Virus record (IMG/VR): IMGVR_UViG_3300024518_005076
Length of the DNA: 64,000 bases
Strand: one strand, 5' to 3'
Source: a virus
Taxonomy: Duplodnaviria; Heunggongvirae; Uroviricota; Caudoviricetes
A program made the translations under genes and the position numbers. Positions within the stretch are counted from its first letter, which is position 1. Each line of letters starts with the position of its first letter. Under the pieces are notes generated by a model that worked only from the letters and a program-made list of their open reading frames with translations, ran no database searches and had not been told where the DNA came from. Of the stretch, positions 1-64,000 are shown in pieces.

Positions 1-1600
1 AGATTGTTGCCGGATCATATGTAGCAGCAGACATGTCACCGCCGCCAGCTTGGGCAACAAGCTCGAACTCATCGTTGGTCGCATTGTAAGAAACAAGCGT
101 GCCTCCCGTGGGAGACGTAAACTCTGCTATAGGCATCGCCACAACGCCCATTTCTTCTGTGCTGAAATATTTCAATACGCCCGCAGAAAAATCAGTTACG
201 GTTGTGTCGACAGCGATTTCCCCATCCGCATTTACGGTAGGAGATACAGAATTCGGAATTTCAAGAGATGTGGCGCTTCCAGCATTAATCGCACCGGCAA
301 CCGTTCCAAGAGTTGTTGTTCCTGCCGAGAGGTCAGCACCTGTCCACGAAGGTGTTGCCCCAGTGTGAATATTCTGGGGAGTTGAGATTACAACGGTCGA
401 TCCAGCGCCATTATCGGTAAGCGTGATCTGATTTGTCGTGCCTGTCAGGACCCGCTCAGCAGACAGAGTTGCGTCAGTCGCCAGTGTTACATACTGGGAG
501 CCAGTCGGAGCGCCAGAACTGGCGCTCCATGTTCCGTCCCCTGCCAGAACATCCGATGCGCTGCCGGACAGCTTGGGCAGGAGGCCGTGCGCGGATGATG
601 TGGCATCCAAGTCCGTGTTGTCATCCGGAGCAGCAAGGTCATCCAGCTTGATTGCGTCAGCTCCGCCAGATTCGTGACGTGACGCATGGGCTGTAATAGT
701 GACTCCGCCTACAGTTCCCTCGATATCTGCAACAAGAGTTGCTACTGCATAGCCAGTTCCAGCAGTGTCAACAGTCGTAGTTGGCTCTGTTTCCAAGTCC
801 TTGAAGAGTCTGTATTTTCCGTCACTCGCATCTCTGAAGAGTCCGGCGTACTTGTCCGTGCCAGCCGTGTCGTAGACTGAGTAAATGCCTGCGTCGACCG
901 TATCAGCAGCCGTGTTGTCCTTGGCCAGTTTAATCAGGGAGTCGTCAACCGCAACGGTCGTGCTCTCAATCGTGGTGGTCGTGCCATTAACCGTCATATC
1001 TCCAGTGACGGTCAGGTTTCCAGCTACTGTCGGGTTGGTTGCCAGGCCCAGAGTAACTGAGCCTCCAGCTCCACCGTCCGTGAGTGCGAGTTCCCCAGCA
1101 GTAACCGCTAGAGCGCGTTCATCGGTCAGACTGCCATCCACAGCGATGACGACATAAGACGATCCAACCGGGGCACCAGAGGGAGTGTTGAATGCGCCGT
1201 TTCCGTCCAGGAAATCCGTGGACGATCCGGAGAGCTTGGGTAGTAGACCATGGGCTGACGTGGTTGCATCAAGATCAGTATTGTCATCCGGGGCAGAGAG
1301 GTCATCCAGCTTGATTGCGTCACTTCCACCAGAGACGTGCGTGCTTCCGTGAATACCGACAGGCAGATCATCAATCAGAACTCCGCGAGCGTCGCTGTTC
1401 GAAGAACTGTAGACAGCCACTTTATCTACAGATCCGCTGATCGAAGACTCTGTCGTCAGGACGTTAATCCCTCCAAACAGCTTCTCGATCGTGACCTTTT
1501 TAGATGTCGGAGTTCCTGTAATGTCATCGACGATGTAGAGAGTATCGTCGATTGCGACGATAGAGAGGGTCGTCAATGCAGTTGTTTTGCTATCAGCCAT
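1..1600 (-). CDS. Tail fibre-like protein, 5' partial (runs off window start); start ATG at 1600..1598. Contains two copies of an ~35-aa motif (H-x-SGG-DAIKLDDL-APDDNTDLDAT-SAHGLLPKLSG).
   Basis: Manual reverse translation gives an uninterrupted S/T/G/A/D-rich ORF; spot checks at 1150-1200 and 1560-1600 held frame. RBS AAGGA 8 nt upstream. Only short antisense ORFs on the + strand. Last gene of the tail module. Confidence 0.55.
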   Translation of the reverse strand, partial: MADSKTTALTTLSIVAIDDTLYIVDDITGTPTSKKVTIEKLFGGINVLTTESSISGSVDKVAVYSSSNSDARGVLIDDLPVGIHGSTHVSGGSDAIKLDDLSAPDDNTDLDATTSAHGLLPKLSGSSTDFLDGNGAFNTPSGAPVGSSYVVIAVDGSLTDERALAVTAGELALTDGGAGGSVTLGLATNPTVAGNLTVTGDMTVNGTTTTIESTTVAVDDSLIKLAKDNTAADTVDAGIYSVYDTAGTDKYAGLFRDASDGKYRLFKDLETEPTTTVDTAGTGYAVATLVADIEGTVGGVTITAHASRHESGGADAIKLDDLAAPDDNTDLDATSSAHGLLPKLSGSASDVLAGDGTWSASSGAPTGSQYVTLATDATLSAERVLTGTTNQITLTDNGAGSTVVISTPQNIHTGATPSWTGADLSAGTTTLGTVAGAINAGSATSLEIPNSVSPTVNADGEIAVDTTVTDFSAGVLKYFSTEEMGVVAMPIAEFTSPTGGTLVSYNATNDEFELVAQAGGGDMSAATYDPATI

Positions 1601-1618
1601 CGGGCAATCCTTTGCCGA

Positions 1619-2215
1619 TTATTCAGTTGGTACTTTGACAAACGCTGTGATAGACAGGTCGATATCAGCTCGGCCAACTTTTGAGCTATCGAACCAGGCG
1701 ACAGAGGCCCCGCCCCCGCCAGTGACTCCAGCAGCTCCCTGATTTGGATGCTCAAACGTATATGAGTTCACTCCAGGAACAGTTGCGACCGTCCTGGTTC
1801 CATTCAGGTTCAGACCATCAACCTCAGTCGCATCCACAAATGTGACATGATCACCGACAGCAAACGGATGGGATGTATGATTCACGGTGACTGTGTTGTC
1901 TGAGACGACCGTGTCGAACGGGCCGCTCAGGGTGCCGTTCGCGTCTGAGTCGTATCCCCATTCCAGATGAAGCGTGTGAGAGCCAACTGTTTCGGTATCC
2001 ATGGGAGACAAGTCAAGAGTCACTGCCCCAGCCGTAAATGTGCCCTCGTTGGCTCCGTTGATGTCCTGGGCCACGCGACTGTTCACGATCGTGCAGGGAT
2101 CATTCAGGTACAGAGTCGCCAAGAGGAAGTCGATGGATGCCAGGGCGTTACCGTCCAGATCCTCGATGGTGGTCTGCACCTGGGCAGAAGTCATCTCGTT
2201 GATGTCAAAAGCCAT
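1619..2215 (-). CDS. Tail fibre/baseplate-associated protein (198 aa)
   Basis: Complete ORF, Gly/Thr/Asp-rich, directly upstream of the tail fibre gene in the same orientation. Confidence 0.6.
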   Translation of the reverse strand: MAFDINEMTSAQVQTTIEDLDGNALASIDFLLATLYLNDPCTIVNSRVAQDINGANEGTFTAGAVTLDLSPMDTETVGSHTLHLEWGYDSDANGTLSGPFDTVVSDNTVTVNHTSHPFAVGDHVTFVDATEVDGLNLNGTRTVATVPGVNSYTFEHPNQGAAGVTGGGGASVAWFDSSKVGRADIDLSITAFVKVPTE

Positions 2216-2217
2216 CC

Positions 2218-2403
2218 TTAGCTCCCATTCTTAACCACGGTGGTCCCAGAGTTAGTGATCACCTTCACGGTTGTTCCGGACAGCCTGGTCGCAATCGTAT
2301 TTGCCTCGACAGCCGTGGCTGGCTCCAAGAGGATGTTGCACGTAGCAGTAGTTTCCAGAAGGAGATCGTCTCCAGTTTCCAGCAGTAGGATGTCAAGGGC
2401 CAT
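2218..2403 (-). CDS. Small hypothetical protein (61 aa)
   Basis: ORF tightly packed (2-nt gap) with neighbours in the tail module. Confidence 0.4.
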   Translation of the reverse strand: MALDILLLETGDDLLLETTATCNILLEPATAVEANTIATRLSGTTVKVITNSGTTVVKNGS

Positions 2404-2744
2404 AAAATCACCTCTTATTTGCAGTAATTGCTGTGTATTTTGATGCCCGCCAGCTTTTTACGCCATCCCAATCGCTCACGGCGACCTGCCTGATCCGCCT
2501 CAAGTATGCTGCCTGCGCCAGTCTTGGCGCTCTTCACGAGTCATGCTGGCCATTTGGCGAGAAACCAGCTTCGTGTCTATTTTCTCGCATTCGTATTTTG
2601 GGGCGGGCCTGAACTCACCACGAACATAAGAACGATACCGGGCAGACAGTCGGTCATTCCCTTTGCAGATCTCGAATCTTCGTCCGCTGCAGCCATATCG
2701 GCAGTCTGACTCTAATTGGCATGAGCAGTCGTCTTGGATATTCA

Positions 2745-4526
2745 TTACGGAGTAACCGTTATATCGACATCCATACCGAAGTACTGTACTTCCAGCGATC
2801 CATATATCGGGAAATTGAAACCAGAAGTCCTCAGATTACGAACATTGGCGTCAGATTCCGGTCCAGAGCATGTGGTTGCGGGAACTTCCCAGTTTATATC
2901 TACGCCCTGCCTGATCCGAGACTCGGATGCTCCGGCATATGCAAATGAAATAGGACTGAGTGATTCTGGACCAATTGCGGTTGTTGGATTTCTACATCCA
3001 GTAAATAATCCCGCTGAAGGAACAGGAATATCGCACGAACTGAGATACCTGAACAACATTTCGCATGTCACCTCAGGGCCAGTTACACTCATTTCAAGAC
3101 TTACACATGGATCATAAGTGATTCCGACTGTTGTAATTCCTGCGCTAAGTCCATGCTGTAATAAGACTATGGCTCTTGGATCGATCCCTACGCTTGTTGT
3201 GAACAATGTGAAAAATTGTCCGCCTATTCCACCAGTAAACTCGAAATCAATAGACCCGAGATCGAGCGAATCCGCACCGGTCGCTGTGACGGTGGATCCA
3301 ACAAGCCCTTCAAGCAAAGCAACTAATTCACCGATTGTATCAGTTTGATTGACTGTAACTGGACCAAGCTGGCCCCCTCCAAACGGAGTGAATCCAAAGC
3401 TGATAGGAACACTTGGATCTATAAAGTCTCCATCCAGCCTGAATGTCTCATTGAGTGCGTTGGGGCTCAAATCTACGTCCAGGCTTCCTGTGTAAAGTAA
3501 GCCACCACTTACCCTGGTGATGGGTATTGTTATTCCGTTCAGCTCTGCCGGGGAATTTGTTCCTGATATGGTTACGTCAAGGTTTAATTCGTTCCGAAAG
3601 GCGCACAGACACCTCTCTGTATACCCTACGTTATGACAAATGCCAGACACGGCCATTGTTTCACGATACGTACCTGTAGATATGGGCGTGTCCCCTTTAT
3701 CCCAAGTTCTTCCGAGACCGCTTCCTGTCAGGTCCCACCATGTAGAATATCCAAATACATAGCCGACTTTTGTGATCGTGGGCGGATCTGGCTCGGGATA
3801 GCAATGAAGGTCCAGTCCTGTGTCCCCAAGCGATCCGTCTCCGTTCAGAATTAAAGGTGCGGCCTGTGTTGTCAGATGCCAGCACCTGTTGAATTGCTTG
3901 AATACAGAGACGCCCCAGAATCGATCTCCATCCTGATCCCAGACTGTTCCCCAAAATGGCACTGCCCTTGTTAGATCAGGATCATGATCCGTATCAACGG
4001 GGTTTGGTGTGAATCCACCAGCGCCTGTTATGAGGCGGTAATACTGAGTAGGGGACAAGCCTGGCTCAAGTCCATGTCTTACGTTTGCAAGCGCACTTAG
4101 GCCTTCCAATCTGTGAGCTTCATATTCGCTGGATGGGTCTATCTGGATATCGACCTTTGGGAAGAAGTAAACACCACAACTGAATTGTGTTCCGGATGTG
4201 AATGTCATATCTACGAGAGCACAATCAGTAGTTCCAACAAAATCAACCCTCTCAGTAAAGTCAGTTACAGAGAACGAATCAACCGTAGCTCCGAACCCGA
4301 AAGACTCATAATCAAACAGCGTACTCGCTGGCGTTCCATTCCATGTTGTGAGTGGAACAGTCCATTGGTGATTCAGGGCAGGGGGCGACAAGACCTCCAC
4401 TATATCTTCAATGCAATTACCTGGAGGCCCCTTAAAGCCACAGCAACACTCGCAGTTTGCTCCTTTGTTTCTTTGGGGCATGATTATTCCTCTGCATCGG
4501 GTATAGTCAATGCGGTCGTACTGCAA
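2745..4526 (-). CDS. Tail/baseplate structural protein (593 aa)
   Basis: Long ORF downstream of tape measure and distal tail genes; Gly/Thr/Asp-rich. Confidence 0.65.
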   Translation of the reverse strand: MQYDRIDYTRCRGIIMPQRNKGANCECCCGFKGPPGNCIEDIVEVLSPPALNHQWTVPLTTWNGTPASTLFDYESFGFGATVDSFSVTDFTERVDFVGTTDCALVDMTFTSGTQFSCGVYFFPKVDIQIDPSSEYEAHRLEGLSALANVRHGLEPGLSPTQYYRLITGAGGFTPNPVDTDHDPDLTRAVPFWGTVWDQDGDRFWGVSVFKQFNRCWHLTTQAAPLILNGDGSLGDTGLDLHCYPEPDPPTITKVGYVFGYSTWWDLTGSGLGRTWDKGDTPISTGTYRETMAVSGICHNVGYTERCLCAFRNELNLDVTISGTNSPAELNGITIPITRVSGGLLYTGSLDVDLSPNALNETFRLDGDFIDPSVPISFGFTPFGGGQLGPVTVNQTDTIGELVALLEGLVGSTVTATGADSLDLGSIDFEFTGGIGGQFFTLFTTSVGIDPRAIVLLQHGLSAGITTVGITYDPCVSLEMSVTGPEVTCEMLFRYLSSCDIPVPSAGLFTGCRNPTTAIGPESLSPISFAYAGASESRIRQGVDINWEVPATTCSGPESDANVRNLRTSGFNFPIYGSLEVQYFGMDVDITVTP

Positions 4527-5491
4527 GCCGGGAATGGCTCGTATTTACCAGAGTTACTGTCAAGGAAGCAAATGCAGTAGACCTTGTCTGCTATGGTCAG
4601 GGTTTCGTCGTAATTAATCAGGTCAACATCGGAAACATAAGCCCAGTCCCCATCTCCGTTGTTTGCGTACTTGGCGAGTGTTCCAGATGCTGGCTGGAGT
4701 ATCCCATCAACATCGATTGAAGCTACGCCAAGACCTCCTCGTGTGTATCCTCGTATTACGGCAGCTGCAGAACCCAGGACTATGTACTCTCCATCAACCC
4801 ACAGAATGTTGACCAGATCGCCCTCCGAAAATGAGGCGTTGCTCCTGTTGACAACCATCCTGTAATCAGTGAGCACCTTGGTTTCCGTCACGTACATGTG
4901 CTCGAACGGAGTCCACAGCCATATGAATCCCTTGATGAGTTCCTCTGTGGTCATTGGATCAATGATTGATGGGATATCCTCGTAAAGCTCTATCTCTGTT
5001 TCGTCATCAGCGACTATATTCTCAGAACTGCTGACCGAATACGTTCCATCTCTCGTGTCGGTCATGTCTTCAGTGTCTCTTAGCCAGACTTCATGCCTGT
5101 CAGTAAATTGTGCTGCATGCTGTCCTGCGATCTTGATCTTCTTCGTCACTATGTCGACGGAAGTGATTTCAAACCTGCGCTCTGCGGCCTGGTCGTCAGG
5201 GCGACCGGCTTCGTAGTCAAACTCCTGAACCTCGACTGCTGCCGTTGTGTATCCGTATGTGGTTCCTATCCCGGCATCCAGATTACCCAACAGCTGAGCA
5301 GTGAGTATCTTCTCAGGGCCTTCTGTTCTGGGTGGGATCAGATTCACAGTTCCCGTGGTCCGGCCCACCTGTCCACCAGTAAGCTGGTTGAATCTGCGCA
5401 GGCTGTCACTAATCTGGCCCTGATAGTCTGCACTCAGAACCTTGTAGATTGAGTCGCCAGAGTTAATTTTAGGCAGCTGACTCTTGGCCAT
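4484..5491 (-). CDS. Tail structural protein (335 aa)
   Basis: ORF between distal tail protein and baseplate gene, same strand. Confidence 0.6.
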   Translation of the reverse strand: MAKSQLPKINSGDSIYKVLSADYQGQISDSLRRFNQLTGGQVGRTTGTVNLIPPRTEGPEKILTAQLLGNLDAGIGTTYGYTTAAVEVQEFDYEAGRPDDQAAERRFEITSVDIVTKKIKIAGQHAAQFTDRHEVWLRDTEDMTDTRDGTYSVSSSENIVADDETEIELYEDIPSIIDPMTTEELIKGFIWLWTPFEHMYVTETKVLTDYRMVVNRSNASFSEGDLVNILWVDGEYIVLGSAAAVIRGYTRGGLGVASIDVDGILQPASGTLAKYANNGDGDWAYVSDVDLINYDETLTIADKVYCICFLDSNSGKYEPFPACSTTALTIPDAEE

Positions 5492-6537
5492 TAGGTCACC
5501 TGAGTGAAGAGGTCAAGCAGTTCGTGTCTCTTGAAAATCGCAAATTCCTTCACATAGAATTTAGAAGTGGTCGGCGTGAGTCCTACACCAGAATCTAAAT
5601 GAAGCCTGTAGAATCCCGGGTAAGTATAAATCGCCCCTGCCGTGCTTCCATACTTTTGCCTGAAGAAGTGATTCCACCCTCCGATAATATTAGTTCCGAA
5701 TGGCAGCCCAGAATCATCAAGACCAGGAGCTGTGATGCTGCCTGGTGTATACCGTATTGAACTCTCTATGTATCTTCCAACACCATCGAAGTACTGAACG
5801 CCATTCGAGGCGTATCCAGTATCGACTCTTCTTTCGCTGAATTTGTAAACAACCTGCCATGCGCGGGTTCCATCAGTGAGAATATCACGACTAAGCTCTG
5901 CCCCTAAAAACAGAAGAGTTTCTGGCCATATGTTTGTCCCAGTATCAAAGTCCATAGTTGATACGTTGACTTTACCGAGAGCAGATCTGATCGCCTCGAA
6001 CGGGGGAGTCTTCACCCTGTGCCAGGTAATGGAGTGCTCAATCGTGGGAACTATGAAGTTTGCATTGGAAGCTGCAGCATGAGCCCTGGCGGCATCACCA
6101 CCAGACCATTTCATATCCGCGTTTTCCACGGTGATGATTTCGCCGCCAGCACTCCAGCTATGGCTCAGGAACGGGACGGGGTCGTTGGACTGCTCAGAAC
6201 TATCTGTGTAATCATTCTGATTTGATGAATACGTAATCGTGAAGATGTTGTGGTCATATACCGGGATCTGAACCCCGGCAGTAAAACCGATATTCCTTCC
6301 GATCTGCTTAGGCTCTCCTCCATGAGCCCGCATCTTGACAGACGATGCCCTGTACGTTCCAAAGAATGGGTCGACTTCAGGAAGCCCAATCACAGAAGAC
6401 GTGCTTATGGGAAATATCTCTCTCAGTCTGGGAATTGTATCTGCCCACGCAATCCTCTCCACGACCTCAAATGATCCACTTGTGGGCGTAATTTCCCCCG
6501 TAATTCCAGGCGAGAAGATATTCCGTGATACTGCCAT
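5491..6537 (-). CDS. Distal tail protein-like (348 aa)
   Basis: ORF immediately downstream of tape measure (stop/start overlap), the canonical position for Dit. Confidence 0.6.
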   Translation of the reverse strand: MAVSRNIFSPGITGEITPTSGSFEVVERIAWADTIPRLREIFPISTSSVIGLPEVDPFFGTYRASSVKMRAHGGEPKQIGRNIGFTAGVQIPVYDHNIFTITYSSNQNDYTDSSEQSNDPVPFLSHSWSAGGEIITVENADMKWSGGDAARAHAAASNANFIVPTIEHSITWHRVKTPPFEAIRSALGKVNVSTMDFDTGTNIWPETLLFLGAELSRDILTDGTRAWQVVYKFSERRVDTGYASNGVQYFDGVGRYIESSIRYTPGSITAPGLDDSGLPFGTNIIGGWNHFFRQKYGSTAGAIYTYPGFYRLHLDSGVGLTPTTSKFYVKEFAIFKRHELLDLFTQVT

Positions 6538-9500
6538 TATATAATTTTCCCCATATTGCCAAAGTTGGCATTCAGCTGTCCCATTCCAGTGTTAATCAGA
6601 TTAAGAATCCTGTTGCCCTCCACGGCAGCGTCAAGTTGCTTATCGCCCTTCAGTGAGGTCTGAATCTGACTGTGCAAACTTCCGACATCAGTCAATCCGA
6701 CAGGAGCGTCCGTAAGTGACGCCTCTTTGACTCCCGCGATCGCCGCCTCTTCTGCGATCTTCTTCTCAGCATTAGCCACAGACTCGTCATTTCCTGGATC
6801 GACATCAGCTTGGATTTGCGCAATCTTGGCTTCAAGGTCACGTCTAATCTTGGCCCTCTGCTCGTCAATGTCGACTTCTCCGTCAGCAGCATCAAGGCGA
6901 CTCTGGAAATCCGCATTCTCTCCAATCTTTCTCGCCTGATCCTGACGGCCAGCCTTCAACATATCATCGAACAATTGTGAATCAGCCTCTTCTGTCGCTT
7001 TCTGTTTCTCTGCTGGGGTTAGCCTTCCGGCTGCGTCCTCTTCCTCGATTCTTTTTCGTCTGGCAATATCCGCTTCCTGTATCTGGTCCTGCTCTCGGTC
7101 CAGTCTTGTGCTGTCTGATTTCAGAGAGTCGATCTCGCTGCCGAACTTCAGTCTTGCCGACTCGTCATTTAGGTATGCGATTCTCTTCTGAGCTGCAAGG
7201 AAGTTATTCAGGGCAGCCGTGGCGGCAGCTAACTCAGCAGGCGTCTTGCTAAGAGTGTTCGCCCACTCTTCCAATTGAGCATCAGCACTGAAAGCCTGTG
7301 ATTTTATATTATATAGGGACTTGGAAAGAGCATCGAGACCTGGCCTGTCAGCTTCCAGCTTGAATGTCTCTGCTAATGCGCTATTAACTCCAATATTCTC
7401 CCTTCGCCTAATATCCTTAGCTGACCCCGGGAGCCTGCCTGCGGCTTCAGCACTCTCGCTGCTGATGCGGTTACGGAAATCCGCCATAGTCTCACCAGAC
7501 TGTCTTTTGAACCTGGATGATTTAATGCTCTCCTCTTTGGCCAATTCTTCCTGTCTTGTAAACTCGTCTTTGAATGCCTTCTTGCGACGTATATCGTCTG
7601 GGGTCGTGCCTTTAATGCTCTCGTCAACACCCTGCCTTCTCTTATCGAAATCAGATTCAATCTTGTCGAGCTTTTGGGTATTTACATCATTTATTCCACC
7701 TCCAACACCAGAAAGAAACTTGTCGATCGAATCATCGTACAGCTTGATCATGCCCTGTAGTTGATTTCTGTTTTCAGTCAGTGACGCTATTTGTGTTTCG
7801 CTGAGCCCACCTTTATCCAGTGTGTCGTCAATACTCTTTAGTTGTGTTCTGGCACCAAAGGACGCATGTGCCATCGACTCGGCATCCTTAAGGTTGGATA
7901 CCGATGATCCAAACGCTATCTGGCTTGTCTTGCCAGACATAAAATCATTCATTCTCTGGGTAAGCTGAACAATGGAGTCCGCGAACGCTTTTGACGCCGC
8001 TTCCGCTTCCGCTGTAACTCTGGAAATTTCCTCCAAAGTCTCTTTGAATTTTACTAATTCTGGACTGTCCCCGTCGATCTCTTTCAGGCTGTCCAGCAAG
8101 CGAGCAATCTCTGCTTTTCCAGCAAGCGAGCTTTTGTCTATATTAGCTATATCTGTAAGAGATTGCTTATTCTCTGGATTCATTGTAGAACCCAGTCTTT
8201 CAGCCGTCTTCATCGCCTTTGCCTTACCGCTTACAAGTAATTCATTTAAGACGTGCATCTTAAACGTGTCAAGGCCTTCGTTTGCCCTGTCCGCCAACCC
8301 CGGAATATTATCAAAGTCACTTATTTGATCTTGCGCAGTATCTGCGATTACAGCAGTAAAGTGCATTATCTTGGAGAACGTCTCGTTAAGGCCAGCGGCC
8401 CAACCACTACTGGATACATCCAAAATAATAGAATCGAGTTGTCCCTCTGCCTTGCTCTTCAGGCCCTCTTTGTCGAAAGCCTTTTGGGTTACTTTCTCTG
8501 CCTGAGATACGGAAAATTCTTCAGACAGGCCCCGTGATGAGAGAATATCGAGACTGTCAGACCTTCCCTGCTCTCTTAACTTGACCAGTGTTTCAAGCTT
8601 GCGTATCAGAATCTCCAAGTCCTTGGATGTGTCTTTCGCCGACTTACCCATAAGGGTTATTGCCTCTGCGATCCCGATCATTAGAAGCGTCACACCGCCA
8701 CTTAAGAGAGCCCCCTTGACCGTGCCCATCGTTGCGAACAACTGAGCTACGTTATTTGCAGATGCGCGGAGAGCACCGCTCAGGCCAGTTTGTCCGATAA
8801 CTTGGACAAAGTCCTGTACGGCATACGACCCCTGCTGCATCATGAACGTGACTTTGCGCTGCCCTTGAGACGCAGCGTGCGCAGCTTCGTTAAAGCCTCC
8901 AGTCGCAGCACTTAGTCTCTGCATGTTGTTATCGTTATCCTGCAACTCCTTTTGAAGTTCTTTGAATTCCTTAGTGTTACCCCTTCCAGTAGTCTTTAGG
9001 TTGTTCATTCGCGTTGTAAGTTTTTTAGATGCCAGATCAAGCCTTTGCATGTTTTGAAGCATTGGAAGCTGTGATTTTCTAAACTCAATCTGTGCATCGA
9101 TATTGTCCTGAATGGCTGCGTTTCCGGAGCCTCTCTCCTTTTTAAGCCTCTCCAGAACACTAATCTCATCTTCCAGATCATTGACCCGGGTAGATCCTCC
9201 GCCCTCCACAGCGTCTAGCTCTGACTGAAATGAGTCTGAAAGTGCGGCCTTTCTTCTCTCGCGGCTCTCATCTCGGTCAACCCTGCTCAAATCCTGTTTC
9301 AGTTTTTGTTGTTGTTTTGGGTCAAGCTTTCTACCCTGGTTGTCGGCTATCTCTGCTGAACTCTCTAGTAATTTTTGCCTCTGCTTATCAAATGGCCCAG
9401 TAAGAGCATCTTCAAGCTGCTGTTCCAGAACGGCATAGGTCTGCTGTCCCAGAATGGCGAACTGAGAAAAGAACTCGTCAGGTGACAGGCCTGCGCCGCT

Positions 9501-10673
9501 GATTTTATCTGCGCCCTCTGACAACATCCCCCCGACATTCTCGCGGGATAGTTGACGACCGATACGGCCACTGGTTCGCTCTTGATCTCGCCCTCTCCTG
9601 GCCTCTTGTCTGGCCACGCCAACTTCGAACTGTGCATCTCCAATTCTTCCGCTCGCAAGCCCCTCCTGGAGGCCAGCTTCGACCCTGTCATAATATTCGT
9701 TTGCAGCCTGCTTGGTTTGTGCGGCAATATGCTCAGCCGCATCGCGAGCAGCCTGAGCCAATTCCGGACGGGCATCGTCAGGATCGGCCCCTATACCTCC
9801 AACCTGGCTGACTATCTGCTTGCGCTGCAGTTTGGCAAAGTCCTGTCCGGATACTCCCAACATGTCACGGTTAGCCTGACGCTCCTGCCGCACTCCCGAC
9901 TCACCCTGGAATCTTTGTGCAAGCCGGACTGCTCCGAAGTTGCCAGCGGCGTCTGTCATCTGCCTCTCTGCTGTTGAGGCAACCCGAGTGATCGCTTCCG
10001 AGTCTCCTTCAGATACTTGAGTCTGTGCCCTTATTGCCGTTAGGTATCTCTCATGTTCGGATCCTGCATCAATATCGCCAGAGGCACGTCCCGACTTCAA
10101 CATCTGATCCATGAAGGCGACTGGATTGCGATGAATGTCCTTTTTGCCTTCTGTGGTGAACCGACCTCTTGTTTCCTCAAAGGACTCCCTCTGGTTGAGT
10201 AGGGATTCCCGCATCGGAAGTGTTCCGCCAGCACCAAGGAAGGCAGAGGACTTCTGAGCAGCATCTCTAACTTGCTTCTTGAGGCCTAGCTGTCGATCGA
10301 GTGCTCGTTCGATCGCCTTCTCGTCCTGAAGTCGACGAGCTGTGATTGCGTTGCCTTTGTCTTCCTGAGACTGATACCTCTTCAGTGATTCGAGAGCCTG
10401 TTTGTCTCGGATGGCCCCTTTCATCTGAGGGCTCAACTTGAACTCTGTTTGCCCTCCCCTGATTGCACTCTGGAGCCTTTTAATTTCGGCTCCGCCGTTC
10501 TTCATGCCTTTGATCCACTGCTCCAGTCCTTTCACTTGACCAGCAGTGATCATGTCCGGCATTTTGAACTTGTTCAGTTCATTGGCAGCTTCTCGCACGC
10601 CCTTCAGAAGCTCAGGTAGACCCTCAGCCGAGAAGTCTACATGAGCACTGCCGATTGATGTGCCTCTGGCCAT
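6537..10673 (-). CDS. Tail tape measure protein (1378 aa)
   Basis: Very long ORF, highly charged Ala/Gln/Glu/Lys-rich coiled-coil composition, central hydrophobic segment, sits between chaperone-like genes and distal tail genes. Confidence 0.85.
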   Translation of the reverse strand: MARGTSIGSAHVDFSAEGLPELLKGVREAANELNKFKMPDMITAGQVKGLEQWIKGMKNGGAEIKRLQSAIRGGQTEFKLSPQMKGAIRDKQALESLKRYQSQEDKGNAITARRLQDEKAIERALDRQLGLKKQVRDAAQKSSAFLGAGGTLPMRESLLNQRESFEETRGRFTTEGKKDIHRNPVAFMDQMLKSGRASGDIDAGSEHERYLTAIRAQTQVSEGDSEAITRVASTAERQMTDAAGNFGAVRLAQRFQGESGVRQERQANRDMLGVSGQDFAKLQRKQIVSQVGGIGADPDDARPELAQAARDAAEHIAAQTKQAANEYYDRVEAGLQEGLASGRIGDAQFEVGVARQEARRGRDQERTSGRIGRQLSRENVGGMLSEGADKISGAGLSPDEFFSQFAILGQQTYAVLEQQLEDALTGPFDKQRQKLLESSAEIADNQGRKLDPKQQQKLKQDLSRVDRDESRERRKAALSDSFQSELDAVEGGGSTRVNDLEDEISVLERLKKERGSGNAAIQDNIDAQIEFRKSQLPMLQNMQRLDLASKKLTTRMNNLKTTGRGNTKEFKELQKELQDNDNNMQRLSAATGGFNEAAHAASQGQRKVTFMMQQGSYAVQDFVQVIGQTGLSGALRASANNVAQLFATMGTVKGALLSGGVTLLMIGIAEAITLMGKSAKDTSKDLEILIRKLETLVKLREQGRSDSLDILSSRGLSEEFSVSQAEKVTQKAFDKEGLKSKAEGQLDSIILDVSSSGWAAGLNETFSKIMHFTAVIADTAQDQISDFDNIPGLADRANEGLDTFKMHVLNELLVSGKAKAMKTAERLGSTMNPENKQSLTDIANIDKSSLAGKAEIARLLDSLKEIDGDSPELVKFKETLEEISRVTAEAEAASKAFADSIVQLTQRMNDFMSGKTSQIAFGSSVSNLKDAESMAHASFGARTQLKSIDDTLDKGGLSETQIASLTENRNQLQGMIKLYDDSIDKFLSGVGGGINDVNTQKLDKIESDFDKRRQGVDESIKGTTPDDIRRKKAFKDEFTRQEELAKEESIKSSRFKRQSGETMADFRNRISSESAEAAGRLPGSAKDIRRRENIGVNSALAETFKLEADRPGLDALSKSLYNIKSQAFSADAQLEEWANTLSKTPAELAAATAALNNFLAAQKRIAYLNDESARLKFGSEIDSLKSDSTRLDREQDQIQEADIARRKRIEEEDAAGRLTPAEKQKATEEADSQLFDDMLKAGRQDQARKIGENADFQSRLDAADGEVDIDEQRAKIRRDLEAKIAQIQADVDPGNDESVANAEKKIAEEAAIAGVKEASLTDAPVGLTDVGSLHSQIQTSLKGDKQLDAAVEGNRILNLINTGMGQLNANFGNMGKII

Positions 10674-10675
10674 TA

Positions 10676-11173
10676 TCAGTCTCCAGCGCCGGATCCGGCG
10701 CTCTCGTCAGAGTCCTTATCATCTTCCTTCAGACTGTCCGTAATTGTACTCAATGCGTGTTCCATCAGGTCAGTCCAGACTGAACCTTGAAGTGCGGTCA
10801 TCCAGAAGTCTCGCAGCTGACGCATCCCGTCCCGGTCCAGGTTATCGAACGTCTCGTCGATATCTTCCTGCTTGATATCAGAGTTTGCCTTCTTCGATGA
10901 TTGGCAGAATGCGAAGTACAGCCCTTCCGGGGTACTGGTCCACCTGTTGACGTCCTCATCGCTGATGATGATTCCGTTCATATAGGTATCCAGGGCGACA
11001 TTGGTCTGTGAGATCATCGCAGCTGGGTCGTTGGGCAGGCTGCCCACGAAATCCTTGAAAGCGGCCCCGCGAACCTTCCTGATCTCCTCGGCAGCCTGCA
11101 TCCGGAAACGGTGTCCCAGATTCCCAAACTTGAAGTTCTTACGGTTGATTTTCAGTGTGAAATCTTTACTCAT
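10676..11173 (-). CDS. Tail assembly chaperone-like protein (165 aa, acidic C-terminus)
   Basis: ORF immediately upstream of the tape measure gene. Confidence 0.5.
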   Translation of the reverse strand: MSKDFTLKINRKNFKFGNLGHRFRMQAAEEIRKVRGAAFKDFVGSLPNDPAAMISQTNVALDTYMNGIIISDEDVNRWTSTPEGLYFAFCQSSKKANSDIKQEDIDETFDNLDRDGMRQLRDFWMTALQGSVWTDLMEHALSTITDSLKEDDKDSDESAGSGAGD

Positions 11174-11175
11174 GT

Positions 11176-11949
11176 CTATCCCTTTGTTAATCCAGCCAGT
11201 GCGGGTCGTCCACTGGCAATGTTTTTGGCCATGACCCTGTATCGCTCAGTGTATTCTTTTCGCAGAATCCTGGTATGTTTCTTTGCCTGCATCTCCAGAA
11301 CACTCTTCTCATTGGAGACGTCCTCGATCTGGTCTTCAGTCTTCCTGATCATCAGAGATATCTGCCCGAGCGTGAGATTGGCGACATCGGCTGGAGAGAT
11401 ATTAAATGGCTCCTTGATTAGAGAGCCAAACAGGGATGAGCGTTCACGCATGAATCCCTCATCTCCGCCCCCTGACGATTCAGCCAGGACAAGAATTTCG
11501 TAGATGTAGCAGATATCAGCGTCACCAGTCGCAACGTCAATACTCCACTCAATCTTGTGTGACCACTCGTAGCCCTGATCCTCAATTTCGCGACAGTAGC
11601 TCTCCTGAGCCTCAAGGAAGTCCATTCCCGACGAATCCCTTGTAGCCTGCCAGTAGGACAGCACGCGGCCCTCTGGAGACCTGTAATAGCGATTCAGGTC
11701 TGAGCCCCGACAACCAATCCACTTGTGCCGGATAGGCGGGAGAATACCCTCAAGGAACGCTACGCGGTCGTCGTAGTCCTTTATGCGCATAGCAAAGTAC
11801 CTGGCGTGGAAAAGCGGATCGTTTCGCAGATACATGATCTGCGCTTCCACTTCTGCCAGGTGCTTGAGGGTTCGACCCCGAATTTGTACCGGCTTTCCCT
11901 GAACAATAATCAGCGGGCCGACACCACAGAGTGTTGAGAGCCCACTCAT
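11176..11949 (-). CDS. Hypothetical tail-module protein (257 aa)
   Basis: ORF packed between tail tube candidate and chaperone. Confidence 0.5.
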   Translation of the reverse strand: MSGLSTLCGVGPLIIVQGKPVQIRGRTLKHLAEVEAQIMYLRNDPLFHARYFAMRIKDYDDRVAFLEGILPPIRHKWIGCRGSDLNRYYRSPEGRVLSYWQATRDSSGMDFLEAQESYCREIEDQGYEWSHKIEWSIDVATGDADICYIYEILVLAESSGGGDEGFMRERSSLFGSLIKEPFNISPADVANLTLGQISLMIRKTEDQIEDVSNEKSVLEMQAKKHTRILRKEYTERYRVMAKNIASGRPALAGLTKG

Positions 11950-11952
11950 AGA

Positions 11953-12339
11953 TTACGTCCTTAGGCCAGCTCCAGTCCAAACGCCATCAGTCATGAATGG
12001 CACAGATGCACGCTGGACAGTACCTTCCCGGTTTCCCGTGAAGTTGAACTGGCCCAGTCGAGCAGTTCCTGTTGCCAGCGTGAGGCCAGTCTGACCCAGA
12101 AGAGTCAGCGTGACAAGGTCACCTGTCTCAGCCAGATCGGCGGCGAGGGCGTCAGCATCAACGACCATATTCATGGTCCCGCTGCCACGTTCTGCCGTGC
12201 AGACTGTTTCGGAAGCACCGTCGCCGCTCACGGCGAAGTACTCTTCGTTCGGGGAGCCGTACGTCAGATCCCAGTCGGTCACGGCAACCATTGTGCAACT
12301 GCCGATGGTCATGTAGCCTTGCTTACCAGAAAGGGCCAT
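11953..12339 (-). CDS. Putative major tail tube protein (128 aa)
   Basis: Position upstream of chaperones/tape measure; Gly/Thr-rich. Confidence 0.45.
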   Translation of the reverse strand: MALSGKQGYMTIGSCTMVAVTDWDLTYGSPNEEYFAVSGDGASETVCTAERGSGTMNMVVDADALAADLAETGDLVTLTLLGQTGLTLATGTARLGQFNFTGNREGTVQRASVPFMTDGVWTGAGLRT

Positions 12340-12360
12340 GTTTCTCTCTCCTTGAGATTA

Positions 12361-12810
12361 CTAAGCCGGAGTCGTCCGGGCTTTCTTCCACATTAGGGTA
12401 AAGTCAACGTACCCAGCATAGACATTCTTGTCTGGAAGCTTGTACGCCTCACGTCCTTCGAACCGAACATCAATCACATCACCTTCTGAAATGACCAATG
12501 GATTGGTTCCGGCCCGGTCAGAATCGTTGATATTTGACTCAATAGTATCGAGGAATCCTTCCAGCGCAACTAGATCAGTATGCCAGACTTTGAAGCGGAC
12601 CTCGGTTATTCTGATGCTGTACTCGACTGCATCTTCATAGACGGTGTCAGGCCCCAGTCCATACTCGGCTCGGGGCATGTCTTTGTTGGCATCTGATTCT
12701 GGCGTGGAGTCCGCCCCCATCAGGCCCCAGTTTCCCCGATAGAGCTTAGCTATCGAAGTGTCCAGGCTGGCGTCATTCCATCGGTCGTAGATGCCCTTGC
12801 CGAGTGGCAT
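12361..12810 (-). CDS. Head-tail joining/tail completion protein (149 aa)
   Basis: ORF in morphogenesis module. Confidence 0.5.
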   Translation of the reverse strand: MPLGKGIYDRWNDASLDTSIAKLYRGNWGLMGADSTPESDANKDMPRAEYGLGPDTVYEDAVEYSIRITEVRFKVWHTDLVALEGFLDTIESNINDSDRAGTNPLVISEGDVIDVRFEGREAYKLPDKNVYAGYVDFTLMWKKARTTPA

Positions 12811-13430
12811 TAGTTGATATTCCCCCTAAAGAGAAGTCTGCGGACAATCCACTCTGTCTCTTCGAAGACCGCGTCGTCGATACCTTTGCGAGCCGGAATC
12901 TCAAACGACTTACTTGTGAGGATGTAGTGAAGCTCGCTTTCGTTTTCGCCAGTTCCGAGAAAGATCCCAAATGGAGCACTGTACTTCTTCCCGCCCCCAT
13001 CCTTCTGGTTCATCCTTCGTATGATTCGAACCCCAGGAAAACTCCGAGCCGAGTTACCGTCACTAGACCACTGCTTGGCAGCCCAGCTGTATGGAATTGC
13101 CAGGTATTTTCCATTCTTCGGACTGATTCGCCTCACATTTGAAACTAGCTTTTCCCGAGCCGCAAATGGCCCGGTCGTAGAGATTCTGATCGCAAAGGGG
13201 TTAATTCTTTTGACTTGAACAGACTCTCTCAGGTGTCCCTGGACTCGGGTGGGATGCTCTCCGCCCACGCTGTAGCGCGTCCGAGCAGATTTGCTCCACT
13301 TCTTTCGAATGCGGTGTTGCAGTCCCTTCCGGATTTCCTCGATCCGACTCTTGAGCACATTCTCCAACCTGAGCGAAAACTCTCCGCCCGTGTTTTTGAT
13401 TGTGACAGTTTGTCGGCCTCTCTTAGCCAT
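12810..13430 (-). CDS. Virion morphogenesis protein (about 206 aa, start at internal ATG 13430)
   Basis: ORF; basic protein in head-tail joining region. Confidence 0.5.
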   Translation of the reverse strand: MAKRGRQTVTIKNTGGEFSLRLENVLKSRIEEIRKGLQHRIRKKWSKSARTRYSVGGEHPTRVQGHLRESVQVKRINPFAIRISTTGPFAAREKLVSNVRRISPKNGKYLAIPYSWAAKQWSSDGNSARSFPGVRIIRRMNQKDGGGKKYSAPFGIFLGTGENESELHYILTSKSFEIPARKGIDDAVFEETEWIVRRLLFRGNIN

Positions 13431-13755
13431 CGATTCTCCCAGAGCGTATCTCAAGATCCTTATCAGCCAGAGTGTCCTCAAGGGACTCTCGGATTGTCAG
13501 ATACTCATCAGTCCCGTCAGTGACATACTGATCGTTCCGGCCACAGTGGACCAGAAGCTCATAAACGTCGTCTCCAGTCACGAAGGTGCTGCTCAGATAG
13601 ACGTCTGTGGACGTCTCGTCGATCGCTTCCAGTAATCCAATCCTGACGACCCCGCCCAAGACAAGGCTTTTTCCATCAGGGGGGTCGTTGATTCGGTCCA
13701 GTTCGTCAATGAATTCTTCCGTGCTGTTGAATGAGATGTTCATCGTTTGATCCAT
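13423..13755 (-). CDS. Head-tail connector-like protein (110 aa)
   Basis: ORF, small overlaps with neighbours typical of morphogenesis operons. Confidence 0.45.
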   Translation of the reverse strand: MDQTMNISFNSTEEFIDELDRINDPPDGKSLVLGGVVRIGLLEAIDETSTDVYLSSTFVTGDDVYELLVHCGRNDQYVTDGTDEYLTIRESLEDTLADKDLEIRSGRIDG

Positions 13756-14150
13756 AAAGCGGCGATTCCCAGCCTCTCCCGGTGCTCTACACTGAGCTTT
13801 TTTGGGTTGTAGGCTGCGAGATATTTTTCTGCTTTTTCGAACTCTGTCTTGTCCTTGATTCTGATTAACGCTCCTTTCGGAGATAGATGCATCTCCCTTA
13901 GAACCTTCTCTTCCAGAACAGGAAGGCTTCCCAGTTCTGGGATCTGGTCTGGGATCTCAGATGCCGATTGTGGAAGTTCGTCATCCCGAACCTTTGGAAA
14001 CTCGTCACCAGTAATTGTTGGAGCAACAGGCTTCTTCAGTTTCTTAGCGCCCGAGTCGGCGCTCAGTTCCAGTTTTCCTTCTCCTGAACCACTGTTCTCC
14101 AGATGCTGTTTCTTCCTGCCATGTCGAACGACGGATTTTTTACGCGGCAT
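13740..14150 (-). CDS. Hypothetical protein with basic N-terminus (136 aa)
   Basis: ORF. Confidence 0.45.
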   Translation of the reverse strand: MPRKKSVVRHGRKKQHLENSGSGEGKLELSADSGAKKLKKPVAPTITGDEFPKVRDDELPQSASEIPDQIPELGSLPVLEEKVLREMHLSPKGALIRIKDKTEFEKAEKYLAAYNPKKLSVEHRERLGIAALWIKR

Positions 14151-14431
14151 GTTCTTGCGATTCCTGTGTTATCAGTCCAAGTGACTCGGTCTTCGGTCTG
14201 AAGCTGAGGATCAGATGCGGTATACATACACCATGCAATTGCAGTTTCCCGAATTCCATATTCAATTCGCTCATCGGCTGTTGCGGTCTGCATATCAGCC
14301 TGGACAGTCGTAGGTAAGGCACCTCGATTTCCAGTGCTCCACGCTAACGAGACTCCGCCATGAGCGTCTGTCGTGTCGGCTTCCCTCTCCATTGTGATGG
14401 CAAACCGATCGCACATACTGGAGATGCTCAT
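14063..14431 (-). CDS. Hypothetical head-tail protein (122 aa; start may be internal)
   Basis: ORF; overlaps upstream ORF by 88 nt in a different frame. Confidence 0.35.
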   Translation of the reverse strand: MSISSMCDRFAITMEREADTTDAHGGVSLAWSTGNRGALPTTVQADMQTATADERIEYGIRETAIAWCMYTASDPQLQTEDRVTWTDNTGIARTCRVKNPSFDMAGRNSIWRTVVQEKENWN

Positions 14432-15117
14432 ATGAACTCCCCGTAGTAAACAATCGGATCGAGATTAGCCATGGTTCTTCCCAGGAGCCCGCTTGGTGCG
14501 TTCCACTCTGCCTGCATTGTGGATGTGTCCGCGTACTTCACTGTGTAGTCCTTGAGTCTCTCCATTGTGACTGGCCCAGCCCCAGCCGTGACATTCTGCT
14601 GCTGTTTTGCGAAGTTGTACCTGGCCAATGTCTCGTTAAAGACAGCCTCTCGCACAAAGTGAAATTCATCGTCCAGCTGGGTTGATGTGAACCCGGCAAG
14701 ATAGACCACTTTGACTGTACGAGGACTGATCGGCCAGTTCTTCTGGTATCGTCTCAAGATGCCCGCATGGCTCAGTGTACTGATTTCGGTGTCTAACCAG
14801 AAATCTGTATCTATGGTCAGTGCTGTATCTGAGTCGAAATCCGCTGCGTTCTGTCCACCGCGAGAGTTGTAATCCTCGTGAACAGTGGTCACAGAGGCGA
14901 CGAACGGCTCCGGCAATTGAAGCTCGTTACTGTCCTGTCTCCAGCGTGGCAGGATGTGAGTATGCGTGGCCCGAGTAATTGTCCAGCGGACGTACTGGCG
15001 GATCTGAGCCTCAACACGCAGCCTGATAGCATCAAGCATCGCAGTGTCAGCGGCAGCCAAAGCTGTTCCGAGCTGCAACTCTATGTTTGCCGTTGTGGCA
15101 ATGTCTGTCAGTGCCAT
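14428..15117 (-). CDS. Hypothetical virion protein (229 aa)
   Basis: ORF. Confidence 0.55.
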   Translation of the reverse strand: MALTDIATTANIELQLGTALAAADTAMLDAIRLRVEAQIRQYVRWTITRATHTHILPRWRQDSNELQLPEPFVASVTTVHEDYNSRGGQNAADFDSDTALTIDTDFWLDTEISTLSHAGILRRYQKNWPISPRTVKVVYLAGFTSTQLDDEFHFVREAVFNETLARYNFAKQQQNVTAGAGPVTMERLKDYTVKYADTSTMQAEWNAPSGLLGRTMANLDPIVYYGEFI

Positions 15118-15212
15118 TGTGCGTTACCCAAAGAAAAGAGGCGAGGACCGCAATTCGATCCTCGCCTTTATAGGCTTGCCTATGCGGCAGTCTGGACTCT
15201 CAGATTACTGGC

Positions 15213-15617
15213 TTACCAGGAAGTCTTCCGCGACATCAGAGTGATGCCAACCAGAAAACTCGGGCTGGTTCCGGCGATCGTCAGGACAGCTCGCACGTAT
15301 CGCTCTTTGCGATTATGGAACTGAGCCGTGAAGACCGTGTTGTCATCCGTGCCTGTGATCTGTGTCAGGGTGGCACCTGTAATGTCCGCCCAGGCGTCAG
15401 CAGCTTCAGGATCAGCCGAGTTTTCGTTTCGGCTTTCCTGCAGCTTAATGTCCAGAGTCGGGCTGGTTCCAGTTGCAGCACCCAAATTGACGATCACGAA
15501 GACGTCTGGACCGCAGTCCTGACAGTCGTGTGAGCTGCTGTTTGCAGTCGCCGTGGTTGCAGCAGGATCCAGAACCTGCGTGGTATTGAAGTAATTAACC
15601 ATATCAATCGAACTCAT
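15213..15617 (-). CDS. Hypothetical virion protein (134 aa)
   Basis: ORF downstream of capsid gene. Confidence 0.5.
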   Translation of the reverse strand: MSSIDMVNYFNTTQVLDPAATTATANSSSHDCQDCGPDVFVIVNLGAATGTSPTLDIKLQESRNENSADPEAADAWADITGATLTQITGTDDNTVFTAQFHNRKERYVRAVLTIAGTSPSFLVGITLMSRKTSW

Positions 15618-15632
15618 CTCGGTTCTCCTCGA

Positions 15633-16115
15633 TTACTTCCCAGAGCGGGAAGAGGGTTTTTGGCTTTCCGCGACAATCCCTCGGACGATTGATTCGATCA
15701 AGTGAACGGAAACCATTCCATTCGTGATCGCATTCTGGTGCCTCTTGGGAACTTTGTCAGTCTTCCTGACATCAAGGACGAGAAACTGATAGTCAACCTG
15801 ACCCAGCTGTTCTCGTGCCTTGTATTTCTTAAGCCACTCGTTGTGCGTGGACAAAAGGCCGTTCACGATTGTCCCCGTGAAGGACTCCGATGGAGTCACA
15901 ACATTGGGCTGATGAACGTGTTCGAAATCACCATTCCCCAGAGCAACAACCTTCCGCTTTCTGCCCTGGTACATCCGATCTTCAGGCGACCAGCTCGAAT
16001 GCTGACCCAGTTGAAGTGTGACTTCGTAAAAGCCGCTCTCTTCGCTCTCAGGCAGAAACTCGTGTGGCTTGACTTGCTCCGCACTAAGGGCTTCGATTTT
16101 CTCTGCAACAGCCAT
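15633..16115 (-). CDS. Hypothetical head protein (160 aa)
   Basis: ORF immediately downstream of major capsid gene. Confidence 0.5.
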   Translation of the reverse strand: MAVAEKIEALSAEQVKPHEFLPESEESGFYEVTLQLGQHSSWSPEDRMYQGRKRKVVALGNGDFEHVHQPNVVTPSESFTGTIVNGLLSTHNEWLKKYKAREQLGQVDYQFLVLDVRKTDKVPKRHQNAITNGMVSVHLIESIVRGIVAESQKPSSRSGK

Positions 16116-16182
16116 TCTTGACTCCGGTTTTGAGGGTGGAACACAGGGCGGATCAGGTCCGATCCGCCCCTAGTCCTTATTT

Positions 16183-17607
16183 TTAGCCATTCACCAGCTG
16201 GTCGATAAGACCAAAACTGTTTTCGTGGCGAGGAACCGCATCGATGTAGTGCGTACCACGCATCGTGAAGATGCCAGAAGCAAAGTTGCTTCCATGGCTG
16301 TCCGTGACCTTAACCTCCATCATCGGAGACCGGCCAATGAACAACTCAGAGGGGACGCCACCCAGAACGTAAGTCAGGTCCGTGCCTGAACTCTTCGCTC
16401 GGATGTTGTTAACCTGCGTACCGGTGAACACTGGGTGTCCGCCGATCGATTCCCGAACTCCGCCGTCGCCATAAGCGAGAGCAGCAGCACGGAACTTCGG
16501 CTGACCCTGGGAATCTTCGCGATACTTCAGGGCTGCCCAGATCAGATTCCGCATCGTGAGGAACGTGCCCGTGCCGACAGGAGCGTTGTTGTCCGCGATC
16601 TTCGCGAGCAGCAACTCAGGATCCTTGGGCTCAAGCGTGTCGCCATTGGCACCAGTTGTGCTGGCGGTATGGGTCTGGATTCCGGAGTACCGGATCAGGC
16701 CCTGGATGTATGCTCCACCCGGACCATCACAAATGTCCTGATCGACGTTCAGGGCGATGTCCTTGGTGATTTCATCTCGAACAAAAGCGTCTGCAGACAC
16801 GGTCGTCGAGAATCGCATGAACTCTTCGGTCATCTCAACCAGGCCGTTGTACTTTTTGGCCTGCAGCAAGACGTCCGCAGTTGTCGGAGTACTTTCACTC
16901 ACAGCTTCCGATTCCGCGTGAGCCGTAATCGTGACAGCGCCGGTCACTTTCGGGTAGCGAATCTGGCCCTGTTGCGGCATCGGGACTTCCCGAACGCCCG
17001 GAATCCGACCCCAGAGGGAGCTGGCTCGCAGGAATTCAATCAGTTCACCCTGCTGCGGGAAATCAACAAACGTCCCACCAGTCGTGGCGGTACGATATGT
17101 CAAATCCTTGCTCAGTCGCTTGGACAGCCAGGCCGCTTCATCCGGGTCGAAACTGCCCAGATTCGTGTTCATCTGACGCCACTCTTTGGTCAGCTCGGAG
17201 CCATCCTGCTCCATATAAGCTGAGCCGATCGGAACCATGAAGGCACCGCCGACCGTCTGGCCTTTGCTCTTGGATTCCTTGGCCAGCTTCTGGCAGAAGT
17301 CCATTTCGAGCTTGCAGTCTTCAGTATACTCCTGCTTCGTGGCGTGAAGGACAAGTCCCTTGGCCAGGCGGGAGAAGCTGAATGCTCGGCTCGTGTTGAC
17401 AGATTCGCCAACCGACATCCCTGGAGCACCTTGCATCCACGGAGCCTGTGCTTTCGAGTGCTCATCGACGGTCTTCGCAAGCGACTCCACATTGGCAGTC
17501 ATCTTCTCGAAGCCATCAGCCAGATCTTCGATGCTCTTCGCGATGAACTCAGCAGGATCAGTCGCGCTTTCTTCGGTCGCATTGGCAGCGGTATTGGTGT
17601 CAGCCAT
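16183..17607 (-). CDS. Major capsid protein, HK97-fold family (start at MADTNTAANA...)
   Basis: 475-aa ORF with typical Phage_capsid composition; preceded by scaffold, protease-position and portal genes. Confidence 0.8.
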   Translation of the reverse strand: MADTNTAANATEESATDPAEFIAKSIEDLADGFEKMTANVESLAKTVDEHSKAQAPWMQGAPGMSVGESVNTSRAFSFSRLAKGLVLHATKQEYTEDCKLEMDFCQKLAKESKSKGQTVGGAFMVPIGSAYMEQDGSELTKEWRQMNTNLGSFDPDEAAWLSKRLSKDLTYRTATTGGTFVDFPQQGELIEFLRASSLWGRIPGVREVPMPQQGQIRYPKVTGAVTITAHAESEAVSESTPTTADVLLQAKKYNGLVEMTEEFMRFSTTVSADAFVRDEITKDIALNVDQDICDGPGGAYIQGLIRYSGIQTHTASTTGANGDTLEPKDPELLLAKIADNNAPVGTGTFLTMRNLIWAALKYREDSQGQPKFRAAALAYGDGGVRESIGGHPVFTGTQVNNIRAKSSGTDLTYVLGGVPSELFIGRSPMMEVKVTDSHGSNFASGIFTMRGTHYIDAVPRHENSFGLIDQLVNG

Positions 17608-17624
17608 GACAGTTTCTCTCCAGT

Positions 17625-18317
17625 TTAGGTGTCCTGGCCGCACGCGCGGGCCATAGAGCAGTTGATTTCGTCCAGTCGTTCCGCCAGACCAGACATCGAA
17701 GATGTGACCGTAGTCAGACTCTTAACAACCTCAGTTGTTGAGTCCGCCTTACGGAGCTTCTTGCGTTCCCGCATAATTTCGACTGCTTTTGCAAGCGGGT
17801 CGATCTTCTTCTCTTCCGTCTTCGTCTCAACATCGTCGTTTTTAACGATGGTATCCGAGGTCTCGTCATCCCCATCCTTGGGTTCAGTCGCAGGCTCTTC
17901 CTGCTTGACGAGACTTTTGATCTCTTCGAAGCTCTTCTCGATTTCTTCCTTCTCGACCTTCATGGTGGACGCAACAATGTTGACTGCGCTTTCCAAGTCG
18001 GACATTCTCTCGCCGAGCTTGTCCATTGTGGTTCTCAGTCGAATTCCAACCTCAGGCTCGGCGTCTTCATCCCAGTCAGAATGATGGATATCAATTCCGA
18101 CATGCTCTTTGAGAAGTTCAATCAACGGCTGAGCCTGGTCAGCAGTCAGGCCTTCGATGCTCTTCAGGATCTCGACAGCCTGGCTGATTTCATCCATGGA
18201 CGTGTCCTCTTTTGTCAGTACAACAAAATCCGAACCTGGCACAGCGCCTTTTCGGACGAGGCTGACCTCTCCGATTGAGACATCGCTCAGGCGTCGTCGT
18301 TTGTTTGTTTCAGACAT
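17625..18317 (-). CDS. Head scaffolding protein (acidic, coiled-coil)
   Basis: Glu/Asp/Lys-rich helical ORF directly upstream of capsid gene. Confidence 0.55.
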   Translation of the reverse strand: MSETNKRRRLSDVSIGEVSLVRKGAVPGSDFVVLTKEDTSMDEISQAVEILKSIEGLTADQAQPLIELLKEHVGIDIHHSDWDEDAEPEVGIRLRTTMDKLGERMSDLESAVNIVASTMKVEKEEIEKSFEEIKSLVKQEEPATEPKDGDDETSDTIVKNDDVETKTEEKKIDPLAKAVEIMRERKKLRKADSTTEVVKSLTTVTSSMSGLAERLDEINCSMARACGQDT

Positions 18318-18514
18318 TAAAACCATCCATGTGTTAGAATCTGATAGACAAGTATCGCATAAAGGCACTACCAGGTGTCAAGATCAACTCACAGCTTTGA
18401 TCCGATCTCAAAAACTACCGGCTTAGTGCTCCAGAAAGAGCCAGGAAATGTCAGCTGAACCTGCTCTGTGGCAATTCCGGCGTTCTGCCATATAGAGATT
18501 CGAAGCCATCATCA

Positions 18515-18952
18515 TTATTCGGTTCCTTGTTCAGTTTCCGAAACAACTTCCTCAATCTCGGTATGTCCAGCGTTTCCGCCAATAGAGAATCCATTGAACG
18601 TGCCGTCACGGACGGACTTTTGAAGCTCTTCAGATTCTGGGGGAATTCGATACTCTGTAACCATCGACCCCTTTACGATCTCTGACCCTTCGATCTCAAA
18701 ATCACATGGGGCGATGAAACACTGAGTCAGTTGAACGTCCTGCTTGGAAAGCATGGTGCGATGCCCGACTCCCGACACCTGGCTGCGAATCATGTAATCT
18801 CTGGATGCCTTCCTGATCTCATCGGAACTGATAATGTCCCCCTGGTGATCAGTCACTTCAGGAACCAAAGGCGATCCATAGATGTAGATGCTTCCGTCCT
18901 CCCCTTCGGACGACTTAAAGACAGAATTCGACAGTTTGACATTTTCAGACAT
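18515..18952 (-). CDS. Head maturation protein (prohead protease position; about 146 aa)
   Basis: ORF between portal and scaffold; function inferred from position only. Confidence 0.35.
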   Translation of the reverse strand: MSENVKLSNSVFKSSEGEDGSIYIYGSPLVPEVTDHQGDIISSDEIRKASRDYMIRSQVSGVGHRTMLSKQDVQLTQCFIAPCDFEIEGSEIVKGSMVTEYRIPPESEELQKSVRDGTFNGFSIGGNAGHTEIEEVVSETEQGTE

Positions 18953-18963
18953 GGAGAAACCTA

Positions 18964-19707
18964 ATGAGTGAAAGGTTAGATTCGGTCGCAATCAAGTTCC
19001 GCGTATCGAACGAACTGTCAGTCCTGCTTCAGGACGCTGCTGGAAACAGACACCTTGATAAGGCAGAAATGATAAGGCAGGTACTGGCCTCGTGGCTAGG
19101 TCGTCCCGATACAGCACAGCTCACAAACTCACTGAATATTACGTCTCGAAAGGCTATGGCCAGGGTAGATATCGGGTTAGAGAAACTCAGGCAGGGTATG
19201 AAATCTGGCTGGAAAGATCTGTCTTCCGGAATTATTGATCTTCTGAACTGTGGCTATGTCCGGATGGCGGACAGATACTGGAGATTCGCCAACAACCTCA
19301 ACTTGAAGAGTCGGCATCTTGAGGGTACTAAACCTCTTGCCGACATGAAGCTCATGATTAAAGAGCGAGCGCTCTATCTGGAGGAGAGCCTGTTCCCCCA
19401 ATGGATCTCAGGCGAACCAAGGACTGTTGGACTCTTCGTGATCAACAGAAAGCTCAAGAAGGGAACTCGCGAGGAGCTTCTTCGTGTGAAGTCTCCCCAC
19501 GATCTCCCGCTGCTTGACGACAAAATACTGGCCCATCACCGAGTTCCGGTTACTCCGAAAATCAGTTCGCGTTATTCAGGGCCATTCGACCAACCTGAAC
19601 TGGCTTTGCCTGAGGCTGAGCAGATCCATTCTGGTCAGGTTTCTCCGGGGTTTTGCCTGCAGGATCCTGCCCTGGCTCAATCGGAATCCCAGTGTTCGGG
19701 TCAATGA
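18964..19707 (+). CDS. Ribbon-helix-helix (Arc/CopG-like) DNA-binding protein, opposite strand inside the morphogenesis operon; 3' end overlaps portal C-terminus so true stop may be earlier
   Basis: N-terminal 'VAIKFRVSNELSVLLQDAAGNRHLDKAEMIRQVLASWL' matches the RHH beta-alpha-alpha pattern; fills a 570-nt minus-strand gap. Confidence 0.5.
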   Translation: MSERLDSVAIKFRVSNELSVLLQDAAGNRHLDKAEMIRQVLASWLGRPDTAQLTNSLNITSRKAMARVDIGLEKLRQGMKSGWKDLSSGIIDLLNCGYVRMADRYWRFANNLNLKSRHLEGTKPLADMKLMIKERALYLEESLFPQWISGEPRTVGLFVINRKLKKGTREELLRVKSPHDLPLLDDKILAHHRVPVTPKISSRYSGPFDQPELALPEAEQIHSGQVSPGFCLQDPALAQSESQCSGQ

Positions 19708-20992
19708 CCTGGAAGCCAGAGATCATGACTGGCCGGTCGCCCAGCTCGCCACCGAACGGCTTCAGGTTCATAAGAAGCTCACGAACCTCGTCCGGAGTGA
19801 TGGCACCGCACTTCAGGCAAGTCAGAATGTTATCTCTCAAGCTTTGCTGAGAGTCGACATTGCAAGGCCCCAGTTTAATGAACAGGTTGCCAGGGAAGTC
19901 CGAGGCAAGCTTCTGGGTCAGATGCTGGGAAATGTGCTCAAGGATCGGATCCACAGTCATCTTGCAGAACTGAGTGAGCGACCCTTCCATTGAGGCACTG
20001 GTCATTCCCTCTCCGAGGCCGACCACAGACTTCGGAACACCATGAGTGGCCAAAGTGATAGACAGTGTTCTGTCCAGGCTGGAAGAGTAATCCAGTTCCT
20101 TCACGCTTCCGGAGTTGTATTGCCCGGAAAGCTTCAGGCCCGAGTGTGAGATCATCGGAGCACCCGTCTGATCCGCCATGCTGTGCTGGGCGAACAAATT
20201 GGCCCAGAGCTGGTGGACCTGATGTGGCTGGAGCCGCTTCTCGCACTCGAAAACCATGCCTGGCGCGGCAAAATTCTTGAACTGGTAGTACAGACGCCTG
20301 TGCATCTCATCTTCCAGGTCAATAGTCGTTGCAGCCGCCTTAATCGAGGGAGTTCCGTAGTATCGGCCAGAATCACTCCAGTCCAGGCTGGGATTCTTGA
20401 TATGGATCATCCACTCTGGCGGAACGACGAAGTTTTCGCCCACGGCTCCAGAGTCGATCTGGTAACCGCCGACCATCTCTGTCTCACCCGACAGGACTTT
20501 CACCCACTGAGTCGGCATTGGCCAGATTTCTCTGGGGATTCCAAACCCGTTGCGAGCCTTGTAGAGGAAAGAGTCGCCCGTCAGGAGTCTCCACCCAACC
20601 ATGTAAAACCAGAGGTCCCATTCGGTATCTACCGGGTTCACATCGCGGAGAAGCTCGACCAGCGGGTGCGTTGGGGAGACTTCTTCGGTCTTCCATGTGC
20701 CCTTCTGCTTGAATTTGCGGAAAACCTTGGCCTTTTGCATTGCGGCCATCCGAGCAATTGCTCCAATGGCGATATAGGTTGAGCCCTTGTACTGCTGGGC
20801 GTACTTGTTCCGATCTTCAACCCAGCGAGCGGGAGTTCCTGACTGGCCCAGTCGATTAGCCATTACCGGGAACTGCTGCTCAGCCGGAAACGTACGGATG
20901 TCTCGACCACGAGTCGGACCTTGAGAGAATTCAACCTCTCGGAACGAACTACCAGCGTTCTGAAGAATCGATTCCAGGTTCGTCAGGGCCAT
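19562..20992 (-). CDS. Portal protein (476 aa)
   Basis: Size, composition and position upstream of protease/scaffold/capsid. Confidence 0.75.
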   Translation of the reverse strand: MALTNLESILQNAGSSFREVEFSQGPTRGRDIRTFPAEQQFPVMANRLGQSGTPARWVEDRNKYAQQYKGSTYIAIGAIARMAAMQKAKVFRKFKQKGTWKTEEVSPTHPLVELLRDVNPVDTEWDLWFYMVGWRLLTGDSFLYKARNGFGIPREIWPMPTQWVKVLSGETEMVGGYQIDSGAVGENFVVPPEWMIHIKNPSLDWSDSGRYYGTPSIKAAATTIDLEDEMHRRLYYQFKNFAAPGMVFECEKRLQPHQVHQLWANLFAQHSMADQTGAPMISHSGLKLSGQYNSGSVKELDYSSSLDRTLSITLATHGVPKSVVGLGEGMTSASMEGSLTQFCKMTVDPILEHISQHLTQKLASDFPGNLFIKLGPCNVDSQQSLRDNILTCLKCGAITPDEVRELLMNLKPFGGELGDRPVMISGFQVIDPNTGIPIEPGQDPAGKTPEKPDQNGSAQPQAKPVQVGRMALNNAN

Positions 20993-21326
20993 TCTTTACT
21001 CCGTTCTGCAGAACGCTTTGGGCAGCATTCATTGCTAGTGTTTCATTCCTTCGGGTCTCGATGTACCCAGCGATAATGTGGGCCTGAAGCTCCACATTCT
21101 GCTCTGAAAGCTGAAAGGCGTTCAAGTTCCTCTCGGACTCCAGACGAAGGTCAGACTCAATCTGCTCAAGTTCCCTGACTCTGATTTCAAGATCTTCAAC
21201 CTTAGCGCCAAGGCTGGCGCTGATATTGTCTCTCTCCGCCTCCGCCTGCTTCTTTTCCCTGCGAAGCTGGGAACAGGCAGCCTTTAGCTCAGCAATCTTC
21301 TTGTCACGCTTGGGGAACAGCTGCAT
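20949..21326 (-). CDS. Coiled-coil hypothetical protein (125 aa)
   Basis: ORF. Confidence 0.45.
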   Translation of the reverse strand: MQLFPKRDKKIAELKAACSQLRREKKQAEAERDNISASLGAKVEDLEIRVRELEQIESDLRLESERNLNAFQLSEQNVELQAHIIAGYIETRRNETLAMNAAQSVLQNGVKNGPDEPGIDSSERW

Positions 21327-21504
21327 TTCTGGCTCCGTTAAATTTGTTCATCGAGACCGGAAGATCGCAGAAAAAACCGATGAATAAAAGAGCAGCCCAT
21401 CCACGGAGCCTGAGAATGGACTGCTCTCGTCAGAGAAAACGTCAACAATGGTATCTGTATGTCCATTTCCATTTCTACTGCTAGATTTCTTGACGCCATG
21501 AGAT

Positions 21505-21891
21505 TTGCTGGTAGATTGCCCAGTCATATTCATTTCTCAAACCCAGAAAGCATCCATGGACAAATCCAACTGCCAGATCATGGAAGACGCCGCCCGATCC
21601 AGAATGGAAGACTTATACCCGGAACTTCTTGAGGACTGGCACCCTGCTGAGATTCAGCTCGAAAACGTGCAGGTCATTGGAGATCCGGGAGGAAACGACG
21701 CCAGTATTACCGTGTTTTCCGATGCTGCCCCCGGCTCAGAGTTTGTTCCCCTGCTGATCTTTACAGAGATGACAGAGTCGGGAGAATGCATCTTCCCAGG
21801 CTATCTTCAGAGTTCGAATCCACATTTTAAGACTCTCATAGGACACGCACTCAATGACCGACCTCAAATCGATCCCAGAGGGGAAGATTGA
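21505..21891 (+). CDS. Hypothetical protein (128 aa)
   Basis: First ORF of plus-strand block. Confidence 0.45.
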   Translation: MLVDCPVIFISQTQKASMDKSNCQIMEDAARSRMEDLYPELLEDWHPAEIQLENVQVIGDPGGNDASITVFSDAAPGSEFVPLLIFTEMTESGECIFPGYLQSSNPHFKTLIGHALNDRPQIDPRGED

Positions 21892-22771
21892 GACAGTTGA
21901 GATTTCCCTCTTGCGGAACAACCCGCTCAATGAGGAAATCTACGGCACCGAGGATGTCGACCCTGATCTTTTAAGGTCGATTCAAGATCACGGTGTCGAT
22001 ACGCCGATTGAAGTTCTTCCGGACGGAACTATCATCAAGGGCCACCGCAGAAAGCTGCACGCAGAAGAGGCTGGGCTTACAGAGGTCCCAGTTATTGTCC
22101 GCCACGAGCTGAACTCTCCGGAAGAGGTTGGCTTCGCTCTGATCGAAGACAATCGCCACCAGAGAAACAGGACGAATATACAGAAGGTGCGTGAAATCAT
22201 GTACCTGACAGGGATGCTCCAGACCCAGAACAGAATCCGCAAGGCTACGGGGCTTCCTGTTTATGAGGCTGATGCCCATACGGACGAAGAACTTATGGAG
22301 CTTTCCGGGATGAGCCGGGAGAGCTACGAGCAGGTTGCCAGTCTCACCGAAAGCTATGCAGCCAGGTTTGGATCGTCAGCATCTCCCCAGGATGTGGCCT
22401 GTGATCACATCGGAGTCAGCAAAAAGACGTTCATGCAGGGACAGAATGCCCTAAAGACAGCAGAGGCCTGGCGGAGTGCTGGAAACGACAAAAAGGCCGA
22501 CCAGATCGAAGAGGCTCTCCATAAGGGTATCTCAACTGGATATCAGGTCGCCAAGAAGATCGGTCAGCCCGGCAAGAGGAGTGAGAAGAAAGTAATCAAG
22601 GCTAAGGCCAGCATAGAGTCGGTCATTCTCACTCTTAAGAGTATGACGGCGGCACTTCACAAGGCTCGCGTCGCCATTCCAGAATCACTGCGTGATCAGC
22701 TCGACACCATCATCAATAAAATCAATAGCATGAGGGAAGAACTTGAAAAGTCCGAACTCGACAATACTTGA
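21854..22771 (+). CDS. ParB-like nuclease domain protein (305 aa)
   Basis: N-terminal ParB/Srx pattern incl. 'IIKGHRRKLHAEEAGLTEVPVIV'; immediately precedes a DNA methyltransferase (common phage ParB-MTase pairing). Confidence 0.7.
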   Translation: MTDLKSIPEGKIETVEISLLRNNPLNEEIYGTEDVDPDLLRSIQDHGVDTPIEVLPDGTIIKGHRRKLHAEEAGLTEVPVIVRHELNSPEEVGFALIEDNRHQRNRTNIQKVREIMYLTGMLQTQNRIRKATGLPVYEADAHTDEELMELSGMSRESYEQVASLTESYAARFGSSASPQDVACDHIGVSKKTFMQGQNALKTAEAWRSAGNDKKADQIEEALHKGISTGYQVAKKIGQPGKRSEKKVIKAKASIESVILTLKSMTAALHKARVAIPESLRDQLDTIINKINSMREELEKSELDNT

Positions 22772-25022
22772 GGGCGACAGCCTGCAAGTACTCAAAGGCC
22801 TGCCTGATAACTCATTCCAGTGCTCCGTAAGCTCGCCTCCTTACTGGAATTTGCGCAACTATCAAGTCGATGGACAGATAGGGCTTGAGCCAACCGCACG
22901 CGAATTCATCCAGAATCTCGTATCTGTTTACTCAGAACTAAAGAGGGTTCTCCATCCGTCTGGTATTGCCTGGATTAACATAGGCGACAACTACGCCGGT
23001 GGAGGAAACAAGCGAGGCAAGGGTAGTCCGATATCCAGCAAACAGTCCAGTAATGCCGGATGCACTGGCCAGCTTGCGGATGTGCCAATAGTAGAAGATC
23101 TTCCACGGAAGAACATGAATGGAATGCCATGGAGATTTGCCTTTGCAATGCAGGATGACGGCTGGGTCCTCCGAGATGCGATAATTTGGCAGAAAAAGAA
23201 TCCGATGCCTACGAGCCAAAAAGATAGATGTACGAACTGTTACGAGTACATCTTTCAGTTCACGAAGGGTCCAAAGTACTTCTTTGATATGGAGTCTGTG
23301 AGAGAGCCTGCCAGATATGGAGCTGGGGAGAACTTTCGGAGTTCGTCATATCTCAATGATAAGTCTCACAACAACAGCCAAGACCGGTCAGGATCGACCG
23401 AAGGAGGGATTCCGGGCAAGGGTGGAACGCGAGTGCCTAGGAACATCAGAAGCTGGGCAACCCAAGGCTATAAAGGTGCTCACTTTGCTTGTGTTGACGA
23501 GGAAACCCAGTGCTTGACCAAAGAAGGATGGAAGTCTCAAGATCAAATTAAGCCGGGTGATGTCGCCGCCCAGTACAACATGGAGAGCGGCCTCTTGTCC
23601 TGGGCTGAAGTTGAAGACGTAGCGAGATACGATGTTTCTGACCAAGACATGGTTTCTGCCGAATGCCGTGACTTGTCAATGCTTTTGACTCCTAACCACA
23701 GAACGATAATCTCCAGAAGAAGATCGAGAGGAAAAGGCCATCACCCTCCGACCATAATCGAAGCTGAGAATCTTAGTGATGGCCACAGAATACCAGTCTC
23801 TGCCGACTGGGATGATGGCGATCATGATCAAACCATGGGAGGGGTAGAGTGGGCAGAACTGATAGGATGGTACGTTGCGGAAGGGTACGAAAACAAGAAA
23901 TCGTGGTCTGTGGATATATATCAAAGCAGATCAGCAAATCCGGAAAAGGTCGAGAGGATTCGGCATCTTCTGGATTACGTGGATGCCGAGTACGAAGAGA
24001 CTCAATCTGAGAGGAAATACAAAAATCGCACATGCAGCATGTCTTCATTCAGAATAACTGGTCACGCGGCCATAAAAATAAGAAGCATGGTCCCAGGGAA
24101 AAGGCTTTCTTGGTCTTATATGGGGCTGTCAGCAGAAGAGATGAGGGCTCTTGTTGCTGGACTTATTGCTGGAGATGGACACATTCGGCCAGATGATGGC
24201 CGGGTGTGCTTTATCCAGAAGTCGGACCACTGTATCGACTTGGTTCAAGCAATGGCTGTTAGGCTGGGATATGCTGTAAAGATCACAAAATCCCCTTCAA
24301 CATGGAGAATGTACCTGACTGAAAAAAGATACATTTCTCTTCGTGGTACGAATGGAAGTGGCAGGAATATATCAACAAAGAAATATTCCGGAGTTGTGTG
24401 GTGTCCAAAACTACCCCATGGAACCTGGGTTGCTAGGAGGAATGGACGAGCATTCATAACTGGGAATACTTTTCCAATTTCGCTCCCTCTATGGTGTATT
24501 ACGGCCAGTGCTCCGAAAGCAGGCGTCTGTGCTAAATGCTTCACGCCATACAAGCGAGTAGTCGAAAGCATCCGCAGGGCGACCCGTCCGGGAGAAAACA
24601 CCAAGATCAAGATGCCGGACGGATGGGACACAGGAGAGGGCGGGCACGGCAGTTTTCATCGGGAAGGCAGAGAGAAAGGCCAGTACCGTGACACAGCAGA
24701 GATTGGAAACAGAGATCCGCAACGTCACGTCACAGAAACAACCACCGTTGGGTGGGAACCTGGATGCACTTGCGATTGCGGAACTGATTTCCCAGCAATT
24801 CTGGATCCCTTCTCAGGGGTCGCCACTACAGGACTGGCCTGTTCGCGCCTCCGATGCCACTACGTGGGAATCGAACTTAATCCAGAGTATGCACAGATGT
24901 CGCGGGACAGAATCAAGGACGATCTGATCAAGGGATTCGATCCGAACCCACATGCCGTGAACCTTAATCTGGGAACTGGTATCGACTTATGTCAGGAAAA
25001 CGTGTCACAATTTAATTACTAA
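22743..25022 (+). CDS. N6/N4 DNA methyltransferase (beta-class: SPPY catalytic motif first, FSGVATTG SAM motif last) interrupted by a LAGLIDADG intein
   Basis: 'SVSSPPYWNL' near N-terminus; 'ILDPFSGVATTG' near C-terminus; 'GAHFA'+'TFPISLP' flank the insert and rejoin to match the HPAVFP motif of the second MTase at 33448. Confidence 0.8.
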   Translation: MKSPNSTILEGDSLQVLKGLPDNSFQCSVSSPPYWNLRNYQVDGQIGLEPTAREFIQNLVSVYSELKRVLHPSGIAWINIGDNYAGGGNKRGKGSPISSKQSSNAGCTGQLADVPIVEDLPRKNMNGMPWRFAFAMQDDGWVLRDAIIWQKKNPMPTSQKDRCTNCYEYIFQFTKGPKYFFDMESVREPARYGAGENFRSSSYLNDKSHNNSQDRSGSTEGGIPGKGGTRVPRNIRSWATQGYKGAHFACVDEETQCLTKEGWKSQDQIKPGDVAAQYNMESGLLSWAEVEDVARYDVSDQDMVSAECRDLSMLLTPNHRTIISRRRSRGKGHHPPTIIEAENLSDGHRIPVSADWDDGDHDQTMGGVEWAELIGWYVAEGYENKKSWSVDIYQSRSANPEKVERIRHLLDYVDAEYEETQSERKYKNRTCSMSSFRITGHAAIKIRSMVPGKRLSWSYMGLSAEEMRALVAGLIAGDGHIRPDDGRVCFIQKSDHCIDLVQAMAVRLGYAVKITKSPSTWRMYLTEKRYISLRGTNGSGRNISTKKYSGVVWCPKLPHGTWVARRNGRAFITGNTFPISLPLWCITASAPKAGVCAKCFTPYKRVVESIRRATRPGENTKIKMPDGWDTGEGGHGSFHREGREKGQYRDTAEIGNRDPQRHVTETTTVGWEPGCTCDCGTDFPAILDPFSGVATTGLACSRLRCHYVGIELNPEYAQMSRDRIKDDLIKGFDPNPHAVNLNLGTGIDLCQENVSQFNY
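23490..24467 (+). mobile_element. Intein (about 326 aa) with double-motif LAGLIDADG homing endonuclease; boundaries approximate (N-junction Cys at 23490 or 23511; C-terminal Asn 24465 followed by Thr)
   Basis: Starts Cys after 'GAHFA'; LAGLIDADG-like 'LIGWYVAEGY' and 'LVAGLIAGDGHI'; ends '...FITGN' + 'T'. Confidence 0.6.
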
Positions 25023-25052
25023 ACATTCACCTGCAAGAAAGGAGCGTGCGGT

Positions 25053-25268
25053 ATGAGTCGTTTCTCCATTCGTCAGTTTCCTTCCACAAGCAGGGTCAGC
25101 ACCTTTGTGACGGCTTGCCCTGAGACCCAGAACTACACTGGCCATATCGCCATTGGGGCCGATGGCGACTTCCGTGTAGTCTATTCCGGTTCAGAGCAAT
25201 TGTCCGGAAATGACGCGATTAATCATGTGAAGAGCGTCCTCACGGAATCAATGCGAGACGATGGTTAA
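25053..25268 (+). CDS. Hypothetical protein (71 aa)
   Basis: ORF with AAAGGAG RBS. Confidence 0.5.
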   Translation: MSRFSIRQFPSTSRVSTFVTACPETQNYTGHIAIGADGDFRVVYSGSEQLSGNDAINHVKSVLTESMRDDG

Positions 25269-25491
25269 GATCAGGCACGAGGCCCACTTAGGCATTAATG
25301 ACAGGGGCCAGCTCCATTACAGGAAATGGGCTGGCAACCTGCCCACAAAATCAGGTCGCGTTATTCTGTCCAACCGGGAAATAACTTCCGAGGGCAGCAC
25401 GTTCACCGACTACGACGATACGGTCCATCAGATTCAGCCGGGCGACACTCTTCAGTTTGAAGACGGAACCTGGAAGCTGTTCCATAATTAA
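25261..25491 (+). CDS. Hypothetical protein (76 aa)
   Basis: ORF. Confidence 0.4.
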   Translation: MVKIRHEAHLGINDRGQLHYRKWAGNLPTKSGRVILSNREITSEGSTFTDYDDTVHQIQPGDTLQFEDGTWKLFHN

Positions 25492-25503
25492 AGGGAGGCG
25501 GCA

Positions 25504-25893
25504 ATGTTGCCATGCCCGTTCTGTGCGTCGGACAATTGCCATGTAATGGAGAAGCCGGGGCATCCTCGCCTGTGGGTGGAGTGCCTGGACTGTGGCTCTT
25601 CAGGCCCAGATGTTTTCTCTTGGGATGGGGCAGAGGAGTCCTGGAATATTCGCGGCTGTGATTGCATGTCGGAGCAGTTCGAAAACCACACGGAGATCGA
25701 TGAGGTCACGCTTCGCCCGGAAATTAATTGTGGAGAGAGGCAACTTGGCCGCTGGACGATAGTTGCCCATCACGAGCGGAACGGCAGGAAATACAAGGCT
25801 TATGAGTTTCCTGCGGTGGATGATGATCTGATCGGGGATATCCTGAAAAGCCTATTCGCATCAGGAGCCAGATCGACAGACGCTACTCAGTAA
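25504..25893 (+). CDS. Lar-like restriction-alleviation zinc-ribbon protein (129 aa)
   Basis: N-terminal 'MLPCPFCASDNC' plus a second Cys pair, like Lar-family proteins; GGGAGG RBS. Confidence 0.55.
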   Translation: MLPCPFCASDNCHVMEKPGHPRLWVECLDCGSSGPDVFSWDGAEESWNIRGCDCMSEQFENHTEIDEVTLRPEINCGERQLGRWTIVAHHERNGRKYKAYEFPAVDDDLIGDILKSLFASGARSTDATQ

Positions 25894-25911
25894 TCATATT
25901 CAGGAACACGC

Positions 25912-26526
25912 ATGACTCAGAAAGTAATCTCTCTGTGTGATCGCACAGGGAACATGGTTAAGCCATGGGCAGAGGCTGGATACGAATGCATCTGTGTTGA
26001 TATCCAGCATTCCATCCGAAGGACAAAAGTCAAAGGCAACATCACCTATCAGTGGGGCGACGTCCGGTCGTGGTGGCCTTTTCCGGATTGGGATATTGCC
26101 ATGGTGTTTGCAGCGCCACTTTGCACGGACCTCTCGGTTTCAGGTGCTCAAGACTGGCCCAAGAAGGGCCTGACTCGCTTAATTGACGCCCTGACTATGG
26201 TTGAATGCTGTCGTCGCATCGGAGAGTTCAGCCGAGCACCATGGATGATCGAGAACCCGGTCGGAAGACTCTCGTCCTTGTGGAGCAAGCCGGACTACAC
26301 GTTCCAGCCATGGAACTACGGAGATATGTATCAGAAGAAGACCTGCCTCTGGACGAACGAGAAGTTTGTGATGCCAGAGTTTCAGATCACAGAAAAACCA
26401 GAGGAAGTCACTCAGGATATCTGGACTATGTCCCCATCTGCTAACCGGGCCGATCTTCGGTCGGTCACTCCGATGGGATTCTCAAAAGCAGTATTCGAGG
26501 CCAATCATCGTATTAAGGCCTCGTGA
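25912..26526 (+). CDS. C5-cytosine methyltransferase-like protein, short (204 aa) with degenerate SAM motif
   Basis: 'ISLCDRTGNM...AEAGYECICVD' aligns to motif I but FxGxG is replaced; 'APLCTDLSVSG' resembles PCQ motif IV; 'IENPVGRL' resembles ENV motif VI; no target-recognition domain. Confidence 0.5.
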   Translation: MTQKVISLCDRTGNMVKPWAEAGYECICVDIQHSIRRTKVKGNITYQWGDVRSWWPFPDWDIAMVFAAPLCTDLSVSGAQDWPKKGLTRLIDALTMVECCRRIGEFSRAPWMIENPVGRLSSLWSKPDYTFQPWNYGDMYQKKTCLWTNEKFVMPEFQITEKPEEVTQDIWTMSPSANRADLRSVTPMGFSKAVFEANHRIKAS

Positions 26527-26564
26527 AGTATTGGCCCCCCAATAATCGCACAAGGAAACCAAAA

Positions 26565-26837
26565 ATGCTTGAAGCCGTCACTAAAGAAATCACCAATGAG
26601 GTTATGCGTAAAAGGCTAGAGTTCACCAGGAAAGTCATTGAGTTTGCAAGACAGCATTGTCATATTCTGCACCCACATGACTTTTACGGGGTTTATGGAT
26701 TCGGTACTAAGAGTGCCGACCTTGAAAAATACAAGTTCTTGGAAATCGGATCGTTTGTTCCAGTCTTGGCCGAAAAGGAAACGCGAGCCATTGTCTCGAA
26801 GATGCGAGAGCAGCTTAAACAGAAGGACAGCGAATGA
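26565..26837 (+). CDS. Hypothetical protein (90 aa)
   Basis: ORF with AAGGAAA RBS. Confidence 0.45.
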   Translation: MLEAVTKEITNEVMRKRLEFTRKVIEFARQHCHILHPHDFYGVYGFGTKSADLEKYKFLEIGSFVPVLAEKETRAIVSKMREQLKQKDSE

Positions 26838-27007
26838 GCCTTGCCGTGATCATCGTGAGCGCGATTGCCGGACTCGCCATGACCGGCGGTCTGCGGCTGT
26901 TTGTGTGTGAGCTTGGGTATCACAAATGGAAGCGTTTCAAGTACGGAAAAGAATGTTGCGTGTGCGCCAGGCGGAAATGGGACGAAATGGGAGAGATTTA
27001 TGAATAA
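26834..27007 (+). CDS. Small membrane protein (57 aa; below ORF-track cutoff)
   Basis: ATG with AGAAGGA RBS, hydrophobic N-terminus, start and stop overlap neighbours. Confidence 0.35.
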   Translation: MSLAVIIVSAIAGLAMTGGLRLFVCELGYHKWKRFKYGKECCVCARRKWDEMGEIYE

Positions 27008-27323
27008 ATGGCACTGGGCACGACACGGGCGCGAGTGGCGACTGGAAGATCAGGACGGAAAGACCATCCTCAGATCAACCGGGCATGAAGTTCACATGGA
27101 GTGCTATTCGTGTCAGGAAGAAGTTCGGGGTGGACATCCAGAGACCTGGCTCTTAAATAGTGATGGAGACTTGGACCCTGAGTCGTCTGACGCCAAGCTG
27201 TTAGCACTGGCTCCAGAGATGCTTGCTCATCTGGAACTCTTGCTGTGCAGTGAAGCCGACGATGACGACCTACGCAATTCAATCCGTCGCATCACGGAGC
27301 GTGCCCATGGAAGGGCTACTTGA
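27000..27323 (+). CDS. Hypothetical protein (107 aa)
   Basis: ORF; ATGAATAA overlap with upstream stop. Confidence 0.4.
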   Translation: MNKWHWARHGREWRLEDQDGKTILRSTGHEVHMECYSCQEEVRGGHPETWLLNSDGDLDPESSDAKLLALAPEMLAHLELLLCSEADDDDLRNSIRRITERAHGRAT

Positions 27324-27492
27324 CACAATCGCCCGAAGGCTCGGACTGGACGACTGGGGCAAGACTGTCCGGTATGTCAACAGCACTGGGCACAAGGACG
27401 ACGATCTCTATGACGCTGGCGAAATACTCAAGGACCTTCGGGTCGTAATCAACGAACTCGATAAGCACTCACAAGACATAATGGATTGGTAA
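27307..27492 (+). CDS. Hypothetical protein (61 aa)
   Basis: ORF. Confidence 0.35.
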   Translation: MEGLLDTIARRLGLDDWGKTVRYVNSTGHKDDDLYDAGEILKDLRVVINELDKHSQDIMDW

Positions 27493-27496
27493 CCAC

Positions 27497-27805
27497 ATGG
27501 ATGTCATTAGAGAGAGCGAAGGAAAGCTCTTGTGTCCCACCTGCTCAAGCGATCAGGTACATCTTGGATTTGTCCAGGGAGAACAGCAGAAGTTCTCAAC
27601 CAGAATCACAGGCAATCGGGTCGTGACGCTCCCAATCCGGCTCCACGACAAGGATGGGTCCACCGTAGAGCTTAAGATGTGGTGCGAGAACGAGCATGAG
27701 TTCTCCTACTTTCTGGAGTGGGAGCAAGGCTCTGTTTATGTCGAGTGCAGCCAGGGTCGCCTCAGCAAAGAGAAGCCCGCACCGGAAATGTGGATCAGGC
27801 AGTAA
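27497..27805 (+). CDS. Zinc-ribbon hypothetical protein (102 aa)
   Basis: ORF with CPTC...C..C pairs. Confidence 0.45.
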   Translation: MDVIRESEGKLLCPTCSSDQVHLGFVQGEQQKFSTRITGNRVVTLPIRLHDKDGSTVELKMWCENEHEFSYFLEWEQGSVYVECSQGRLSKEKPAPEMWIRQ

Positions 27806-27931
27806 TCAATTATCAGAATATTCATGTTTTTCTTAGCTGGGCGCTGGACTTATTCAAATTCAGTGGAATAATCATCGCACAAGAGGCGCATGTCGCACCT
27901 CAACCCATCATCACAAGCAGGGATTATCAGA

Positions 27932-28768
27932 ATGACGATCACGTACTCTACGGAACAGGTTACACCAGAAATGGCCGCACGGTGGCTATCCGTCAACACA
28001 GGAAACCGCCCAGTATCGAAAGGGTCCGTGGCCAGGTTTGCCGCAGACATTAAAAACGATCGCTGGATGGAAACCGCCGACCCAATTAAGCTGGCTGAGG
28101 GGGAATCCCGTCTTGTTGATGGGCAGCATCGATGCCTTGCGATCGTAAGTGCCAAGAAGGCAATTACAACTGCTGTCGCTCGCGGAGTGTCTCCTGACAC
28201 GTTCGTTGTTCAGGACTGCGGCAAGAAGCGAACCCCCGGAGACACGTTTCACGTTGCTGGGTTTGTAGACACGAACATACTTTCGTCTGCTGTACGAAAA
28301 GCCCTCATGCTTATGAGCGGCCTCGCCCCGAGACACAGCCACAGAAACATAATCTCGACCCATGAGCTTCTGGACTATATGGAAGAAAACAAGGATGCGT
28401 TCGAAGCCGCCATGCGAACCAAGCATCGCATGGTTGGGATTATGCCTGCCAGCCTTTGTGTGGCCATGCGGTTTGTTCTCGGTATAATCGACGACGAGCG
28501 GGCCAGTATTTTCTTCGACACTCTGTCGACCGGCATTGGTCTTCAGGAAGGAAATTCTGTTTACACGCTTCGTGAGCGACTCCGGAAAATCATGTCCGAG
28601 CGAGGCACCCGTAAGCACGGAGACGAAACCTTGATTGCGCATATCACCATCAAGGCGTGGAACCACTTCGTTGCCGGGAATCGGTGTATGGTGCTGGGCG
28701 TTCGCCAGACAGAGCCGTTCCCGAGTCTTCTCGACCAGATTCCAGAGGAATTTCATCGCGTTGTATAG
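27932..28768 (+). CDS. ParB-like nuclease superfamily protein with DGQHR motif (DndB-like domain)
   Basis: 'ESRLVDGQHRCLAIV' = DGQHR signature of ParB/Srx-fold DndB-like proteins. Confidence 0.6.
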   Translation: MTITYSTEQVTPEMAARWLSVNTGNRPVSKGSVARFAADIKNDRWMETADPIKLAEGESRLVDGQHRCLAIVSAKKAITTAVARGVSPDTFVVQDCGKKRTPGDTFHVAGFVDTNILSSAVRKALMLMSGLAPRHSHRNIISTHELLDYMEENKDAFEAAMRTKHRMVGIMPASLCVAMRFVLGIIDDERASIFFDTLSTGIGLQEGNSVYTLRERLRKIMSERGTRKHGDETLIAHITIKAWNHFVAGNRCMVLGVRQTEPFPSLLDQIPEEFHRVV

Positions 28769-28975
28769 CAGTTGGTTTCGGTTCCGTGATGGTGCCTTCT
28801 GAGTGGCACAGCTCACTGGCACAATCTAAAACCGACGACATCCGGGAGAGACCGGTCGGTGAGTGCAGAGTGCCGGGTCCGTAGACGCCAAACCTGCACA
28901 TGCCTGATAACCTCCTACAGGCCCCGTCCCGTGGCGGGATATCCACGGGACTTTTCGACACACAAAGGGATAATC

Positions 28976-29182
28976 ATGCCAGGAATCAGCGAGCTATGGA
29001 CGATTGGGAAAGCCGCACGAGAGCTTAAAACGTCCTACGGAAGGATCGAGGCCCACGTCAAGTCTGGAAGGATTCCTCATGTTGTATTGGGATCTGGACA
29101 GGTACTGGTGACGCTTCAGGGCGTGCAGGACTACCTGGACAATCCAGTTTCTCGGGGAAGAAAAACTCAAACACAAGGATAG
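28976..29182 (+). CDS. Excisionase/MerR-like HTH DNA-binding protein (68 aa)
   Basis: 'LWTIGKAARELKTSYGRIEAHVKSGRIPHVVLG' helix-turn-helix pattern; AAAGGGA RBS. Confidence 0.55.
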   Translation: MPGISELWTIGKAARELKTSYGRIEAHVKSGRIPHVVLGSGQVLVTLQGVQDYLDNPVSRGRKTQTQG

Positions 29183-29199
29183 CGCCAGCCTTGGCGCTG
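29181..29199 (+). repeat. Copy of palindromic 18-20-mer AGCGCCAGCCTTGGCGCTG(G); other copies at 45335..45354, 48946..48965, variant 55453..55474, reverse-complement form at about 59437..59454
   Basis: Exact string matches seen in sequence. Confidence 0.7.
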
Positions 29200-29217
29200 A
29201 TCAGAGAGGAGAAATAA

Positions 29218-29835
29218 ATGGCGTCAAACTACCCGTACAGTTCTAAGACTTATTATTTCGAAGAAGGATACATGTCCAATCCGTCCTATTGGACTGGGGA
29301 CTGGGCCGTGGGCGATACAGGCGGGAACCAGGCCGAGTCTACTCCGCCACCCTATGCGAGTGTGCCCACAAGCCCCAAAGAACGGCCTGTTGTTCTGCCT
29401 CCAATGATCCGGGACAGGCTGATCTCGGGCGAAACTCCCAACCTTCTGTCACTCCCGACATCCCTGTGTACGGGTTGGAAAAAGGGCGATTTCGTCTTTC
29501 TCTGTGAGCCCATGATCTTCATTGATGATGAACTCTGTTATGCCTCAGACAAAAGCATAGTTCCGGAACACGACATCCTTCGAGGTGAATCCGCATGGGT
29601 TGGTGCTGGCGTGATGAACAGGAAGTCAGCCCGATACTGGTTCAGAACAGAGTCGGCAGAGGATTGCGAGTTAAGTTCAATGTCCGAGACTCAGTTCCGT
29701 GAACAAGGCTTCGCAGACAGGCAGGAGTTCGTTAAGTTCTTCATGGATCTGCGAGAGCTTAATCTCAGGTCGTATTCCAGAATCAAGACATTCGAACTCG
29801 TTCCGTGTGAAAAGCCAGAGGTGTCCACATGCTAA
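29218..29835 (+). CDS. Hypothetical protein (205 aa)
   Basis: ORF with GAGGAG RBS. Confidence 0.55.
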   Translation: MASNYPYSSKTYYFEEGYMSNPSYWTGDWAVGDTGGNQAESTPPPYASVPTSPKERPVVLPPMIRDRLISGETPNLLSLPTSLCTGWKKGDFVFLCEPMIFIDDELCYASDKSIVPEHDILRGESAWVGAGVMNRKSARYWFRTESAEDCELSSMSETQFREQGFADRQEFVKFFMDLRELNLRSYSRIKTFELVPCEKPEVSTC

Positions 29836-30425
29836 TGGGCTTGGGAACGGGACGCTGTGGGACCAAGAGCCTGGCTGTTCAGCTCGGCGGACTACATGAG
29901 CCAAAGCCTTGGCTTAAAGAAGAGCCTGTCCAATACAAGTGCGACAGGAATATGGACGTTCGAGATTCCCTACTGGAAAACCTGAAGGCAAGGTCCGAGT
30001 TACCAGTTCCAATCATCGTTGATCTGAAGCACAGCTATGTGATCGACCTTATCTGTGAAGTTGATCCGGAAGCAGAGTTTATCTGGATGCTCAGAGACCC
30101 TGTTGATTGTATCTCTTCGCTGTTGAATGGCGGGGCATGGACTAAAACAGACTGGCATGGAGCCAGAAAGTGGAGGCCGTTCGGAGGATGGAAAGATGAC
30201 GTGCCACGAGAGATGCGAGTCGTTCGCTATTGGATTGAGATAAACAAGATGATTGAGAAGTCTCTCATGGAAGCTGGTAAGGGTATCGAGATTTACCCGA
30301 CTGAGTCACTCACAGCCAAAGAGAACGTGTACTCCAAAAGAGACCGTATCGGGGGCGATCTGCTGAAGATTGTTCACGAAATGTGCGGCCCACTCTACAA
30401 GCAATGGATCAGAGACTACGTATGA
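29829..30425 (+). CDS. Sulfotransferase-fold protein (198 aa)
   Basis: P-loop-like 5'-phosphosulfate motif 'GLGTGRCGTKSL' and 3'-phosphate motif 'MLRDPVDCISS' (RDP...S) in canonical order. Confidence 0.55.
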   Translation: MLMGLGTGRCGTKSLAVQLGGLHEPKPWLKEEPVQYKCDRNMDVRDSLLENLKARSELPVPIIVDLKHSYVIDLICEVDPEAEFIWMLRDPVDCISSLLNGGAWTKTDWHGARKWRPFGGWKDDVPREMRVVRYWIEINKMIEKSLMEAGKGIEIYPTESLTAKENVYSKRDRIGGDLLKIVHEMCGPLYKQWIRDYV

Positions 30426-30664
30426 GAAAGCCAAAAGACGAGCGGCCCATAAGTGAAACTGCCCAGGGAGTCATGGTGCATCTGGGAGAGCATGGGCCAA
30501 CTCCGCTTAGCGTGCTGTGTAGCACATTCAATGTGGCGACCGGCAAAATGGTAATACTGTTGGACGAAGAGCTTAATCTCTGTAAGAGGGGCAGGGTTAT
30601 TACAGAGGGGACGACCGAATCCGTTTACGCCCTGCAAAAGGCCCCGCCCAATCCATTCAGATGA
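30422..30664 (+). CDS. Hypothetical protein (80 aa; start uncertain)
   Basis: ORF. Confidence 0.35.
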   Translation: MRKPKDERPISETAQGVMVHLGEHGPTPLSVLCSTFNVATGKMVILLDEELNLCKRGRVITEGTTESVYALQKAPPNPFR

Positions 30665-30843
30665 ACAAGAATCAGTACAACAACTTCCTTACTGTTGTGG
30701 CCAGGCCGCTTCTAGCTGTCGGCTTAGTAGTCCTGATGGCGTCGTACTGGAATGAACCAACCCCGATACACTGGGGTATGCTGCTTCTGGCCGTCAGCTT
30801 AATCGCAACTGTCTTGTTTACGGGGTGTCTGAATGAAGATTGA
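30661..30843 (+). CDS. Small membrane protein (60 aa)
   Basis: ORF, two hydrophobic helices. Confidence 0.4.
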   Translation: MNKNQYNNFLTVVARPLLAVGLVVLMASYWNEPTPIHWGMLLLAVSLIATVLFTGCLNED

Positions 30844-31138
30844 AAGGGAGCTTAAGCTTCACGAAATACGATCAATGCTGGAAACGTACATCTACGCCGA
30901 GCTGTACCAGTATTTCGATCACGGAATGGACCTCGAACAGTGTGCCGCAGAGGGTGCGGACATTCCAGAACTCACTGATGACAATATCTACTCAGAGATT
31001 AAAGAACGGATCGAATACACACTTGACGAGTTCTTCGACGAAGGGTGGCCCAATGGGGGAATTCCGCACGGACTATCCAGGCAAGTGATCGACTGGGTCG
31101 ACAAAGCAATGAAACTGTATATCAGGAACTCTAAATAA
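30833..31138 (+). CDS. Hypothetical protein (101 aa)
   Basis: ORF. Confidence 0.45.
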   Translation: MKIERELKLHEIRSMLETYIYAELYQYFDHGMDLEQCAAEGADIPELTDDNIYSEIKERIEYTLDEFFDEGWPNGGIPHGLSRQVIDWVDKAMKLYIRNSK

Positions 31139-31150
31139 TCAGGACCGCAC

Positions 31151-31381
31151 ATGCCCAACTACTGTACCGTCCCAAGCCACGAGAGGTTCCGTGGTGTATC
31201 CAACGCAATCGGCACATGCTTGGCTTGCGAGCTGGAGAAAACGTCCAGACTCTTGAAGCTTCATCAGGAGCTTCTCCGCAGAACGCATCTCTGCTGCGAA
31301 GATCTCCATCACGAGAAGAGTGAGTATCACACCGGACTCGACTGCCCCGTAATAAAGAAGTTCGAGGAGATTGTCCCGTGA
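31151..31381 (+). CDS. Hypothetical protein (76 aa)
   Basis: ORF. Confidence 0.4.
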   Translation: MPNYCTVPSHERFRGVSNAIGTCLACELEKTSRLLKLHQELLRRTHLCCEDLHHEKSEYHTGLDCPVIKKFEEIVP

Positions 31382-31593
31382 GCAGTAAAGAGTTAATGGT
31401 CGTGTGTTGTCACAGCAATCAATCAGACATATGTAAATGTCATGTTTGTGACAGTCCATACACGGTGTCATGCAATCCAATAATCAATCATTTCGGGCAG
31501 AGACTCAAGATTTCTGTCTGTGAGGCGTGTATTAGGGCTGCAGTGGCCAATATAGACTCCCTTAAAGAAGGCAAATGGGAGACTGTCCCGTGA
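31378..31593 (+). CDS. Cys-rich zinc-finger-like protein (71 aa)
   Basis: ORF; CC..C..C.C pattern. Confidence 0.4.
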   Translation: MSSKELMVVCCHSNQSDICKCHVCDSPYTVSCNPIINHFGQRLKISVCEACIRAAVANIDSLKEGKWETVP

Positions 31594-31595
31594 GC

Positions 31596-31817
31596 ATGAA
31601 CGAGAAAGCACTTAGGGAGCGAGAGACAGAACACTTTCTCTGTCTAGGGCTCACCATTGGAATGGCGATTGGAGGGTTGCTGGGAGCATGGGCAGCAACC
31701 AGCATCACAAATCACCGCTGGGAGAAAATGCTCTCAACAAATGTTCCGGAAGACGAAGCAGGGGGCGAAATCACTCATGAACGCCTCAATCACTTTGGCA
31801 CCATGAGGGTGAAGTGA
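31596..31817 (+). CDS. Small membrane protein (73 aa)
   Basis: ORF. Confidence 0.35.
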   Translation: MNEKALRERETEHFLCLGLTIGMAIGGLLGAWAATSITNHRWEKMLSTNVPEDEAGGEITHERLNHFGTMRVK

Positions 31818-32252
31818 CTTTCGGACAGCAGACTTGAGCAATTTGTCGATTTTGTCCTGATTTCCCTTCAATTCGTCGTAATTATGGCTCAAAACGACTG
31901 TTTTTACCCCTAATTGAGCCACATCTGATACTGTTTCTTCCAGATCGAAGGTCTCTACGAGTGCTTTTTCTATGTCTGATACCTCGTAAACCACTGTTAC
32001 AGACACAGTTACAGTCCTGCCATCGTCCGTGGTCAATACCTGAGGCGACAGATCAAGCGTCTGTCTCTTGATGGGATATCGAACTGGCTCCGACCAGATG
32101 GGCCAGTAGATATGCATTCCGGGCTCCAGAACCTTAGTTTTTCCTCTCTTGAAGAGTACACAGCCCAGATTGAACTGAACATGCAGCAATCTGGGCAAAA
32201 CAAGGCCCATATTGTGGATAATGCTGGAAATCCAGCCAAATGCACCTTCCAT
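31734..32252 (-). CDS. SPFH/band-7 domain protein (172 aa; possibly truncated)
   Basis: 'KRGKTKVLEPGMHIYWPIWSEPVRYPIKRQTLDLSPQVLTTDDGRTVTVSVTVVYEVSDIEKAL' matches SPFH core. Confidence 0.65.
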   Translation of the reverse strand: MEGAFGWISSIIHNMGLVLPRLLHVQFNLGCVLFKRGKTKVLEPGMHIYWPIWSEPVRYPIKRQTLDLSPQVLTTDDGRTVTVSVTVVYEVSDIEKALVETFDLEETVSDVAQLGVKTVVLSHNYDELKGNQDKIDKLLKSAVRKSLHPHGAKVIEAFMSDFAPCFVFRNIC

Positions 32253-32454
32253 AGTGATCTCCTTTCAGGAGCCAGAATATCAGGCCCAAGAGTAACGAGA
32301 ATCACAGATAATGTCCCTGCCTGTATCTGGGAAGGACTCACATTACGAACGACCGAATTCAGCAGGCGGCGAAAAAAGATATCCCTAAGTAGCTCGGCGT
32401 AGTTTCGCCGCTCTGCTGCAATGCCTTGTTGGGTTGCCTTCCTGGTTTACATGG

Positions 32455-32850
32455 CTACTTCCTATGAAGATATTTAAGCACTTTCTTGGCCGCTTTTTGA
32501 ACTTCTGTGGGATCGTCGCAGACAATTCCGCCATGGCCATCTTCGTGACAGGGTGCCTGGGCTTCTGCCTGGTAGTATTTCTTTATGGCATGCCGGAATG
32601 CCCTGCATGCCAAAGTGCCCATTCTTTCGCTGATTCGATCGATAGCGGCGTCAGATGGTCCGAGTCCGATAGGATTGTGGCTTCTAATAATGGCCTGGAA
32701 GGTCGCCCGCAGGGGATCGGCGAGTTCATTGAATTCGTTGCGCCTGTCACGAACGACCGAGAATTTATGGTCGATAAAGGCCCCAGCCAAAGCGCCCACA
32801 ACAAGCGAGCCAGCACTGGTCGCAATCAAGTGCAGGATAGTGATTGTCAC
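32455..32850 (-). CDS. Membrane-anchored hypothetical protein (131 aa)
   Basis: ORF. Confidence 0.45.
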   Translation of the reverse strand: MTITILHLIATSAGSLVVGALAGAFIDHKFSVVRDRRNEFNELADPLRATFQAIIRSHNPIGLGPSDAAIDRISERMGTLACRAFRHAIKKYYQAEAQAPCHEDGHGGIVCDDPTEVQKAAKKVLKYLHRK

Positions 32851-33070
32851 TACTGGTGCCGCCTCGCGATTTTATGTTTATGTTCAGCTTATATTAGCAC
32901 TGTTGTCAGAACAGAGCTGCGGTTTCGAAGAGAGCGGATGCATATGCCAGGACTGTCCATGTCGCCGCAACCTAACAACCAAGCTAACGGGGCGGCGACT
33001 GGCGATTCGGAAGAACAGAAACAGCCTTAATCCGCCGCTCGCGTTGGGCGGTTTGTTGGTGAGGACTCGC

Positions 33071-33367
33071 ATGACAATAGAATTTGACACGGTGACGCGC
33101 AGCCACTGCCAGCTCGTTCACTGCCACTGTGGCGGGTGCGGATTTCCAATCGGCATGGACGGCTCATGTGGTTGTGTAGAATTAAACCACCCCATCGGCC
33201 AAATTCAGACAAGCAACCTGAGCATGGCCCGGCTGGCGTCCAACTATGCCATGATGAGGCTGGCTGATTACGGACATATGGACTCTGTAAGTGCTGTCAG
33301 GGCAATTCTGGACGGCGAACCTTTCATGACTGGAGTTGCTAGAGGACGAGAAGGTTTATTTCTTTGA
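33071..33367 (+). CDS. Cys-rich hypothetical protein (98 aa)
   Basis: ATG with GGTGAGGA RBS; in-frame 3' part of an implausibly long ORF-track ORF. Confidence 0.4.
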   Translation: MTIEFDTVTRSHCQLVHCHCGGCGFPIGMDGSCGCVELNHPIGQIQTSNLSMARLASNYAMMRLADYGHMDSVSAVRAILDGEPFMTGVARGREGLFL

Positions 33368-33369
33368 GC

Positions 33370-34390
33370 CTTTGGAAAAGGAAATATCTATTGAGGATAT
33401 GCAGAAGATTGTGGACGCAAACGAGAAATTAGTTAAGGAGTTGAAAGATGGAGATAAATAAAATTTACAACGAAAATTGTCTTGATACGATGGCAAAAAT
33501 GCCTGATTGCTTTGTGGATTTAACGGTTACTTCACCGCCTTATGATAATTTGAGAGATTACAAAGGGTTTGATTTTGATTGGAAAACTATAATAAAAGAA
33601 CTTTATAGGGTAACAAAAGAGGGTGGTGTAGTAGTTTGGGTTGTTGGTGATGCAACAATTAAAGGAAGTGAAACGGGAACATCTTTTAAGCAAGCATTAC
33701 ACGCTATTGATTGTGGTTTTCGTTTGCACGATACAATGATTTACTCAAAAGCAAGTCAGCCAAGACAAAACGGGCATAGGTATGAACAGCAATTTGAATA
33801 TATGTTTGTGTTTAGTAAAGGGAAAGTTAAAATAAAAAACATTATAAAAGAACCATCTAAAAATGCAGGAAAGGTTGTCAAAAGGACTTGTAGAGATAGT
33901 GGAAAAGATGAACTAAAAAGTAGTAAAAATATTGTTTCAGACTTAAAAACAAAAGGGAATGTGTGGTTTTACGGAACTAAAAAAAACGACACAAAACACC
34001 CTGCTGTATTTCCTAAACAATTAGCAAACGACCATATCATAAGTTGGAGCAATGAAAACGATTTAATCTACGACCCATTTTTGGGAAGTGGAACAACGGC
34101 TAAAATGGCGTTACTAAACAATCGAAAATTTGTCGGGAGTGAAATATCAAAAGAGTATTGCGAAATTGCAGAGAAGCGAATCAATGAAAATCTATAAAAT
34201 CACAGACGCAAGCGATTATCTTGGAGTGTCTATAAACACCCTCAAGACGCTTGCCAACAACGGAAAGATAAAATCTTTCAAGACTACTGGTGAGCATAGG
34301 CGTTTTCGTCAGGAAGATTTAGACGCTTATATGGGAGTCGAGAAAGAGAAGAAAGAAAAGCTGACTGTGATTTATGCCCGTTGCTCTACT
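33370..34390 (+). other. AT-rich compositional island (foreign insertion)
   Basis: Sharp drop in GC versus flanking ~52-55% GC sequence; contains MTase and IS607-type TnpA fragment. Confidence 0.6.
33448..34197 (+). CDS. N6/N4 DNA methyltransferase (beta-class, 249 aa)
   Basis: 'DLTVTSPPYDNLRDY', 'KHPAVFPKQLANDHI', 'YDPFLGSGTTA' motifs; perfect AAGGAG RBS. Confidence 0.85.
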   Translation: MEINKIYNENCLDTMAKMPDCFVDLTVTSPPYDNLRDYKGFDFDWKTIIKELYRVTKEGGVVVWVVGDATIKGSETGTSFKQALHAIDCGFRLHDTMIYSKASQPRQNGHRYEQQFEYMFVFSKGKVKIKNIIKEPSKNAGKVVKRTCRDSGKDELKSSKNIVSDLKTKGNVWFYGTKKNDTKHPAVFPKQLANDHIISWSNENDLIYDPFLGSGTTAKMALLNNRKFVGSEISKEYCEIAEKRINENL

Positions 34391-34456
34391 GCTCGAGAGA
34401 CCAGCTCTTCCATTTCCATGACTGACTGGGTTTGGGCACCTCTGTCAGCGTTCTGA
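34184..34456 (+). pseudogene. IS607-family TnpA remnant: MerR-like HTH plus first residues of serine-recombinase catalytic domain, then divergent and terminated
   Basis: 'MKIYKITDASDYLGVSINTLKTLANNGKIKSFKTTGEHRRFRQEDLDAY' then 'KLTVIYARCST' resembling the YARVSS active-site start; diverges where GC returns to backbone level. Confidence 0.5.
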
Positions 34457-34985
34457 TTTCGCTCGGGTCCCATATATGGGATGCATCAAACCCTTCGTAT
34501 TCGTAGTCGTACCATGTGGATTGCGCCGCCCAAAGTCTGATATTCAGCTTTTTGCGGCGCTCTTCCATTTGCTCGGCGTAGAATTCATCAGCGATATCTT
34601 CCAGTAGTTCAGTCCACGCCGGGGACTCTCTCATTGCCTCATTCTGGGGGAGCGTCTGCCATACATCCCGGCCCAGCCGGTACTGAGGGTAAGCTCCGAG
34701 GCGAGTACTCTGGTAATCGTGCCATCTGACCCGGAAGAATGACAGAATCCGGAGTCTCCTGGCCTCCAGCTCGCAGCATTTCAGGAGCACGTCAGGATTC
34801 AGCCTGTGCTTACGGGGAATCCTGCGGAACCACGAGATGGACAACTCGCGATACAGGACCATCGAAGAAACATCTCGTTCGTCGACAGCGATATGCAGCT
34901 CGCGGCGTCTCTCTGGAACTGGACGGAACGGTTGCTCGTAGAAAGTCTCAACCGTCATCCACATTGTGAGGCAATAGACAAGCAT
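34386..34985 (-). CDS. Hypothetical protein (199 aa)
   Basis: ORF. Confidence 0.5.
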   Translation of the reverse strand: MLVYCLTMWMTVETFYEQPFRPVPERRRELHIAVDERDVSSMVLYRELSISWFRRIPRKHRLNPDVLLKCCELEARRLRILSFFRVRWHDYQSTRLGAYPQYRLGRDVWQTLPQNEAMRESPAWTELLEDIADEFYAEQMEERRKKLNIRLWAAQSTWYDYEYEGFDASHIWDPSEIRTLTEVPKPSQSWKWKSWSLEQ

Positions 34986-35020
34986 CCAGATATTATATGC
35001 GACACCGGCCAGTCCGAGCG

Positions 35021-35191
35021 CTAATTCTGGATAGTTTTGTCCATCACTCCGAACGCATCCCTGATCATCTCGATCGTAATATCGTCATTCGAGAGCTTGG
35101 CGTTCGCGTAAGCAAACTGAATCGCTTCCTCCAGAGCCTCTTCTGGGGTAATGCCCCTCATCTCTGCCAATTGCTTAAACAGCTCACTCAT
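35021..35191 (-). CDS. Small hypothetical protein (56 aa)
   Basis: ATG with GGAGG RBS. Confidence 0.35.
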   Translation of the reverse strand: MSELFKQLAEMRGITPEEALEEAIQFAYANAKLSNDDITIEMIRDAFGVMDKTIQN

Positions 35192-35405
35192 CAGGGGCCT
35201 CCACGGCAGAGAGATCAGAGAGCATTCCCATCTGCCTGCCCTTGCTGTTAATGAGGGCCGTGTCGGCGCTTGTGAGCTGCACCATGCTGTCGTCAACGAC
35301 CTCAACAGAGATGAGGTGAGTGTTGAGGGTGTAGGGATTTCCCATTACGACATCAGCGCCAGCCTTGGCACCCTTAAGGATGTGCATCAGCTCAAATACT
35401 TTCAT
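35184..35405 (-). CDS. Small hypothetical protein (73 aa)
   Basis: ORF. Confidence 0.35.
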   Translation of the reverse strand: MKVFELMHILKGAKAGADVVMGNPYTLNTHLISVEVVDDSMVQLTSADTALINSKGRQMGMLSDLSAVEAPDE

Positions 35406-35632
35406 TTATTGTCCTGTTTGTTTTCACTGGCAGTTATGCGGTACTGAGCAATCATCATCTGCACATTAGCCATAGCTAATTCGTGGCCAGTTGTCGTCTC
35501 GTGCCTTGATTGCAGAAAACCGGCAAACAGACACGCACCTCCGATCGAGGTCGTGACGTACCCAGGATCGAAGAATACCCCGACATGAGTGAGGACTGCC
35601 CCGATAAGAAACAGCATCGTGCTCTTGTTCAT
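35402..35632 (-). CDS. Small membrane protein (76 aa)
   Basis: ORF. Confidence 0.35.
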   Translation of the reverse strand: MNKSTMLFLIGAVLTHVGVFFDPGYVTTSIGGACLFAGFLQSRHETTTGHELAMANVQMMIAQYRITASENKQDNK

Positions 35633-35907
35633 GCCATATCCTTTTCATGGAGTCGGTCAAACAACTCTTGTCCGCGAGCCTTGATTTTAGCGATCACAGC
35701 ATCAGTCCACTCTGGCCATGTCTCAGGCCGGGCGTTCCATCTATTGATAGCGGCTTCCCTGGATTCCCATTTCCCCTGCAGCGCGCAACCGCATTCGCAT
35801 TGTATCAGGCACGCCGACATCACGGCAGGAACGTAGTATTCACTGTCTGCGTCGAGAACCTCAACCTGGTCATTGCCGCAGAACGGGCACGGGAGCATTT
35901 CATTCAT
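35629..35907 (-). CDS. Lar-like restriction-alleviation zinc-ribbon protein (second copy)
   Basis: 'MLPCPFCGNDQVEVL' plus 'CECGC' second Cys cluster. Confidence 0.5.
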   Translation of the reverse strand: MNEMLPCPFCGNDQVEVLDADSEYYVPAVMSACLIQCECGCALQGKWESREAAINRWNARPETWPEWTDAVIAKIKARGQELFDRLHEKDMA

Positions 35908-36112
35908 CTTCTTCATCCTGATTAACCATCGCAGCGCGAGCGTCACGGACGCTGTTCAGTTGCTGCATACTCTCTCTCATCTGTTCCAGAAGATGCACCT
36001 GAGAGACCAGCGCACCAATGTGCTGCTGACGGGATTTGATCTCAAGTTCGATGTCGGCCAGTGTCGTTTCGCTCATCTCATCTCTCCTTGAAAAGTGGTC
36101 ATGTAACAACAT
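35900..36112 (-). CDS. Coiled-coil small protein (70 aa)
   Basis: ORF. Confidence 0.35.
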   Translation of the reverse strand: MLLHDHFSRRDEMSETTLADIELEIKSRQQHIGALVSQVHLLEQMRESMQQLNSVRDARAAMVNQDEEDE

Positions 36113-36155
36113 TTTCGCACGGTAACACAGCGCATGTTATCGTGCGAAAATAGTG

Positions 36156-36479
36156 TTACGTTCTATGAGTCCCCTCGACGTCTCTCTTTTCTCGGTCGTC
36201 AGTCCGCTTTCTCAGGGCGTCAACAGCCATGGCGAGATAACCCAGTGCGGCGGAGTTGTCGTCACACTTGAACTTGCTCGACTGGTAGTGCTTAATCCGA
36301 TCAGCAACAGCCAGAATCACATCCTCGACGAAAGCTCCGTTCGGTTCCTTCCGGTCATTCCCGCGACCCAGAGGCCCATTCTGCCAGCTGATCGTAAATC
36401 CTCGACCACTGACACACCCTCCATTCGGATTTCCATCTTCGTCTGTCCAGTTCTCAGAAAAGAATCCCTGGGCTGCCAT
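36156..36479 (-). CDS. Hypothetical protein (107 aa)
   Basis: ORF. Confidence 0.45.
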   Translation of the reverse strand: MAAQGFFSENWTDEDGNPNGGCVSGRGFTISWQNGPLGRGNDRKEPNGAFVEDVILAVADRIKHYQSSKFKCDDNSAALGYLAMAVDALRKRTDDREKRDVEGTHRT

Positions 36480-36509
36480 TGTTATTCTCCTGTGGTTTGA
36501 GGCTCGGAC

Positions 36510-36878
36510 TTATTCATCGAACAGAACGGTTCCAATGATCTTATCTGGACTAAGTTCTCCACACTCTGAATGGGCGTGCGGAGCGATTATTGCGAAGGGG
36601 CTTTTGCTCTTATGGAATTCATCCAGCGTCATCCAGTCGTGACCCTTCAGGGGCGAATACCACTTGGCCGCGTGATCACAGACCTCAGGCTCTCCGTGAT
36701 ACAGAACACAAGTTCCATAGAAGTAATCTGGATTCTTTGAGTGAGTCCGGAAAACCAGAACGTCTGAGCATAGCCCTCTCCGCATGATCAGAACTGGGCG
36801 AGAGTCTCCATAGAGGTACGAGAACCCCTCGAAGAATGTCCTTATCGTAACTGGCGGAATTTCCGTGCTCCAAGGCAT
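36510..36878 (-). CDS. Hypothetical protein (122 aa)
   Basis: ORF. Confidence 0.45.
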   Translation of the reverse strand: MPWSTEIPPVTIRTFFEGFSYLYGDSRPVLIMRRGLCSDVLVFRTHSKNPDYFYGTCVLYHGEPEVCDHAAKWYSPLKGHDWMTLDEFHKSKSPFAIIAPHAHSECGELSPDKIIGTVLFDE

Positions 36879-37117
36879 TATGTCAGCTCCTCATATGAAT
36901 GGGGGATTCCACCGACAAGAGCGACAGCGAGTTCGTCAACCATAGACTCCAGTCTCTGGGACTCCTCTCTTGTTCTGAGGCAGATGCCGCCACTGTGGCT
37001 CGCGGCTATATATAGCATCTCCAAAGCTTCCTTCTGGAAATGGATGTTATCTCTGTGCAGCCATCTCTCGTCAGCCCTGGAGTAAGTCCAGTCATCGCAC
37101 ACTGGATGCGTCATCAA
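36878..37117 (-). CDS. Hypothetical protein (79 aa)
   Basis: ORF. Confidence 0.35.
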   Translation of the reverse strand: MMTHPVCDDWTYSRADERWLHRDNIHFQKEALEMLYIAASHSGGICLRTREESQRLESMVDELAVALVGGIPHSYEELT

Positions 37118-37288
37118 ACTCTCCCGTCTTAAGTTTGAGTTCGTCCTGCAGGCTGTCTATTTCGCGAGAAGCTCTTCGGGCCGCTTCGGCAATCATATCC
37201 GGATATGGCAGCGATTCATCACAAAACTCAACAAGCCACAGATGAGCAACCCTTGCCGCTTCCGGATAGTCAAGAGGCCTTGCCATTC

Positions 37289-37474
37289 TCACCTCCCATA
37301 TTTCTGAGCACATCGAGAACAAACACAGATCTGGTCGCCCGGAGTCATATCTCCAGAGTGAGGCAGCTCGACGATATAGACCTTGGAAGCAAACTGGCCG
37401 CACTCGTCACAGGCGAGCCGATGCTCAATCTGAACAAAAAGAGTCTCAGGCTCACCCCGTGGATACCTGGCCAT
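37289..37474 (-). CDS. Zinc-ribbon protein (61 aa)
   Basis: CDEC...CSRC pairs. Confidence 0.4.
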   Translation of the reverse strand: MARYPRGEPETLFVQIEHRLACDECGQFASKVYIVELPHSGDMTPGDQICVCSRCAQKYGR

Positions 37475-37523
37475 TTACAATCTACTCCTTATGCTATGCA
37501 GTGTAGACCGAGAACAGACAGGG

Positions 37524-37991
37524 TCAAGAATCTGGAAGCCTGCCTTTGATTAATTCCTCGTACTGGGACTCCGGAACCTGATTATTCTTCAGGATCGCGA
37601 CCAGCGACTTAATGCGCTCGCTGTCTTCGCGATACGCCTTCCGTGCCTTGATAAGTCTCCGCTCCATAGCAGACGGGGCATCTTCCTCATATTCCTCCAG
37701 CACCTTAGCAGCCCGCGAGGCAGAGATATCCGCCGCAGCATGTAGCCTCTCGACCAGGACATCATCATCCGAGGTCGCCATAGCCCGTCCCACAGAGACG
37801 CACATCATGACGTGCCGAGGGGAATACCCCAGGGCAGCCGCCAATCGATCCTTAGTCTGGCCCCCTCCGAACTTCCATAGTTCATTCAGCCGATAAGCTT
37901 CCAGACACGTCTCGCTCCCGGACATCGACCCCCGGTTCACGCAGACACAATCAAACTTGCCGCATCCGCGACAGCCCACATTAACGCTCAT
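37524..37991 (-). CDS. Hypothetical protein (155 aa) with N-terminal Cys cluster
   Basis: ORF; first gene of minus-strand block next to divergent control region. Confidence 0.5.
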   Translation of the reverse strand: MSVNVGCRGCGKFDCVCVNRGSMSGSETCLEAYRLNELWKFGGGQTKDRLAAALGYSPRHVMMCVSVGRAMATSDDDVLVERLHAAADISASRAAKVLEEYEEDAPSAMERRLIKARKAYREDSERIKSLVAILKNNQVPESQYEELIKGRLPDS

Positions 37992-38535
37992 ATCAGCTCT
38001 CCTTTTTCCCGACGTCAGGAAGATGGCCTATTTGTTGCCCTCAACAAAATGGTCCGCCCTTAACTACTCCCCCGCCGTCATTCCCACGTGCGAGACCATC
38101 ACACAACAGATGCAGCGAAGTGTATCAGGCGATTACCACGGGTGCAACCACGGGGTTCAGATCGAGGAAAACCCGGTCAGGATCAGGGCAGCGAAGCTCT
38201 CTTTCCGGGTGTAGAGAACACTCAGTATGAGCATGTGCGACACGTGCATAGAGGTGGTGCATCAAAGTGCTCCATGAACCGGATTGAGGGAAAAATGAGG
38301 ACTGATGTCTGAGGCATCAATACCTGCCTGGCGGGCATGAGAGCGCACTATTGTTCACCCCCGCCTATGTCAATCTGCGCCTATGTTAAGGTCACCTACA
38401 GGCACATGCTGAGTGTTCACACAGAGATCGTCTGCGAAGTCTACGCGGCGTCACGTACCGTTCACGCGATACGTTGACGTGATGGCAGATTCACGCAGGG
38501 TAGCTGCTGGCATGAGCGTGTGGTCGGATCTATCT

Positions 38536-38573
38536 CGTCTTCATCTTCGTCTTCGTCTTCGTCTTCGTCTTCT
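38536..38573. repeat. Hexanucleotide microsatellite (CTTCGT)n, about 5-6 units
   Basis: tcatcttcgtcttcgtcttcgtcttcgtcttc in divergent intergenic region. Confidence 0.8.
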
Positions 38574-38987
38574 AGTTCTTCGCTCGCGGCCTCTGCGTTC
38601 ATCTCCTGCGTCTGCCGAGTCTGGCCAGCGTATCGGTCAACTCGGCAATGACGGCCCACGTGGAGCATCTGAGCGACTAACAGCAAGCGCTGGCGGTATT
38701 TCGGATAAACTTAGATAATTAGTACAGATTAGACCCTTGACCGATAATCGATTCCGGAATCCATCAAAGAACAATCCAAACGACCACAACGAAATTTAGC
38801 CATATCATGACAGATTCAGGGATCTGTACGTGTTTATATAAACTAAGTGTCCTATAAAATTTGAAGTTTATTCTCGTTTATTCGCGTCCAGATTATCGGC
38901 TGAATTCACGATCCTGGATTTCCCTATCTTTGTACCGAATACTTGGATCCTTCGATTCTCAATTCTCACAACACAAGGAGACCAACT

Positions 38988-39119
38988 ATGACCCAGCGAC
39001 AGAAGCTAATGGTAGCGATTCGCGATTACTCTCAAGCTAGCGTCGATGTCGCGTCGATTATTGGCGACGACGAAGCAGAGATGCTCGAACTTTACGCTGA
39101 TCACCTCGACGACTAACGC
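38988..39119 (+). CDS. Small acidic protein (43 aa; below ORF-track cutoff)
   Basis: ATG 7 nt after a perfect AAGGAG RBS at the start of the plus-strand block. Confidence 0.4.
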
Positions 39120-39338
39120 AGACGCCGCGCGGCGGCCTACCGATCGTCGCGCGGAATCGGCTACCCCGGATTGTTGAACGGCATTCACGCCTGACAATCG
39201 GGAGGCCTTACAACCTGACTCGCTCAACGATATCGACTACCGGCAATTACATAGTTGCCGGTTGCCGGTATCGTGGGGTTTCGATGCCCGCCCTGGCGAC
39301 TACCTTATCAACCGGGCATCACATCAGGAGATTTTGAG

Positions 39339-39869
39339 ATGAGTTTGCGAAACCTAGTTGAACGCGACGAGGCGAACGGCGACATTCAGTATTCGGGTCG
39401 CCAGGTGTCGTATCGGAATCGGGACGATAAGGCCGATTTCGCAATTCGACGATTAGATCTTGGCGCGGGGAAAACGACCCCGTCCGTTGAGTCAGTTTGC
39501 GAATCAATCGCAACTGGCCAGATCTCTGAGGTTACTCTGTCTGCAGCACTCGCGGACGCATCAGGCGCAGTCTCAGACCGGTTGACGTCTTCGCAGACGG
39601 TTACCGGCAAGCGCAACCTGTCCCGCCTGGGTCATTCCCTCGCGGAGGAATTGGGCGTGACGATTGAGGCGGAGGTGCCTGAACCTCCCCGCAATCCGAC
39701 ACCCGAACCCCGCCAGGCCACCAACGGCGACATCACGCCGGAAATGATCAGTCAGGCTACCAAACCGGAATTGCTCAAAGCGCTCCGCGAGCGCGGAATC
39801 CCGGTTGACGGTAAATCTAAGGTGGACGATGTCCGCGCCCTGGCAACCTCCGAACTGGTGACAGTCTGA
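39339..39869 (+). CDS. Hypothetical protein (176 aa) with C-terminal SAP/Rho-N-like helix pair
   Basis: CAGGAG RBS; C-terminal 'KPELLKALRERGIPVDGKSKVDDVRALA'. Confidence 0.5.
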   Translation: MSLRNLVERDEANGDIQYSGRQVSYRNRDDKADFAIRRLDLGAGKTTPSVESVCESIATGQISEVTLSAALADASGAVSDRLTSSQTVTGKRNLSRLGHSLAEELGVTIEAEVPEPPRNPTPEPRQATNGDITPEMISQATKPELLKALRERGIPVDGKSKVDDVRALATSELVTV

Positions 39870-40004
39870 ACCAGTTCAGCGGGCGCGAGGGTTTTCCCGC
39901 GCTAGCGTCCCGAATCCCGCCAGGGTAACACCTGGCGGGGTTTTCTCATGCGCCAAGGCGATTGGCGTACGGGAAAACCTACCTCAAACCCAGGAGACAA
40001 AACC

Positions 40005-40802
40005 ATGCAACGTATGCCGAAAGACCGGCGCAGACAGTCTACAAAACAGGGAGGCCGCAAACCCGATGCGGGCATTGTCCCCGCAATTGCGGTCAAGATT
40101 GAGGCGGACGGAAACGGTAAACATGTCCGCCGGTATCGCGAGGGATCCCGCGTCCTAACATCAACCGGAATTATCCCGCCAGCCGTTGGGCGCAGATTGT
40201 TGTTGGAGGCTGGATCTGGCGATTCTGACGCCAGCCTAACGGCGCGGGAAGACGCGCAGACATCAAACCGCAATGAACTGCGCGTTGAGGTGAACGGACA
40301 TCGGCGCAGAACTGCGATTGCGATTCAACGCAAACTATCGGATATGGGGATCCCGCATTCAATCACCAGTCATCCAGACGATTGCCGCGCGGATTGTTTC
40401 GGTTGGGTTGTTCGGGGATCCGATAATGCCCGCCAGGCTTTTCTATTCTGGTGTCAACGTTCGCGGAAAACTCGCGGGCAATTCCAGGCCGATACCGAGC
40501 TTGCGACACCACATGGAACCGGCACGGACGGACATCAAACCCCAGTTGGCAAGATGCAAGCGCGGGATCCCAACCGGCCGCGAGTGACTACGGACGGAAA
40601 TGCCATCGCGGCAAATGCCCGCCAGGCCGCAAGATCTCAAACAATGCGGATTGAGGCTGAACGCAGAGCGAACAACCGGCGCAAAGCGGACGGATTGCGC
40701 GAGGCGGAGAAAACCGCGAGGCGCGAGGCGAAGCGTACGGAAATCACAATCCAGGCTATCCGCAACGGAGGTTTGCCGGATTGCTTGATCTTCCAGGGAT
40801 GA
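40005..40802 (+). CDS. Arg-rich basic hypothetical protein (about 265 aa)
   Basis: ORF in GC-rich island; CAGGAGAC RBS. Confidence 0.45.
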   Translation: MQRMPKDRRRQSTKQGGRKPDAGIVPAIAVKIEADGNGKHVRRYREGSRVLTSTGIIPPAVGRRLLLEAGSGDSDASLTAREDAQTSNRNELRVEVNGHRRRTAIAIQRKLSDMGIPHSITSHPDDCRADCFGWVVRGSDNARQAFLFWCQRSRKTRGQFQADTELATPHGTGTDGHQTPVGKMQARDPNRPRVTTDGNAIAANARQAARSQTMRIEAERRANNRRKADGLREAEKTARREAKRTEITIQAIRNGGLPDCLIFQG

Positions 40803-40827
40803 TACTCGCGACAATTCAACACGTCCT

Positions 40828-40864
40828 GCCCGCGCTGGCATGTGATCAGCGCGGGCATTTTTCG
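40828..40864 (+). terminator. Rho-independent terminator
   Basis: Perfect 10-bp stem GCCCGCGCTG/CAGCGCGGGC, 9-nt loop, followed by ATTTTTCG. Confidence 0.7.
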
Positions 40865-41103
40865 TATCGGGACACAATGCCCAACCGGCAACCTGGACAG
40901 CGTACGCAATCCACCTGGACAACACGCAACCGGCAACAATCCACACTCGCGACCTGGATCCCGTTCGTTCATGTGAACGGCACAATTACTGAACGCGCGA
41001 TCGTTCGTATCAACAATGGACCTGAACATACGTCAGGTTGTGGACACGCGGAGAGCGCCGGCTCCGGCGCAGATAAGATAGATCCAGATTCCTATGAGAT
41101 AAC

Positions 41104-41135
41104 CCCTCATGGGAACGAAACCCCCTCATGGGAAC
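41104..41135 (+). promoter_or_regulatory. Two half-copies CCCTCATGGGAAC immediately upstream of ATG 41142
   Basis: Direct observation. Confidence 0.55.
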
Positions 41136-41141
41136 CAGGTC

Positions 41142-41312
41142 ATGAATCTCACCGCAGTTCAGTACGAATCAATCTGTGCTCTGATCGCGTGTCGTGGGAA
41201 AGAATCTGCCATCAAACAGGTATCACACTTCCTGGATGGAGAAGATCTGGATGCGGCTAAGGCCTTTATCGACAAGGCTGATGTCGATGAAGATACCAGG
41301 CATATCAAATAG
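41142..41312 (+). CDS. Small hypothetical protein (56 aa)
   Basis: ATG directly after a CCCTCATGGGAACC element. Confidence 0.4.
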   Translation: MNLTAVQYESICALIACRGKESAIKQVSHFLDGEDLDAAKAFIDKADVDEDTRHIK

Positions 41313-41332
41313 TCCCTCATGGGAACGAAACC

Positions 41333-41470
41333 ATGCTTACAGCAGAACAGATCAGCTTGATCATCGACTCTGAGGCAGACAGGATTAATCCTGTCCATCA
41401 CCCTGAGTGTGAATGCTATGAATGCGTCTGCGAGTACGAATCTATGGCGCAGTTTGAAGAGAACAACTAG
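41333..41470 (+). CDS. Small Cys-rich protein (45 aa; below ORF-track cutoff)
   Basis: ATG 7 nt after a CCCTCATGGGAACGAAACC element. Confidence 0.3.
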   Translation: MLTAEQISLIIDSEADRINPVHHPECECYECVCEYESMAQFEENN

Positions 41471-41584
41471 ACCCCTCGTGGGAACCGATGCTCCCGGTGC
41501 GACCGACGATATGACTCATGGGAACCAGGCGATGGGTTCCCTTCCTGTTCCCTCATGGGAACGTAATTTTCAGGAGACGTAGCG

Positions 41585-42118
41585 ATGTTTCGCAAGATTC
41601 TGACTCTCGGCTTAGGGGCAGCGTGGTCCTTCCTTCAGGCTAATCAGGACAATCTGTCCTCCTTCGCCAAAGGTTACACGGCTGCAATGCTTCGCGTGGC
41701 ATGTGGCCAAGTCACAGTGAAAGATGCACAGGAAGCGGTCAATGACCGGTACACGTGGATCACAGTAGTGATGAATGGGGAAATGGTCGCGTTCCTGCCT
41801 GTCCCTCATGGGACTCCGGCGGAAGATGCCGTGCAGTTCGCTTGGGAGAATACCCAGCATGGGAACCGATGGTATTGGGACACCAGGCCAGGCGTAAAGG
41901 TTGCTCCGACTCACGTGGGGACAATCCGATCGACAATGGTCGGGGACTCATTCATCTATGACGGAAAACGGTATCTCGTCGCCCCTGCAAGCTTCCCGTG
42001 TGTCGATAGCATTCCACTGGTCGGGATGACTCCGGAATTGCTGGGTGCAGACTCCAGCGGGTCGCTCGTTCGCGATCGTAATGGTGTCGAATGCTTCGCC
42101 TGTCTGGGTGAAGACTAG
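41585..42118 (+). CDS. Hypothetical protein (177 aa)
   Basis: CAGGAGAC RBS after a conserved element. Confidence 0.55.
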   Translation: MFRKILTLGLGAAWSFLQANQDNLSSFAKGYTAAMLRVACGQVTVKDAQEAVNDRYTWITVVMNGEMVAFLPVPHGTPAEDAVQFAWENTQHGNRWYWDTRPGVKVAPTHVGTIRSTMVGDSFIYDGKRYLVAPASFPCVDSIPLVGMTPELLGADSSGSLVRDRNGVECFACLGED

Positions 42119-42320
42119 AAGCACGAGGTGTGACCGAAAATCATGTTTGTGGGAACAGAGTGCCGGTCGTCCCTGTCATTGAGGGAACGCAAACGCAATG
42201 TTCGCAGGTCAATAACAGACCGCATTGCTGCGACCGGCACGGATCCGCAGGTTTGCCGGACCCCTGCGGTGTCAGCTTGATACTCTCATTTGAGAGGGAT
42301 CCAATTCCGGCTCATTTTAA

Positions 42321-42385
42321 CCCTCATGGGAACGGAGGCGATGCCGTTCCCCTTAATCCCTCATGGGAACCAGGCGATGGTTCCC
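42321..42385 (+). promoter_or_regulatory. Two tandem copies of conserved element CCCTCATGGGAAC(C); second copy is the full palindromic form CCCTCATGGGAACC-AGGCGAT-GGTTCCC just upstream of the RBS
   Basis: Direct observation; same element at 43067..43094, 45545..45572, 41514..41562. Confidence 0.6.
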
Positions 42386-42405
42386 CAATCAGGAGACGAT
42401 GCAGT

Positions 42406-42786
42406 ATGAGAATCGACGGTATTGCCATAGGGCGCGAATCGGCTGACAAGATCAGCTTGCATCTGGATCGAGTCCACCAAATAGGTGAGGAACTCTCTGT
42501 CGAGGAATTCATCGAAGCGATTCGTGGGAACCTGAGTGTTGAACTTCTGGTTTCAGGGGAACGAGTATTCGTCAATTGTGCAGACACTCCGTGCATGACA
42601 ACGAATGCCGACCTGAATCGGGAATTCGGGGACAGAAACCTCTTCTTTGCCGTGCTGCAGGAATCCCCGAGATCGTATCTCTTCTGTGACGATCCAGAGG
42701 ATGGGATGCACTGTCACTTGATTTTCCCGGATTACGATGCGGCGGCTGAGGCGGCGGCTGGATTGTTGAATCCGATCATCTACTAG
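42406..42786 (+). CDS. Hypothetical protein (126 aa)
   Basis: CAGGAGACGATG context after full element at 42358..42385. Confidence 0.45.
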   Translation: MRIDGIAIGRESADKISLHLDRVHQIGEELSVEEFIEAIRGNLSVELLVSGERVFVNCADTPCMTTNADLNREFGDRNLFFAVLQESPRSYLFCDDPEDGMHCHLIFPDYDAAAEAAAGLLNPIIY

Positions 42787-43066
42787 CGCCTCGCGAGAAC
42801 CCGATCAATCCCTGGCTGACGACACAGTTGGAAGATCGGTGGCGTCGGGAAACCATCGGACAAGAACCTAAAGCAGTCCCTCGCCTGACTCCCGCTGACT
42901 GAACCGAGACGAAGATTGTTACCGACGTATGACATAACCCCTCATAGGAACAGGATCCAATCCCTTTCCCCCCGGCTCTCACCAGATGGCACTGTGAGCC
43001 TAACACTGCCGATGATAAAGCGGCCTGGTGGGAGAGTGATCTGGATTCCTGTTCCCTTTCTTTAAC

Positions 43067-43094
43067 CCCTCATGGGAACCTGGCGATGGGTTCC
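43067..43094 (+). promoter_or_regulatory. Full copy of element (CCCTCATGGGAACC-TGGCGAT-GGGTTCC) 30 nt upstream of gene start 43125
   Basis: Direct observation. Confidence 0.6.
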
Positions 43095-43124
43095 TTCCCT
43101 TCATGAGAACCAGGAGACGATGCG

Positions 43125-43592
43125 ATGACTGAGACCAAAACCCGTGAATGGGCACTCGGTGATGAAATCTGCGACATGCACTACGGGTTGCCAGATCACA
43201 CCTGGGATCGCGGGTCGCAAATTCCGATCACAACGCGGAATCACGTTCGTTTGCAGTACCTGAACGACGCGCACGATCTGGTCGAAAAAGCTTTGGAGTC
43301 TTCTGGGTCACTGTCTTGTTTTTACACAAACAAGATGGCCGTTGTCGTCGGTGTTCCAGTTTCGGATGCTTGGTACAAAGTGGCGTACTCTTATGACTGC
43401 CACACGTTCGGGATGTTTGAGTTTCAGCCCATTCCCGTTCAGGAGCCTGAGCCGGAACCCGAGAAGCCCAGGAAGACGATCTTTACCACTGCCGAGATCG
43501 CCAAGCTTCTCAAGGTTGCGCCTCGAACCGTGTCAAAATGGGAAGAGTATGTATATCGATGCACGATTGAAGAACTGGAAGACAACGCATAA
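43125..43592 (+). CDS. Hypothetical protein with C-terminal HTH (155 aa)
   Basis: CAGGAGACGATG context after element at 43067..43094; 'FTTAEIAKLLKVAPRTVSKW' HTH. Confidence 0.55.
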   Translation: MTETKTREWALGDEICDMHYGLPDHTWDRGSQIPITTRNHVRLQYLNDAHDLVEKALESSGSLSCFYTNKMAVVVGVPVSDAWYKVAYSYDCHTFGMFEFQPIPVQEPEPEPEKPRKTIFTTAEIAKLLKVAPRTVSKWEEYVYRCTIEELEDNA

Positions 43593-43807
43593 TCCCCTCA
43601 TGGGTCGGGATTCCCCTGTCTGACATAGTCCCTGCGGTCATCACCCGCAATGCTGCCCTACGAAGCCTGCAATCGCTTTCTGTCTCTGCTCGCATCCGAG
43701 ACAGGGCTACGCTGTGCATACCGGGCCGTGCATAAAGATGGCAACGCATACTATTCAGACAGGGAGATCTCGACCCATGAACTAAGACCCTCATAGGAAC
43801 CCGAGCG

Positions 43808-44053
43808 ATGCACGATTATGAGATATCAGTGCCGACAGACTCCACAGAATCAGAGTGGATGGTTTCTCAGGTCACACACGCCAGAAGCCTCCATGATGCA
43901 TCAGTCTATATGGCCCGGTATCTAACCAGATTCCGGGTTCGGAGTGTCTCTCACAATGAGACATTTGACTACGGAGTCATTCATCATCCGAATCATGGGT
44001 ATGCGTACCCTTCACTCAAGGCAGTCATATGTCCAGAGAAAACAACGCTATGA
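43808..44053 (+). CDS. Hypothetical protein (81 aa)
   Basis: ATG 8 nt after CCCTCATAGGAAC. Confidence 0.4.
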   Translation: MHDYEISVPTDSTESEWMVSQVTHARSLHDASVYMARYLTRFRVRSVSHNETFDYGVIHHPNHGYAYPSLKAVICPEKTTL

Positions 44054-44396
44054 AAACCTTTGAGATCCAAGTTCCCATCTCTGATGGCGAGTGGGTAACG
44101 TGGGATACGTGTGAATCGAAGACTACAAATGGGCCTAAGGGGTTGGCGGGCCGATTCTGCCTCAAGAAATTCCGCATCATTGATGTTGAGACTGGGGAAT
44201 CTGAAGAATACGAAATGAAGACTCTTCCGTGGTAGGCCCAATCCCTCATAAGAACCAGGGCGTGACGGAACAGTCGACGTCCTTCGCGAGAGCATGTGTA
44301 GGATAGGTGGGAGGTGAAGATGCCAGGCCGCAAGACCTGTCTGAACCGTCCTTGAAATACCACCCGTGCTCTTTCCCTTAAATCAGGAAAACAGTC

Positions 44397-44666
44397 ATGG
44401 AAAATCAGTACCACGCCAAAATGACAGAACTCAGACATCAGGTTTTCGAACTGGCTAATGAAATGGCACTGGATGATCTGGGTCACGTTGCCACAACTCT
44501 ACACCACGCATCCAACACCATCACAAGAGCCATAAACTCTCTCGAATCGGGAAGTGTCGATCTTCAATGCCTCATAGAAGATGGACTTCGCGGACTAGGT
44601 GGAATTATTGCGCTGGAACACTCACAGGAACACGACCATGTCCAGAATCATCGGCAAAGTGATTGA
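44397..44666 (+). CDS. Hypothetical protein (89 aa)
   Basis: ORF. Confidence 0.45.
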   Translation: MENQYHAKMTELRHQVFELANEMALDDLGHVATTLHHASNTITRAINSLESGSVDLQCLIEDGLRGLGGIIALEHSQEHDHVQNHRQSD

Positions 44667-44838
44667 CAGTGGATCCGACAATGCCTGGCCCACGACAGCC
44701 GCCAGTGACATTGTCTTCGGTGTTATCTTCGGATCAGCCCTTGTGATGATCCTGGGTTTCGGGATCGCGAGTCTGATCCTCAGGCTTCCCTTGTAGGAAA
44801 TAGTGGGTAGTTTTTCTCACAACACAGGAGACAATCCA

Positions 44839-45021
44839 ATGCCCGAATTCGAATTTGTGGCCCACGAGACCCGCAGGCAGAAAGTCAGGTACTGGGTTGT
44901 TGCTGACAGCCTGGAAGAGGCGACCGAGCTTGCTGAAAGGGGCGAAACGGACAACGAAGAGGACGTGGAATGCCTAGCCGTCTACAGCAGAAGCGTGAAG
45001 CACATCAAGCCTTGGAAATAA
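44839..45021 (+). CDS. Small acidic protein (60 aa)
   Basis: ORF with AGGAGACAATCCAATG context. Confidence 0.35.
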   Translation: MPEFEFVAHETRRQKVRYWVVADSLEEATELAERGETDNEEDVECLAVYSRSVKHIKPWK

Positions 45022-45544
45022 AACACACTGGGTTAGATTTGGCCATCCGGCTCAGTGATGACGACACGATCGACGAAGTTGACCTGTTGGAGATGGTCGC
45101 CGTCCTTGCGGTTGACTAGCCGATGTCCGCGCTGGAACCGATGTCCAATCTTGGAAGACAGACCATGCCGTTGACCTCTCGCACACCGATTAGGAGACAG
45201 ACCATGATCGGAAAAGTCATCAAGAGCGGTGGCGGTCCATACCGCGAACGTAACAGATTCGCCGCAGATGTAGTCATAGGAACGACTTGCGGCGTATTCC
45301 TCCTCATGGCTCTCACTGCCGCCACGATCTGGATTAGCGCCAGCCTTGGCGCTGGAGGAAGCTTTACTACTGTACGTGTTCAGTAGTAAAGTGCCCAATA
45401 CGGAACCAGAGGTCCCACTCGGTAACGAGTATATCTGTGTAAACTAAAGGCCAATTGTTCCAAAAAGCTGAGTTAGATCTGGCCATCCGGCTCAGCCCCG
45501 TGGCGGGCAGGCAGTGTGTTGCTGTCCTGTCCGCCACAATTTTA

Positions 45545-45572
45545 CCCTCATGAGAACCAGGCGATGGTTCTC
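45545..45572 (+). promoter_or_regulatory. Full copy of element (CCCTCATGAGAACC-AGGCGAT-GGTTCTC) upstream of gene start 45606
   Basis: Direct observation. Confidence 0.6.
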
Positions 45573-45605
45573 TTTACCCCTCGTCAGAAACCAAGGAGAC
45601 ACGCG

Positions 45606-45851
45606 ATGAATGCTGCACTCAGAACAATCGATGCGATCGACGAACAGCTCGGAATTGCCTCTGTGGGGATCGAGTCCCTGCACGAAGGCAAATACCGGGA
45701 CAAGATGCTCAGGGATGTCGTTCTGCTCCGCGAAACCCTGGCTGCTGCGAGGTGCTTTGAGCACTCTGTGGCCAGCAAGAGCACGAACATCGACTGGAAG
45801 TTCCTGCGACAGCAGCAGGCCGAGGCTCGGGAACTCTGTCACGCTGGATAG
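45606..45851 (+). CDS. Hypothetical protein (81 aa)
   Basis: AAGGAGAC RBS after element at 45545..45572. Confidence 0.45.
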   Translation: MNAALRTIDAIDEQLGIASVGIESLHEGKYRDKMLRDVVLLRETLAAARCFEHSVASKSTNIDWKFLRQQQAEARELCHAG

Positions 45852-45889
45852 GGCGTGATCACTTCCAAAACCTCAAAAGGAGACAAGTC

Positions 45890-46987
45890 ATGGATAAGAT
45901 TCAAGAAATGACACCTGAGCAAGAACAGCAAATGGTTGAGTTCAGGGAAGAGTACCTTCAGATTGGACTGTCTACCGAACCCGCCAACAGAGAACTGGCA
46001 GAACAGGCCATTCAGTCAATCAGATCCAAGGCCCACAAGGAGTGCTCATCCTTCATGTGGTTCGACGGGATAGCGACAGCAGAATTATTCTTAAATATCG
46101 GGGCCAATCTCTGGGACAATCTCGGGGACAATCTCTGGGCCAATCTTAGTGACAATCTCGGGGCCAATCTCGGGGACAATCTCTGGGCCAATCTCAGGGC
46201 CAATCTCAGGGCCAATCTCTGGGCCAATCTCGGGGACACTCTCTGGGCCAATCTTAGTGACAATCTCGGGGACAATCTCTGGGACAATCTCGGGTCCAAT
46301 CTCGGGGCCAATCTCAGGGACAATCTCAGGGACAATCTCGGGTCCAATCTCGGGGCCAATCTCAGATTACACAGTCAGCTCGAAGGGCAAATGGAGTATT
46401 GGATTGCGTGGTACATGTTTCCTCATAAATTCCTGAGGAACATTCATTCGGATTCCGACATGGAACATTTGAATGAGTGGGACTCAGTATTCCGATCGTG
46501 CTGCTGGTGGTGGCCATACGAAAACACCACAATTGTTGCCGAAAGGCCCGCCTCGATCGTCAGAAACGAAGAGGGATTGCTGCATAATGAATCTGGACCT
46601 GCAATCTCGTGGCGAGATGGTTGGGAACACTTTGCCTTGGAAGGCGTTAATCTGGATCGTCAAATCGTCATGGCTCCTGAGTCTCAATCGGTACAACAAT
46701 TGGAATCAGAAGAAAACGAAGAGGTGCGTAGAATCAGAATCGAGCGATTTGGGGTTCTGCGGTATCTGGAAGAGTCTAACTCATCAGTCGTAGATACTCG
46801 TCGCAACGACATCGAAGCCACTTTTGAAATACTGGCCAATACGCCAAATGGCCAGCGATTAGTCACACACTGTCCCTCTACGGGAAGGCGTTATTTCCTT
46901 TCTATCCCAGAGCAGGTCGAAACCTGCGAACAGGCACAAGCTGTCCTGTGGGATGATCACGACATGAGAATTATAGGGAGAACGTAA
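45890..46987 (+). CDS. Protein with about 22 tandem tetrapeptide repeats ([AD]NL[GWRS]) followed by a Trp-rich globular domain (365 aa)
   Basis: 12-nt DNA tandem repeat 46101..46366 stays in frame; AAAGGAGAC RBS. Confidence 0.6.
   Translation: MDKIQEMTPEQEQQMVEFREEYLQIGLSTEPANRELAEQAIQSIRSKAHKECSSFMWFDGIATAELFLNIGANLWDNLGDNLWANLSDNLGANLGDNLWANLRANLRANLWANLGDTLWANLSDNLGDNLWDNLGSNLGANLRDNLRDNLGSNLGANLRLHSQLEGQMEYWIAWYMFPHKFLRNIHSDSDMEHLNEWDSVFRSCCWWWPYENTTIVAERPASIVRNEEGLLHNESGPAISWRDGWEHFALEGVNLDRQIVMAPESQSVQQLESEENEEVRRIRIERFGVLRYLEESNSSVVDTRRNDIEATFEILANTPNGQRLVTHCPSTGRRYFLSIPEQVETCEQAQAVLWDDHDMRIIGRT
46101..46366 (+). repeat. Tandem 12-bp repeat array (about 22 units: gccaatctctgg / gacaatctcggg variants) inside a CDS
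   Basis: Directly visible periodicity. Confidence 0.85.
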
Positions 46988-47406
46988 TGCTAATCTCAGA
47001 AGCCGTCTCAGAACTTCGCAAATCATCCGAATCGATCGACAGCAGTCAGCCAGTTCAGATTCCGGAAGTCATGTCTCCCGGAGAGGGATATCCGCAAGGG
47101 GATATCGTCCTGAAGATGATCGAGGCGCTCCCAAGTAGTGCGGTACAAGTGCCATGGGAACACGGAGATAGGCAAATTGCCCCCGGCACGTCTCGCGGTT
47201 CACGTCACTGTATTCCAAGCAGGTTCCAGGGATACGTGCGATTCTTCTCCATCAATGACGGAAATCCACTCTCCGATCTTGTAATCACAGCAGAAGTGCC
47301 CTTCGATCTGGTTCATCCGGAACACGCCGACCATGTTGGGTATCCGCCAGGAATTTACCGGGTCAAGCATCAGCAGAACGCTCAGCGGGAACGAGTACTG
47401 GATTAA
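46987..47406 (+). CDS. Hypothetical protein (139 aa)
   Basis: ORF, ATGA overlap with upstream gene. Confidence 0.5.
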   Translation: MLISEAVSELRKSSESIDSSQPVQIPEVMSPGEGYPQGDIVLKMIEALPSSAVQVPWEHGDRQIAPGTSRGSRHCIPSRFQGYVRFFSINDGNPLSDLVITAEVPFDLVHPEHADHVGYPPGIYRVKHQQNAQRERVLD

Positions 47407-48023
47407 TCCGAAAGTTCGCTTAACACTGATCAATACCATTCATGGAACCAGACTCGTGGTTATCAAGATCAAGAAGCGTATCTGGTATTCACTGGGCGGA
47501 TTCAAGAACCCATCCCTCTTCCGCCGCAAGCGCCGAGATGGCAGTAAGTGGTGGTGGGAGTACTTTCAGGAGATCAGGTGACCTGTCCCCACTACTGCGA
47601 CAACCAAGGGCTGTGCCATCAGTGCGGCATCCTCATGGAGCCGGAGTGGTGGGTTGCATACGCTGGGTATCCCCACCCAGACGACGACAGAACCCCGTCA
47701 GTTGAGTTCATTTCCGCAAACAAGGAACAATGCGATGTTTAACGTCTACATTCTGAATGCAGGACAATGGGAACCCGTCAGCAATAACCCGCAGGGCACA
47801 AACCGCAAAGCCCTGATGGACAAATACCAAGGCTCTCATGGGCAAGACAATTGCGGCAAAGTCAAGATTCGGAAAGCCGGGTAGCGGACTGTCCGTCCGG
47901 CATGTGCCAGCCCGTGACCGGTATTCGCCTGAGGCGAGATCGCGGCTCAACGTCCGCGTGAACTTGAGTCAGGATTCACGTCATGCGGAGCGGGCTGGCT
48001 TTTCATACACAAGGAGACATGTC

Positions 48024-48248
48024 ATGAAAGTAAAAGAACTTCCACTGGATACAGATCTGTATTCTGTCAAGGTTCGAATCCCGGATGATCTGTGGGAAGA
48101 TGCACAAATGGCAGGGATGACACAGCAAGAAGCCTACCTGCACTCTGGATGGTTCAGTGGAGTCTGGCTGAAAGAGGACCTAAGTTCCGGCAGAGTGTTT
48201 CCGCTAAACGCATCCAACACGGCAGACTGGACCGTCGTCGAGAAATAA
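48024..48248 (+). CDS. Hypothetical protein (74 aa)
   Basis: ATG after perfect AAGGAGAC RBS. Confidence 0.5.
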   Translation: MKVKELPLDTDLYSVKVRIPDDLWEDAQMAGMTQQEAYLHSGWFSGVWLKEDLSSGRVFPLNASNTADWTVVEK

Positions 48249-48557
48249 TCGCCACCCGTCACGTATCCTGAGATTGTCTCCCTTGTGGTGCGTGGCGGGA
48301 TTTTAATACCTCGCGTCAGCAATACGGTTGCCATGCACCGGTAAATGTGTGGCCGTCAAGCAGAAGGAGAGCGATATGACCTGTTATCACAATCACAATC
48401 TCTAACACAGGCAGAACGCCGCGTGTGGGAAAGCCCCACGGTCCCTGCCGGGTACTGTCATACTCGGAGAGCGGAGCACTACTTCACCGGACAGGGTGCG
48501 AGTAGGAGTCCAAGCGACTCAGTGAAAGCTGCTGGTGCAATTCCAGCCATGGGACTT

Positions 48558-48639
48558 CAGCCCGGATCAGTAGTTGCAGATTCAACGAAGCACAACACGC
48601 AAGCGTGAATCCACTACTGATTCGGGCTGTTTTTGTTTC
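48558..48639 (+). terminator. Long imperfect hairpin (16-bp stem with one G-U, 40-nt loop) followed by TTTTTGTTT; terminator or 3' end of a small RNA upstream of csrA
   Basis: cagcccggatcagtag ... ctactgattcgggctg then T-tract. Confidence 0.45.
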
Positions 48640-48662
48640 TTCACCTCAGAAAGGAGTCTGTG

Positions 48663-48842
48663 ATGCTCGTACTCAGTAGAAAGCCAAATGAACAGATCGT
48701 GATTGCGGATGGCGAAATCGTGATCACGCTACTTGAAATCAGAAAAGGATCAGTCAGACTGGGGATCGAAGCACCTCGTGATATCCCGGTTCACAGGCGA
48801 GAGGTGCAGACAATCATTGAATCTGAGGAGAAGGTGGCATGA
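48663..48842 (+). CDS. csrA: CsrA/RsmA-family RNA-binding regulator homologue (59 aa)
   Basis: 'MLVLSRKPNEQIVIADGEIVITLLEIRKGSVRLGIEAPRDIPVHRREV' tracks CsrA consensus incl. GxxxRIGI/APxxxxVHRxE; AAAGGAG RBS. Confidence 0.75.
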   Translation: MLVLSRKPNEQIVIADGEIVITLLEIRKGSVRLGIEAPRDIPVHRREVQTIIESEEKVA

Positions 48843-48946
48843 ACTTCTACACAACTCCCGAGTTCGTCGAGAACGTGCTCCTCGGCGTACTATCCCTCAT
48901 TGGAATCTTTCTGGTTCTCTCAACCCCATGGAACCCAAGACCGTGA
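48839..48946 (+). CDS. Small membrane protein (35 aa; below cutoff)
   Basis: ATGA overlap with csrA stop, AAGGTGG RBS, hydrophobic. Confidence 0.3.
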   Translation: MNFYTTPEFVENVLLGVLSLIGIFLVLSTPWNPRP

Positions 48947-49168
48947 GCGCCAGCCTTGGCGCTGGTCGCACCACAGGATAAATCCAACTAACGGGGCGGG
49001 ACCTCTCAATCCACCCTATGGTCTGCCTCTTCGGAACCTGTGGTGCGGCTCTTTTCGATTAAGTCCATAGCATAACATGACTTATTTGAAATAGATCCCA
49101 CATAATGCCTGTCAGTTCTACTGAACACGTACACTAGAAAAACCCCAATTAAGGAAGCAGAGGTCCCT

Positions 49169-49351
49169 ATGAGTAAGTTCAAAGCAGAGGAAAGTTTCGG
49201 TCTCACAACCAGCACTGGGCGATACATCGTCGTCTTCGGAGTGGATAAGAAAGCCGCTCTCCGAAGGTTCGATTCTGCCTACCGCCACACTGACGAAGAG
49301 GAGATCGTGAACTACAAGCAGATCACAGACAACGGTCGCCTGATCGGATAA
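49169..49351 (+). CDS. Hypothetical protein (60 aa)
   Basis: ORF with AAGGAAG RBS. Confidence 0.45.
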   Translation: MSKFKAEESFGLTTSTGRYIVVFGVDKKAALRRFDSAYRHTDEEEIVNYKQITDNGRLIG

Positions 49352-49397
49352 TCGGCCACGGTGAAGGAACCTGGGACCTGCACATCGGAGATTTCTC

Positions 49398-49766
49398 ATG
49401 AATTATCACCACAATCTCTGTAAATCCTTGCATTTTACTTCTGGCATCAGTTCAATGCGTGAGAAGAAAGATGCGTTCTGGCTGGTCGACGCGATCGCCA
49501 GCTACTACCACGAAGGTGGACCAATCCAGCGAGCCGCAGATCAGTTCTTCAGAGACTTACACTTCTGGAGACTGACCCCTGATGGGAACGGAGGGGCCAC
49601 GCTGACGTCTGATGCCGACACCGGGCAGCCCAAAGTAATAACTCAGGAAATCGAATTCACGGACTTCAAGTTTGACTCGGACGATCCATATGTCCTGTTC
49701 TCCGGGCGAGACTTAACCCCTGATGGGAAAGAAGTCTGGGTCCTGCACCTTCCATCGGAGTACTAG
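49398..49766 (+). CDS. Hypothetical protein (122 aa)
   Basis: ORF. Confidence 0.5.
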   Translation: MNYHHNLCKSLHFTSGISSMREKKDAFWLVDAIASYYHEGGPIQRAADQFFRDLHFWRLTPDGNGGATLTSDADTGQPKVITQEIEFTDFKFDSDDPYVLFSGRDLTPDGKEVWVLHLPSEY

Positions 49767-49767
49767 C

Positions 49768-50292
49768 ATGGCCAAAAAGAAGTGGAAAGACCTGACACGT
49801 GCCGAAAGGCGAGTCCAGATCGCAAAGGATGCTTTGAAGACAGTCCAATCCAATACCTACAGAGGGTATAACGGAGGGTACCTGGCTGGGTTCGCCCCTA
49901 ATAAAATCATGGATCATAGTTTTGTTCCAAGTCCCGAGGACTGTGATCTGATCGCCCAGGAATGCTCTGTGTGCGCCAGAGGAGCACTCTTGCTTTCTCG
50001 GGCATCCAGGTTCAACACACTGACTATGGCCGACCTGGGTCTTGACGCTTGGAGCTTAACCTTATCAGCGTCTTCTGAGGCCACGACAGAAGGCCTGTCT
50101 GGTGCATTCACAGAGAAGCAACTCGAAGAGATCGAGAATGCCTTCGAGTCAGACTGGGCTAACAGCTGGGAACCTGCAGCAGAGAAGTTCGGAGCCAGCT
50201 TTCCAGACAGACAGGATCGCCTGATCGCAATCCTGCAGAACATCATCGACCACGGCACATTCAAGCCGACCGTCGAGTACGAAATGGTCTGA
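49768..50292 (+). CDS. Hypothetical protein (174 aa)
   Basis: ORF. Confidence 0.5.
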   Translation: MAKKKWKDLTRAERRVQIAKDALKTVQSNTYRGYNGGYLAGFAPNKIMDHSFVPSPEDCDLIAQECSVCARGALLLSRASRFNTLTMADLGLDAWSLTLSASSEATTEGLSGAFTEKQLEEIENAFESDWANSWEPAAEKFGASFPDRQDRLIAILQNIIDHGTFKPTVEYEMV

Positions 50293-50595
50293 TTCAGCAA
50301 GTCGGGCACCACAATTTCCATTGGCCCGTACACGCTGAATCCACCTCCGCCAGACCTCAAGGATCGATTAGCGCCCCTTCCTTGGGGTCTGGTCTTACAT
50401 ACACTCTGCGGTTCCTGAGACTGCAAATCTCAGGTTGGCGGTGACGCGATACATGCAACCAGGCATCAAGGTCTGGCGCTTAGCCCGCTCGACAAGGCCC
50501 ATGGGACACAATTAGGCCTTAGAGGTCCATTAACTGTGCGAGATAGTGCCTCGCACCCGCAGATTGTTTCTTTTGTGATCTGACAGGAGACAACG

Positions 50596-50826
50596 ATGAA
50601 ACCGTACGGAATGAGCCGAATGGAACATGGCGACACAGACGTTGCTGGCTGTATCTACAACGCTCGCTCAACTGCTGTCTACTCGCTATCTGGACGAGCA
50701 TATCGCTCACTGCGTAACGGGAAAAAGGCCCGCCTTCGCAGAGTGGAAAAAAGGGCCGCTCGTACGGCGGGAGATAGAGAAGCACAAAAACAATTCAGAG
50801 AGATGCAAGACGAAACGGGAGAATAA
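50596..50826 (+). CDS. Hypothetical basic protein (76 aa)
   Basis: ORF with CAGGAGAC RBS. Confidence 0.45.
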   Translation: MKPYGMSRMEHGDTDVAGCIYNARSTAVYSLSGRAYRSLRNGKKARLRRVEKRAARTAGDREAQKQFREMQDETGE

Positions 50827-50828
50827 CC

Positions 50829-51218
50829 ATGCTCTCAGACCAACTGATGATGACGGTGATGAATGATCGTCACGCCTACCAGTCATTCAAGACCGGTATG
50901 GGAATCCTGCGGTGCATCGTCTCGCGGGCAGCCGCACAGACGGCTCATTACTACGAGTGTGATGAACATACCGGCAAGACAACACTCGAACACTTTCCAC
51001 AAAACGTGCGAGATGAGGCGATTGTCGACCTCGTCCGCTATTTCCTGGGTGAAATCTCTGAGGAGAAGTCCAATGAAGAGAGAGAAAGAAGAGCGGCGTC
51101 AAGAAGCGGAGGAGCGGAACCAGGACTGGAGGAGTCGCCATCCCGAGGATCAGATCAGATCCCTCATGGGTCGGAGGGGCAACTCCAGGAAGCAGATCAA
51201 CCGAATTCTTTCGGCTGA
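50829..51218 (+). CDS. Hypothetical protein (129 aa; overlapping alternative 51073..51285 in another frame is also possible)
   Basis: ORF. Confidence 0.4.
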   Translation: MLSDQLMMTVMNDRHAYQSFKTGMGILRCIVSRAAAQTAHYYECDEHTGKTTLEHFPQNVRDEAIVDLVRYFLGEISEEKSNEERERRAASRSGGAEPGLEESPSRGSDQIPHGSEGQLQEADQPNSFG

Positions 51219-51281
51219 TGCGGAACTCGCCTCTCCAGTCATATCGCCAGAATTCCGTCAGTTTGTGCTGGAGAACAGTCC

Positions 51282-51548
51282 ATGAAAGACAGCATTTCAG
51301 TAGTTGTCGGTTGCATCGACCCTGATGGGAACCCAGACTTCTACGCAGTAAACATCATCTGCACACCAGATCAGGAACACGCCAGTGCCCATCGCCAGGC
51401 GGCTGAAAAGCTCGTGCGGGACATGGGTGGAGATCCCTGCTTTACTATCGATGAATTTGATCCCGCTTTCCTGTGGATCAGCGTCCTGAAAATCAATGAT
51501 CTCGCAGGCACGAAACCCTACGACATCAGAACAAAGGAGCCAGCATGA
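51282..51548 (+). CDS. Hypothetical protein (88 aa)
   Basis: ORF. Confidence 0.45.
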   Translation: MKDSISVVVGCIDPDGNPDFYAVNIICTPDQEHASAHRQAAEKLVRDMGGDPCFTIDEFDPAFLWISVLKINDLAGTKPYDIRTKEPA

Positions 51549-51724
51549 TTGCGTGCATGTGCTTCGGCTCGCTTGAAATCATATACGGACTGTTCCTGGC
51601 TGTTACCGGTGGGTTTGCAGCACTGGCAAAGTGGAGGAACAGCAAGAACTGCAAGTGTCATGGGAAACAAGAGGGCATGTTGCCCTCTCAAGGAGCCACC
51701 AACGGAGGTGGGCTTCACATGTGA
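51545..51724 (+). CDS. Small membrane protein (59 aa; below cutoff)
   Basis: ATGA overlap with upstream stop; hydrophobic N-terminus. Confidence 0.35.
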   Translation: MIACMCFGSLEIIYGLFLAVTGGFAALAKWRNSKNCKCHGKQEGMLPSQGATNGGGLHM

Positions 51725-51787
51725 TTGGGGCACTTCGCCCCAGGGTGCGACACACCCTTATCTTCCTTTTCGCGAAAGGGGAACATT

Positions 51788-52108
51788 ATGTCAACGCAGG
51801 ATTTCGGCACTCCGGAAGTAGTCACGGAAACCGTCACCGTGGAGAACGTCAAGATCCTTGTGATCAACAACGCCGGAAACGGCTTTGCTGACTTCAAGAC
51901 GTTCCCGGCTGGGACCAAGTACGTGGACATCTTCAAGCAGATCATGCCTGAAGGTGCGAAGCCGGAGGATTACTCCATCCGGGTCAACAAGAACCTGGTT
52001 TCCACTGAGGACGGTGCCACTCATGGTGACAACCTGTCCATCACCAGTGCCGTCGCCAACCCGAACGATCGCCTGACGGTCGCTCCGAAGAAGGTCGCTG
52101 GAGCGTAG
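51788..52108 (+). CDS. Candidate ubiquitin-like beta-grasp protein (ThiS/MoaD-like, 106 aa) with C-terminal extension ending ...KKVAGA
   Basis: 'YSIRVNKNLVS' and 'HGDNLSIT' align to the MoaD/ThiS penultimate strand and L-DGD-h-h motif; first gene of E2-JAB-E1 cassette; AAAGGGGAAC RBS. Confidence 0.45.
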   Translation: MSTQDFGTPEVVTETVTVENVKILVINNAGNGFADFKTFPAGTKYVDIFKQIMPEGAKPEDYSIRVNKNLVSTEDGATHGDNLSITSAVANPNDRLTVAPKKVAGA

Positions 52109-52225
52109 TCGCTGCTTCTGGGGGCTGGAATTTCCGGCCCCCAGACTTTGGAGCTTCCTGGGGATACCAGAGAGGTTCGATTCCTCCGGCTCCACTTCAC
52201 GTACCTCTAATCAGGAGACCTAATT

Positions 52226-53416
52226 GTGCTACACGAAATTATTCCTGCGACCCCGCGATTAGTCGAAAAGCTTGTAGCGAGAGAGAGGGATCCCGCAAGA
52301 ACAGATCCACTACTGTGGGAAAAATCAGAAGACACTGAGATGTATATAGAAATAGCATCTCGCGAGACGGCCAAGCTGGTTTCCAGCGTAGATGTCATGC
52401 AGAGGAAAATCAGGGCGTTAAACGCAACACAGAAGCCATCTTTCGGGAAAGCTCTAAGAGATTCTGCATATACTGCCTATAACGACGCAAAGCATCAATT
52501 GGATGAGGCTTACTACAACCTAACCTCGTTCAATATACCCGAACGTCGCAGCAGCCCGGTCGCTCGGACCAACAACACCAAGAAGATTTCGTATCTGAGC
52601 AACTCCGACTTCATAGAGCAGGAAAAGGTGATGATACACCGCTCATATAAGACGGTGTTCATCACAACAGAACCAATCGTAATCGAAAACATCAACCTTG
52701 GTGCTTTTGAGATTCATGTCAGGCCACGTGTTGACTCGACAGCAGAGGCATACGCACTCAACCCCAACCCGGCAATCAGCAATCCAGTCGTTACCCACCC
52801 GAATGTGAAGAATAACACTGTCTGCCTGGGCGAAGGTAAAGATGCATACAACAAGGCCGTTATGGAAGGGCGTCTTTGCGATGCACTGCAAATTGCCTTA
52901 TCCGTCGTGAGAAATTACGGGTGGAGAAATCCCTACCTGTCTATTAGCGAATGGTTTGGAGTCAACTGTGGATTCTGTGGCCACTTGAATACACCAAATA
53001 GAACATTTCAGTGCATCGACTGCAAAGTAAAGGGATGCAAAACCTGCGCTTACACAGGGACTGCTCGAAGATGCTACGAGTGCCATGAGTACAGGCTGGC
53101 CAATCCTCCAGACGAGTGCTACAGGTGCAGTCGAGAGGCTCATAATGAATGCCCGGACTGCAAGAAGAAAGTCTGCGGGAGATGCTGGATCGAAGATTCC
53201 TGCAATCTCTGCTATCGCAGAAACAATCAAGCCTGCAACAGGTGCGAGCGTGTCACCCGGATAGACACGTGGCCAGATCCGTGTGCTGGATGTGAGGTAC
53301 GTTTATGTGCTCTATGTATGGAGCACGGAGTTTTGTGTCCTACGTGCTATCAGGGTCACCTCAATGAGAACCCGGATGTGGCACGACTTATTGGGAGTCT
53401 GCGAGATGACGACTAA
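52226..53416 (+). CDS. E2-like (UBC-fold) protein with C-terminal array of about 12 CxxC pairs (396 aa); GTG start
   Basis: 'VVTHPNVKNNTVCLGEG' = HPN motif with Cys 7 residues downstream (H at 52796, Cys codon 52823..52825); AGGAGACC RBS; paralogue of 55498..56847. Confidence 0.6.
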   Translation: MLHEIIPATPRLVEKLVARERDPARTDPLLWEKSEDTEMYIEIASRETAKLVSSVDVMQRKIRALNATQKPSFGKALRDSAYTAYNDAKHQLDEAYYNLTSFNIPERRSSPVARTNNTKKISYLSNSDFIEQEKVMIHRSYKTVFITTEPIVIENINLGAFEIHVRPRVDSTAEAYALNPNPAISNPVVTHPNVKNNTVCLGEGKDAYNKAVMEGRLCDALQIALSVVRNYGWRNPYLSISEWFGVNCGFCGHLNTPNRTFQCIDCKVKGCKTCAYTGTARRCYECHEYRLANPPDECYRCSREAHNECPDCKKKVCGRCWIEDSCNLCYRRNNQACNRCERVTRIDTWPDPCAGCEVRLCALCMEHGVLCPTCYQGHLNENPDVARLIGSLRDDD

Positions 53417-54539
53417 CAACAAACCTGTGTTCTCTCCGTCTGCATGGCAGAAATACATTCTGCTTCGAGACATGGGGGGCACTGAGATTTCCGCGATGGC
53501 GATCTGCTTTGACCCCGACGAACCGCTGAAAATCAACGATCTCTACGTGCCCGAGCAAACATGCAGCTCGGCCTACACTGAGTTCGATGACGACGCCTTG
53601 AGTGAGCTGTACGAGATGTATGGCCCGCAGATCGACCCGGATGACGACACCAAGCTCACCGGTCTGCATCCTTATCAGTTCAGCCGCATCTGGCTGCACA
53701 CTCACCCAGGTCAGAGCGCAAAGCCTTCAGGGACCGACCACACCACATTCAAGGAGCGGTTCGGGCCTCCAGACTGGGCAGTTATGTTCATTCTGGCACG
53801 TGGGGGACAAACCCATTGCGAGCTTAAGGTTCGCAGTGAATCCGGTCTTGTTAACGCTCATGTCAGGCACGATTCCAGTGAGTGGGTCGACTGGAGCATG
53901 CCGTGCGTTCCGGTGAATCATGATGAATTGAAGGAAATCTACAAGAAGAAAGTAAAAACCAGCCACGCGGCGGTGTCTTACGGCGGTGCGTGGAATGGCG
54001 GACACTCCTACACCACTCGTGGGGGCAAGCCAGGATACTACGCCAATGGAAAGTGGACCGAGTATGGGACTCAAGGGAAGTCCAACCAGACCGGCACAAA
54101 GAAGATTGAAGTTAACCAAAGAAACCAGAGAGAGCCACTCGACTTTGGCGACCTGGAATGGAGATACAAGCGTGAAGACCACTTCATGAAGCAGTATCTC
54201 CAGGATGTTTACGTGGACATCAAGACATGGGGAAATGCTGCCGACGTCATGAAGAGAGATGACTTTGAAGAAGTTTGGGCTCCGGACGACCAGGACTTCG
54301 CAATGTGGATGGACCAGAAGTGGCTCATGGGTCGAGATTGCAAAATCGAATTCATCGACGAGAGCGAAGATGGAGAAGAGACCATATGGGAATGCTCTGC
54401 CCAGGAAGCGCAGATGCTTGTCCAGAAGAAAGTCATCGAGGACACGGACTTCGGAGAGTTTTTCGGTGCAGACAAAAAGGATGACGAAGACGATGAGGAA
54501 TTGGATTTCTCTTTCCCTGGTCTGCACATGTGGCAGTAA
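53406..54539 (+). CDS. JAB/MPN (JAMM) metalloprotease-domain protein with about 200-aa C-terminal extension and acidic tail (378 aa)
   Basis: JAMM signature 'HTHPGQSAKPSGTDH' (HxHx7Sx2D) at 53697..53741 with upstream Glu; start overlaps stop of E2 gene (coupling). Confidence 0.65.
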   Translation: MTTNNKPVFSPSAWQKYILLRDMGGTEISAMAICFDPDEPLKINDLYVPEQTCSSAYTEFDDDALSELYEMYGPQIDPDDDTKLTGLHPYQFSRIWLHTHPGQSAKPSGTDHTTFKERFGPPDWAVMFILARGGQTHCELKVRSESGLVNAHVRHDSSEWVDWSMPCVPVNHDELKEIYKKKVKTSHAAVSYGGAWNGGHSYTTRGGKPGYYANGKWTEYGTQGKSNQTGTKKIEVNQRNQREPLDFGDLEWRYKREDHFMKQYLQDVYVDIKTWGNAADVMKRDDFEEVWAPDDQDFAMWMDQKWLMGRDCKIEFIDESEDGEETIWECSAQEAQMLVQKKVIEDTDFGEFFGADKKDDEDDEELDFSFPGLHMWQ

Positions 54540-54584
54540 GGCTGGCTGTAACCGCTTAATGTTTCTCTAACGGAGGTGGAAGGT

Positions 54585-55439
54585 ATGCCGTCACTTAACA
54601 GGTTTTCTCGACAGGAGAGTATTGTCCCGGTTGAGAAGAAGACTCCGGTGACAATCATCGGGGTCGGAGCTATTGGACTTCAGCTCGCGAAGTTCATGGC
54701 CTCAATGGGAATCCCTCAAATCAGGTTGATCGACTTTGATGTAGTCGAAGATACCAACATCACTACGCAGGGATACACCGGATCGCAGCTGGGATTGCCC
54801 AAGGTGGAAGCCGCAAGGGATTCCATCCATGCCATCGACGCGGACATCAAGGTCATCGCAGAAAATGACCGATGGAGACCGAAAACCAAGATTGATGGGG
54901 TCGTGTTCTGCTGCGTCGACTCGATCAAGGCTCGCGAGTGCATCTGGAAAGGCATCAAGAATAAGGTGGATTTCTTCTGTGATGCCAGAATGCTCGGTGA
55001 GGTCTTCCATGTGTACGCATGGATCAAAGGTGCCCCTCACGAAGACTACGAGCAGACGCTGTTCGCAGAAGAAGAGACGATCGCAGGCCAGTGTACCGCA
55101 GCAGGTACGATCTACTGTGCTGGCATGGCCGCAGGTGCCATGTGTCACCAGTACACGCGATGGATCAGGGGTGTTCTGCCTCCCGATGTGAGCTGGTCCT
55201 GTGCTTTGCTGTCCAGCGAGCTTTCAGTCATCTCACGGGACTTCGTTGCTCCGCCAGAGGATACTGGAATGCTGGTCAAGGAAGTAATCGTCGAGAAGCC
55301 AGAAGAGGTTGCGACTCCTGTGGAAGAAGAGGCAGAAGAAGCCTCAGCTGAACCAGAACCGGTGCCCGCTCTGGCGGACCCTGTGGACGACTATGACGAT
55401 GATGACTGGGACAGAGAACGAGAAGAGGACCGCTGGTAA
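54585..55439 (+). CDS. E1-like ThiF/MoeB-family adenylyltransferase (284 aa) with acidic C-terminal tail
   Basis: 'RFSRQ', Rossmann 'VTIIGVGAIGLQLAKFMASMG', 'LIDFDVVEDTNITTQG', conserved Cys region 'AGQCTAAG'; GGAGGTGGAAGG RBS. Confidence 0.7.
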   Translation: MPSLNRFSRQESIVPVEKKTPVTIIGVGAIGLQLAKFMASMGIPQIRLIDFDVVEDTNITTQGYTGSQLGLPKVEAARDSIHAIDADIKVIAENDRWRPKTKIDGVVFCCVDSIKARECIWKGIKNKVDFFCDARMLGEVFHVYAWIKGAPHEDYEQTLFAEEETIAGQCTAAGTIYCAGMAAGAMCHQYTRWIRGVLPPDVSWSCALLSSELSVISRDFVAPPEDTGMLVKEVIVEKPEEVATPVEEEAEEASAEPEPVPALADPVDDYDDDDWDREREEDRW

Positions 55440-55450
55440 CAATTCCCAAT

Positions 55451-55486
55451 ACGGAGCGCCAACCTTGGCGCTCCGTATTTCCTTTT
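55451..55486 (+). terminator. Intrinsic terminator-like hairpin between E1 and second E2 gene
   Basis: Perfect 12-bp stem ACGGAGCGCCAA/TTGGCGCTCCGT then ATTTCCTTTT. Confidence 0.55.
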
Positions 55487-55497
55487 AAGGACTAGCC

Positions 55498-64000: not shown

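Follow-up and report, generated by a model that had tools for sequence, protein, structure and literature searches.

A very probable intein with a LAGLIDADG homing endonuclease domain in a beta-class DNA methyltransferase of a tailed phage

We analyzed a 64,000-nucleotide stretch of DNA from a tailed phage (IMG/VR record IMGVR_UViG_3300024518_005076), here called the window; all features described are on the plus strand. An open reading frame at 22743..25022 encodes a protein of 759 amino acids (84.9 kDa). It has a TTG start with a Shine-Dalgarno sequence (GAGGGA) 8 nt upstream, no internal stop codons and a TAA stop (25020..25022), and its start is overlapped by 29 nt by a gene for a ParB_N-like protein (21854..22771). 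The Pfam N6_N4_Mtase family (PF01555) matches the protein with E=5e-32, and the match is broken into two stretches. The N-terminal part, or N-extein (aa 1-249, 22743..23489), was delimited using PF01555 and the invariant columns of the homologue alignment. It contains methyltransferase motif IV, SPPY (aa 31-34, 22833..22844), and ends in a conserved AHFA (23478..23489). The C-terminal part, or C-extein (aa 576-759, 24468..25019), was delimited using PF01555 and the homologue alignment. It starts with a conserved TFP (24468..24476), carries a cysteine cluster (CxxC…CxC, 24528..24773) that is kept in homologues, and includes motif I, DPFSGVATTG (aa 688-697, 24804..24833). Motif IV thus lies N-terminal to motif I, which is the order found in beta-class N6/N4 enzymes and the basis on which the gene was originally recognized. 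The host protein is a beta-class N6/N4 DNA methyltransferase.

Relatives of the methyltransferase in the PDB include CcrM, M.RsrI, M.PvuII and N4-cytosine methyltransferases, and some of its tblastn matches are annotated as N4-cytosine methyltransferases. Together with the SPPY motif, these annotated matches suggest a predicted m4C specificity. The phage codes for two methyltransferases besides the interrupted one; a second N6_N4 methyltransferase, at 33448..34197, is uninterrupted.

The two exteins are separated by 326 amino acids (aa 250-575, 23490..24467) that are inserted in frame between AHFA and TFP. When GAHFA and TFPISLP are joined, they align without gaps to KHPAVFPKQL of the second methyltransferase (from nt 33997), and to the AHFA-T[FY]P junction that is invariant across the insert-free homologues aligned. 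Both the extent of the insert and the rejoined motif are exactly as first predicted from the sequence. Both halves retain every column that is invariant in the aligned homologues. It had been considered at the outset that homologous methyltransferases might naturally carry a domain at this position; all of the aligned homologues, which are about 400 aa long, lack the insert. A protein of 436 aa (P0022), 72% identical, has no insert and is encoded on L004 with the same ParB–methyltransferase synteny. The motif that is split, H-x-A-x-F-P, is upstream of the AdoMet-binding motif I and is distinct from the catalytic motif IV (SPPY); it is putatively the motif X region of beta-class methyltransferases. 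The insert does interrupt a conserved motif, as claimed.

The insert is very probably a bona fide intein of 36.9 kDa, in which a Hint self-splicing domain surrounds a LAGLIDADG homing endonuclease. Alignments, a structural model and comparison with an extensive family all point in this direction. Conservation was counted over 178 family domains. Block A, CVDEETQCLTKEG (23490..23528), begins with Cys1 (Cys250 of the reading frame), the N-terminal nucleophile, which is found in 154 of 154 family domains. Block B, DLSMLLTPNHRTII (23670..23711), was placed by alignment with the corresponding block of the AceL NrdHF intein. It includes a TPNH sequence (residues 67-70), with Thr67 at B:7 (Thr in 162/166) and His70 at B:10 (166/166), and has Thr72, not Trp, at B:12. 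Block F, VVWCPKLPHGTWVARR (24393..24440), includes the sequence VVWC and was assigned by family conservation. Block G, RAFITGN followed by Thr+1 (24447..24470), comprises Thr324 (G:5), Gly325 (G:6) and the terminal Asn326 (G:7; Asn in 157/158). In the family alignments the invariant positions are C1, T67, H70, D229-G230, W304-C305 and T324-G325-N326, and the +1 residue is T, S or C. The original prediction looked for a TxxH block B and a terminal His-Asn or Asn. The TPNH and the Asn are present, and the canonical penultimate His is replaced by Gly, as it is at G:6 in 157/158 family domains. A penultimate His is a common feature of inteins, but it is not obligatory. The residue at F:4 is Cys305; this position is equivalent to the Asp that occurs at F:4 in most class 1 inteins (PMC7891396). 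With Gly at G:6 and Cys at F:4, the intein has a non-canonical active site, which counts against the intein reading.

The endonuclease domain spans approximately 23832..24329, based on Pfam, the secondary structure of the model and matches to I-DmoI, I-SceI and PI-PkoII. Pfam LAGLIDADG_3 (PF14528) scores 39.3 bits against a curated cut-off of 22.5 (E=8e-10). The first LAGLIDADG motif is WAELIGWYVAEGY (23850..23888, including LIGWYVAEGY) and the second is LVAGLIAGDGHI (24150..24185); both had been noticed originally, along with the initial Cys and the Asn-Thr end of the insert. The acidic residues of the LAGLIDADG helices are kept (Glu131, E/D in 168/169 family domains; Asp229, in 167/169). Judged by these motifs and by the structural and profile matches, the endonuclease is of the two-motif, monomeric LAGLIDADG type (alpha-beta-beta-alpha-beta-beta-alpha core, with a catalytic Asp or Glu at the end of each LAGLIDADG helix), with predicted cleavage activity.

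An AlphaFold2 (AF2) model of the intein has a pLDDT of 88.2 and a pTM of 0.87. The top Foldseek matches to this model are whole intein–endonucleases (TliVMA, PhoVMA, PI-SceI, PI-PfuI and PI-PkoII; E 3.5e-17 to 2e-8), followed by I-DmoI and I-SceI and then by Hint, Hedgehog and BIL domains. A search of the PDB with the family profile returned 12 significant matches, all 12 of them inteins. Also, hhalign against Pfam-recognized PF14890 inteins gave a probability of 97.6%. Curated intein-splicing HMMs (Pfam PF14890 and Hint families, and the NCBIfam models of intein N- and C-termini) had no match at E≤0.1 to 1; the only intein-related signals in these scans were faint matches to models of intein-containing RNR and Tes proteins. 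We attribute the missing curated match to divergence of the intein. Similarly, phmmer with the single sequence against the PDB returned nothing significant, only noise, and the family profile was needed.

The solved intein–endonucleases TliVMA, PhoVMA, PI-SceI, PI-PfuI and PI-PkoII have Asp at F:4 and come from archaeal or yeast hosts. They share the two-domain fold of the window intein (7qsu/7qst for TliVMA/PhoVMA, 1vde, 1dq3 and 2cw7, respectively; TM about 0.6), but their sequence identity is 10-16% and they end in His-Asn. Another close system is an intein in the RDF/metallophosphoesterase of mycobacteriophage Bethlehem (annotated gp52 in AY500153, but named gp51 by Kelley et al., 2016, PMC5050341). 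This intein belongs to the same family and matches residues 1-326 in tblastn with 22.6% identity. Shared features are Cys1, a T-x-N-H-R block B, two LAGLIDADG motifs, a G-E-V-W-C block F and a T-G-N terminus. The Bethlehem intein ends in HLTGN/S and the window intein in FITGN/T (a slash marks the splice junction). It differs in its host protein, a calcineurin-like phosphoesterase, in its +1 Ser, in its distant sequence and in the actinobacterial host of the phage.

The class of splicing chemistry is less straightforward. Class 3 inteins are recognized by a WCT triplet, comprising Trp at B:12, Cys at F:4 and Thr at G:5 (PMC5222942, PMC2807308), and two of these three residues are near-invariant in the family (Cys F:4 in 158/159 domains, Thr G:5 in 151/158). 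At +1, 105 domains have Thr, 39 Ser and 6 Cys, and the Thr or Ser found in 144/150 is typical of class 3. In addition, the best PDB sequence match for blocks A and B (E 1.3e-6) is the AceL NrdHF intein (6zgq). AceL NrdHF was experimentally determined to be class 3 despite having neither Trp B:12 nor a penultimate His (PMC7891396), and it shares Cys F:4 and Thr G:5 with the window intein. It differs in being naturally split, in lacking an endonuclease and in starting with Ala1, whereas Cys1 is invariant in the family studied here. These similarities raise the possibility that the same intein uses class-3-like or hybrid chemistry, in which a branched thioester at Cys305 replaces or relays Cys1 before transfer to Thr+1. 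Residues at B:12 vary across the family (n=165: C 70, T 26, W 19, N 16, V 11), so that Trp does occur in some members; the window intein, however, has Thr. Tori et al. left WCT inteins that start with Ser1 or Cys1 unresolved (PMC2807308). Class 3 is defined by a dispensable N-terminal nucleophile, which is mostly absent, and the invariance of Cys1 runs counter to this. Kelley et al. placed the related RDF intein in class 1 (PMC5050341). Moreover, installing WCT in a class 1 intein did not convert it to class 3 (PMC7664689), which implies that the mechanism is not set by the triplet alone. On balance, we regard class-3-like or hybrid chemistry as rather unlikely.

In this very abundant, phage-associated family, the combination of invariant Cys1 and Cys F:4 with Thr G:5 and a Gly where a penultimate His is usual is nevertheless the reason why a hybrid pathway may apply. 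We tentatively suggest, as an idea we would ourselves doubt, that the family may splice by a hybrid of class 1 and class 3 steps (a Cys1 thioester, then a Cys305 branched thioester, then the weak Thr or Ser at +1), or that a redox-sensitive Cys1–Cys305 disulfide may gate maturation of the methyltransferase during infection. If true, this would give a living link that connects class 1 with class 3 inteins, or else an intein family that acts as a conditional switch.

For splicing initiated by Cys1, the following pathway is proposed. Translation would yield the 84.9-kDa precursor, which is presumably inactive because the H-x-A-x-F-P motif is split. A thioester would form on Cys1 at the AHFA/C junction, with help from the block B residues Thr67 and His70, and the N-extein would be passed to Thr+1. 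Cyclization of Asn326 would free the 36.9-kDa intein, and an O-N shift would then produce a 48.0-kDa methyltransferase with a native AHFA-TFP sequence. During co-infection, the endonuclease would be expected to cut insert-free alleles (the sequence …GCTCACTTCGCA/ACTTACCC… in L004 is a candidate target), and repair of the cut allele would copy the intein in.

It is conceivable that the intein has decayed and no longer splices, in which case the insert would stay, the methyltransferase would be inactive and the phage would rely on its two other methyltransferases. The availability of these enzymes, the non-canonical Gly-Asn terminus and the lack of matches to the curated splicing HMMs are in line with this, and decayed family copies are known (L039, with stop codons, and P0020, which ends in TGT). 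All catalytic positions of the window intein, however, have the strongly conserved family consensus, and both extein halves retain the invariant columns of the homologues. Nor does a Gly-Asn terminus preclude activity: the Bethlehem RDF intein splices completely in a reporter, and does so faster with its native penultimate Gly than with an engineered His (PMC5050341). We therefore consider decay improbable. By analogy with this Gly-Asn-terminated family member, we infer that the window intein probably splices and homes.

The distribution of the family is also relevant. An exhaustive search recovered 7,823 related cluster representatives, and among the best ~150 of these at least 98 have an intein at the AHFA/TFP methyltransferase site. 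Homologous elements that match end to end (1-326), with the same boundaries (an initial C, and a final N followed by S, T or C), occur within unrelated exteins, including TerL, portal protein, ThyX, RNR-beta, PolA, RtcB, NrdD, RNA polymerase and metallophosphoesterase. The same intein family is also found in methyltransferases at a different site. These unrelated hosts, along with the precise insertion, blocks A, B, F and G and the combined Hint and LAGLIDADG fold, bear out the original identification of the insert as an intein with a homing endonuclease. On another reading, the insert would be no protein-splicing element but a domain lodged permanently in frame, or a homing endonuclease, otherwise free-standing, that became fused into the methyltransferase. 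Non-intein insertions (a second endonuclease, the ShiLan domain) are indeed known in actinophage N6_N4 methylases (PMC9957025, PMC11855218), but the complete Hint fold that flanks the LAGLIDADG core, the conservation of Cys1, of TxxH and Asn, and of the nucleophile at +1, and the identical boundaries in unrelated host proteins make this explanation highly improbable. A chimeric assembly or sequencing artefact joining a methyltransferase to an unrelated endonuclease gene, for which we found no support, can be dismissed: the same architecture recurs at the same site in the cluster representatives counted above, and the same 759-aa protein, 100% identical, is called on five independent contigs (four of them 50-200 kb), which rules out an assembly artefact.

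Members of the same methyltransferase family in which this intein (42-54% identity) occupies the xHFA/C…GN/T[FY]P junction include P0001-P0013, P0143-…, Streptomyces chiangmaiensis (L014), a Gemmatimonadales MAG (L015) and IMG/VR records (L046-L049). These are orthologous alleles in unannotated database entries, with no difference in kind. In a comparison of divergence, intein identity is 43-54% versus 34-41% for the C-extein, which is suggestive of mobility or of constraint and is not decisive. GC3 is 0.46 in the intein versus 0.52-0.53 in the exteins, a modest gap that is no strong compositional mark of recent invasion. No co-conversion tract was seen, as identity to the empty allele on L004 is not raised near the junctions; at a nucleotide identity of 73-81%, these signs are uninformative about recent homing. 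An HMM search over all 519 stop-to-stop ORFs of the window found no second intein copy.

Inteins in N6_N4 methylases have been published (PMC5050341, PMC9957025, bioRxiv 10.1101/2025.01.02.630785). Those of actinophages (DNMT-1/2 of Kelley et al., 2016; Dorothy_75, ShiLan_65, Lilac_101, Willsammy_52 and Hannaconda_142 of Gosselin et al., 2023, PMC9957025) belong to the same family, with 28-31% identity over the full length. Like the window intein, they have a PF01555 host, a LAGLIDADG endonuclease and a sporadic distribution. They are located at IAWLYG/SGFPKS, equivalent to IIWQKK/NPMP in the window protein (extein aa ~152), whereas the window intein is ~100 residues downstream. Their methylases are of another subfamily, and extein similarity to the window protein is short and motif-level (E~1e-5). 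Given these published cases and the copies at the AHFA/TFP site, the view that inteins are uncommon in phage methyltransferases does not hold for this combination of intein and site. Sequence databases contain many examples of both the intein family and its insertion site, which makes the finding an ordinary one; a limited literature search found no description of the AHFA/TFP intein site.

Two apparent cases in other phages were rejected. Isolated phage DLane seemed to have a same-site intein in gp61, but gp61 is a 318-aa insert-free methyltransferase, so the tblastn match running from the N-extein into the insert is a BLAST over-extension. A two-piece match in StAnnes was produced by joining two separate genes. 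Boilgate gp61 gives a similar apparently contiguous match from N-extein into insert in tblastn.

In summary, the correct annotation for this locus is one intein-containing methyltransferase (predicted 48 kDa when spliced) plus a homing endonuclease, rather than a 759-aa fusion protein or two genes. Inteins home heavily to the H-x-A/T-F-P site of N6_N4 methylases, which is separate from the W-x-x-x/(S)GFPKS or NPMP site of the actinophages. A single intein family moves between both methyltransferase sites and many other genes of phages and bacteria.

The open reading frame at 22743–25022 on the forward strand begins at a TTG, runs for 759 codons without an internal stop, and is preceded by a GAGGGA ribosome-binding site 8 nt 5′ of the start. 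SPPY (motif IV, aa 31–34) precedes DPFSGVATTG (motif I, aa 688–697), the order typical of beta-class enzymes, and the Pfam N6_N4_Mtase model matches the protein in two separated stretches (E=5e-32). The reading frame named in the original prediction is real. A ParB_N-like gene (21854–22771) overlaps its start by 29 nt at the 3′ end. The window has the genes of a tailed phage, including those for a portal protein (19562–20992, reverse strand), a major head protein (16183–17643, reverse strand) and the ParB-like protein, and it encodes two more methyltransferases. An anti-restriction cluster (25504–25893, 25912–26526 and 33448–34197) includes a Lar-like restriction-alleviation protein (PF14354, weak match), a third DNA methyltransferase (phrog_757, E=4e-64) and a second, uninterrupted N6_N4 methyltransferase at 33448–34197.

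The insert occupies aa 250–575 (nt 23490–24467). In translation its 326 residues begin with Cys and end with Asn, followed by Thr, exactly as first described. In an alignment with ten homologues it opens precisely between the invariant A246-H247-F248-A249 and T576-x-P578, and every invariant column is retained in both extein halves. The 433-aa extein, spliced in silico, gave 7,705 matches as a database query. The top match, P0022 (436 aa, 72% identity over 100% of the query), lacks the insert. Because its contig, L004, has the same ParB_N–methyltransferase gene pair (ParB_N-like gene at L004:3–929), we conclude that P0022 represents an empty-site allele from a related phage, the kind of intein-free allele with which comparison had been proposed. 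With slashes marking the junctions, the DNA of P0022 on L004 reads …GGTGCTCACTTCGCA/ACTTACCCGATC… over the site (candidate endonuclease target …ATAAGGGTGCTCACTTCGCA/ACTTACCCGATCGAGCTT…), and the window …GGTGCTCACTTTGCT/intein/ACTTTTCCAATT…. Conservation of the gene pair suggests a functional ParB-like/methylase module.

The spliced junction aligns without gaps to KHPAVFPKQL of the second methyltransferase, as anticipated. The split element is the conserved H-x-A-x-F-P; it lies upstream of motif I and is distinct from catalytic motif IV. It is presumably the motif X/AdoMet-pocket region of beta-class methyltransferases. Between this element and motif I, members of the subfamily have a Cys-cluster segment of ~105 aa. 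At third codon positions the intein has a lower GC content (0.457) than either extein (0.526 and 0.524), a modest difference that is compatible with foreign origin and not decisive.

The insert matches Pfam LAGLIDADG_3 at 39.3 bits (curated cut-off 22.5). Neither the Pfam nor the NCBIfam models dedicated to intein splicing match it, and the insert alone was uninformative as a single-sequence PDB query. Since the family is divergent, family-level evidence was needed. A database search with the insert recovered 21 relatives, most within PF01555 proteins, and their alignment displays block A (C-V-D-x-x-T-x-x-L-T), block B (L-L-T-P-N-H-R), the two LAGLIDADG motifs (W-A-E-L-L-G-W-Y-x-A-E-G and L-L-x-G-L-I-x-G-D-G-H), block F (Y-x-G-V-V-W-C) and block G (R-R-N-G-x-x-F-I-T-G-N, then T, S or C). 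When the inteins alone are aligned (15 members, drawn from six or more different host proteins), C1, T67, H70, D229-G230, W304-C305 and T324-G325-N326 are invariant. The AlphaFold2 model, for which the family alignment served as input, is confident (mean pLDDT 88.2, pTM 0.87) and has an alpha/beta core between beta-rich N- and C-terminal segments. Foldseek ranks first, among PDB entries, the whole intein–endonucleases TliVMA, PhoVMA, PI-SceI, PI-PfuI and PI-PkoII (E 3.5e-17 to 2e-8, TM about 0.6), followed by structures matching the separate sub-folds (I-DmoI/I-SceI, and Hedgehog, BIL and mini-intein Hint domains). All 12 significant matches of the family profile to PDB sequences are inteins. 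Thus, the insert is an intein carrying a LAGLIDADG endonuclease, as originally proposed. Of the splicing features to be checked, a TPNH-type block B and the terminal Asn are present, and the penultimate His is not (Gly-Asn).

When 1.84 billion cluster representatives were searched exhaustively with phmmer, 7,823 matched at E<=1e-3, of which 3,093 reached E<=1e-10. The best 150 almost all span query residues 1–326 within larger proteins. Among 178 domains taken from these matches, the splicing positions are almost invariant: Cys A:1 (154/154), Thr B:7 (162/166), His B:10 (166/166), Cys F:4 (158/159), Thr G:5 (151/158), Gly G:6 (157/158) and Asn G:7 (157/158). The acidic residues of LAGLIDADG motif 1 (Glu/Asp, 168/169) and motif 2 (Asp, 167/169) are similarly retained.

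Canonical class 1 splicing is the most likely mechanism. With the help of Thr67 and His70, Cys1 would undergo an N-S acyl shift, transesterification would move the N-extein onto Thr+1, cyclisation of Asn326 would free the intein, and an O-N shift would restore a native peptide bond. The 84.9-kDa precursor would yield a methyltransferase of 48.0 kDa and an intein of 36.9 kDa (computed masses; about 49 and about 36 kDa had been estimated). The absent penultimate His is a family trait and, by analogy, should be no obstacle to splicing. The Bethlehem RDF intein is a member of this family (C1…ITANHR…GEVWC…HLTGN/S) and splices completely in a reporter (Kelley et al., PMC5050341); changing its penultimate Gly to His slows the reaction, with >5 h required for about 50% completion (PMC5050341). 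The same study found one member of the family to be toxic.

A class-3-like or relay mechanism is a less probable reading, to which we would give perhaps one chance in five. Besides an invariant Cys1, the class 1 hallmark, the family has Cys F:4 and Thr G:5, two residues of the three-residue class 3 signature (defined in PMC2807308 and PMC5222942), and at +1 the Thr or Ser typical of class 3. Among PDB sequences, blocks A-B of the family profile best match the AceL NrdHF split intein, which is experimentally class 3 despite Met at B:12 and has no penultimate His (PMC7891396); like it, the window intein lacks both Trp B:12 and the penultimate His. Position B:12 is Thr in the window intein (residue 72) and varies across the family (C 70, T 26, W 19, N 16, V 11). 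The invariant Cys1 nevertheless favours class 1, and no data on C1A or F:4 mutants turned up for the family. Trp at B:12, in 19 of 165 members, gives a full WCT triplet plus an N-terminal Cys1; Tori et al. 2010 (PMC2807308) left open the class 3 status of WCT inteins starting with Ser1/Cys1.

A decayed, non-splicing intein is improbable given fully conserved catalytic positions and intact extein motifs. Conservation of both splicing and endonuclease residues argues for a functional element rather than a decaying one. A permanent insertion domain, or a free-standing endonuclease fused into the methyltransferase, like the insertions of ShiLan or Taj_79, is more improbable still in view of the complete Hint fold and conserved splice-junction residues. 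An assembly artefact is excluded because five independent contigs, four of them 50–200 kb, encode the identical 759-aa protein, and same-site copies recur among cluster representatives.

The intein-bearing methyltransferase is an ordinary further case, as methylase inteins are already published. Eleven N6_N4 methylase inteins (DNMT-1/2) were reported in phage clusters E, F1 and F3 (PMC5050341), Dorothy_75 and 20 others carry inteins among 271 methylases (PMC9957025), and a 2025 survey lists N6/N4 and C5 methylases among 19 intein host proteins (bioRxiv 10.1101/2025.01.02.630785). The Dorothy, Lilac, Willsammy and Hannaconda methylase inteins belong to the window family (28–31% identity) but occupy IAWLYG/SGFPKS, equivalent to IIWQKK/NPMP in the window extein. 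The homologues P0023, P0029 and P0080 (42–55% identity to the window methyltransferase) have a different LAGLIDADG intein with a His-Asn end at this actinophage site (IWHK/(S)NPMP; alignment columns ~168–490). Pfam PF14890 matches those of P0023 and P0080, and profile–profile comparison relates the three to the window family at 97.6% probability. Different pairings of two intein families with two homing sites are thus found among these enzymes. The window's site, xHFA/T[FY]P, was found occupied in none of 50,697 isolated-phage records. Outside that set occupation is very common: the site is filled in the proteins P0001–P0013, in Streptomyces chiangmaiensis, in a Gemmatimonadales MAG and in four IMG/VR contigs, and within the best 150 cluster representatives it holds at least 98 of ~150 intein copies, so the suggestion that phage methyltransferase inteins are uncommon does not stand. 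A limited literature search found no paper on this site.

At the actinophage-type site, the 372-aa protein P0021 has a 180-aa mini-intein of the window family (CLDAQS…AFITGN/SGFPKS), presumably an endonuclease-deleted derivative. In the phage with the close intein relative P0002, the methyltransferase is called as two ORFs with an ATGA overlap, the N-terminal one (motif IV, IIWSKPNPMP) stopping in a variable region ~50 codons upstream of the intein; three independent contigs share this arrangement (L005:7246–9554, L006:758–3111, L007:7201–9554), which could be a split gene, frameshift or pseudogene.

A tblastn search of 50,697 phage genomes with the insert matched 140 records, 139 with at least 80% query coverage, and the matches listed run end to end (query 1–326). 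Annotated hosts include DNA methylases, TerL, portal, thymidylate synthase, RNR-beta, DNA polymerase I, RtcB, NAMPT and metallophosphoesterase; in all inspected cases the match edges are Cys at the start and Asn then Ser/Thr/Cys at the end. Genome and viral contig scans add P22/SU10-type portals, family A polymerase, RNA polymerase subunits and, in Chromatiaceae and Peregrinibacteria, the anaerobic RNR NrdD. The Chromatiaceae NrdD (L016:1–3678, Chromatium weissei; L039, Chromatium okenii LaCa) contains two inteins, one with PF14890 and an HNH_3 endonuclease (aa 165–406) and one of the window family at NVPSRWGxQ/TPFTN; in the C. okenii copy of the latter, stop codons lie close to the C-terminal end, which may reflect decay or mis-assembly. 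Rpb2/Rpb1-like proteins on IMG/VR contigs (L060:1–3996, L061:283–4038, L063 and L064), likely from multisubunit RNA polymerase genes of large phages, have inteins of the window family at KLHHTSE/SKSQGRG and FLRTPE/SGKVG. Separate intein-matching stretches number nine in P0265 (2602 aa) and four each in P0202 and P0282, suggesting that several inteins of this family can share one host protein. Given this sporadic distribution and the conserved catalytic acids, we infer that the LAGLIDADG domain would mediate homing into empty alleles.

Follow-up and report, generated by a model that had tools for sequence, protein, structure and literature searches.

An orphan phage methyltransferase gene within a very probable doubly truncated remnant of an IS607-family transposon

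The IS607 family of transposable elements is represented by IS607 of Helicobacter pylori, IS1535 of Mycobacterium tuberculosis, and ISC1926 and ISC1904 of the Sulfolobales. Their TnpA transposase combines an N-terminal MerR-like helix-turn-helix (HTH) with a C-terminal serine-recombinase domain, an inverted domain order, and the same combination is present in the phage-borne parent element described below. A second gene, tnpB (orfB), is common 3′ of tnpA in this family and is not needed for transposition. IS607-family transposases are annotated in cultured phages of Helicobacter, Clostridium (c-st), Staphylococcus (Kayvirus-like), Nodularia, Microcystis, and Campylobacter (CP21). Another known system is the orphan methyltransferase (MTase) gene of phages, e.g., Dam of T4 and Dam of P1. 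Such anti-restriction 'morons' are solitary, foreign in composition, and dispensable for the core cycle.

The window, that is, the whole stretch of 64,000 nucleotides analysed here, belongs to a tailed phage with a GC content of roughly 52%, in which head and portal genes are present. It contains an AT-rich island, and the features of the island and its borders are the following:

32585..33367, + strand: upstream backbone open reading frame (ORF), a gene in public assemblies
33341..33461, + strand: remnant of the left module 'A2', with 85–96% nucleotide identity to the module in more than 50 viral loci
33448..34197, + strand: cargo gene, an intact beta-class N6/N4 DNA methyltransferase of 249 aa (PF01555)
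34184..34392, + strand: tnpA remnant, the first 209 nt (codons 1–69 and two bases of codon 70)
34184..34456, + strand: stub ORF of 90 aa, from the ATG at 34184 to the stop at 34456, with 70 TnpA residues and a 20-residue tail, RETSSSISMTDWVWAPLSAF
34187..34201, + strand: two AAAATC motifs 9 nt apart (ATGAAAATCTATAAAATC), at 34187 and 34196, within the first stub codons
34386..34985, − strand: convergent backbone gene, 199 aa, without a Pfam match

The initial annotation had noticed a sharp drop of GC content at about 33370 and a recovery at about 34390. Both lie close to the island limits, 33341 and 34392, which were set by DNA homology to related elements. The GC content between these limits is 0.357, compared with 0.519 ± 0.022 in segments of the same size elsewhere (z = −7.2), the lowest value outside the island being 0.451. 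In 200-nt segments, it falls from 0.55 (33100–33299) to 0.29–0.39 (33300–34299) and returns to 0.48–0.58 beyond 34300, which is the sole dip of such kind within the 64 kb. The earlier view of an orphan MTase of low-GC origin in a mid-GC phage agrees with these values. The left homology limit falls at 33340–33345 in every comparison (position 3356 of viral locus L007), and the right one, in the DNA comparison with full-length tnpA genes, at 34392, just past YARCSTA. No other pieces of an IS607-type element were found elsewhere in the 64 kb, and an Rfam search of 32800–35000 gave no match below E 0.6. In megablast, the region matched no GenBank phage and no complete E. coli genome, a distant blastn search matched the MTase body alone, and no cultured relatives of the phage backbone or of the element were found among the GenBank phages and E. 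coli genomes. A scan for the sigma-70 consensus gave promoter counts not above the shuffle expectation in the window region and in the intact element of L007 alike, and therefore no promoter is claimed. A promoter chosen by eye 5′ of the small ORF in the left module (TTGCTT-17-TATATT) was dropped, as the consensus scan did not report it.

The MTase gene had been recognized earlier from its SPPY and FLGSGTT motifs, and the profile searches agree with this assignment. The product matches PF01555 (N6_N4_Mtase) over the complete profile (1–221 of 221; E 6e-46, 157.6 bits with a cut-off of 26.7) and phrog_67, DNA methyltransferase, with E 4e-59, and it is a full-length beta-class domain in which SPPY (residues 29–32) precedes FLGSGTT (near residue 212). 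The PDB matches are split between M.MboIIA, an N6-adenine enzyme matched over the full length, and N4-cytosine MTases (8s9m), matched in the C-terminal part; SPPY is more usual in N4-cytosine enzymes. The gene has no restriction partner. It was first counted as the second MTase-like gene of the window but is in fact the third. Its Shine-Dalgarno sequence, AAGGAG at 33435–33440, lies 7 nt 5′ of the ATG and is supplied by the left-module remnant. The gene body is 85–87% identical to MTases of phage contigs that do not carry the element. This homology stops at 34109–34127, and the last ~70–90 nt (ending in EIAEKRINENL and the stop codon) are of the element type. The phage was thus left with an extra, probably working methyltransferase, which most likely methylates the phage DNA and protects it against host restriction enzymes. 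Its transcription would probably occur by read-through from upstream genes of the + strand, likely from the ORF at 32585..33367.

The MTase is preceded by what is left of the A2 module: a small ORF with 50 conserved codons, of which the last 37 are retained, followed by Asp-Lys and a stop (...EDEKVYFFEPLEKEISIEDMQKIVDANEKLVKELKDGDK, then the stop codon). In the window, this ORF is without its start codon and first 13 codons, which belong to the about 140 nt of lost left end, together with the GG terminus and the repeat motifs. The small ORF is coding, with a diversity of 0.089, 0.053, and 0.267 at codon positions 1, 2, and 3 among 52 unique copies, and a Pfam search gave no match. The initial annotation had proposed a search for residual IS ends; both ends are gone, and the loss on the left had been missed. 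The borders also affect the backbone. The final 8 codons and the stop of the upstream ORF (RGREGLFL) lie inside the island, while the last sense codon and the stop codon of the convergent gene come from the tnpA remnant, and the 199-aa protein is 7–13 C-terminal residues shorter than its homologs. No relatives of the flanking 199-aa and 109-aa proteins were found in IMG/VR. Relatives in protein databases reach only 54–66% and have wholly different genes in the interval from the Band_7 gene to the 199-aa gene, and searches of IMG/VR and the protein databases from the flanking proteins found no empty-site relative of the window phage.

The ORF over the MTase stop had been described as the N-terminus of an IS607-type transposase, with a MerR-like HTH, a YARCST motif, and a reading frame that diverges thereafter. 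Each part of this description was upheld. The stub and the MTase gene share 14 nt at the MTase stop, and residues 4–50 match HTH_17 (E 3.5e-12) and MerR_1 (E 7.5e-5), i.e., the MerR-like HTH of IS607 TnpA. The IS607 transposase model of NCBIfam (transpos_IS607, NF033518) is matched by residues 8–72 at positions 2–67 of 187 (E 1.1e-10); the score of 41.3 bits is below the whole-protein cut-off of 110 bits, as expected of a one-third fragment. Similarly, residues 4–72 align with positions 2–69 of 201 of PHROG 6620, 'transposase'. The remnant contains the HTH, the linker, and the YARCS motif with the catalytic serine, and only the first ~10 residues of the serine-recombinase domain are left (LTVIYARCSTA). 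At the DNA level, nt 1–209 share 92–94% identity with the beginning of intact tnpA genes (618 nt, 205 aa), and then homology ceases. Nucleotides 210–618 and the right end are absent from the window, and past 34392 the ORF goes on for 64 nt in backbone DNA, on the strand opposite to the convergent gene. The stub is therefore a fragment of an IS607-family TnpA and not a functional member.

The AlphaFold2 model of the stub has a winged helix-turn-helix topology in residues 1–50 (pLDDT about 85–92) and a disordered tail in residues 71–90 (pLDDT below 50). No homologs of residues 71–90 were found, and with them the full-length conservation of a stand-alone HTH protein is missing. The AAAATC motifs at the stub start are candidate binding sites of the TnpA HTH, because the same hexamer is phased at ~10 bp in the intact left ends. 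The basis of this analogy is the binding of TnpA to the direct repeats that lie near the termini of IS607 and IS1535 (PMC6188088). A TnpA-mediated deletion at an internal GG was considered for the breakpoint at 34392 and rejected; the window has ACTGCT, without GG, where intact copies have ACGGCA.

Intact copies of the element define what has been lost. The full 205-aa TnpA, with a gene that has the 92–94% DNA identity to the stub, occurs in at least 60 viral contigs; among 80 related viral loci, tnpA is intact (~205 aa) in 60 and truncated or disrupted like the window copy in 15. The family was found solely in viral contigs and contigs of metagenome-assembled genomes, not in cultured genomes. 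An intact element measures about 1.4–2.5 kb and is ordered as GG, the left end with AAAATC repeats, the 50-aa ORF, one exchangeable cargo ORF, tnpA, and the right end closing in ...AAAGG. The right end lies 5–10 nt past the tnpA stop, where homology between copies ceases. The intact TnpA has HTH_17 at residues 4–50 and Resolvase (PF00239) at residues 62–185, and its catalytic domain matches the structures of the IS607 family (ISC1926, 6dgc, E 5e-31; ISC1904, 3ilx; IS1535, 6dgb). In the left end of L007, AAAATC occurs at +22, +32, +43 (as AAATC), and +52, with related motifs in the right end; this spacing fits the subterminal repeats described in PMC6188088, and the TnpA sites are putative. The slot is filled by five families of DNA methyltransferases according to Pfam (N6_N4, MT-A70, C5, D12, and Dam), by Mom, or by PAPS_reduct, and PF01555-type cargo fills it in 14 related elements. 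Exchange of the cargo ORFs is exact, from the start codon to the stop, and the two flanks on either side are conserved, a pattern pointing to homologous recombination within these flanks. No excised circles or tandem RE-LE junctions were found in the retrieved loci.

The target site was deduced from 58 unique left and 52 unique right junctions. On the left, GG precedes AGGTT in 50 of 58, and on the right, AGG follows ...AAAGG in 41 of 52; all 52 right junctions end in GG, a count that reflects their location by a pattern ending in ...AAGG. An ORF on the same strand starts within 25 nt of the right junction in 30 of 52. The usual target is a Shine-Dalgarno-like GGAGG just 5′ of a phage gene, with the element co-oriented with this gene. 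Such a preference could result from the survival of harmless insertions and not from enzyme specificity. One phage, found through the terminase-like gene of L057, was recovered with and without the element, the flanks being more than 99% identical. The empty site reads ..catagaaGGacctaagtaATG and the filled site ..catagaaGG[AGGTTGTAAC...TTTAAAAAGG]acctaagtaATG, the element standing in brackets. The difference is the element and one GG, as a GG crossover predicts, and target duplication is absent. The intact family has the IS607-type ends, i.e., GG at both termini and in the target, with no duplication and no terminal inverted repeats, and the window copy has neither terminus. An empty site for L007 was sought through its DNA polymerase III alpha gene, with no close relative found, and the loci already collected yielded only duplicate filled sites. 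This comparison separates two proposals of the initial annotation. The MTase was said to be mobilised with, or next to, an IS607-like element; the whole unit including the cargo is missing at the empty site, so the cargo is internal, between the left end and tnpA, and not a neighbour. The rest of tnpA was said to be lost together with tnpB; the first loss is real (nt 210–618), but the family never had tnpB, which is absent from the complete inserted unit of 1575 bp in L057 and L119.

The segment 33341–34392 is very probably an immobile, doubly truncated fossil of this compact, phage-circulating transposon of the IS607 family, in which the cargo MTase was kept. The window copy should not be able to move, because neither a recombination site nor the catalytic domain is left. 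Selection would have kept the cargo, an intact orphan N6/N4 MTase with its own ribosome-binding site, and the stub may persist mainly through the overlap of its first codons with the MTase stop. Because of this overlap, deletions that remove the transposase and spare the cargo would end inside tnpA. If the stub is made at all, it would be a folded HTH with a disordered tail that binds, at most, the pair of AAAATC motifs in its first codons. The fossil could have arisen by two routes. In the first, the element transposed into the lineage and then suffered two deletions; in the second, an internal fragment was brought in from a co-infecting phage through illegitimate recombination. By either route, the event would have shortened the two adjacent backbone genes at their 3′ ends. 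The gene 3′ of the island is convergent, unlike the same-strand gene typical of the family insertions, and hence transposition in situ requires a further deletion, that of the original target gene.

The second route, in which the island never transposed here, is possible, although we hold it to be somewhat doubtful. A fragment consisting of the partial left module, the cargo, and the 5′ part of tnpA would have been copied from the element of a co-infecting phage, and illegitimate or microhomology-mediated recombination would have replaced the backbone DNA between two convergent genes. The absence of both termini, the ends of both flanking genes inside the island, the atypical orientation of the downstream gene, and the wholly different content of the corresponding interval in relatives are consistent with such copying. 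Other copies (P0085, P0104, P0117, P0118; L067) are rearranged as well, with a tnpA stub joined to that part of the left module which holds the small ORF. However, a normal insertion followed by two ordinary deletions accounts for the same facts, and partial deletion in situ is seen in roughly 20% of the copies of this family on viral contigs.

It is unlikely that the stub was domesticated, i.e., that the 90-aa HTH protein was selected as a DNA-binding regulator, for example one repressing or timing the MTase or its neighbours by way of the AAAATC motifs in its first codons. Its HTH is whole, with a high-confidence model, the two putative TnpA-binding hexamers at 34187 and 34196 remain, and very many independent truncated copies in public data keep the HTH (56–158 aa among the 120 matches listed, mostly with non-homologous tails). 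However, the survey of truncated copies was seeded with the HTH and therefore finds only copies that keep it, so HTH retention was discarded as a sign of selection. The positions of the breakpoints vary widely, from about residue 54 up to residue 157 or further, as neutral deletion beside a selected cargo predicts, the tail is an antisense read-through with predicted disorder, and the motifs hold the same position in intact elements, which leaves nothing new in the stub. Another alternative, already named by the initial annotation as its counter-case, takes the HTH ORF for a native, independent MerR protein, excisionase, or controller partner of the MTase, the YAR motif being coincidental. Generic HTH models do match the stub (TIGR01764 excisionase with E 1e-10, BldC, and MADS1 below its cut-off), and several sources label truncated relatives 'excisionase family DNA binding protein'. 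This origin is nevertheless extremely improbable, since the matches to the IS607 and transposase families reach beyond the HTH into residues 51–72, the DNA identity to the 205-aa transposase genes ends abruptly at nt 209, and the residues after 70 lack homologs and are read from the strand opposite to another gene. The island is not an assembly artefact, because the same island and both junctions recur in at least eight contigs from at least five samples and three data sources with 97–100% identity. Being shared by many phages, the element is a repeat in which contigs often break; in many loci, the match lies where the contig ends, and contigs L087 and L088 break off within the MTase. It is nevertheless hardly credible that the junctions are a metagenome assembly chimera at a repeat common to several phages, given the recurrence of both junctions and given that such a chimera would join homologous positions and not truncate the repeat on both sides.

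The fossil itself is ordinary; what appears new is the cargo-swapping family of phage transposons, since no description of IS607-type phage elements with methyltransferase cargo was found in the full-text literature searched. For the family, a joint reading can be offered that is about as likely as not: a phage-specific 'anti-restriction shuttle', i.e., a minimal, TnpB-less, undescribed transposon of the IS607 type. First, it would target Shine-Dalgarno sites and thereby slot harmlessly into phage operons. Second, it would have a single slot, translationally coupled to tnpA, that swaps N6A, N4C/N6A, and C5 methyltransferases, Mom, and PAPS-reductase-like genes. Third, recombination with MTase genes already resident in phages would renew the cargo. 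Fourth, it would move at about 90% identity between phages with a flanking GC content of 0.31–0.68, in contigs binned with many bacterial phyla. Fifth, the hosts would then discard the transposase but retain the cargo, of which the window would be an example. For the window phage, the fossil explains the origin of the extra methyltransferase and reveals the adjoining 'regulator-like' ORF as transposase debris. The acquisition and exchange of DNA-modification genes by phages in the restriction arms race is, as a rule, put down to mosaicism without further explanation. The present family offers a concrete vehicle, with defined termini, a filled/empty polymorphism in one phage, and cargo that consists almost entirely of DNA-modification genes, and its target preference avoids polar effects. 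The family would be a natural case of a serine transposase that carries cargo without TnpB, which bears on the persistence of IS607 elements. The element may also serve engineering, owing to its scarless GG-targeted insertion, small size, and ready-made cargo slot.

When compared with the described systems, the parent element shares with the IS607 family the GG at the termini and in the target without terminal inverted repeats or target duplication (PMC6188088). Its short direct repeats, putative TnpA sites in a ~10 bp phase located 20–60 bp from the left terminus, resemble in spacing those described for IS607 (PMC6188088). Unlike the described members of this family, it has no tnpB, and the segment from the left end to tnpA holds the conserved 50-aa ORF together with one cargo ORF that can be exchanged. 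Its insertions lie mostly in Shine-Dalgarno-like GGAGG, co-oriented with the downstream gene, whereas IS607 is reported to need only (G)GG. The IS607-type TnpA of cultured phages aligns over nearly the full length (query residues 1–192), but with only 30–37% amino acid identity. The window copy, unlike IS607 elements, is without both termini and the catalytic domain. Its MTase resembles the orphan morons T4 Dam and P1 Dam in being solitary, without a cognate endonuclease, compositionally foreign, and dispensable for the core cycle; unlike them, it has an identifiable delivery vehicle, the transposon, in place of an insertion of unexplained origin. The gene cassettes of integrons, which serve as an analogy only, likewise combine a fixed platform with a slot for many alternative single-gene cargoes. 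In contrast to integrons, the parent element has no attC-like site and no tyrosine integrase, and the whole platform moves.

GC content falls from 0.55 at 33100-33299 to 0.29-0.39 over 33300-34299 and returns to 0.48-0.58 past 34300 (200-nt windows); the 1-kb window of the island stands at 0.408, with all other 1-kb windows of the 64 kb at 0.476 or more. Delimited by homology, the island (33341-34392) has a GC of 0.357 (z = -7.2 against all remaining windows of that length: mean 0.519, sd 0.022, minimum 0.451). The compositional drop claimed in the initial annotation is confirmed, as is its ORF layout, a methyltransferase (MTase) gene followed by an overlapping ORF, here called the stub. The MTase had been counted as the second of the window; it is the third, since two further MTase-like genes are present. 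The genes concerned are as follows, the head protein and portal marking the window as a tailed phage:

16183-17643, major head protein
19562-20992, portal
22743-25022, +, 759-aa MTase-like protein with split N6_N4 MTase similarity
25912-26526, +, backbone MTase gene (phrog_757 'DNA methyltransferase', E 4e-64)
33448-34197, +, island MTase, 249 aa
34184 (ATG)-34456, +, stub, 90 aa, overlapping the MTase ORF stop by 14 nt
34386-34985, -, backbone ORF converging on the stub, 199 aa
35629-35907, -, Lar gene, 92 aa (PF14354 Lar_restr_allev, precomputed annotation of identical contigs)

The island protein spans the whole PF01555 N6_N4_Mtase profile (E 6e-46) and also covers phrog_67; its gene is complete and keeps an AAGGAG ribosome-binding site 7 nt upstream. 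In the 759-aa protein, N6_N4 MTase similarity lies at residues ~3-250 and ~685-727, with ~430 unassigned residues between, and this unusually large MTase is possibly fused or interrupted.

Residues 4-50 of the stub form a complete HTH_17/MerR-type domain, and the best curated family matches of the stub extend beyond this domain: NCBIfam transpos_IS607 (residues 8-72 on model positions 2-67 of 187, E 1.1e-10, a score under the whole-protein cut-off, as expected of a one-third fragment) and PHROG 6620 'transposase' (residues 4-72 on positions 2-69 of 201). An AlphaFold2 model built from 30 relatives has a winged helix-turn-helix topology, with pLDDT of about 85-92 at residues 1-50 and below 50 at residues 71-90. 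In DNA comparison, 34184-34392 and nt 1-209 of intact tnpA genes share 92-94% identity, and past 34392 no window sequence matches them. The serine-recombinase likeness noticed earlier is therefore real, and a native stand-alone MerR protein is excluded, because the stub DNA is the 5′ end of genes for ~205-aa transposases.

A scan of IMG/VR confirmed 97 loci, 80 of which were kept. The ~205-aa TnpA is intact in 60/80, truncated or disrupted in mid-contig in 12, interrupted by premature stops in 3 and cut by contig ends in 5. The parent element can be seen intact in viral metagenome contigs and is common there. Intact TnpA combines HTH_17 (residues 4-50) with Resolvase (residues 62-185). Its catalytic domain matches solved IS607-family TnpA domains, best ISC1926 (6dgc, E 5e-31), followed by MJ0014, ISC1904 and IS1535, and residues 1-192 align at only 30-37% identity with cultured-phage transposases annotated as IS607. 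Among species-representative genomes, the element occurs in 16 MAG contigs only (76-96% identity), assigned by binning to widely separated phyla, an archaeal bin included; as binning of phage contigs is unreliable, this is no more than a hint of broad spread.

With the stub as query, a database search gave 347 proteins, 80-97% identical over its first ~70 residues. All 120 among the matches listed (P0001-P0120) have 56-158 aa, and many represent a single ~205-aa parent with unrelated tails or internal deletions. Truncation points of independent stubs fall into three clusters (residues 54-62, 68-73 and 76-81), that of the window (residue 70) being shared by P0027, P0028, P0030 and P0075; in-frame internal deletions joining residue ~59 to ~157 also recur (P0095, P0101). 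The clusters coincide by eye with purine-rich tracts, which suggests truncation by microhomology-mediated deletion. In P0002 (134 aa, 37-kb contig), TnpA residues 1-~88 continue in frame into the C-terminal portion of another N6_N4 MTase, which terminates in AEKRINENL, identical to the window MTase end; the arrangement suggests a stub directly followed by a second cargo-tnpA unit.

The intact element, taking locus L007 (3216-4627) as reference, has four parts:

left block, ~250 nt, conserved, the first part
small ORF, L007 3317-3466, second half of the left block, equivalents in >50 loci, remnant at window 33341-33461
cargo ORF, starting at the left-block end (where the small ORF ends) or up to about 10 nt away
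tnpA, its start overlapped by the cargo stop at +3 (ATGA) or +13 (..NENL and stop, the window type)

Among copies in unrelated contigs, homology begins sharply at GGAGGTTnTAACTGCTTATGAAAATCC, preceded by any nucleotide (..N), and ends at ..GGAATTT(G/A)AAAAGG, 5-10 nt past the tnpA stop. The first 60 nt of the left block hold AAAATC at +22, +32, (+43) and +52. In every intact element, the small ORF encodes a conserved, acidic 50-aa protein (MKVIKVTKEYFQTEDEKVYFFEPLEKEISVEDMQKIVDANEKLVKELKDG) between left end and cargo; its variation is greatest at third codon positions (positions 1/2/3: 0.089/0.053/0.267, 52 unique copies), and it is under purifying selection. A Pfam search with this protein gave no match; it may serve transposition as an accessory factor or else act against restriction. 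The proposed loss of tnpB has to be withdrawn: none lies between the ends mapped by comparing copies, and the intact family has no tnpB.

The cargo varies between copies, and the element flanks remain 85-97% identical. Cargo classes are:

N6_N4 MTase, 14 loci and the window
MT-A70, 13 loci
C5 DNA methylase, 6 loci
PAPS-reductase-like, 6 loci and 4 singletons
family unassigned, with window homolog phrog_757 'DNA methyltransferase', 5 loci
D12 Dam, 3 loci
further cargo, Dam PF05869 and Mom PF25680

The product of 25912-26526 is 25-34% identical to the unassigned class (L032, L039, L041, L051, L056), which has no Pfam match; the same enzyme type is thus both resident phage gene and transposon cargo. 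Neither left module nor tnpA is present in the phage contigs that hold the nearest relatives of the island MTase body (85-87% nt identity). The match to them stops at 34109-34127, and the final 70-90 nt of the island gene (...EIAEKRINENL and stop) are instead 83-94% identical to further elements that carry this cargo class. This pattern suggests that cargo bodies swap with resident phage MTase genes by recombination and that the slot edges remain element-type. The slot occasionally holds multi-gene inserts or nested HNH/NUMOD3 endonuclease genes. Such homing-endonuclease-like genes lie between cargo and tnpA in L033 (1804-2427), L041 (3409-3999) and L064 (3457-3999), as mobile genes within a mobile element within a phage; in L020 and L077 the slot contains 5-7 small unrelated ORFs. 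Composite arrangements occur among L064, L065, L067, L020, L077 and the proteins P0085, P0104, P0117, P0118: the left module or the cargo gene is present twice, or a tnpA stub runs into the small-ORF region of a second unit. Tandem or composite cargo-unit arrays therefore form.

According to a study of IS607 and IS1535 (eLife, PMC6188088), the IS607 family is marked by the lack of terminal inverted repeats and of target duplication, a GG dinucleotide at each terminus and in the target, phased direct repeats of short length 20-60 bp from the left terminus, and a dispensable tnpB. In the present family, GG precedes AGGTT at 50/58 unique left junctions and ends 52/52 unique right junctions, the latter located with a pattern that itself ended ...AAGG. 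The phage of L057/L058 has element-free counterparts in seven other IMG/VR contigs, with flanks >99% identical and a 100% identical downstream 497-aa protein. Its empty site reads ..gtttttagaaacatagaaGGacctaagtaATG and its filled site ..catagaaGG[AGGTTGTAAC...AATTTAAAAAGG]acctaagtaATG, an insert of 1575 bp without duplication; the observed empty site is identical to the one predicted beforehand from a GG crossover. The family behaves as an IS607-type transposon. Element GC is 0.32-0.42 throughout, in flanks of 0.31-0.68 across loci. Right junctions read GGAGG in 41/52 and GGA in 51/52, and a same-strand ORF (at least 40 aa) begins within 25 nt in 30/52, most commonly 7-9 nt past AAAGG. The element thus usually occupies a Shine-Dalgarno site and leaves one for the downstream gene, a preference reflecting either enzyme specificity or the survival of harmless insertions.

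Window 33341-33447 corresponds to L007 3356-3461. The window copy has lost ~140 nt from the start of the left block (GG terminus, AAAATC repeats, small-ORF start and first 13 codons), and its tnpA ends at nt 209, with the right end missing; having lost both termini and the catalytic domain, it is presumably immobile. A search across the whole window found no other element fragments. The island presumably derives either from transposition followed by two deletions or from capture of an internal fragment. Both flanking backbone genes terminate within it: the left-module remnant provides the final 8 codons and the stop of the upstream + strand ORF, and the tnpA remnant does so for the final codon and the stop of the convergent 199-aa gene, which lacks its homologs' 7-13 C-terminal residues. 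The junctions recur unchanged in at least 8 contigs, which come from at least 5 samples; the island is a stable feature of a phage population and no assembly artefact.

Relatives of the window phage carry completely different sequence in the island interval. In the related-phage loci L081-L086, the Band_7/SPFH gene (31734-32252, -; 89% aa) and the 199-aa gene (53%) are conserved, and the intervening ~2 kb differs throughout, with six unrelated small genes in L081. This interval is a hypervariable slot of the phage group, with the island inside. The Lar gene, named for the restriction alleviation protein, lies five genes past the island (sixth on the minus strand) and adds a second anti-restriction function to this neighbourhood. 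The 198-aa gene 29829-30425 (+), conserved in related phages, is 72% identical to a relative's gene with a weak Sulfotransfer_3 match.

The island MTase would be expressed via read-through and would guard the phage DNA against restriction. The stub may persist because the cargo stop overlaps the tnpA start, so that deletions removing the transposase and sparing the cargo must end within tnpA. A retained regulatory role of the 90-aa stub, which by predicted binding could still recognize two AAAATC motifs at its own start, seems improbable.

The window feature itself is an ordinary, degraded member of a known superfamily. The literature searched holds no description of elements like the family revealed by the window fossil, a TnpB-less, cargo-slot, phage-carried IS607-type element; absence there is not proof of novelty. 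Intact copies of the family resemble IS607 and IS1535 in the GG termini and target and the absence of target duplication, and the spacing of their candidate left-end direct repeats agrees with that described. The convergent gene downstream of the window island is atypical among the targets of this family. In contrast to described IS607 elements, the family lacks TnpB, has a conserved small ORF, is phage-borne, has a slot with exact boundaries in which DNA-modification cargo is exchanged, and inserts at Shine-Dalgarno-like sites.

Follow-up and report, generated by a model that had tools for sequence, protein, structure and literature searches.

Why are about 16 small early genes and structured RNAs of a 99-kb uncultivated marine phage each preceded by the same 13-base sequence, CCCTCATGGGAAC? 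The window analysed here is a stretch of 64,000 nucleotides from this phage, and its array of copies had been read in an earlier note either as a promoter/operator site for a dimeric regulator, or as a transcribed 5' stem-loop. The reading preferred here, tentatively and with slightly less than even confidence, is that the 13-mer is a compact, phage-group-specific promoter-like signal that sets the 5' end of each early transcription unit.

Distribution of the Motif

With up to one mismatch, CCCTCATGGGAAC has 13 matches, while shuffled sequences are expected to give 0.09; with up to two, there are 22 against 2.07 expected, and none of the shuffles got to 22. All of them lie on the + strand, the opposite strand being devoid of copies. 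Sixteen form an array spanning 41104–45590, and all 16 are intergenic, in a region (41100–45610) where only 34% of the sequence is non-coding (P ~3e-8). The repeated-element array is therefore real, and each copy previously listed (41104, 41123, 41314, 41473, 41513, 41550, 42321, 42358, 42939, 43067, 43098, 43595, 43788, 44243, and 45545) exists within 0–2 nt of its reported place; the degenerate copy at 45578 (CCCTCGTCAGAAA) adds to that list. The array and its surroundings, all on the + strand, are composed as follows:

40827..41100, +: intrinsic terminator (40827–40857) with a T-run, then ~240 nt of non-coding DNA
41104–41116 and 41123–41135, +: tandem core doublet; the second copy ends 6 nt 5' of ATG 41142, with no separate Shine-Dalgarno
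41314..41326, +: core copy beginning 1 nt past the upstream stop and ending 6 nt from ATG 41333
41473..41485, +: core variant CCCTCGTGGGAAC, beginning 2 nt past the stop codon at 41470
41513..41541, +: core GACTCATGGGAAC with hairpin 41520–41541 (GGGAACC / AGGCGATG / GGTTCCC)
41550..41562, +: core copy with GTT directly before it, which allows GTTCCC-TCAT-GGGAAC to fold by itself; it ends 22 nt 5' of ATG 41585, with a CAGGAGAC Shine-Dalgarno between
42321..42351, +: core with an 8-bp hairpin variant, 42328–42351 (GGGAACGG / AGGCGATG / CCGTTCCC)
42326..42362, +: 37-nt unit ATGGGAACGGAGGCGATGCCGTTCCCCTTAATCCCTCATG, a cassette gain/loss junction present twice in strain variant L001
42358..42385, +: sole exact 28-mer, core plus hairpin 42365–42385, then Shine-Dalgarno and ATG 42406
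42939..43066, +: core variant CCCTCATAGGAAC, then a rod-like structured RNA (-52.9 kcal/mol, z -5.4)
43067..43110, +: core with hairpin 43074–43095 (G-U closing pair), then core variant CCTTCATGAGAAC (43098–43110), directly adjoining CAGGAGAC and ATG 43125
43595..43780, +: core variant CCCTCAT-GGGTCG (CCCTCATGGGTCG), then a 176-nt structured RNA (-78.9 kcal/mol, z -5.7)
43788..43800, +: core variant ending 7 nt from ATG 43808, with no Shine-Dalgarno
44243..44396, +: core variant CCCTCATAAGAAC, then a leader with a mimic of the 23S rRNA L1 stalk (44289–44372); ATG 44397 follows
45500..45541, +: strong terminator-like hairpin, then AAUUUUA (-30.6 kcal/mol, z -5.5)
45545..45590, +: core CCCTCATGAGAAC with hairpin 45552–45572 (GAGAACC/GGTTCTC, a compensated stem); 3' of it the degenerate core at 45578–45590, then Shine-Dalgarno and ATG 45606
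49577..51332, +: four weaker outliers, of which 49577, 49718, and 51320 are of the CCCTGATGGGAAC type and 51161 is CCCTCATGGGTCG

Relative to stop codons, Shine-Dalgarno sequences, start codons, and RNA helices, the copies are precisely placed. Those reported just before 41142, 41333, and 43808 are confirmed at the distances given above, and, counting the window and its relatives together, at least six copies end 6–8 nt 5' of an ATG that lacks a Shine-Dalgarno. Tandem copies, spaced 15–37 nt apart, may lie 14–200 nt from the start codon, and no other conserved element occurs in the intervals between copies and next genes. Each of the four outliers overlaps coding sequence, as had been noted for two such sites interpreted as possible relics; since the next gene begins 37 nt after the copy at 49718, however, that interpretation does not extend to all of them.

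An alignment of 33 sites from five sources confines conservation to one contiguous, asymmetric block of 13 nt, without a further such block at the spacing expected of promoters. Its most conserved stretch, CCCTCAT, lies outside the GGGAACC/GGTTCCC palindrome, whose second half-site is absent from 11 of the 16 array copies. The five full 28-mers previously described reduce to one exact instance (42358) and two within three mismatches (43067, 45545), the remaining two being hairpin versions, one with 1 nt inserted in the loop (41513) and the other with a stem of 8 bp (42321).

RNA Structures Opening at the Motif

Five of the 16 array copies use GGGAAC as the 5' arm of a small hairpin. Among their stems there are compensatory changes from C-G to G-C and from G-C to A-U, as well as G-U pairs, which are possible only in the + sense; this argues for base pairing in the + strand RNA rather than for two protein half-sites. 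A T-rich tail follows only one of these five hairpins. In two further copies (42939 and 43595), the GGGAAC position opens a long structured RNA instead. In the 111-nt rod, the partner of the core's GGAAC is a 3'-end GUUCC, which is followed by a CUUUCUUUAA tail. In the 176-nt RNA, the 5' GGGUCGGGAU pairs with AUCUCGACCC; GGGTCG replaces GGGAAC, and the partner has changed to CGACCC. The transcribed stem-loop of the earlier note thus stands for five copies, together with these two that open larger structures.

The small hairpin, the rod, and the 176-nt RNA are unrelated, but the 5' arm of each begins at the G after CCCTCAT, which suggests that the RNA would start at GGG. The 176-nt RNA complicates this picture: its inverted repeat reaches 4 nt beyond GGG, into the upstream TCAT, so for this RNA at least the motif itself may be within the transcript. 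Non-coding cargo, absent from the earlier note, includes the L1-stalk mimic behind one copy and structured RNAs behind two others, while in the related fragment L032 copies precede a tRNA-like RNA. A purely translational role cannot, therefore, account for all copies.

A Proposed Promoter-Like Signal

Strong terminators precede copies at two places. The hairpin at 45500..45541 ends 5 nt 5' of the core at 45545, and the terminator at 40827–40857 lies about 250 nt 5' of the first cores, which directly follow non-coding DNA with phage-specific repeats; the same layout of terminator and non-coding DNA is found 5' of the array in L032. No sigma-70-like site scoring at least 9/12 occurs inside the array, and the 13-mer fits no sigma-70, sigma-54, or ECF promoter. 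Elsewhere in the window, sigma-70-like sites are visible by eye, e.g., TTGACG-16-TAGATT at 21489–21516. A start 6–8 nt past the motif would lose the Shine-Dalgarno at 43098, at 45578, and at position 1270 of L001, and a start at GGG is the only one that leaves every downstream Shine-Dalgarno within the transcript.

The motif is also shared among phages, a feature that the earlier note did not cover. The metagenomic phage fragments L070, L021, and L032 otherwise barely resemble the window, but they share the motif, the hairpin with the AGGCGAT loop, and the layout of motif plus hairpin, second motif, Shine-Dalgarno, and ATG; the arrays of L021 and L032 even open with the same tandem doublet as the window. 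Across these divergent fragments the 13-mer is kept, while its flanks vary freely.

The excess of one-strand, intergenic matches, the single conserved block, the three unrelated structures that open at the same G, the RNA-level pairing of the small hairpins, the non-coding cargo, the terminators ahead of copies in an array without a sigma-70-like site, the start position that spares every Shine-Dalgarno, the common layout in dissimilar phages, and the extra gene flanked by motif copies in a strain variant all argue for the promoter-like reading. According to it, CCCTCAT and a loosely A/T-rich stretch just 5' of the motif would be recognised, and the first G of GGGAAC would be the 5' end of the RNA. 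Some units would start with GGGAAC and reach an AUG after 6–8 nt, or a CAGGAGAC Shine-Dalgarno and then an AUG. In others, GGGAAC would pair with a downstream GUUCCC, either as a 5'-terminal stem-loop of 21–24 nt or as the helix that closes a longer structured RNA. The RNA end would be protected by this 5' helix, which may also shield the unit from read-through.

Several observations weigh against this reading. No open reading frame across the genome of about 99 kb matches an RNA polymerase or sigma factor in Pfam or NCBIfam, another point beyond the earlier note, and the large unknown proteins resemble a tail fibre and a large terminase; the enzyme that would read the signal has thus no detectable candidate in the phage. 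Moreover, 13 nt is short for a T7-type promoter, tandem copies 15–37 nt apart are unusual for promoters, and the complementarity of the 176-nt RNA includes TCAT of the motif.

Alternative Explanations

It is possible, if rather improbable, that the motif acts at the RNA level on a long early transcript. Cleavage between CCCUCAU and GGGAAC could free mRNAs and small RNAs, with the hairpin guarding the new 5' ends; alternatively, a start-associated signal, comparable to the start-associated sequences (SAS) of Cluster K mycobacteriophages, could attract ribosomes or a regulator of translation. Strict orientation, RNA-like covariation with G-U pairs, the pairing of UCAU in the 176-nt RNA, the lack of a detected polymerase or sigma factor, and the CsrA homologue encoded by the phage are all in line with such an element, and the copies placed 6–8 nt from ATGs without a Shine-Dalgarno occupy the SAS position (PMC3203893). 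However, the strong terminators directly 5' of copies make a single long precursor unlikely unless antitermination operates. A ribosome signal also fails to explain the copies before non-coding RNAs or the remote tandem copies, and known ribozyme or processing motifs were not detected.

A 13-bp asymmetric operator or stoperator, at which a monomeric phage repressor would block initiation or elongation across the early region, is unlikely. Models for it are the 13-bp stoperators of mycobacteriophage L5 and the asymmetric C1 operators of P1. The two to four tandem copies where the early region begins, the gene for a helix-turn-helix protein within the array (43125–43592, a weak HTH_17 match), and the ParB-like genes, which hint at a plasmid-prophage lifestyle, agree with it. 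Immunity specificity usually diverges between phages, whereas here identical sites occur in phages whose early regions are unrelated in other respects, and the phage-specific repeats 5' of the array are better operator candidates. Neither an integrase nor a recognisable repressor was found in the phage, nor a separate promoter for the sites to control, and both the helices that start exactly after CCCTCAT and the covarying stems are left unexplained. Many-copy asymmetric 13-bp blocks in short intergenic gaps, oriented with transcription, are nevertheless a stoperator-like trait (PMC3203893).

The palindromic operator, with a dimeric regulator on double-stranded GGGAACC-N7-GGTTCCC, has the 7–8 bp inverted repeat of five copies in its favour, but is largely refuted by the missing arms, the position of CCCTCAT, the compensatory, G-U-tolerant stems, and the single orientation of an asymmetric block, and is very improbable; it is the promoter half of the earlier proposal that is plausible and preferred. 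A repeat without a regulatory role, whether selfish or neutral (REP- or MITE-like, or left as scars of recombination), would suit the indel junctions and assembly breaks at copies, but its probability is equally slight given their precise register, the 13-mer kept amid varying flanks, and the empty opposite strand.

Comparison with Known Systems

The promoter-early stem-loop (PeSL) cassettes of T4-type phages (Arbiol et al. 2010, PMC2839356; Comeau et al. 2014, PMC4122927) are likewise short composite motifs, repeated between the stop of one small ORFan and the Shine-Dalgarno or start of the next gene and concentrated in a plastic early region. They join an expression signal to a stem-loop of variable relative position, and gene indels arise by recombination between copies. 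PeSLs, however, carry a canonical sigma-70 -35/-10 promoter with an AT-rich upstream element instead of a single 13-nt block without sigma-70 consensus. In the present array the conserved block is itself part of the stem-loop, which resembles a 5'-terminal structure rather than a terminator, and some units probably drive non-coding RNAs.

The SAS and extended SAS of Cluster K mycobacteriophages (Pope et al. 2011, PMC3203893) are also 13-nt asymmetric repeats with outer symmetry of the GGG/CCC type, present in about 11–19 copies of one orientation, only in the non-structural genome part and its larger intergenic gaps, conserved ahead of unrelated genes, and extended by an inverted repeat in a subset. 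Contrary to the present motif, the differing SAS sequence, GGGATAGGAGCCC, contains a Shine-Dalgarno core, and nearly all SAS lie 3–7 bp from a start codon, which is true of only about 40% of copies here, others preceding RNAs. The extended SAS repeats are upstream and show no compensatory changes, whereas here the repeat is downstream, overlaps the motif, and covaries. The L5/Cluster A stoperators mentioned in the same work likewise form many asymmetric 13-bp sites that lie in short intergenic regions and are oriented according to the direction of transcription, but they are genome-wide and immunity-group-specific, while the present array fills 4.5 kb and is common to divergent fragments; their model has no place for RNA-level covariation.

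The array is also comparable to a further kind of signal. Promoters of T7-type single-subunit RNA polymerases are about 23 nt long and direct starts at GGG, and the leader of T7 gene 10 has a 5' stem-loop. As proposed for the present motif, their contiguous conserved block runs into the transcript from a GGG(A) start, and the first 21 nt or so can form a stem-loop (T7, GGGAGACCACAACGGUUUCCC; here, GGGAACCAGGCGAUGGUUCCC). The differences are the length of the block, 13 nt against about 23, and the lack of a detectable single-subunit RNA polymerase gene in about 99 kb.

Cassette Boundaries

The copies also seem to mark where genes come and go, which the earlier note did not consider. Strain variant L001 holds an extra gene of 117 aa between two copies of the motif-containing 37-nt repeat ATGGGAACGGAGGCGATGCCGTTCCCCTTAATCCCTCATG; in L032, a homologue of this gene is placed behind a motif copy, and the break in a third assembly coincides with the L001 indel junction. 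A short unit repeated many times in one orientation suggests that homologous recombination between copies would add or remove gene cassettes. Judged from these sequences, motif copies are most likely break points for gene gain and loss.

Distribution of the motif

The motif, CCCTCAT followed by GGGAAC (copies are named by their start coordinate), is a 13-bp asymmetric repeat present in a single orientation in the non-structural half of the genome. Matches to CCCTCATGGGAAC number 13 at up to one mismatch, against 0.09 expected, and 22 at up to two mismatches, all of them on the + strand, against 2.07 expected. Sixteen copies lie within 41104-45590, all intergenic in a region where the non-coding share is 34% (P ~3e-8). 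The remaining readable genome holds none better than two mismatches, except for four weak ones between 49.6 and 51.3 kb and a further one at 15713 of L006 (one of the three contigs, together with L102 and L113, that extend the window to both genome ends), and the array is limited to 4.5 kb plus the four weak outliers. A copy scan placed the motifs within 2 nt of the positions reported in the earlier note; the full 28-mer described there exists in exact form at 42358 only, the remaining four hairpin copies being variants.

The copies lie in a plastic region populated by small ORFan genes, between a stop codon and the next Shine–Dalgarno (SD) sequence or start, and the proteins encoded downstream of the copies give no Pfam and no PHROG matches. 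Three copies stand before non-coding RNA.

Between a strong terminator (40827-40857) and the first two copies lie ~240 non-coding nucleotides that include repeats specific to the phage. The same terminator–repeats–motif layout, with different repeats, is found in the TARA metagenomic phage fragment L032. The direct repeats preceding the first copies differ by phage, being CAACCGGCAAC and ACCTGGACA at 40863-41100 of the window, CCATTTTGYAC..CTATCGG four times at 540-760 of L032, and a repeat of roughly 30 nt at 60-320 of L021 (another metagenomic phage fragment), and they are likely operators or iterons. Another strong terminator-like hairpin (-30.6 kcal/mol, with AAUUUUA) ends 5 nt upstream of copy 45545. 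In addition, a 28-nt repeat, CTGRGTTAGATYTGGCCATCCGGCTCAG, occurs in two non-coding gaps (45028-45055 and 45468-45495, + strand) in copies 93% identical; it folds as a hairpin (CTGAG...CTCAG), and its second copy lies just ahead of the terminator at 45500.

Anatomy of the element

An alignment of 33 sites was made from the window, its strain variant (L001) and three unrelated metagenomic fragments. The conserved positions are the 13 contiguous nucleotides alone, with just a preference for A three bases upstream, although conservation inside the block is inflated because the aligned sites were picked by matching the 13-mer. The meaningful result of the alignment is that there is no conserved flanking block.

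Two classes of copies can be distinguished. In class A (41513, 42321, 42358, 43067 and 45545), GGGAAC forms the 5' arm of a helix; the five small hairpins have free energies between -10.9 and -13.6 kcal/mol, a loop of 5–8 nt and a stem on the downstream side of the conserved block. When the window is compared with L070 (a further metagenomic phage fragment carrying the motif), the stem varies at pair 7 (C-G to G-C), pair 2 (G-C to A-U) and pair 1 (G-C to G-U), with the loop (A)GGCGAU(G) being retained. Since G-U pairs exist in the + sense alone, this is pairing in RNA. In class B, GGGAAC is followed by unstructured bases that lead straight to the start codon, either with an ATG 6–8 nt on and no SD sequence (41123, 41314 and 43788, as well as three cases in L021 and L032), or through CAGGAGAC and then ATG.

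Two further copies are directly followed by structured non-coding RNAs, neither of which matches an Rfam family:

42946-43056, + strand: 111-nt rod, structured non-coding RNA directly after copy 42939 (z -5.4)
43602-43777, + strand: 176-nt structured non-coding RNA directly after copy 43595 (z -5.7)

The rod is closed by AGGAAC... with ...GUUCC and terminates in CUUUCUUUAA, whereas in the 176-nt RNA the downstream half of the motif, GGGTCG, pairs with CGACCC in the closing helix. Both helices open at the same register as the class A hairpins.

As a group, the small hairpins do not fit intrinsic (Rho-independent) terminators, which call for a G+C-rich hairpin followed by a U-tract. Only one of the five (41520-41541) passes the terminator scan, and the tails of the others hold 1–4 U per 8 nt.

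An L1-stalk mimic within the array

Inside the non-coding gap 44236-44396, in the leader of a gene whose start is at 44397, lies an rRNA-like segment:

44289-44372, + strand: 84-nt match to positions 2129-2212 of bacterial 23S rRNA (57.6 bits, E ~1e-15)

The matched segment is the L1 stalk (helices 76–78), and the window copy, which has its own closing stem, begins 46 nt after motif copy 44243. It was the sole match in an Rfam covariance scan of 40500-46000 (as an LSU rRNA fragment), which returned no ribozyme, leader or CRISPR-repeat family. The mimic was found in no genuine phage record, the blastn matches being rRNA contaminants. It may function as a phage decoy or sensor for ribosomal protein L1, and is possibly more deserving of attention than the neighbouring motif.

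Relatives and gene gain or loss

The same 13-mer is found in several copies in each of L070, L021 and L032, none of which resembles the window to any meaningful degree in DNA or protein. L070 nevertheless shares with the window the loop and the layout motif with hairpin, pyrimidine linker, motif, SD sequence and ATG; the sample that yielded it also contained L105, a phage with 65% identity in one replication protein.

Gene gain or loss at the copies is exemplified by L001, in which an additional 117-aa gene sits between copies 42321 and 42358, with a 37-nt direct repeat, comprising the hairpin and the next motif, on either side. A homologue of this gene stands behind a motif copy in L032 (E 1e-12), and a third assembly breaks exactly at the 42321/42358 cassette junction.

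Scans of IMG/VR by 21-mer, hairpin pattern and tandem pattern gave no matches. Protein-based scans of viral contigs recovered structural-module relatives that do not include the early region (L003 and L004) and a distant locus encoding a DUF6745 protein but no motif (L005); similarly, the large contigs with DUF6745 homologues (L108 and L109) hold no such array. A tandem-pattern scan of metagenomes returned 90 loci, mostly unrelated tandem repeats (among them 33-nt arrays initially CRISPR-like in appearance), and only L021, L032, L070 and L093 were relevant. Among the genomes of 185,579 species, only three coding tandem repeats were matched, and the element was found in no host or prophage. A literature search by motif sequence found no match.

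Genomic context

The window is one part of a genome of ~99.3 kb from this uncultivated tailed phage. Identical proteins are also encoded on a 99,307-bp ENA contig and on several contigs of 30–60 kb from other assemblies. The ends of three independent assemblies coincide within ~150 bp, at about window position -26.27 kb and at 72.9–73.0 kb, and are probably the physical genome ends. The assembly of one sample splits further at 33.5 kb and 41.09 kb, probably marking a strain-variable stretch. The - strand of the window encodes the portal, the capsid and a 1378-aa protein at the tape-measure position, and the + strand genes form a long block after the structural genes, most of them with no family match. 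No isolated phage matches at the DNA level; the portal and DUF6745 proteins give distant matches only.

Several other genes and repeats were observed. A 759-aa DNA methylase (22743-25022, +) has an inserted LAGLIDADG domain, either an intein or a fused homing endonuclease, and at least five more DNA methyltransferase genes lie elsewhere in the genome. A JAB-like protein adjoins a ThiF/E1-like protein (53283-55439, +), a pair suggestive of a phage-encoded module for ubiquitin-like conjugation; E2, JAB and ThiF occur together in the distant relative L108. The DUF6745 protein (45890-46987, +) holds a run of 12-nt repeats (four-residue, xNLx-type) at 46100-46360, and the same kind of repeat is seen in its homologues, which number 339 at E 1e-20 or better and occur on several phage-like contigs of ~100 kb. 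A 298-aa protein (61128-62024, +) is weakly similar to the C-terminal domain of IS110/IS116 transposases (Pfam E 1.4e-4) and matches a PHROG transposase (E 1e-9); insertion-sequence ends are not evident on either side of the gene. A CsrA homologue is encoded at 48663-48842 (+; Pfam E 5e-21), and the extended ribosome-binding context CAGGAGAC, common to many early genes, resembles a CsrA site; together they could form a translational early-to-late switch. Finally, past the end of the window, L006 holds a tRNA with anticodon CTA and a second tRNA, within the segments 15446-15515 and 15700-15921 (about window position 67.6–68.1 kb). The former is of the amber suppressor type, called Pyl by ARAGORN, and scores 58.5 bits against the Rfam tRNA model. 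Between them lies a T-loop-like sequence, not called as a tRNA, after TTGACT-16-TAGGCT. Sequences resembling tRNAs also directly follow the motif array in L032.

A candidate signal for transcript 5' ends

The element is real, sharply defined and common within the phage group. Judged from sequence, the motif most plausibly defines the 5' ends of transcripts, because it holds one orientation, stands before protein genes and RNAs alike, follows terminators, and is followed by helices that begin at a fixed base. RNA would start at GGG, the sole position leaving all downstream SD sequences in the transcript. The preferred reading is therefore a compact element, promoter-like, that has a 5' stem-loop in some copies. 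No sigma-70-like site was found by a consensus scan of the + strand at 41100-45610, and reasonable ones were seen by eye elsewhere in the phage (21489-21516 and L006 15678), so the host probably uses ordinary promoters, and the motif belongs to another class of signal.

A close known counterpart is the promoter-early stem-loop (PeSL) of T4-type phages (PMC2839356, PMC4122927), a type characterised by promoter and terminator activity in vivo. Both have a stable stem-loop associated with the motif (here, five small hairpins and two long-range helices) and, within a plastic region, the same location between a stop codon and the SD sequence or start of small ORFans. Recombination between PeSL copies produces indels, of which the L001 cassette with its 37-nt repeat is one case here. 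However, PeSLs carry a sigma-70 consensus -35/-10 promoter, whereas the present element is a single 13-nt block without one. In the preferred model, the element works like the PeSL cassettes, gene shuffling included, minus the sigma-70 promoter.

The weak point of the preferred reading concerns what would recognise the signal. In the complete contig, covered jointly by L113, L102, the window and L006, no ORF matches an RNA polymerase or sigma family; the DxDGD motif is absent from the genome extended to both ends by these contigs; and the longest + strand ORF does not exceed 760 aa. Of the large proteins without assignment, one is tail-fibre-like (1166 aa) and the other is the large terminase (743 aa). 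It is rather unlikely that the motif is a promoter of an undescribed transcription specificity, in which an unrecognised phage protein redirecting the host RNA polymerase, or a new kind of small phage polymerase, would start RNAs at GGGAAC from a signal of only ~13–17 nt. In that case the phage group would also use the signal to launch decoy RNAs such as the L1-stalk mimic, and the unit would double as a recombination module carrying early genes from phage to phage.

Alternatively, the motif could be an RNA-level signal, serving as a cleavage site or, in the manner of the 13-nt start-associated sequences (SAS) of Cluster K mycobacteriophages, as an element tied to the start codon. SAS and their extended form (ESAS) are likewise 13-bp asymmetric repeats in one orientation in the non-structural genome half. 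On the other hand, the SAS consensus GGGATAGGAGCCC, which contains the SD core, does not match CCCTCATGGGAAC, and virtually all SAS copies lie within 3–7 bp of the start codon (PMC3203893), whereas the gap here is 6–7 nt in three copies and 14–200 nt in the others.

An asymmetric operator or stoperator remains as a further reading. Stoperators have a cognate repressor and sites dispersed genome-wide; here the sites are confined to 4.5 kb and four weak outliers, no repressor or integrase is recognisable among the phage ORFs, and HTH matches are weak only. A symmetric dimer operator, one of the options in the earlier note, finds no support in the copies themselves, 11 of 16 being one-armed, with arms that covary rather than both holding the consensus.

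The element resembles the T7 arrangement, in which the transcript has a GGG start and a 5' stem-loop. T7-type promoters have a contiguous conserved block that spans the start site; the block here is contiguous as well and RNA helices begin at GGG, the predicted start, although it is only 13 nt long, and no T7-like RNA polymerase was found in the window, L006, L102 or L113. N4-type hairpin promoters depend on a giant virion RNA polymerase and have a stem of 5–7 bp and a 3-nt loop upstream of the start, unlike the 5–8 nt loop and downstream stem observed here, and no giant polymerase is encoded, the largest ORFs being the 1378-aa tape-measure-position and 1166-aa tail-fibre-like proteins.

The remaining candidates were dismissed. 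Inspection by eye gave inconsistent spacing for an ECF -35 element (GGAAC-N16-CGT), no -12 element for a sigma-54 promoter, and a fit to a sigma-28-like promoter (TAAA-N15-GCCGATAA) for hairpin copies alone. As a -10 element with leaderless mRNAs, the motif would cost several SD sequences, and as a MotA-box-like -30 element it would place starts inside genes. A CsrA sponge is disfavoured by a hairpin loop without GGA and leaves CCCUCAU unaccounted for; integron attC core sites differ; a hammerhead-like core lacks GAAA and an Rfam match; for an RNase P substrate, the helix is short and CCA is missing; and the likeness of the hairpin to 16S rRNA helix 45 is a non-significant 9-nt match.

Implications

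In uncultivated phages, early regions for the most part resist reading: they consist of small uncharacterised genes, and their promoters are not visible. In this phage, a 13-nt signal marks every early unit, protein-coding or RNA, lies at the junctions of gene gain and loss, and is common to otherwise unrelated marine phage fragments. It can be used for delimiting early units, for finding small RNAs (the L1-stalk mimic included) and for tracking cassette exchange in metagenomes. If what recognises it proves to be a new factor, phages would have a further way of seizing transcription, and the element would be an orthogonal promoter of very compact size; if the signal acts at the RNA level, the start-associated sequences of mycobacteriophages, themselves still unexplained, would gain a second and independent example.

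Follow-up and report, generated by a model that had tools for sequence, protein, structure and literature searches.

Results

Genes and features of the locus

The window analysed here, a DNA stretch of 64,000 nucleotides, is that of a tailed phage, with a major head protein, a portal protein, ParB and methyltransferases encoded on it, and its host is predicted to belong to Planctomycetota. The cassette that concerns us lies on the plus strand and consists, in this order, of the following features:

51788..52108, plus strand: probable ubiquitin-like protein (Ubl), 106 aa plus stop codon
52117..52145, plus strand: 13-bp stem-loop
52226..53416, plus strand: candidate E2-like protein a, 396 aa, assigned by motif and synteny
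53406..54539, plus strand: putative JAB/JAMM metalloprotease, 377 aa, with its start as called on contig L001
54576..55439, plus strand: E1-like adenylating enzyme, 287 aa (284 aa from the start at 54585), Pfam ThiF
55498..56847, plus strand: candidate E2-like protein b, 449 aa, a paralogue of E2-like protein a with 29% identity

The Ubl reading frame begins with the ATG at 51788, preceded by AGGGG, a site resembling a ribosome-binding one, and its 3' end reads GCT GGA GCG TAG (Ala104-Gly105-Ala106-stop):

52100-52102, plus strand: Gly105
52103-52105, plus strand: Ala106
52106-52108, plus strand: stop codon

These codons bear out the preliminary description, according to which the protein ends in Gly-Ala and lacks a terminal Gly-Gly. 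A word-indexed search of 5.8 billion proteins returned an identical protein, located on contigs that reach 99 kb in length, together with four more close homologues with 63-76% identity. The segment TVAPKKVAGA (T97-A106) is invariant across these five close homologues (63-100% identity), which end in GA or GAM, a single Met being added after Ala in two of them. At the level of the family, a profile run against 1.84 billion cluster representatives matched 192 of them at E<=1e-3, of which 16 reached E<=1e-10. Judged by such conservation the reading frame must be a real gene and no chance ORF, since five close homologues keep TVAPKKVAGA and the profile search adds 192 representatives.

The spacer between the Ubl gene and that of E2-like protein a contains the 13-bp stem-loop, which starts 9 nt past the Ubl stop; the fold of 52100-52230 has an energy of -57 kcal/mol (z = -3.74). 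It was left uncalled by a terminator scan because it has no U-tract, and it may be an attenuator or a transcript stabiliser which sets the Ubl:enzyme ratio. A tRNA in the same spacer was considered and dismissed, with none found by ARAGORN and a weak partial tmRNA match as the only one from Rfam.

The enzymes of the cassette

The adenylating enzyme has a Pfam ThiF match at 4.5e-22 (78.8 bits, the cutoff being 28.1). Its only domain, of the ThiF/MoeB type (residues 22-202), is accompanied by an acidic C-terminal tail, and the enzyme carries the motifs GxGAxG, DFD and CVD, conserved Arg residues and GxC173T; Cys173 in this GxCT motif is invariant and presumably stands at about the same place as the loop Cys of ThiF/MoeB. 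Its PDB profile matches are PaaA, MoeB, Uba1, MccB, UBA5, ThiF and BubCD. The phage E1 is 44-50% identical to the Planctomycete copies, and the chromosomal E1 has about 215 aa.

The catalytic domain of the protease occupies approximately residues 1-150, and the C-terminal part after it, about 230 aa long, is an extension specific to the phage. The Pfam Prok-JAB model matches the phage copy weakly (E 1.2e-3; 19.1 bits, under the 25-bit cutoff) and a chromosomal copy at 2.1e-5, and the nearest solved sequences, Rpn11 (E 4e-3) and a Caldiarchaeum protein (0.03), are weak matches as well. The JAMM motif is intact, reading TE(27)...H98-T-H100-PGQSAKP-S108-GT-D111, with E27, H98, H100, S108 and D111 invariant in 13 sequences.

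E2-like protein a has a coiled coil in its N-terminal and a CxxC array in its C-terminal part, on either side of a central alpha/beta core that contains VTHPNVKNNTVC (Cys200), the Cys-rich part being weakly RBR, FYVE, B-box or RING-like, while protein b carries VTHPNIKNDAIC and an enlarged Cys-rich array. According to an alignment of 23 sequences the family invariants are THP[HN]V-x4-LC-E/x-G-x-G, that is HP[HN]-x6-Cys, together with about eight CxxC pairs; both paralogues have the HPN motif followed by a catalytic-type Cys, and H, P and C are invariant throughout the alignment. By hhalign this motif is set on the HPN...C of UBE2D2, with an E-value of only 0.18 and against an approximate UBE2D2 sequence. 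The structure model of the E2-like protein is shallow and poor owing to the 2-4 usable homologues, and both fold searches were dominated by the coiled coil. We consider the two proteins as E2-like candidates on the grounds of motif and synteny, with the fused multi-zinc module as possibly a built-in E3.

Distribution of the cassette

Loci of Ubl relatives were scanned in one genome per species with a canonical subset of the family alignment (A3), the broad alignment (A2) being too variable. Among the 458 relatives obtained, the best 80 are nearly all from Planctomycetota, often several per genome, and tblastn in these 80 loci detected the E2-like gene in 72, JAB in 67 and E1 in 56, always just downstream and in that order. 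Most of the missing genes are probably explained by short contigs, and in Planctomycetota the relatives make up an operon of four genes that is present in multiple copies. The possibility that the chromosomal copies reside in related prophages was discarded: within 7 kb on either side the cassette genes are the only ones that these loci have in common with the phage.

Four IMG/VR viral contigs have the same cassette in the same order, and on two of these contigs the Ubl has three domains. Scanning viruses with the alignment of close Ubl homologues gave no match. GenBank phages yielded no Ubl relative; what they do have are ThiF-like genes in phages of Flavobacterium and Bacteroides, which are distant (27% identity), and the gene context of one of these was uninformative.

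The fold and kinship of the Ubl

Used alone as a query, the Ubl had no match in single-sequence searches of Pfam, PHROGs, PADLOC, NCBIfam and PDB, and its links to known proteins come from family profiles only. Including distant relatives, the family consensus can be written as hhhINNDGGGFAD ... DYLIRVNRQP ... L.EGDRVSITPTKIEGA. Pfam ThiS (PF02597) is matched by 20 of 57 family members (best E 1.4e-7), and the family profile matches MoaD (2q5w) at E 1.6e-3 and also PF1061, another MoaD and SAMP2. In the profile alignment the family Pro aligns with residue 72 of the 77 of MoaD, so that the family Gly falls on the terminal Gly of MoaD.

The structure prediction proposed in the preliminary description was carried out with AlphaFold2 on an alignment of 57 sequences (pLDDT 71.7) and produced a beta-grasp fold. 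The model has strands at residues 20-27, 33-40, 62-66, 69-72 and 95-100 and a helix at 45-52, that is, the beta-beta-alpha-beta-beta-beta arrangement with a C-terminal tail leaving the last strand, and its best fold matches are MoaD/ThiS. Confidence drops under 50 at residues 76-80 and averages about 83 over the block 91-100. The parts of the protein, as predicted, are:

residues 1-19: N-terminal extension
residues 20-72: beta-grasp strands 1-4 and helix
residues 73-94: insertion, with low model confidence
residues 95-100: strand 5
residues 101-106: tail

In terms of this model the protein would be a ThiS/MoaD-type beta-grasp with an N-terminal extension, a duplication of the final strand and a short tail ending in Gly105-Ala106, and it belongs to a large beta-grasp family that seems not to have been described before. 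We put the probability that the ORF at 51788..52108 is a ubiquitin-like protein at roughly 0.9. An earlier doubt, that this ORF is not the Ubl and that the latter is encoded elsewhere or absent, can be rejected in view of the beta-grasp fold, the conserved synteny and the six-frame translations, in which 51788..52108 is the only match to the Ubl family in the window. It would be logical to suggest, as the best explanation of the arrangement of the genes, that the protein is the modifier of a phage conjugation cassette of Ubl, E2, JAB and E1 with a second E2.

The kinship with MoaD/ThiS, to which the protein comes nearest in fold and to which alone it can be linked by sequence, together with an E1 of the minimal ThiF/MoeB type, could also be taken to mean that the Ubl is a sulfur carrier or a non-covalent MoaD/ThiS-type beta-grasp adaptor and is not conjugated to proteins. 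We regard this as very improbable. Genes for MoaE, ThiG or rhodanese were not seen in the cassette or its conserved flanks, a JAMM protease and a Cys-bearing protein with the HPN motif are constant neighbours of the Ubl, poly-Ubl architectures occur within the family, and the cassette is borne by a phage.

A repeated last strand

The protein had been described as having a long C-terminal extension, with the last-strand motif HGDNLSIT, which had been matched to MoaD, followed by 20 more residues. The count itself is correct, exactly 20 residues, SAVANPNDRLTVAPKKVAGA, coming after the motif. Our comparison of the segment with the family leads to another view of it, in which the motif is present twice and an ordinary tail follows the second copy:

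52022..52045, plus strand: first copy of the last-strand motif, H79-T86, HGDNLSIT (canonical HMM positions 82-91)
52064..52087, plus strand: second copy of the last-strand motif, N93-P100, NDRLTVAP (second HMM domain, MAFFT alignment, model strand 95-100)
52085..52105, plus strand: tail P-K-K-V-A-G-A (columns evaluated over 117 representatives; invariant in the five close homologues)

The protein is matched twice by an HMM derived from 20 canonical members of the family: once over residues 14-87 (HMM positions 19-91) and again over residues 91-106 (positions 82-97), the second match setting the model qegdRvsitpvKiega over NPNDRLTVAPKKVAGA. Such a double match indicates that the last-strand motif has been duplicated in tandem and that the usual tail P-x-K-[IV]-x-G-A comes after it, and the supposed extension is made up of a linker SAVA, the second copy of the motif and this tail. 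In a MAFFT alignment of 57 members, NDRLTVAPKKVAGA is aligned to the family terminus GDRVSITPTKIEGA and residues 73-90 are treated as an insertion; about 11 other representatives carry the same insertion and repeated motif, for example LTDGDRVIVA...LQDGDRVTVSPVNVKGA. What follows the last strand in the AlphaFold2 model is KKVAGA, a tail of six residues that is normal for a Ubl. HMM, MAFFT and AlphaFold2 thus replace the long extension by an internal strand duplication with a six-residue tail after strand 95-100, and the premise that a MoaD-like protein should end about seven residues after the strand had been applied to the wrong copy.

From sequence alone one cannot tell which copy is the structural strand 5: deletion of either one leaves similar HMM scores (68.5 bits without the second copy and 60.4 without the first). 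It is conceivable that HGDNLSIT is the true final strand and that the 20 residues after it form a flexible tail with a second pseudo-strand, threading into E1 or JAB. The main canonical HMM domain is collinear with the first copy, the score is slightly higher when the second copy is deleted than when the first is, and close homologues conserve the first copy, H79, D81, L83, I85 and T86 being invariant in them. Model confidence is low there, however, and AlphaFold2 takes the second copy as strand 5 and leaves the first poorly ordered; the block of the second copy has the best local confidence of the C-terminal half, and it is the second copy alone that runs on directly into the tail P-x-K-[IV]-x-G-A. 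In E1-Ubl complexes the C-terminus has to lie a short and fixed distance from strand 5, with which a long tail would be at odds. With this evidence we find it quite unlikely that HGDNLSIT is the final strand.

Conservation of the Gly-Ala end

The C-terminal Gly-Gly by which the beta-grasp superfamily is recognised is absent from the phage Ubl, and in its family the corresponding dipeptide is G-A in 79% and G-G in 13%. These values come from 117 cluster representatives, mutually no more than 50% identical and anchored on the tail motif, in which the tail columns are P in 95%, K in 86%, I/V in 90% and G in 93%, the Gly position being otherwise Ala. The first residue after Gly is present in all 117, with an entropy of 1.19 bits; the second is found in 78 of the 117 only and is random (3.8 bits). 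Thirty-nine representatives end exactly at the residue after Gly, and none of the 117, nor any of 80 genomic copies, ends at Gly itself. Overhangs past Ala are unconserved and extend from 0 to about 50 residues, with numbers declining from zero length onwards (39, 21, 21, 2...). In about 8% of the representatives the residue after Gly is Gln, Val, Ser, Asn or Arg, and two of these end there (KIDGN, QVKGS). The full tail is retained at internal junctions (...EGA-A-KVLF...) in 12 of 15 multi-domain representatives, in a polyubiquitin-like manner.

The Gly-Ala end, as the alignments suggest, is a conserved hallmark of the Ubl family. The protein had previously been called the weakest link of the cassette, a view we do not share, as it is a genuine Ubl whose odd end is a conserved family trait. 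The worry caused by the long tail and the absence of Gly-Gly is largely resolved, the tail being ordinary and Gly-Ala having a precedent.

Discussion

Which residue is activated

Three explanations of the unusual end were offered in the preliminary description, of which processing by JAB that exposes ...VAG is, by analogy with characterised systems, the best supported, although it would involve the loss of one residue and no long propeptide. We give about an even chance to Ala106 being a one-residue cap, which is removed by JAB before E1 activates Gly105. The favour that we show to maturation by JAB comes from the precedent of Ensifer aridi BilA, which BilC cuts between Gly97 and Ala98, and where Ala98 blocks ATP binding in E1 by occupying the ATP site (PMC10557695); a Caldiarchaeum pro-ubiquitin is likewise matured by an Rpn11-like JAMM protease (PMC5654768). 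The alignment with MoaD, placing the family Gly on the terminal Gly, also favours a cap at Ala106, and the Asn, Ser, Gln, Val or Arg found after Gly in a few members would fit a removable cap better than an acyl donor. To our knowledge, eukaryotic ubiquitin genes never end at Gly-Gly, so an obligatory cap would be unsurprising.

Against a cap stands the conservation of the residue after Gly (1.19 bits), which is far beyond that usual for a discarded residue, and its presence in all 117 representatives, with 39 ending there and none at Gly, is the pattern expected of a mature Gly-Ala. Atypical conjugation chemistry, another of the early explanations, survives as a live rival only in this form: Gly-Ala would be the mature reactive C-terminus, the family counterpart of Gly-Gly, with Ala106 adenylated directly and no processing, while JAB would trim those relatives that have residues past Ala and remove conjugates. 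The boundary of conservation indeed lies after Ala, the first position after Gly being 92% Ala/Gly and the second random, and overhang lengths counted from Ala decay from zero, as for non-functional overhangs. There is an enzymatic parallel too, since substrates of Cap2 end in Gly or Ala: the E. cloacae CD-NTase ends in Ala and gets conjugated, and a G-to-A mutant still works (PMC10097602). Cap3, for its part, cuts after the C-terminal Gly/Ala residue of the CBASS substrate. In the same Cap2 system, however, end residues of the type seen in about 8% of the family, Gln, Val, Ser, Asn or Arg, abolished conjugation (PMC10097602). A mature Gly-Ala is further opposed by the MoaD alignment, which places Gly and not Ala on the terminal Gly, and by BilA, the sole characterised beta-grasp Ubl with Gly-Ala, being cleaved between these very residues. 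As another point against it, we know of no beta-grasp Ubl with a non-Gly acyl donor. Taking both sides together, we consider a mature Gly-Ala end a serious possibility, yet less probable than a cap.

Proposed course of conjugation

What the analysis establishes is the fold, the family and its synteny, the intact catalytic motifs and the way in which the C-terminus is conserved; the enzymatic steps, the site of cleavage and the E2 fold are all inferred, and the steps from the thioester onwards from motifs and synteny. With the cap at Ala106 as the preferred reading the pathway may be imagined as follows. The Ubl would be made as an inert precursor capped by Ala106, and the adjacent JAMM protease would cleave the Gly105-Ala106 bond. 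The small homodimer-type E1 would then adenylate Gly105 and load it on the conserved Cys173, after which the Ubl could move to the Cys of one of the two E2-like proteins with the HPN motif. Their fused multi-zinc modules may select the targets, the Ubl being joined to a target amine, and two E2 paralogues would imply two sets of targets. The same JAMM protease could make the mark reversible.

A bolder proposal, to which we give only tentative credence, is that the Planctomycete and phage Ubl family conjugates via the C-terminal Ala with a stand-alone minimal E1 and E2-zinc-finger fusions, and that the phage tags proteins of the host or of rival phages with its two E2 paralogues.

Significance

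What emerges is a compact ubiquitination-like system that combines a ThiS/MoaD-like Ubl ending in Gly-Ala, a candidate HPN E2-like/multi-zinc fusion, an Rpn11-like JAMM protease and a minimal E1, which is abundant and multi-copy in Planctomycetota and of which phages carry copies too. Whether Gly105 or Ala106 is the acyl donor bears on how strict the need for a terminal glycine is in Ubl pathways. One may also ask what benefit a phage derives from a full conjugation machine, while the related Bil systems act against phages. A description of this Planctomycete and phage family was not found in the literature searched, but an earlier mention by Burroughs et al. is possible: a 2014 review refers to Burroughs et al. 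2011 when it mentions Ub-like operons of Planctomycetes, and their 2011 and 2012 papers may cover such operons.

Comparison with known systems

According to its motifs and gene order the cassette would work like Bil or a Caldiarchaeum-type Ubl conjugation, yet it falls outside Bil, Bub and type II CBASS when their defining features are considered. The closest resemblance in organisation is to type II BilABCD (CEHH/6C), described for BilA, BilB, BilC and BilD of Ensifer aridi by Chambers et al. (PMC10557695), where the order Ubl, E2, JAB, E1 is alike, the Ubl is likewise a single beta-grasp with a conserved Gly followed by Ala, and relatives have up to three beta-grasp domains. BilA and the phage Ubl nevertheless have no detectable sequence similarity; the Bil E1 consists of IAD plus AAD with an inserted Cys domain (PMC10557695), in contrast to one adenylation domain of about 215-287 aa here; and the type II Bil E2, compared by its published motif description, is of CEHH type as against HP[HN]-x6-C-E-G, lacking also the coiled coil and the multi-zinc C-terminus of our E2-like protein. 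No Bil chains appeared in the PDB profile searches with Ubl, E2 and JAB, nor among the 60 E1 matches listed. The gene order is thus that of Bil, while the E1 architecture, a BilB-type E2 and homology to BilA-D are not found, and the phage adds a second E2-like gene. The conserved Gly (93%) with a variable overhang may have its counterpart in Bil, but residues past Gly are unconserved in Bil, whereas here the first of them is always present and conserved, mostly as Ala. Type II Bil occurs in Rhizobiaceae, the family described here in Planctomycetota and their phages.

Type I Bil (ISG15-like; Hor et al., 10.1101/2023.09.04.556158) shares the four genes, their order and a reactive Gly that is conserved at the C-terminus, although overhangs of 2-9 residues occur in a minority of its Ubls (10.1101/2023.09.04.556158). 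It differs in that BilA has two ubiquitin-like domains and usually ends at Gly, and in being a host defence that tags the phage tail fibre, while the present cassette is carried by a phage.

With type II CBASS Cap2/Cap3 (Jenson et al., PMC10097602; Ledvina et al., 10.1101/2022.03.31.486616) the cassette has in common the E1-type adenylation domain, the JAB peptidase and the possibility of Gly or Ala as the reactive C-terminal residue, and the 25 best of 31 PADLOC matches of our E1 are all to Cap2-type E1-E2 models. The CBASS substrate, however, is a CD-NTase and not a beta-grasp protein, and its E1 and E2 are fused, while they are separate genes here; neither a cyclase nor an effector was recognised among the cassette genes, and these and the adjacent ORFs scanned against Pfam include no nucleotidyltransferase. 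With neither an E2-E1 fusion nor a CD-NTase, the cassette is not a type II CBASS.

Bub (6E/DUF6527) operons (PMC11601596) are also bacterial Ubl, E1 and E2 pathways, with Ubls of one to three domains, but they use Tyr/Ser oxyesters and a DUF6527 serine protease, as opposed to the invariant Cys in both E1 and E2-like proteins and the JAMM protease found here; no DUF6527 match occurred among the cassette proteins scanned against Pfam, which places the cassette apart from Bub.

The ubiquitin operon of Caldiarchaeum subterraneum (Hennell James et al., PMC5654768) is comparably compact, with E1, E2 and a zinc-finger E3, and its pro-Ubl is matured and deconjugated by an Rpn11-like JAMM protease. It encodes a true ubiquitin with a Gly-Gly end and a propeptide of 9 residues, in distinction from the ThiS/MoaD-like Ubl of the phage, and its E2 is recognisable by Pfam and accompanied by a separate small RING protein, where our zinc module is fused to the E2-like protein. 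Finally, MoaD/ThiS and archaeal SAMPs give the best fold and the only sequence-profile matches and have the same P-x(4)-G tail geometry and minimal ThiF/MoeB-like E1, but they end in Gly-Gly and have no E2, no strand duplication and, save for some JAMM-linked variants, no dedicated protease in their operons.

Phage and chromosomal forms of the cassette

Phage-type ubiquitin-like proteins (Ubls) begin with a 19-residue N-terminal extension (51788-51844 in the window), in which M1, Q4, F6, G7 and P9 are invariant (M..Q.FG.P), and this extension is missing from most of the chromosomal single-domain members. The phage JAB protein (53406-54539) is extended by about 230 aa at its C-terminus, and the phage E1 (54576-55439) bears an acidic tail, DDYDDDDWDREREEDRW, some 70 aa long; neither is found in the Planctomycete homologues.

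Two E2-like paralogues sharing 29% identity (52226-53416 and 55498-56847) are encoded by the phage, as against one per chromosomal operon, and the Cys-rich array of the second is about twice as long as that of the first. Profiles of HOIP RBR, FYVE, B-box and TRAF RING domains match the Cys-rich part of the E2-like proteins weakly. According to the alignment of these proteins (A4), most Planctomycete E2-like C-termini run through a low-complexity linker into a conserved motif at the very end, ...H..x.LG[EQ]xx[LV]P-A, which both phage copies lack.

Spacer between the Ubl and the first E2-like gene

The spacer (52100-52230) has a folding energy of -57 kcal/mol (z = -3.74) and holds two elements:

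52117-52145, stem-loop of 13 bp with one G-U pair and a 3-nt loop, beginning 9 nt past the Ubl stop codon
52171-52195, AGAGGTTCGATTCCTCCGGCTCCA, resembling the T-arm and 3' acceptor strand of a tRNA or tmRNA

No U-tract is present at the stem-loop, which may set the ratio of Ubl to enzyme expression. For the second element, Rfam returned only a partial match to cyano_tmRNA (E 0.58), and ARAGORN found no tRNA in the whole window; AGAGGTTCGATTCCTCCGGCTCCA may be an attP-like remnant or a product of chance.

Neighbouring genes

At some of the chromosomal loci (among L003-L082) the cassette is preceded by a further group of genes:

about 1-6.5 kb 5' of the Ubl, same strand as the cassette, upstream gene group (for instance, 2814-6055 in locus L011)

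Of the 43 chromosomal loci that are full-length, about 17-22 have this group. It encodes a DUF1257 protein, an AAA ATPase of the classic type (PF00004, E 8e-27) and a further two proteins for which no significant Pfam match was obtained. A large serine recombinase is found nearby at seven loci. None of these genes occurs in the phage window.

Other genes were observed in the window. In a 365-aa protein (45890-46987) that matches phrog_31813, of unknown function, five-residue repeats follow one another in a long series (NLGDN LWANL SDNLG ANLGD ...); the opposite strand bears a mirrored repeat ORF. The phage also codes for a small CsrA-like protein at 48663-48842 (MLVLSRKPNEQIVI...); Pfam CsrA was assigned to the same gene call on an identical contig (L001), and a related contig (L083) has a CsrA-like gene too.

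Tandem-domain relatives

Ubls with two or three domains in tandem occur among the family members P0006-P0029 and also on two viral contigs, both of which encode an additional E1 homologue some 3 kb upstream:

L087, 7749-8429, tandem-domain Ubl
L088, 7764-8438, tandem-domain Ubl

The internal junctions of the tandem members retain the family tail, P-x-K-[IV]-x-G-A, and in keeping the tail between domains they are similar to polyubiquitin.
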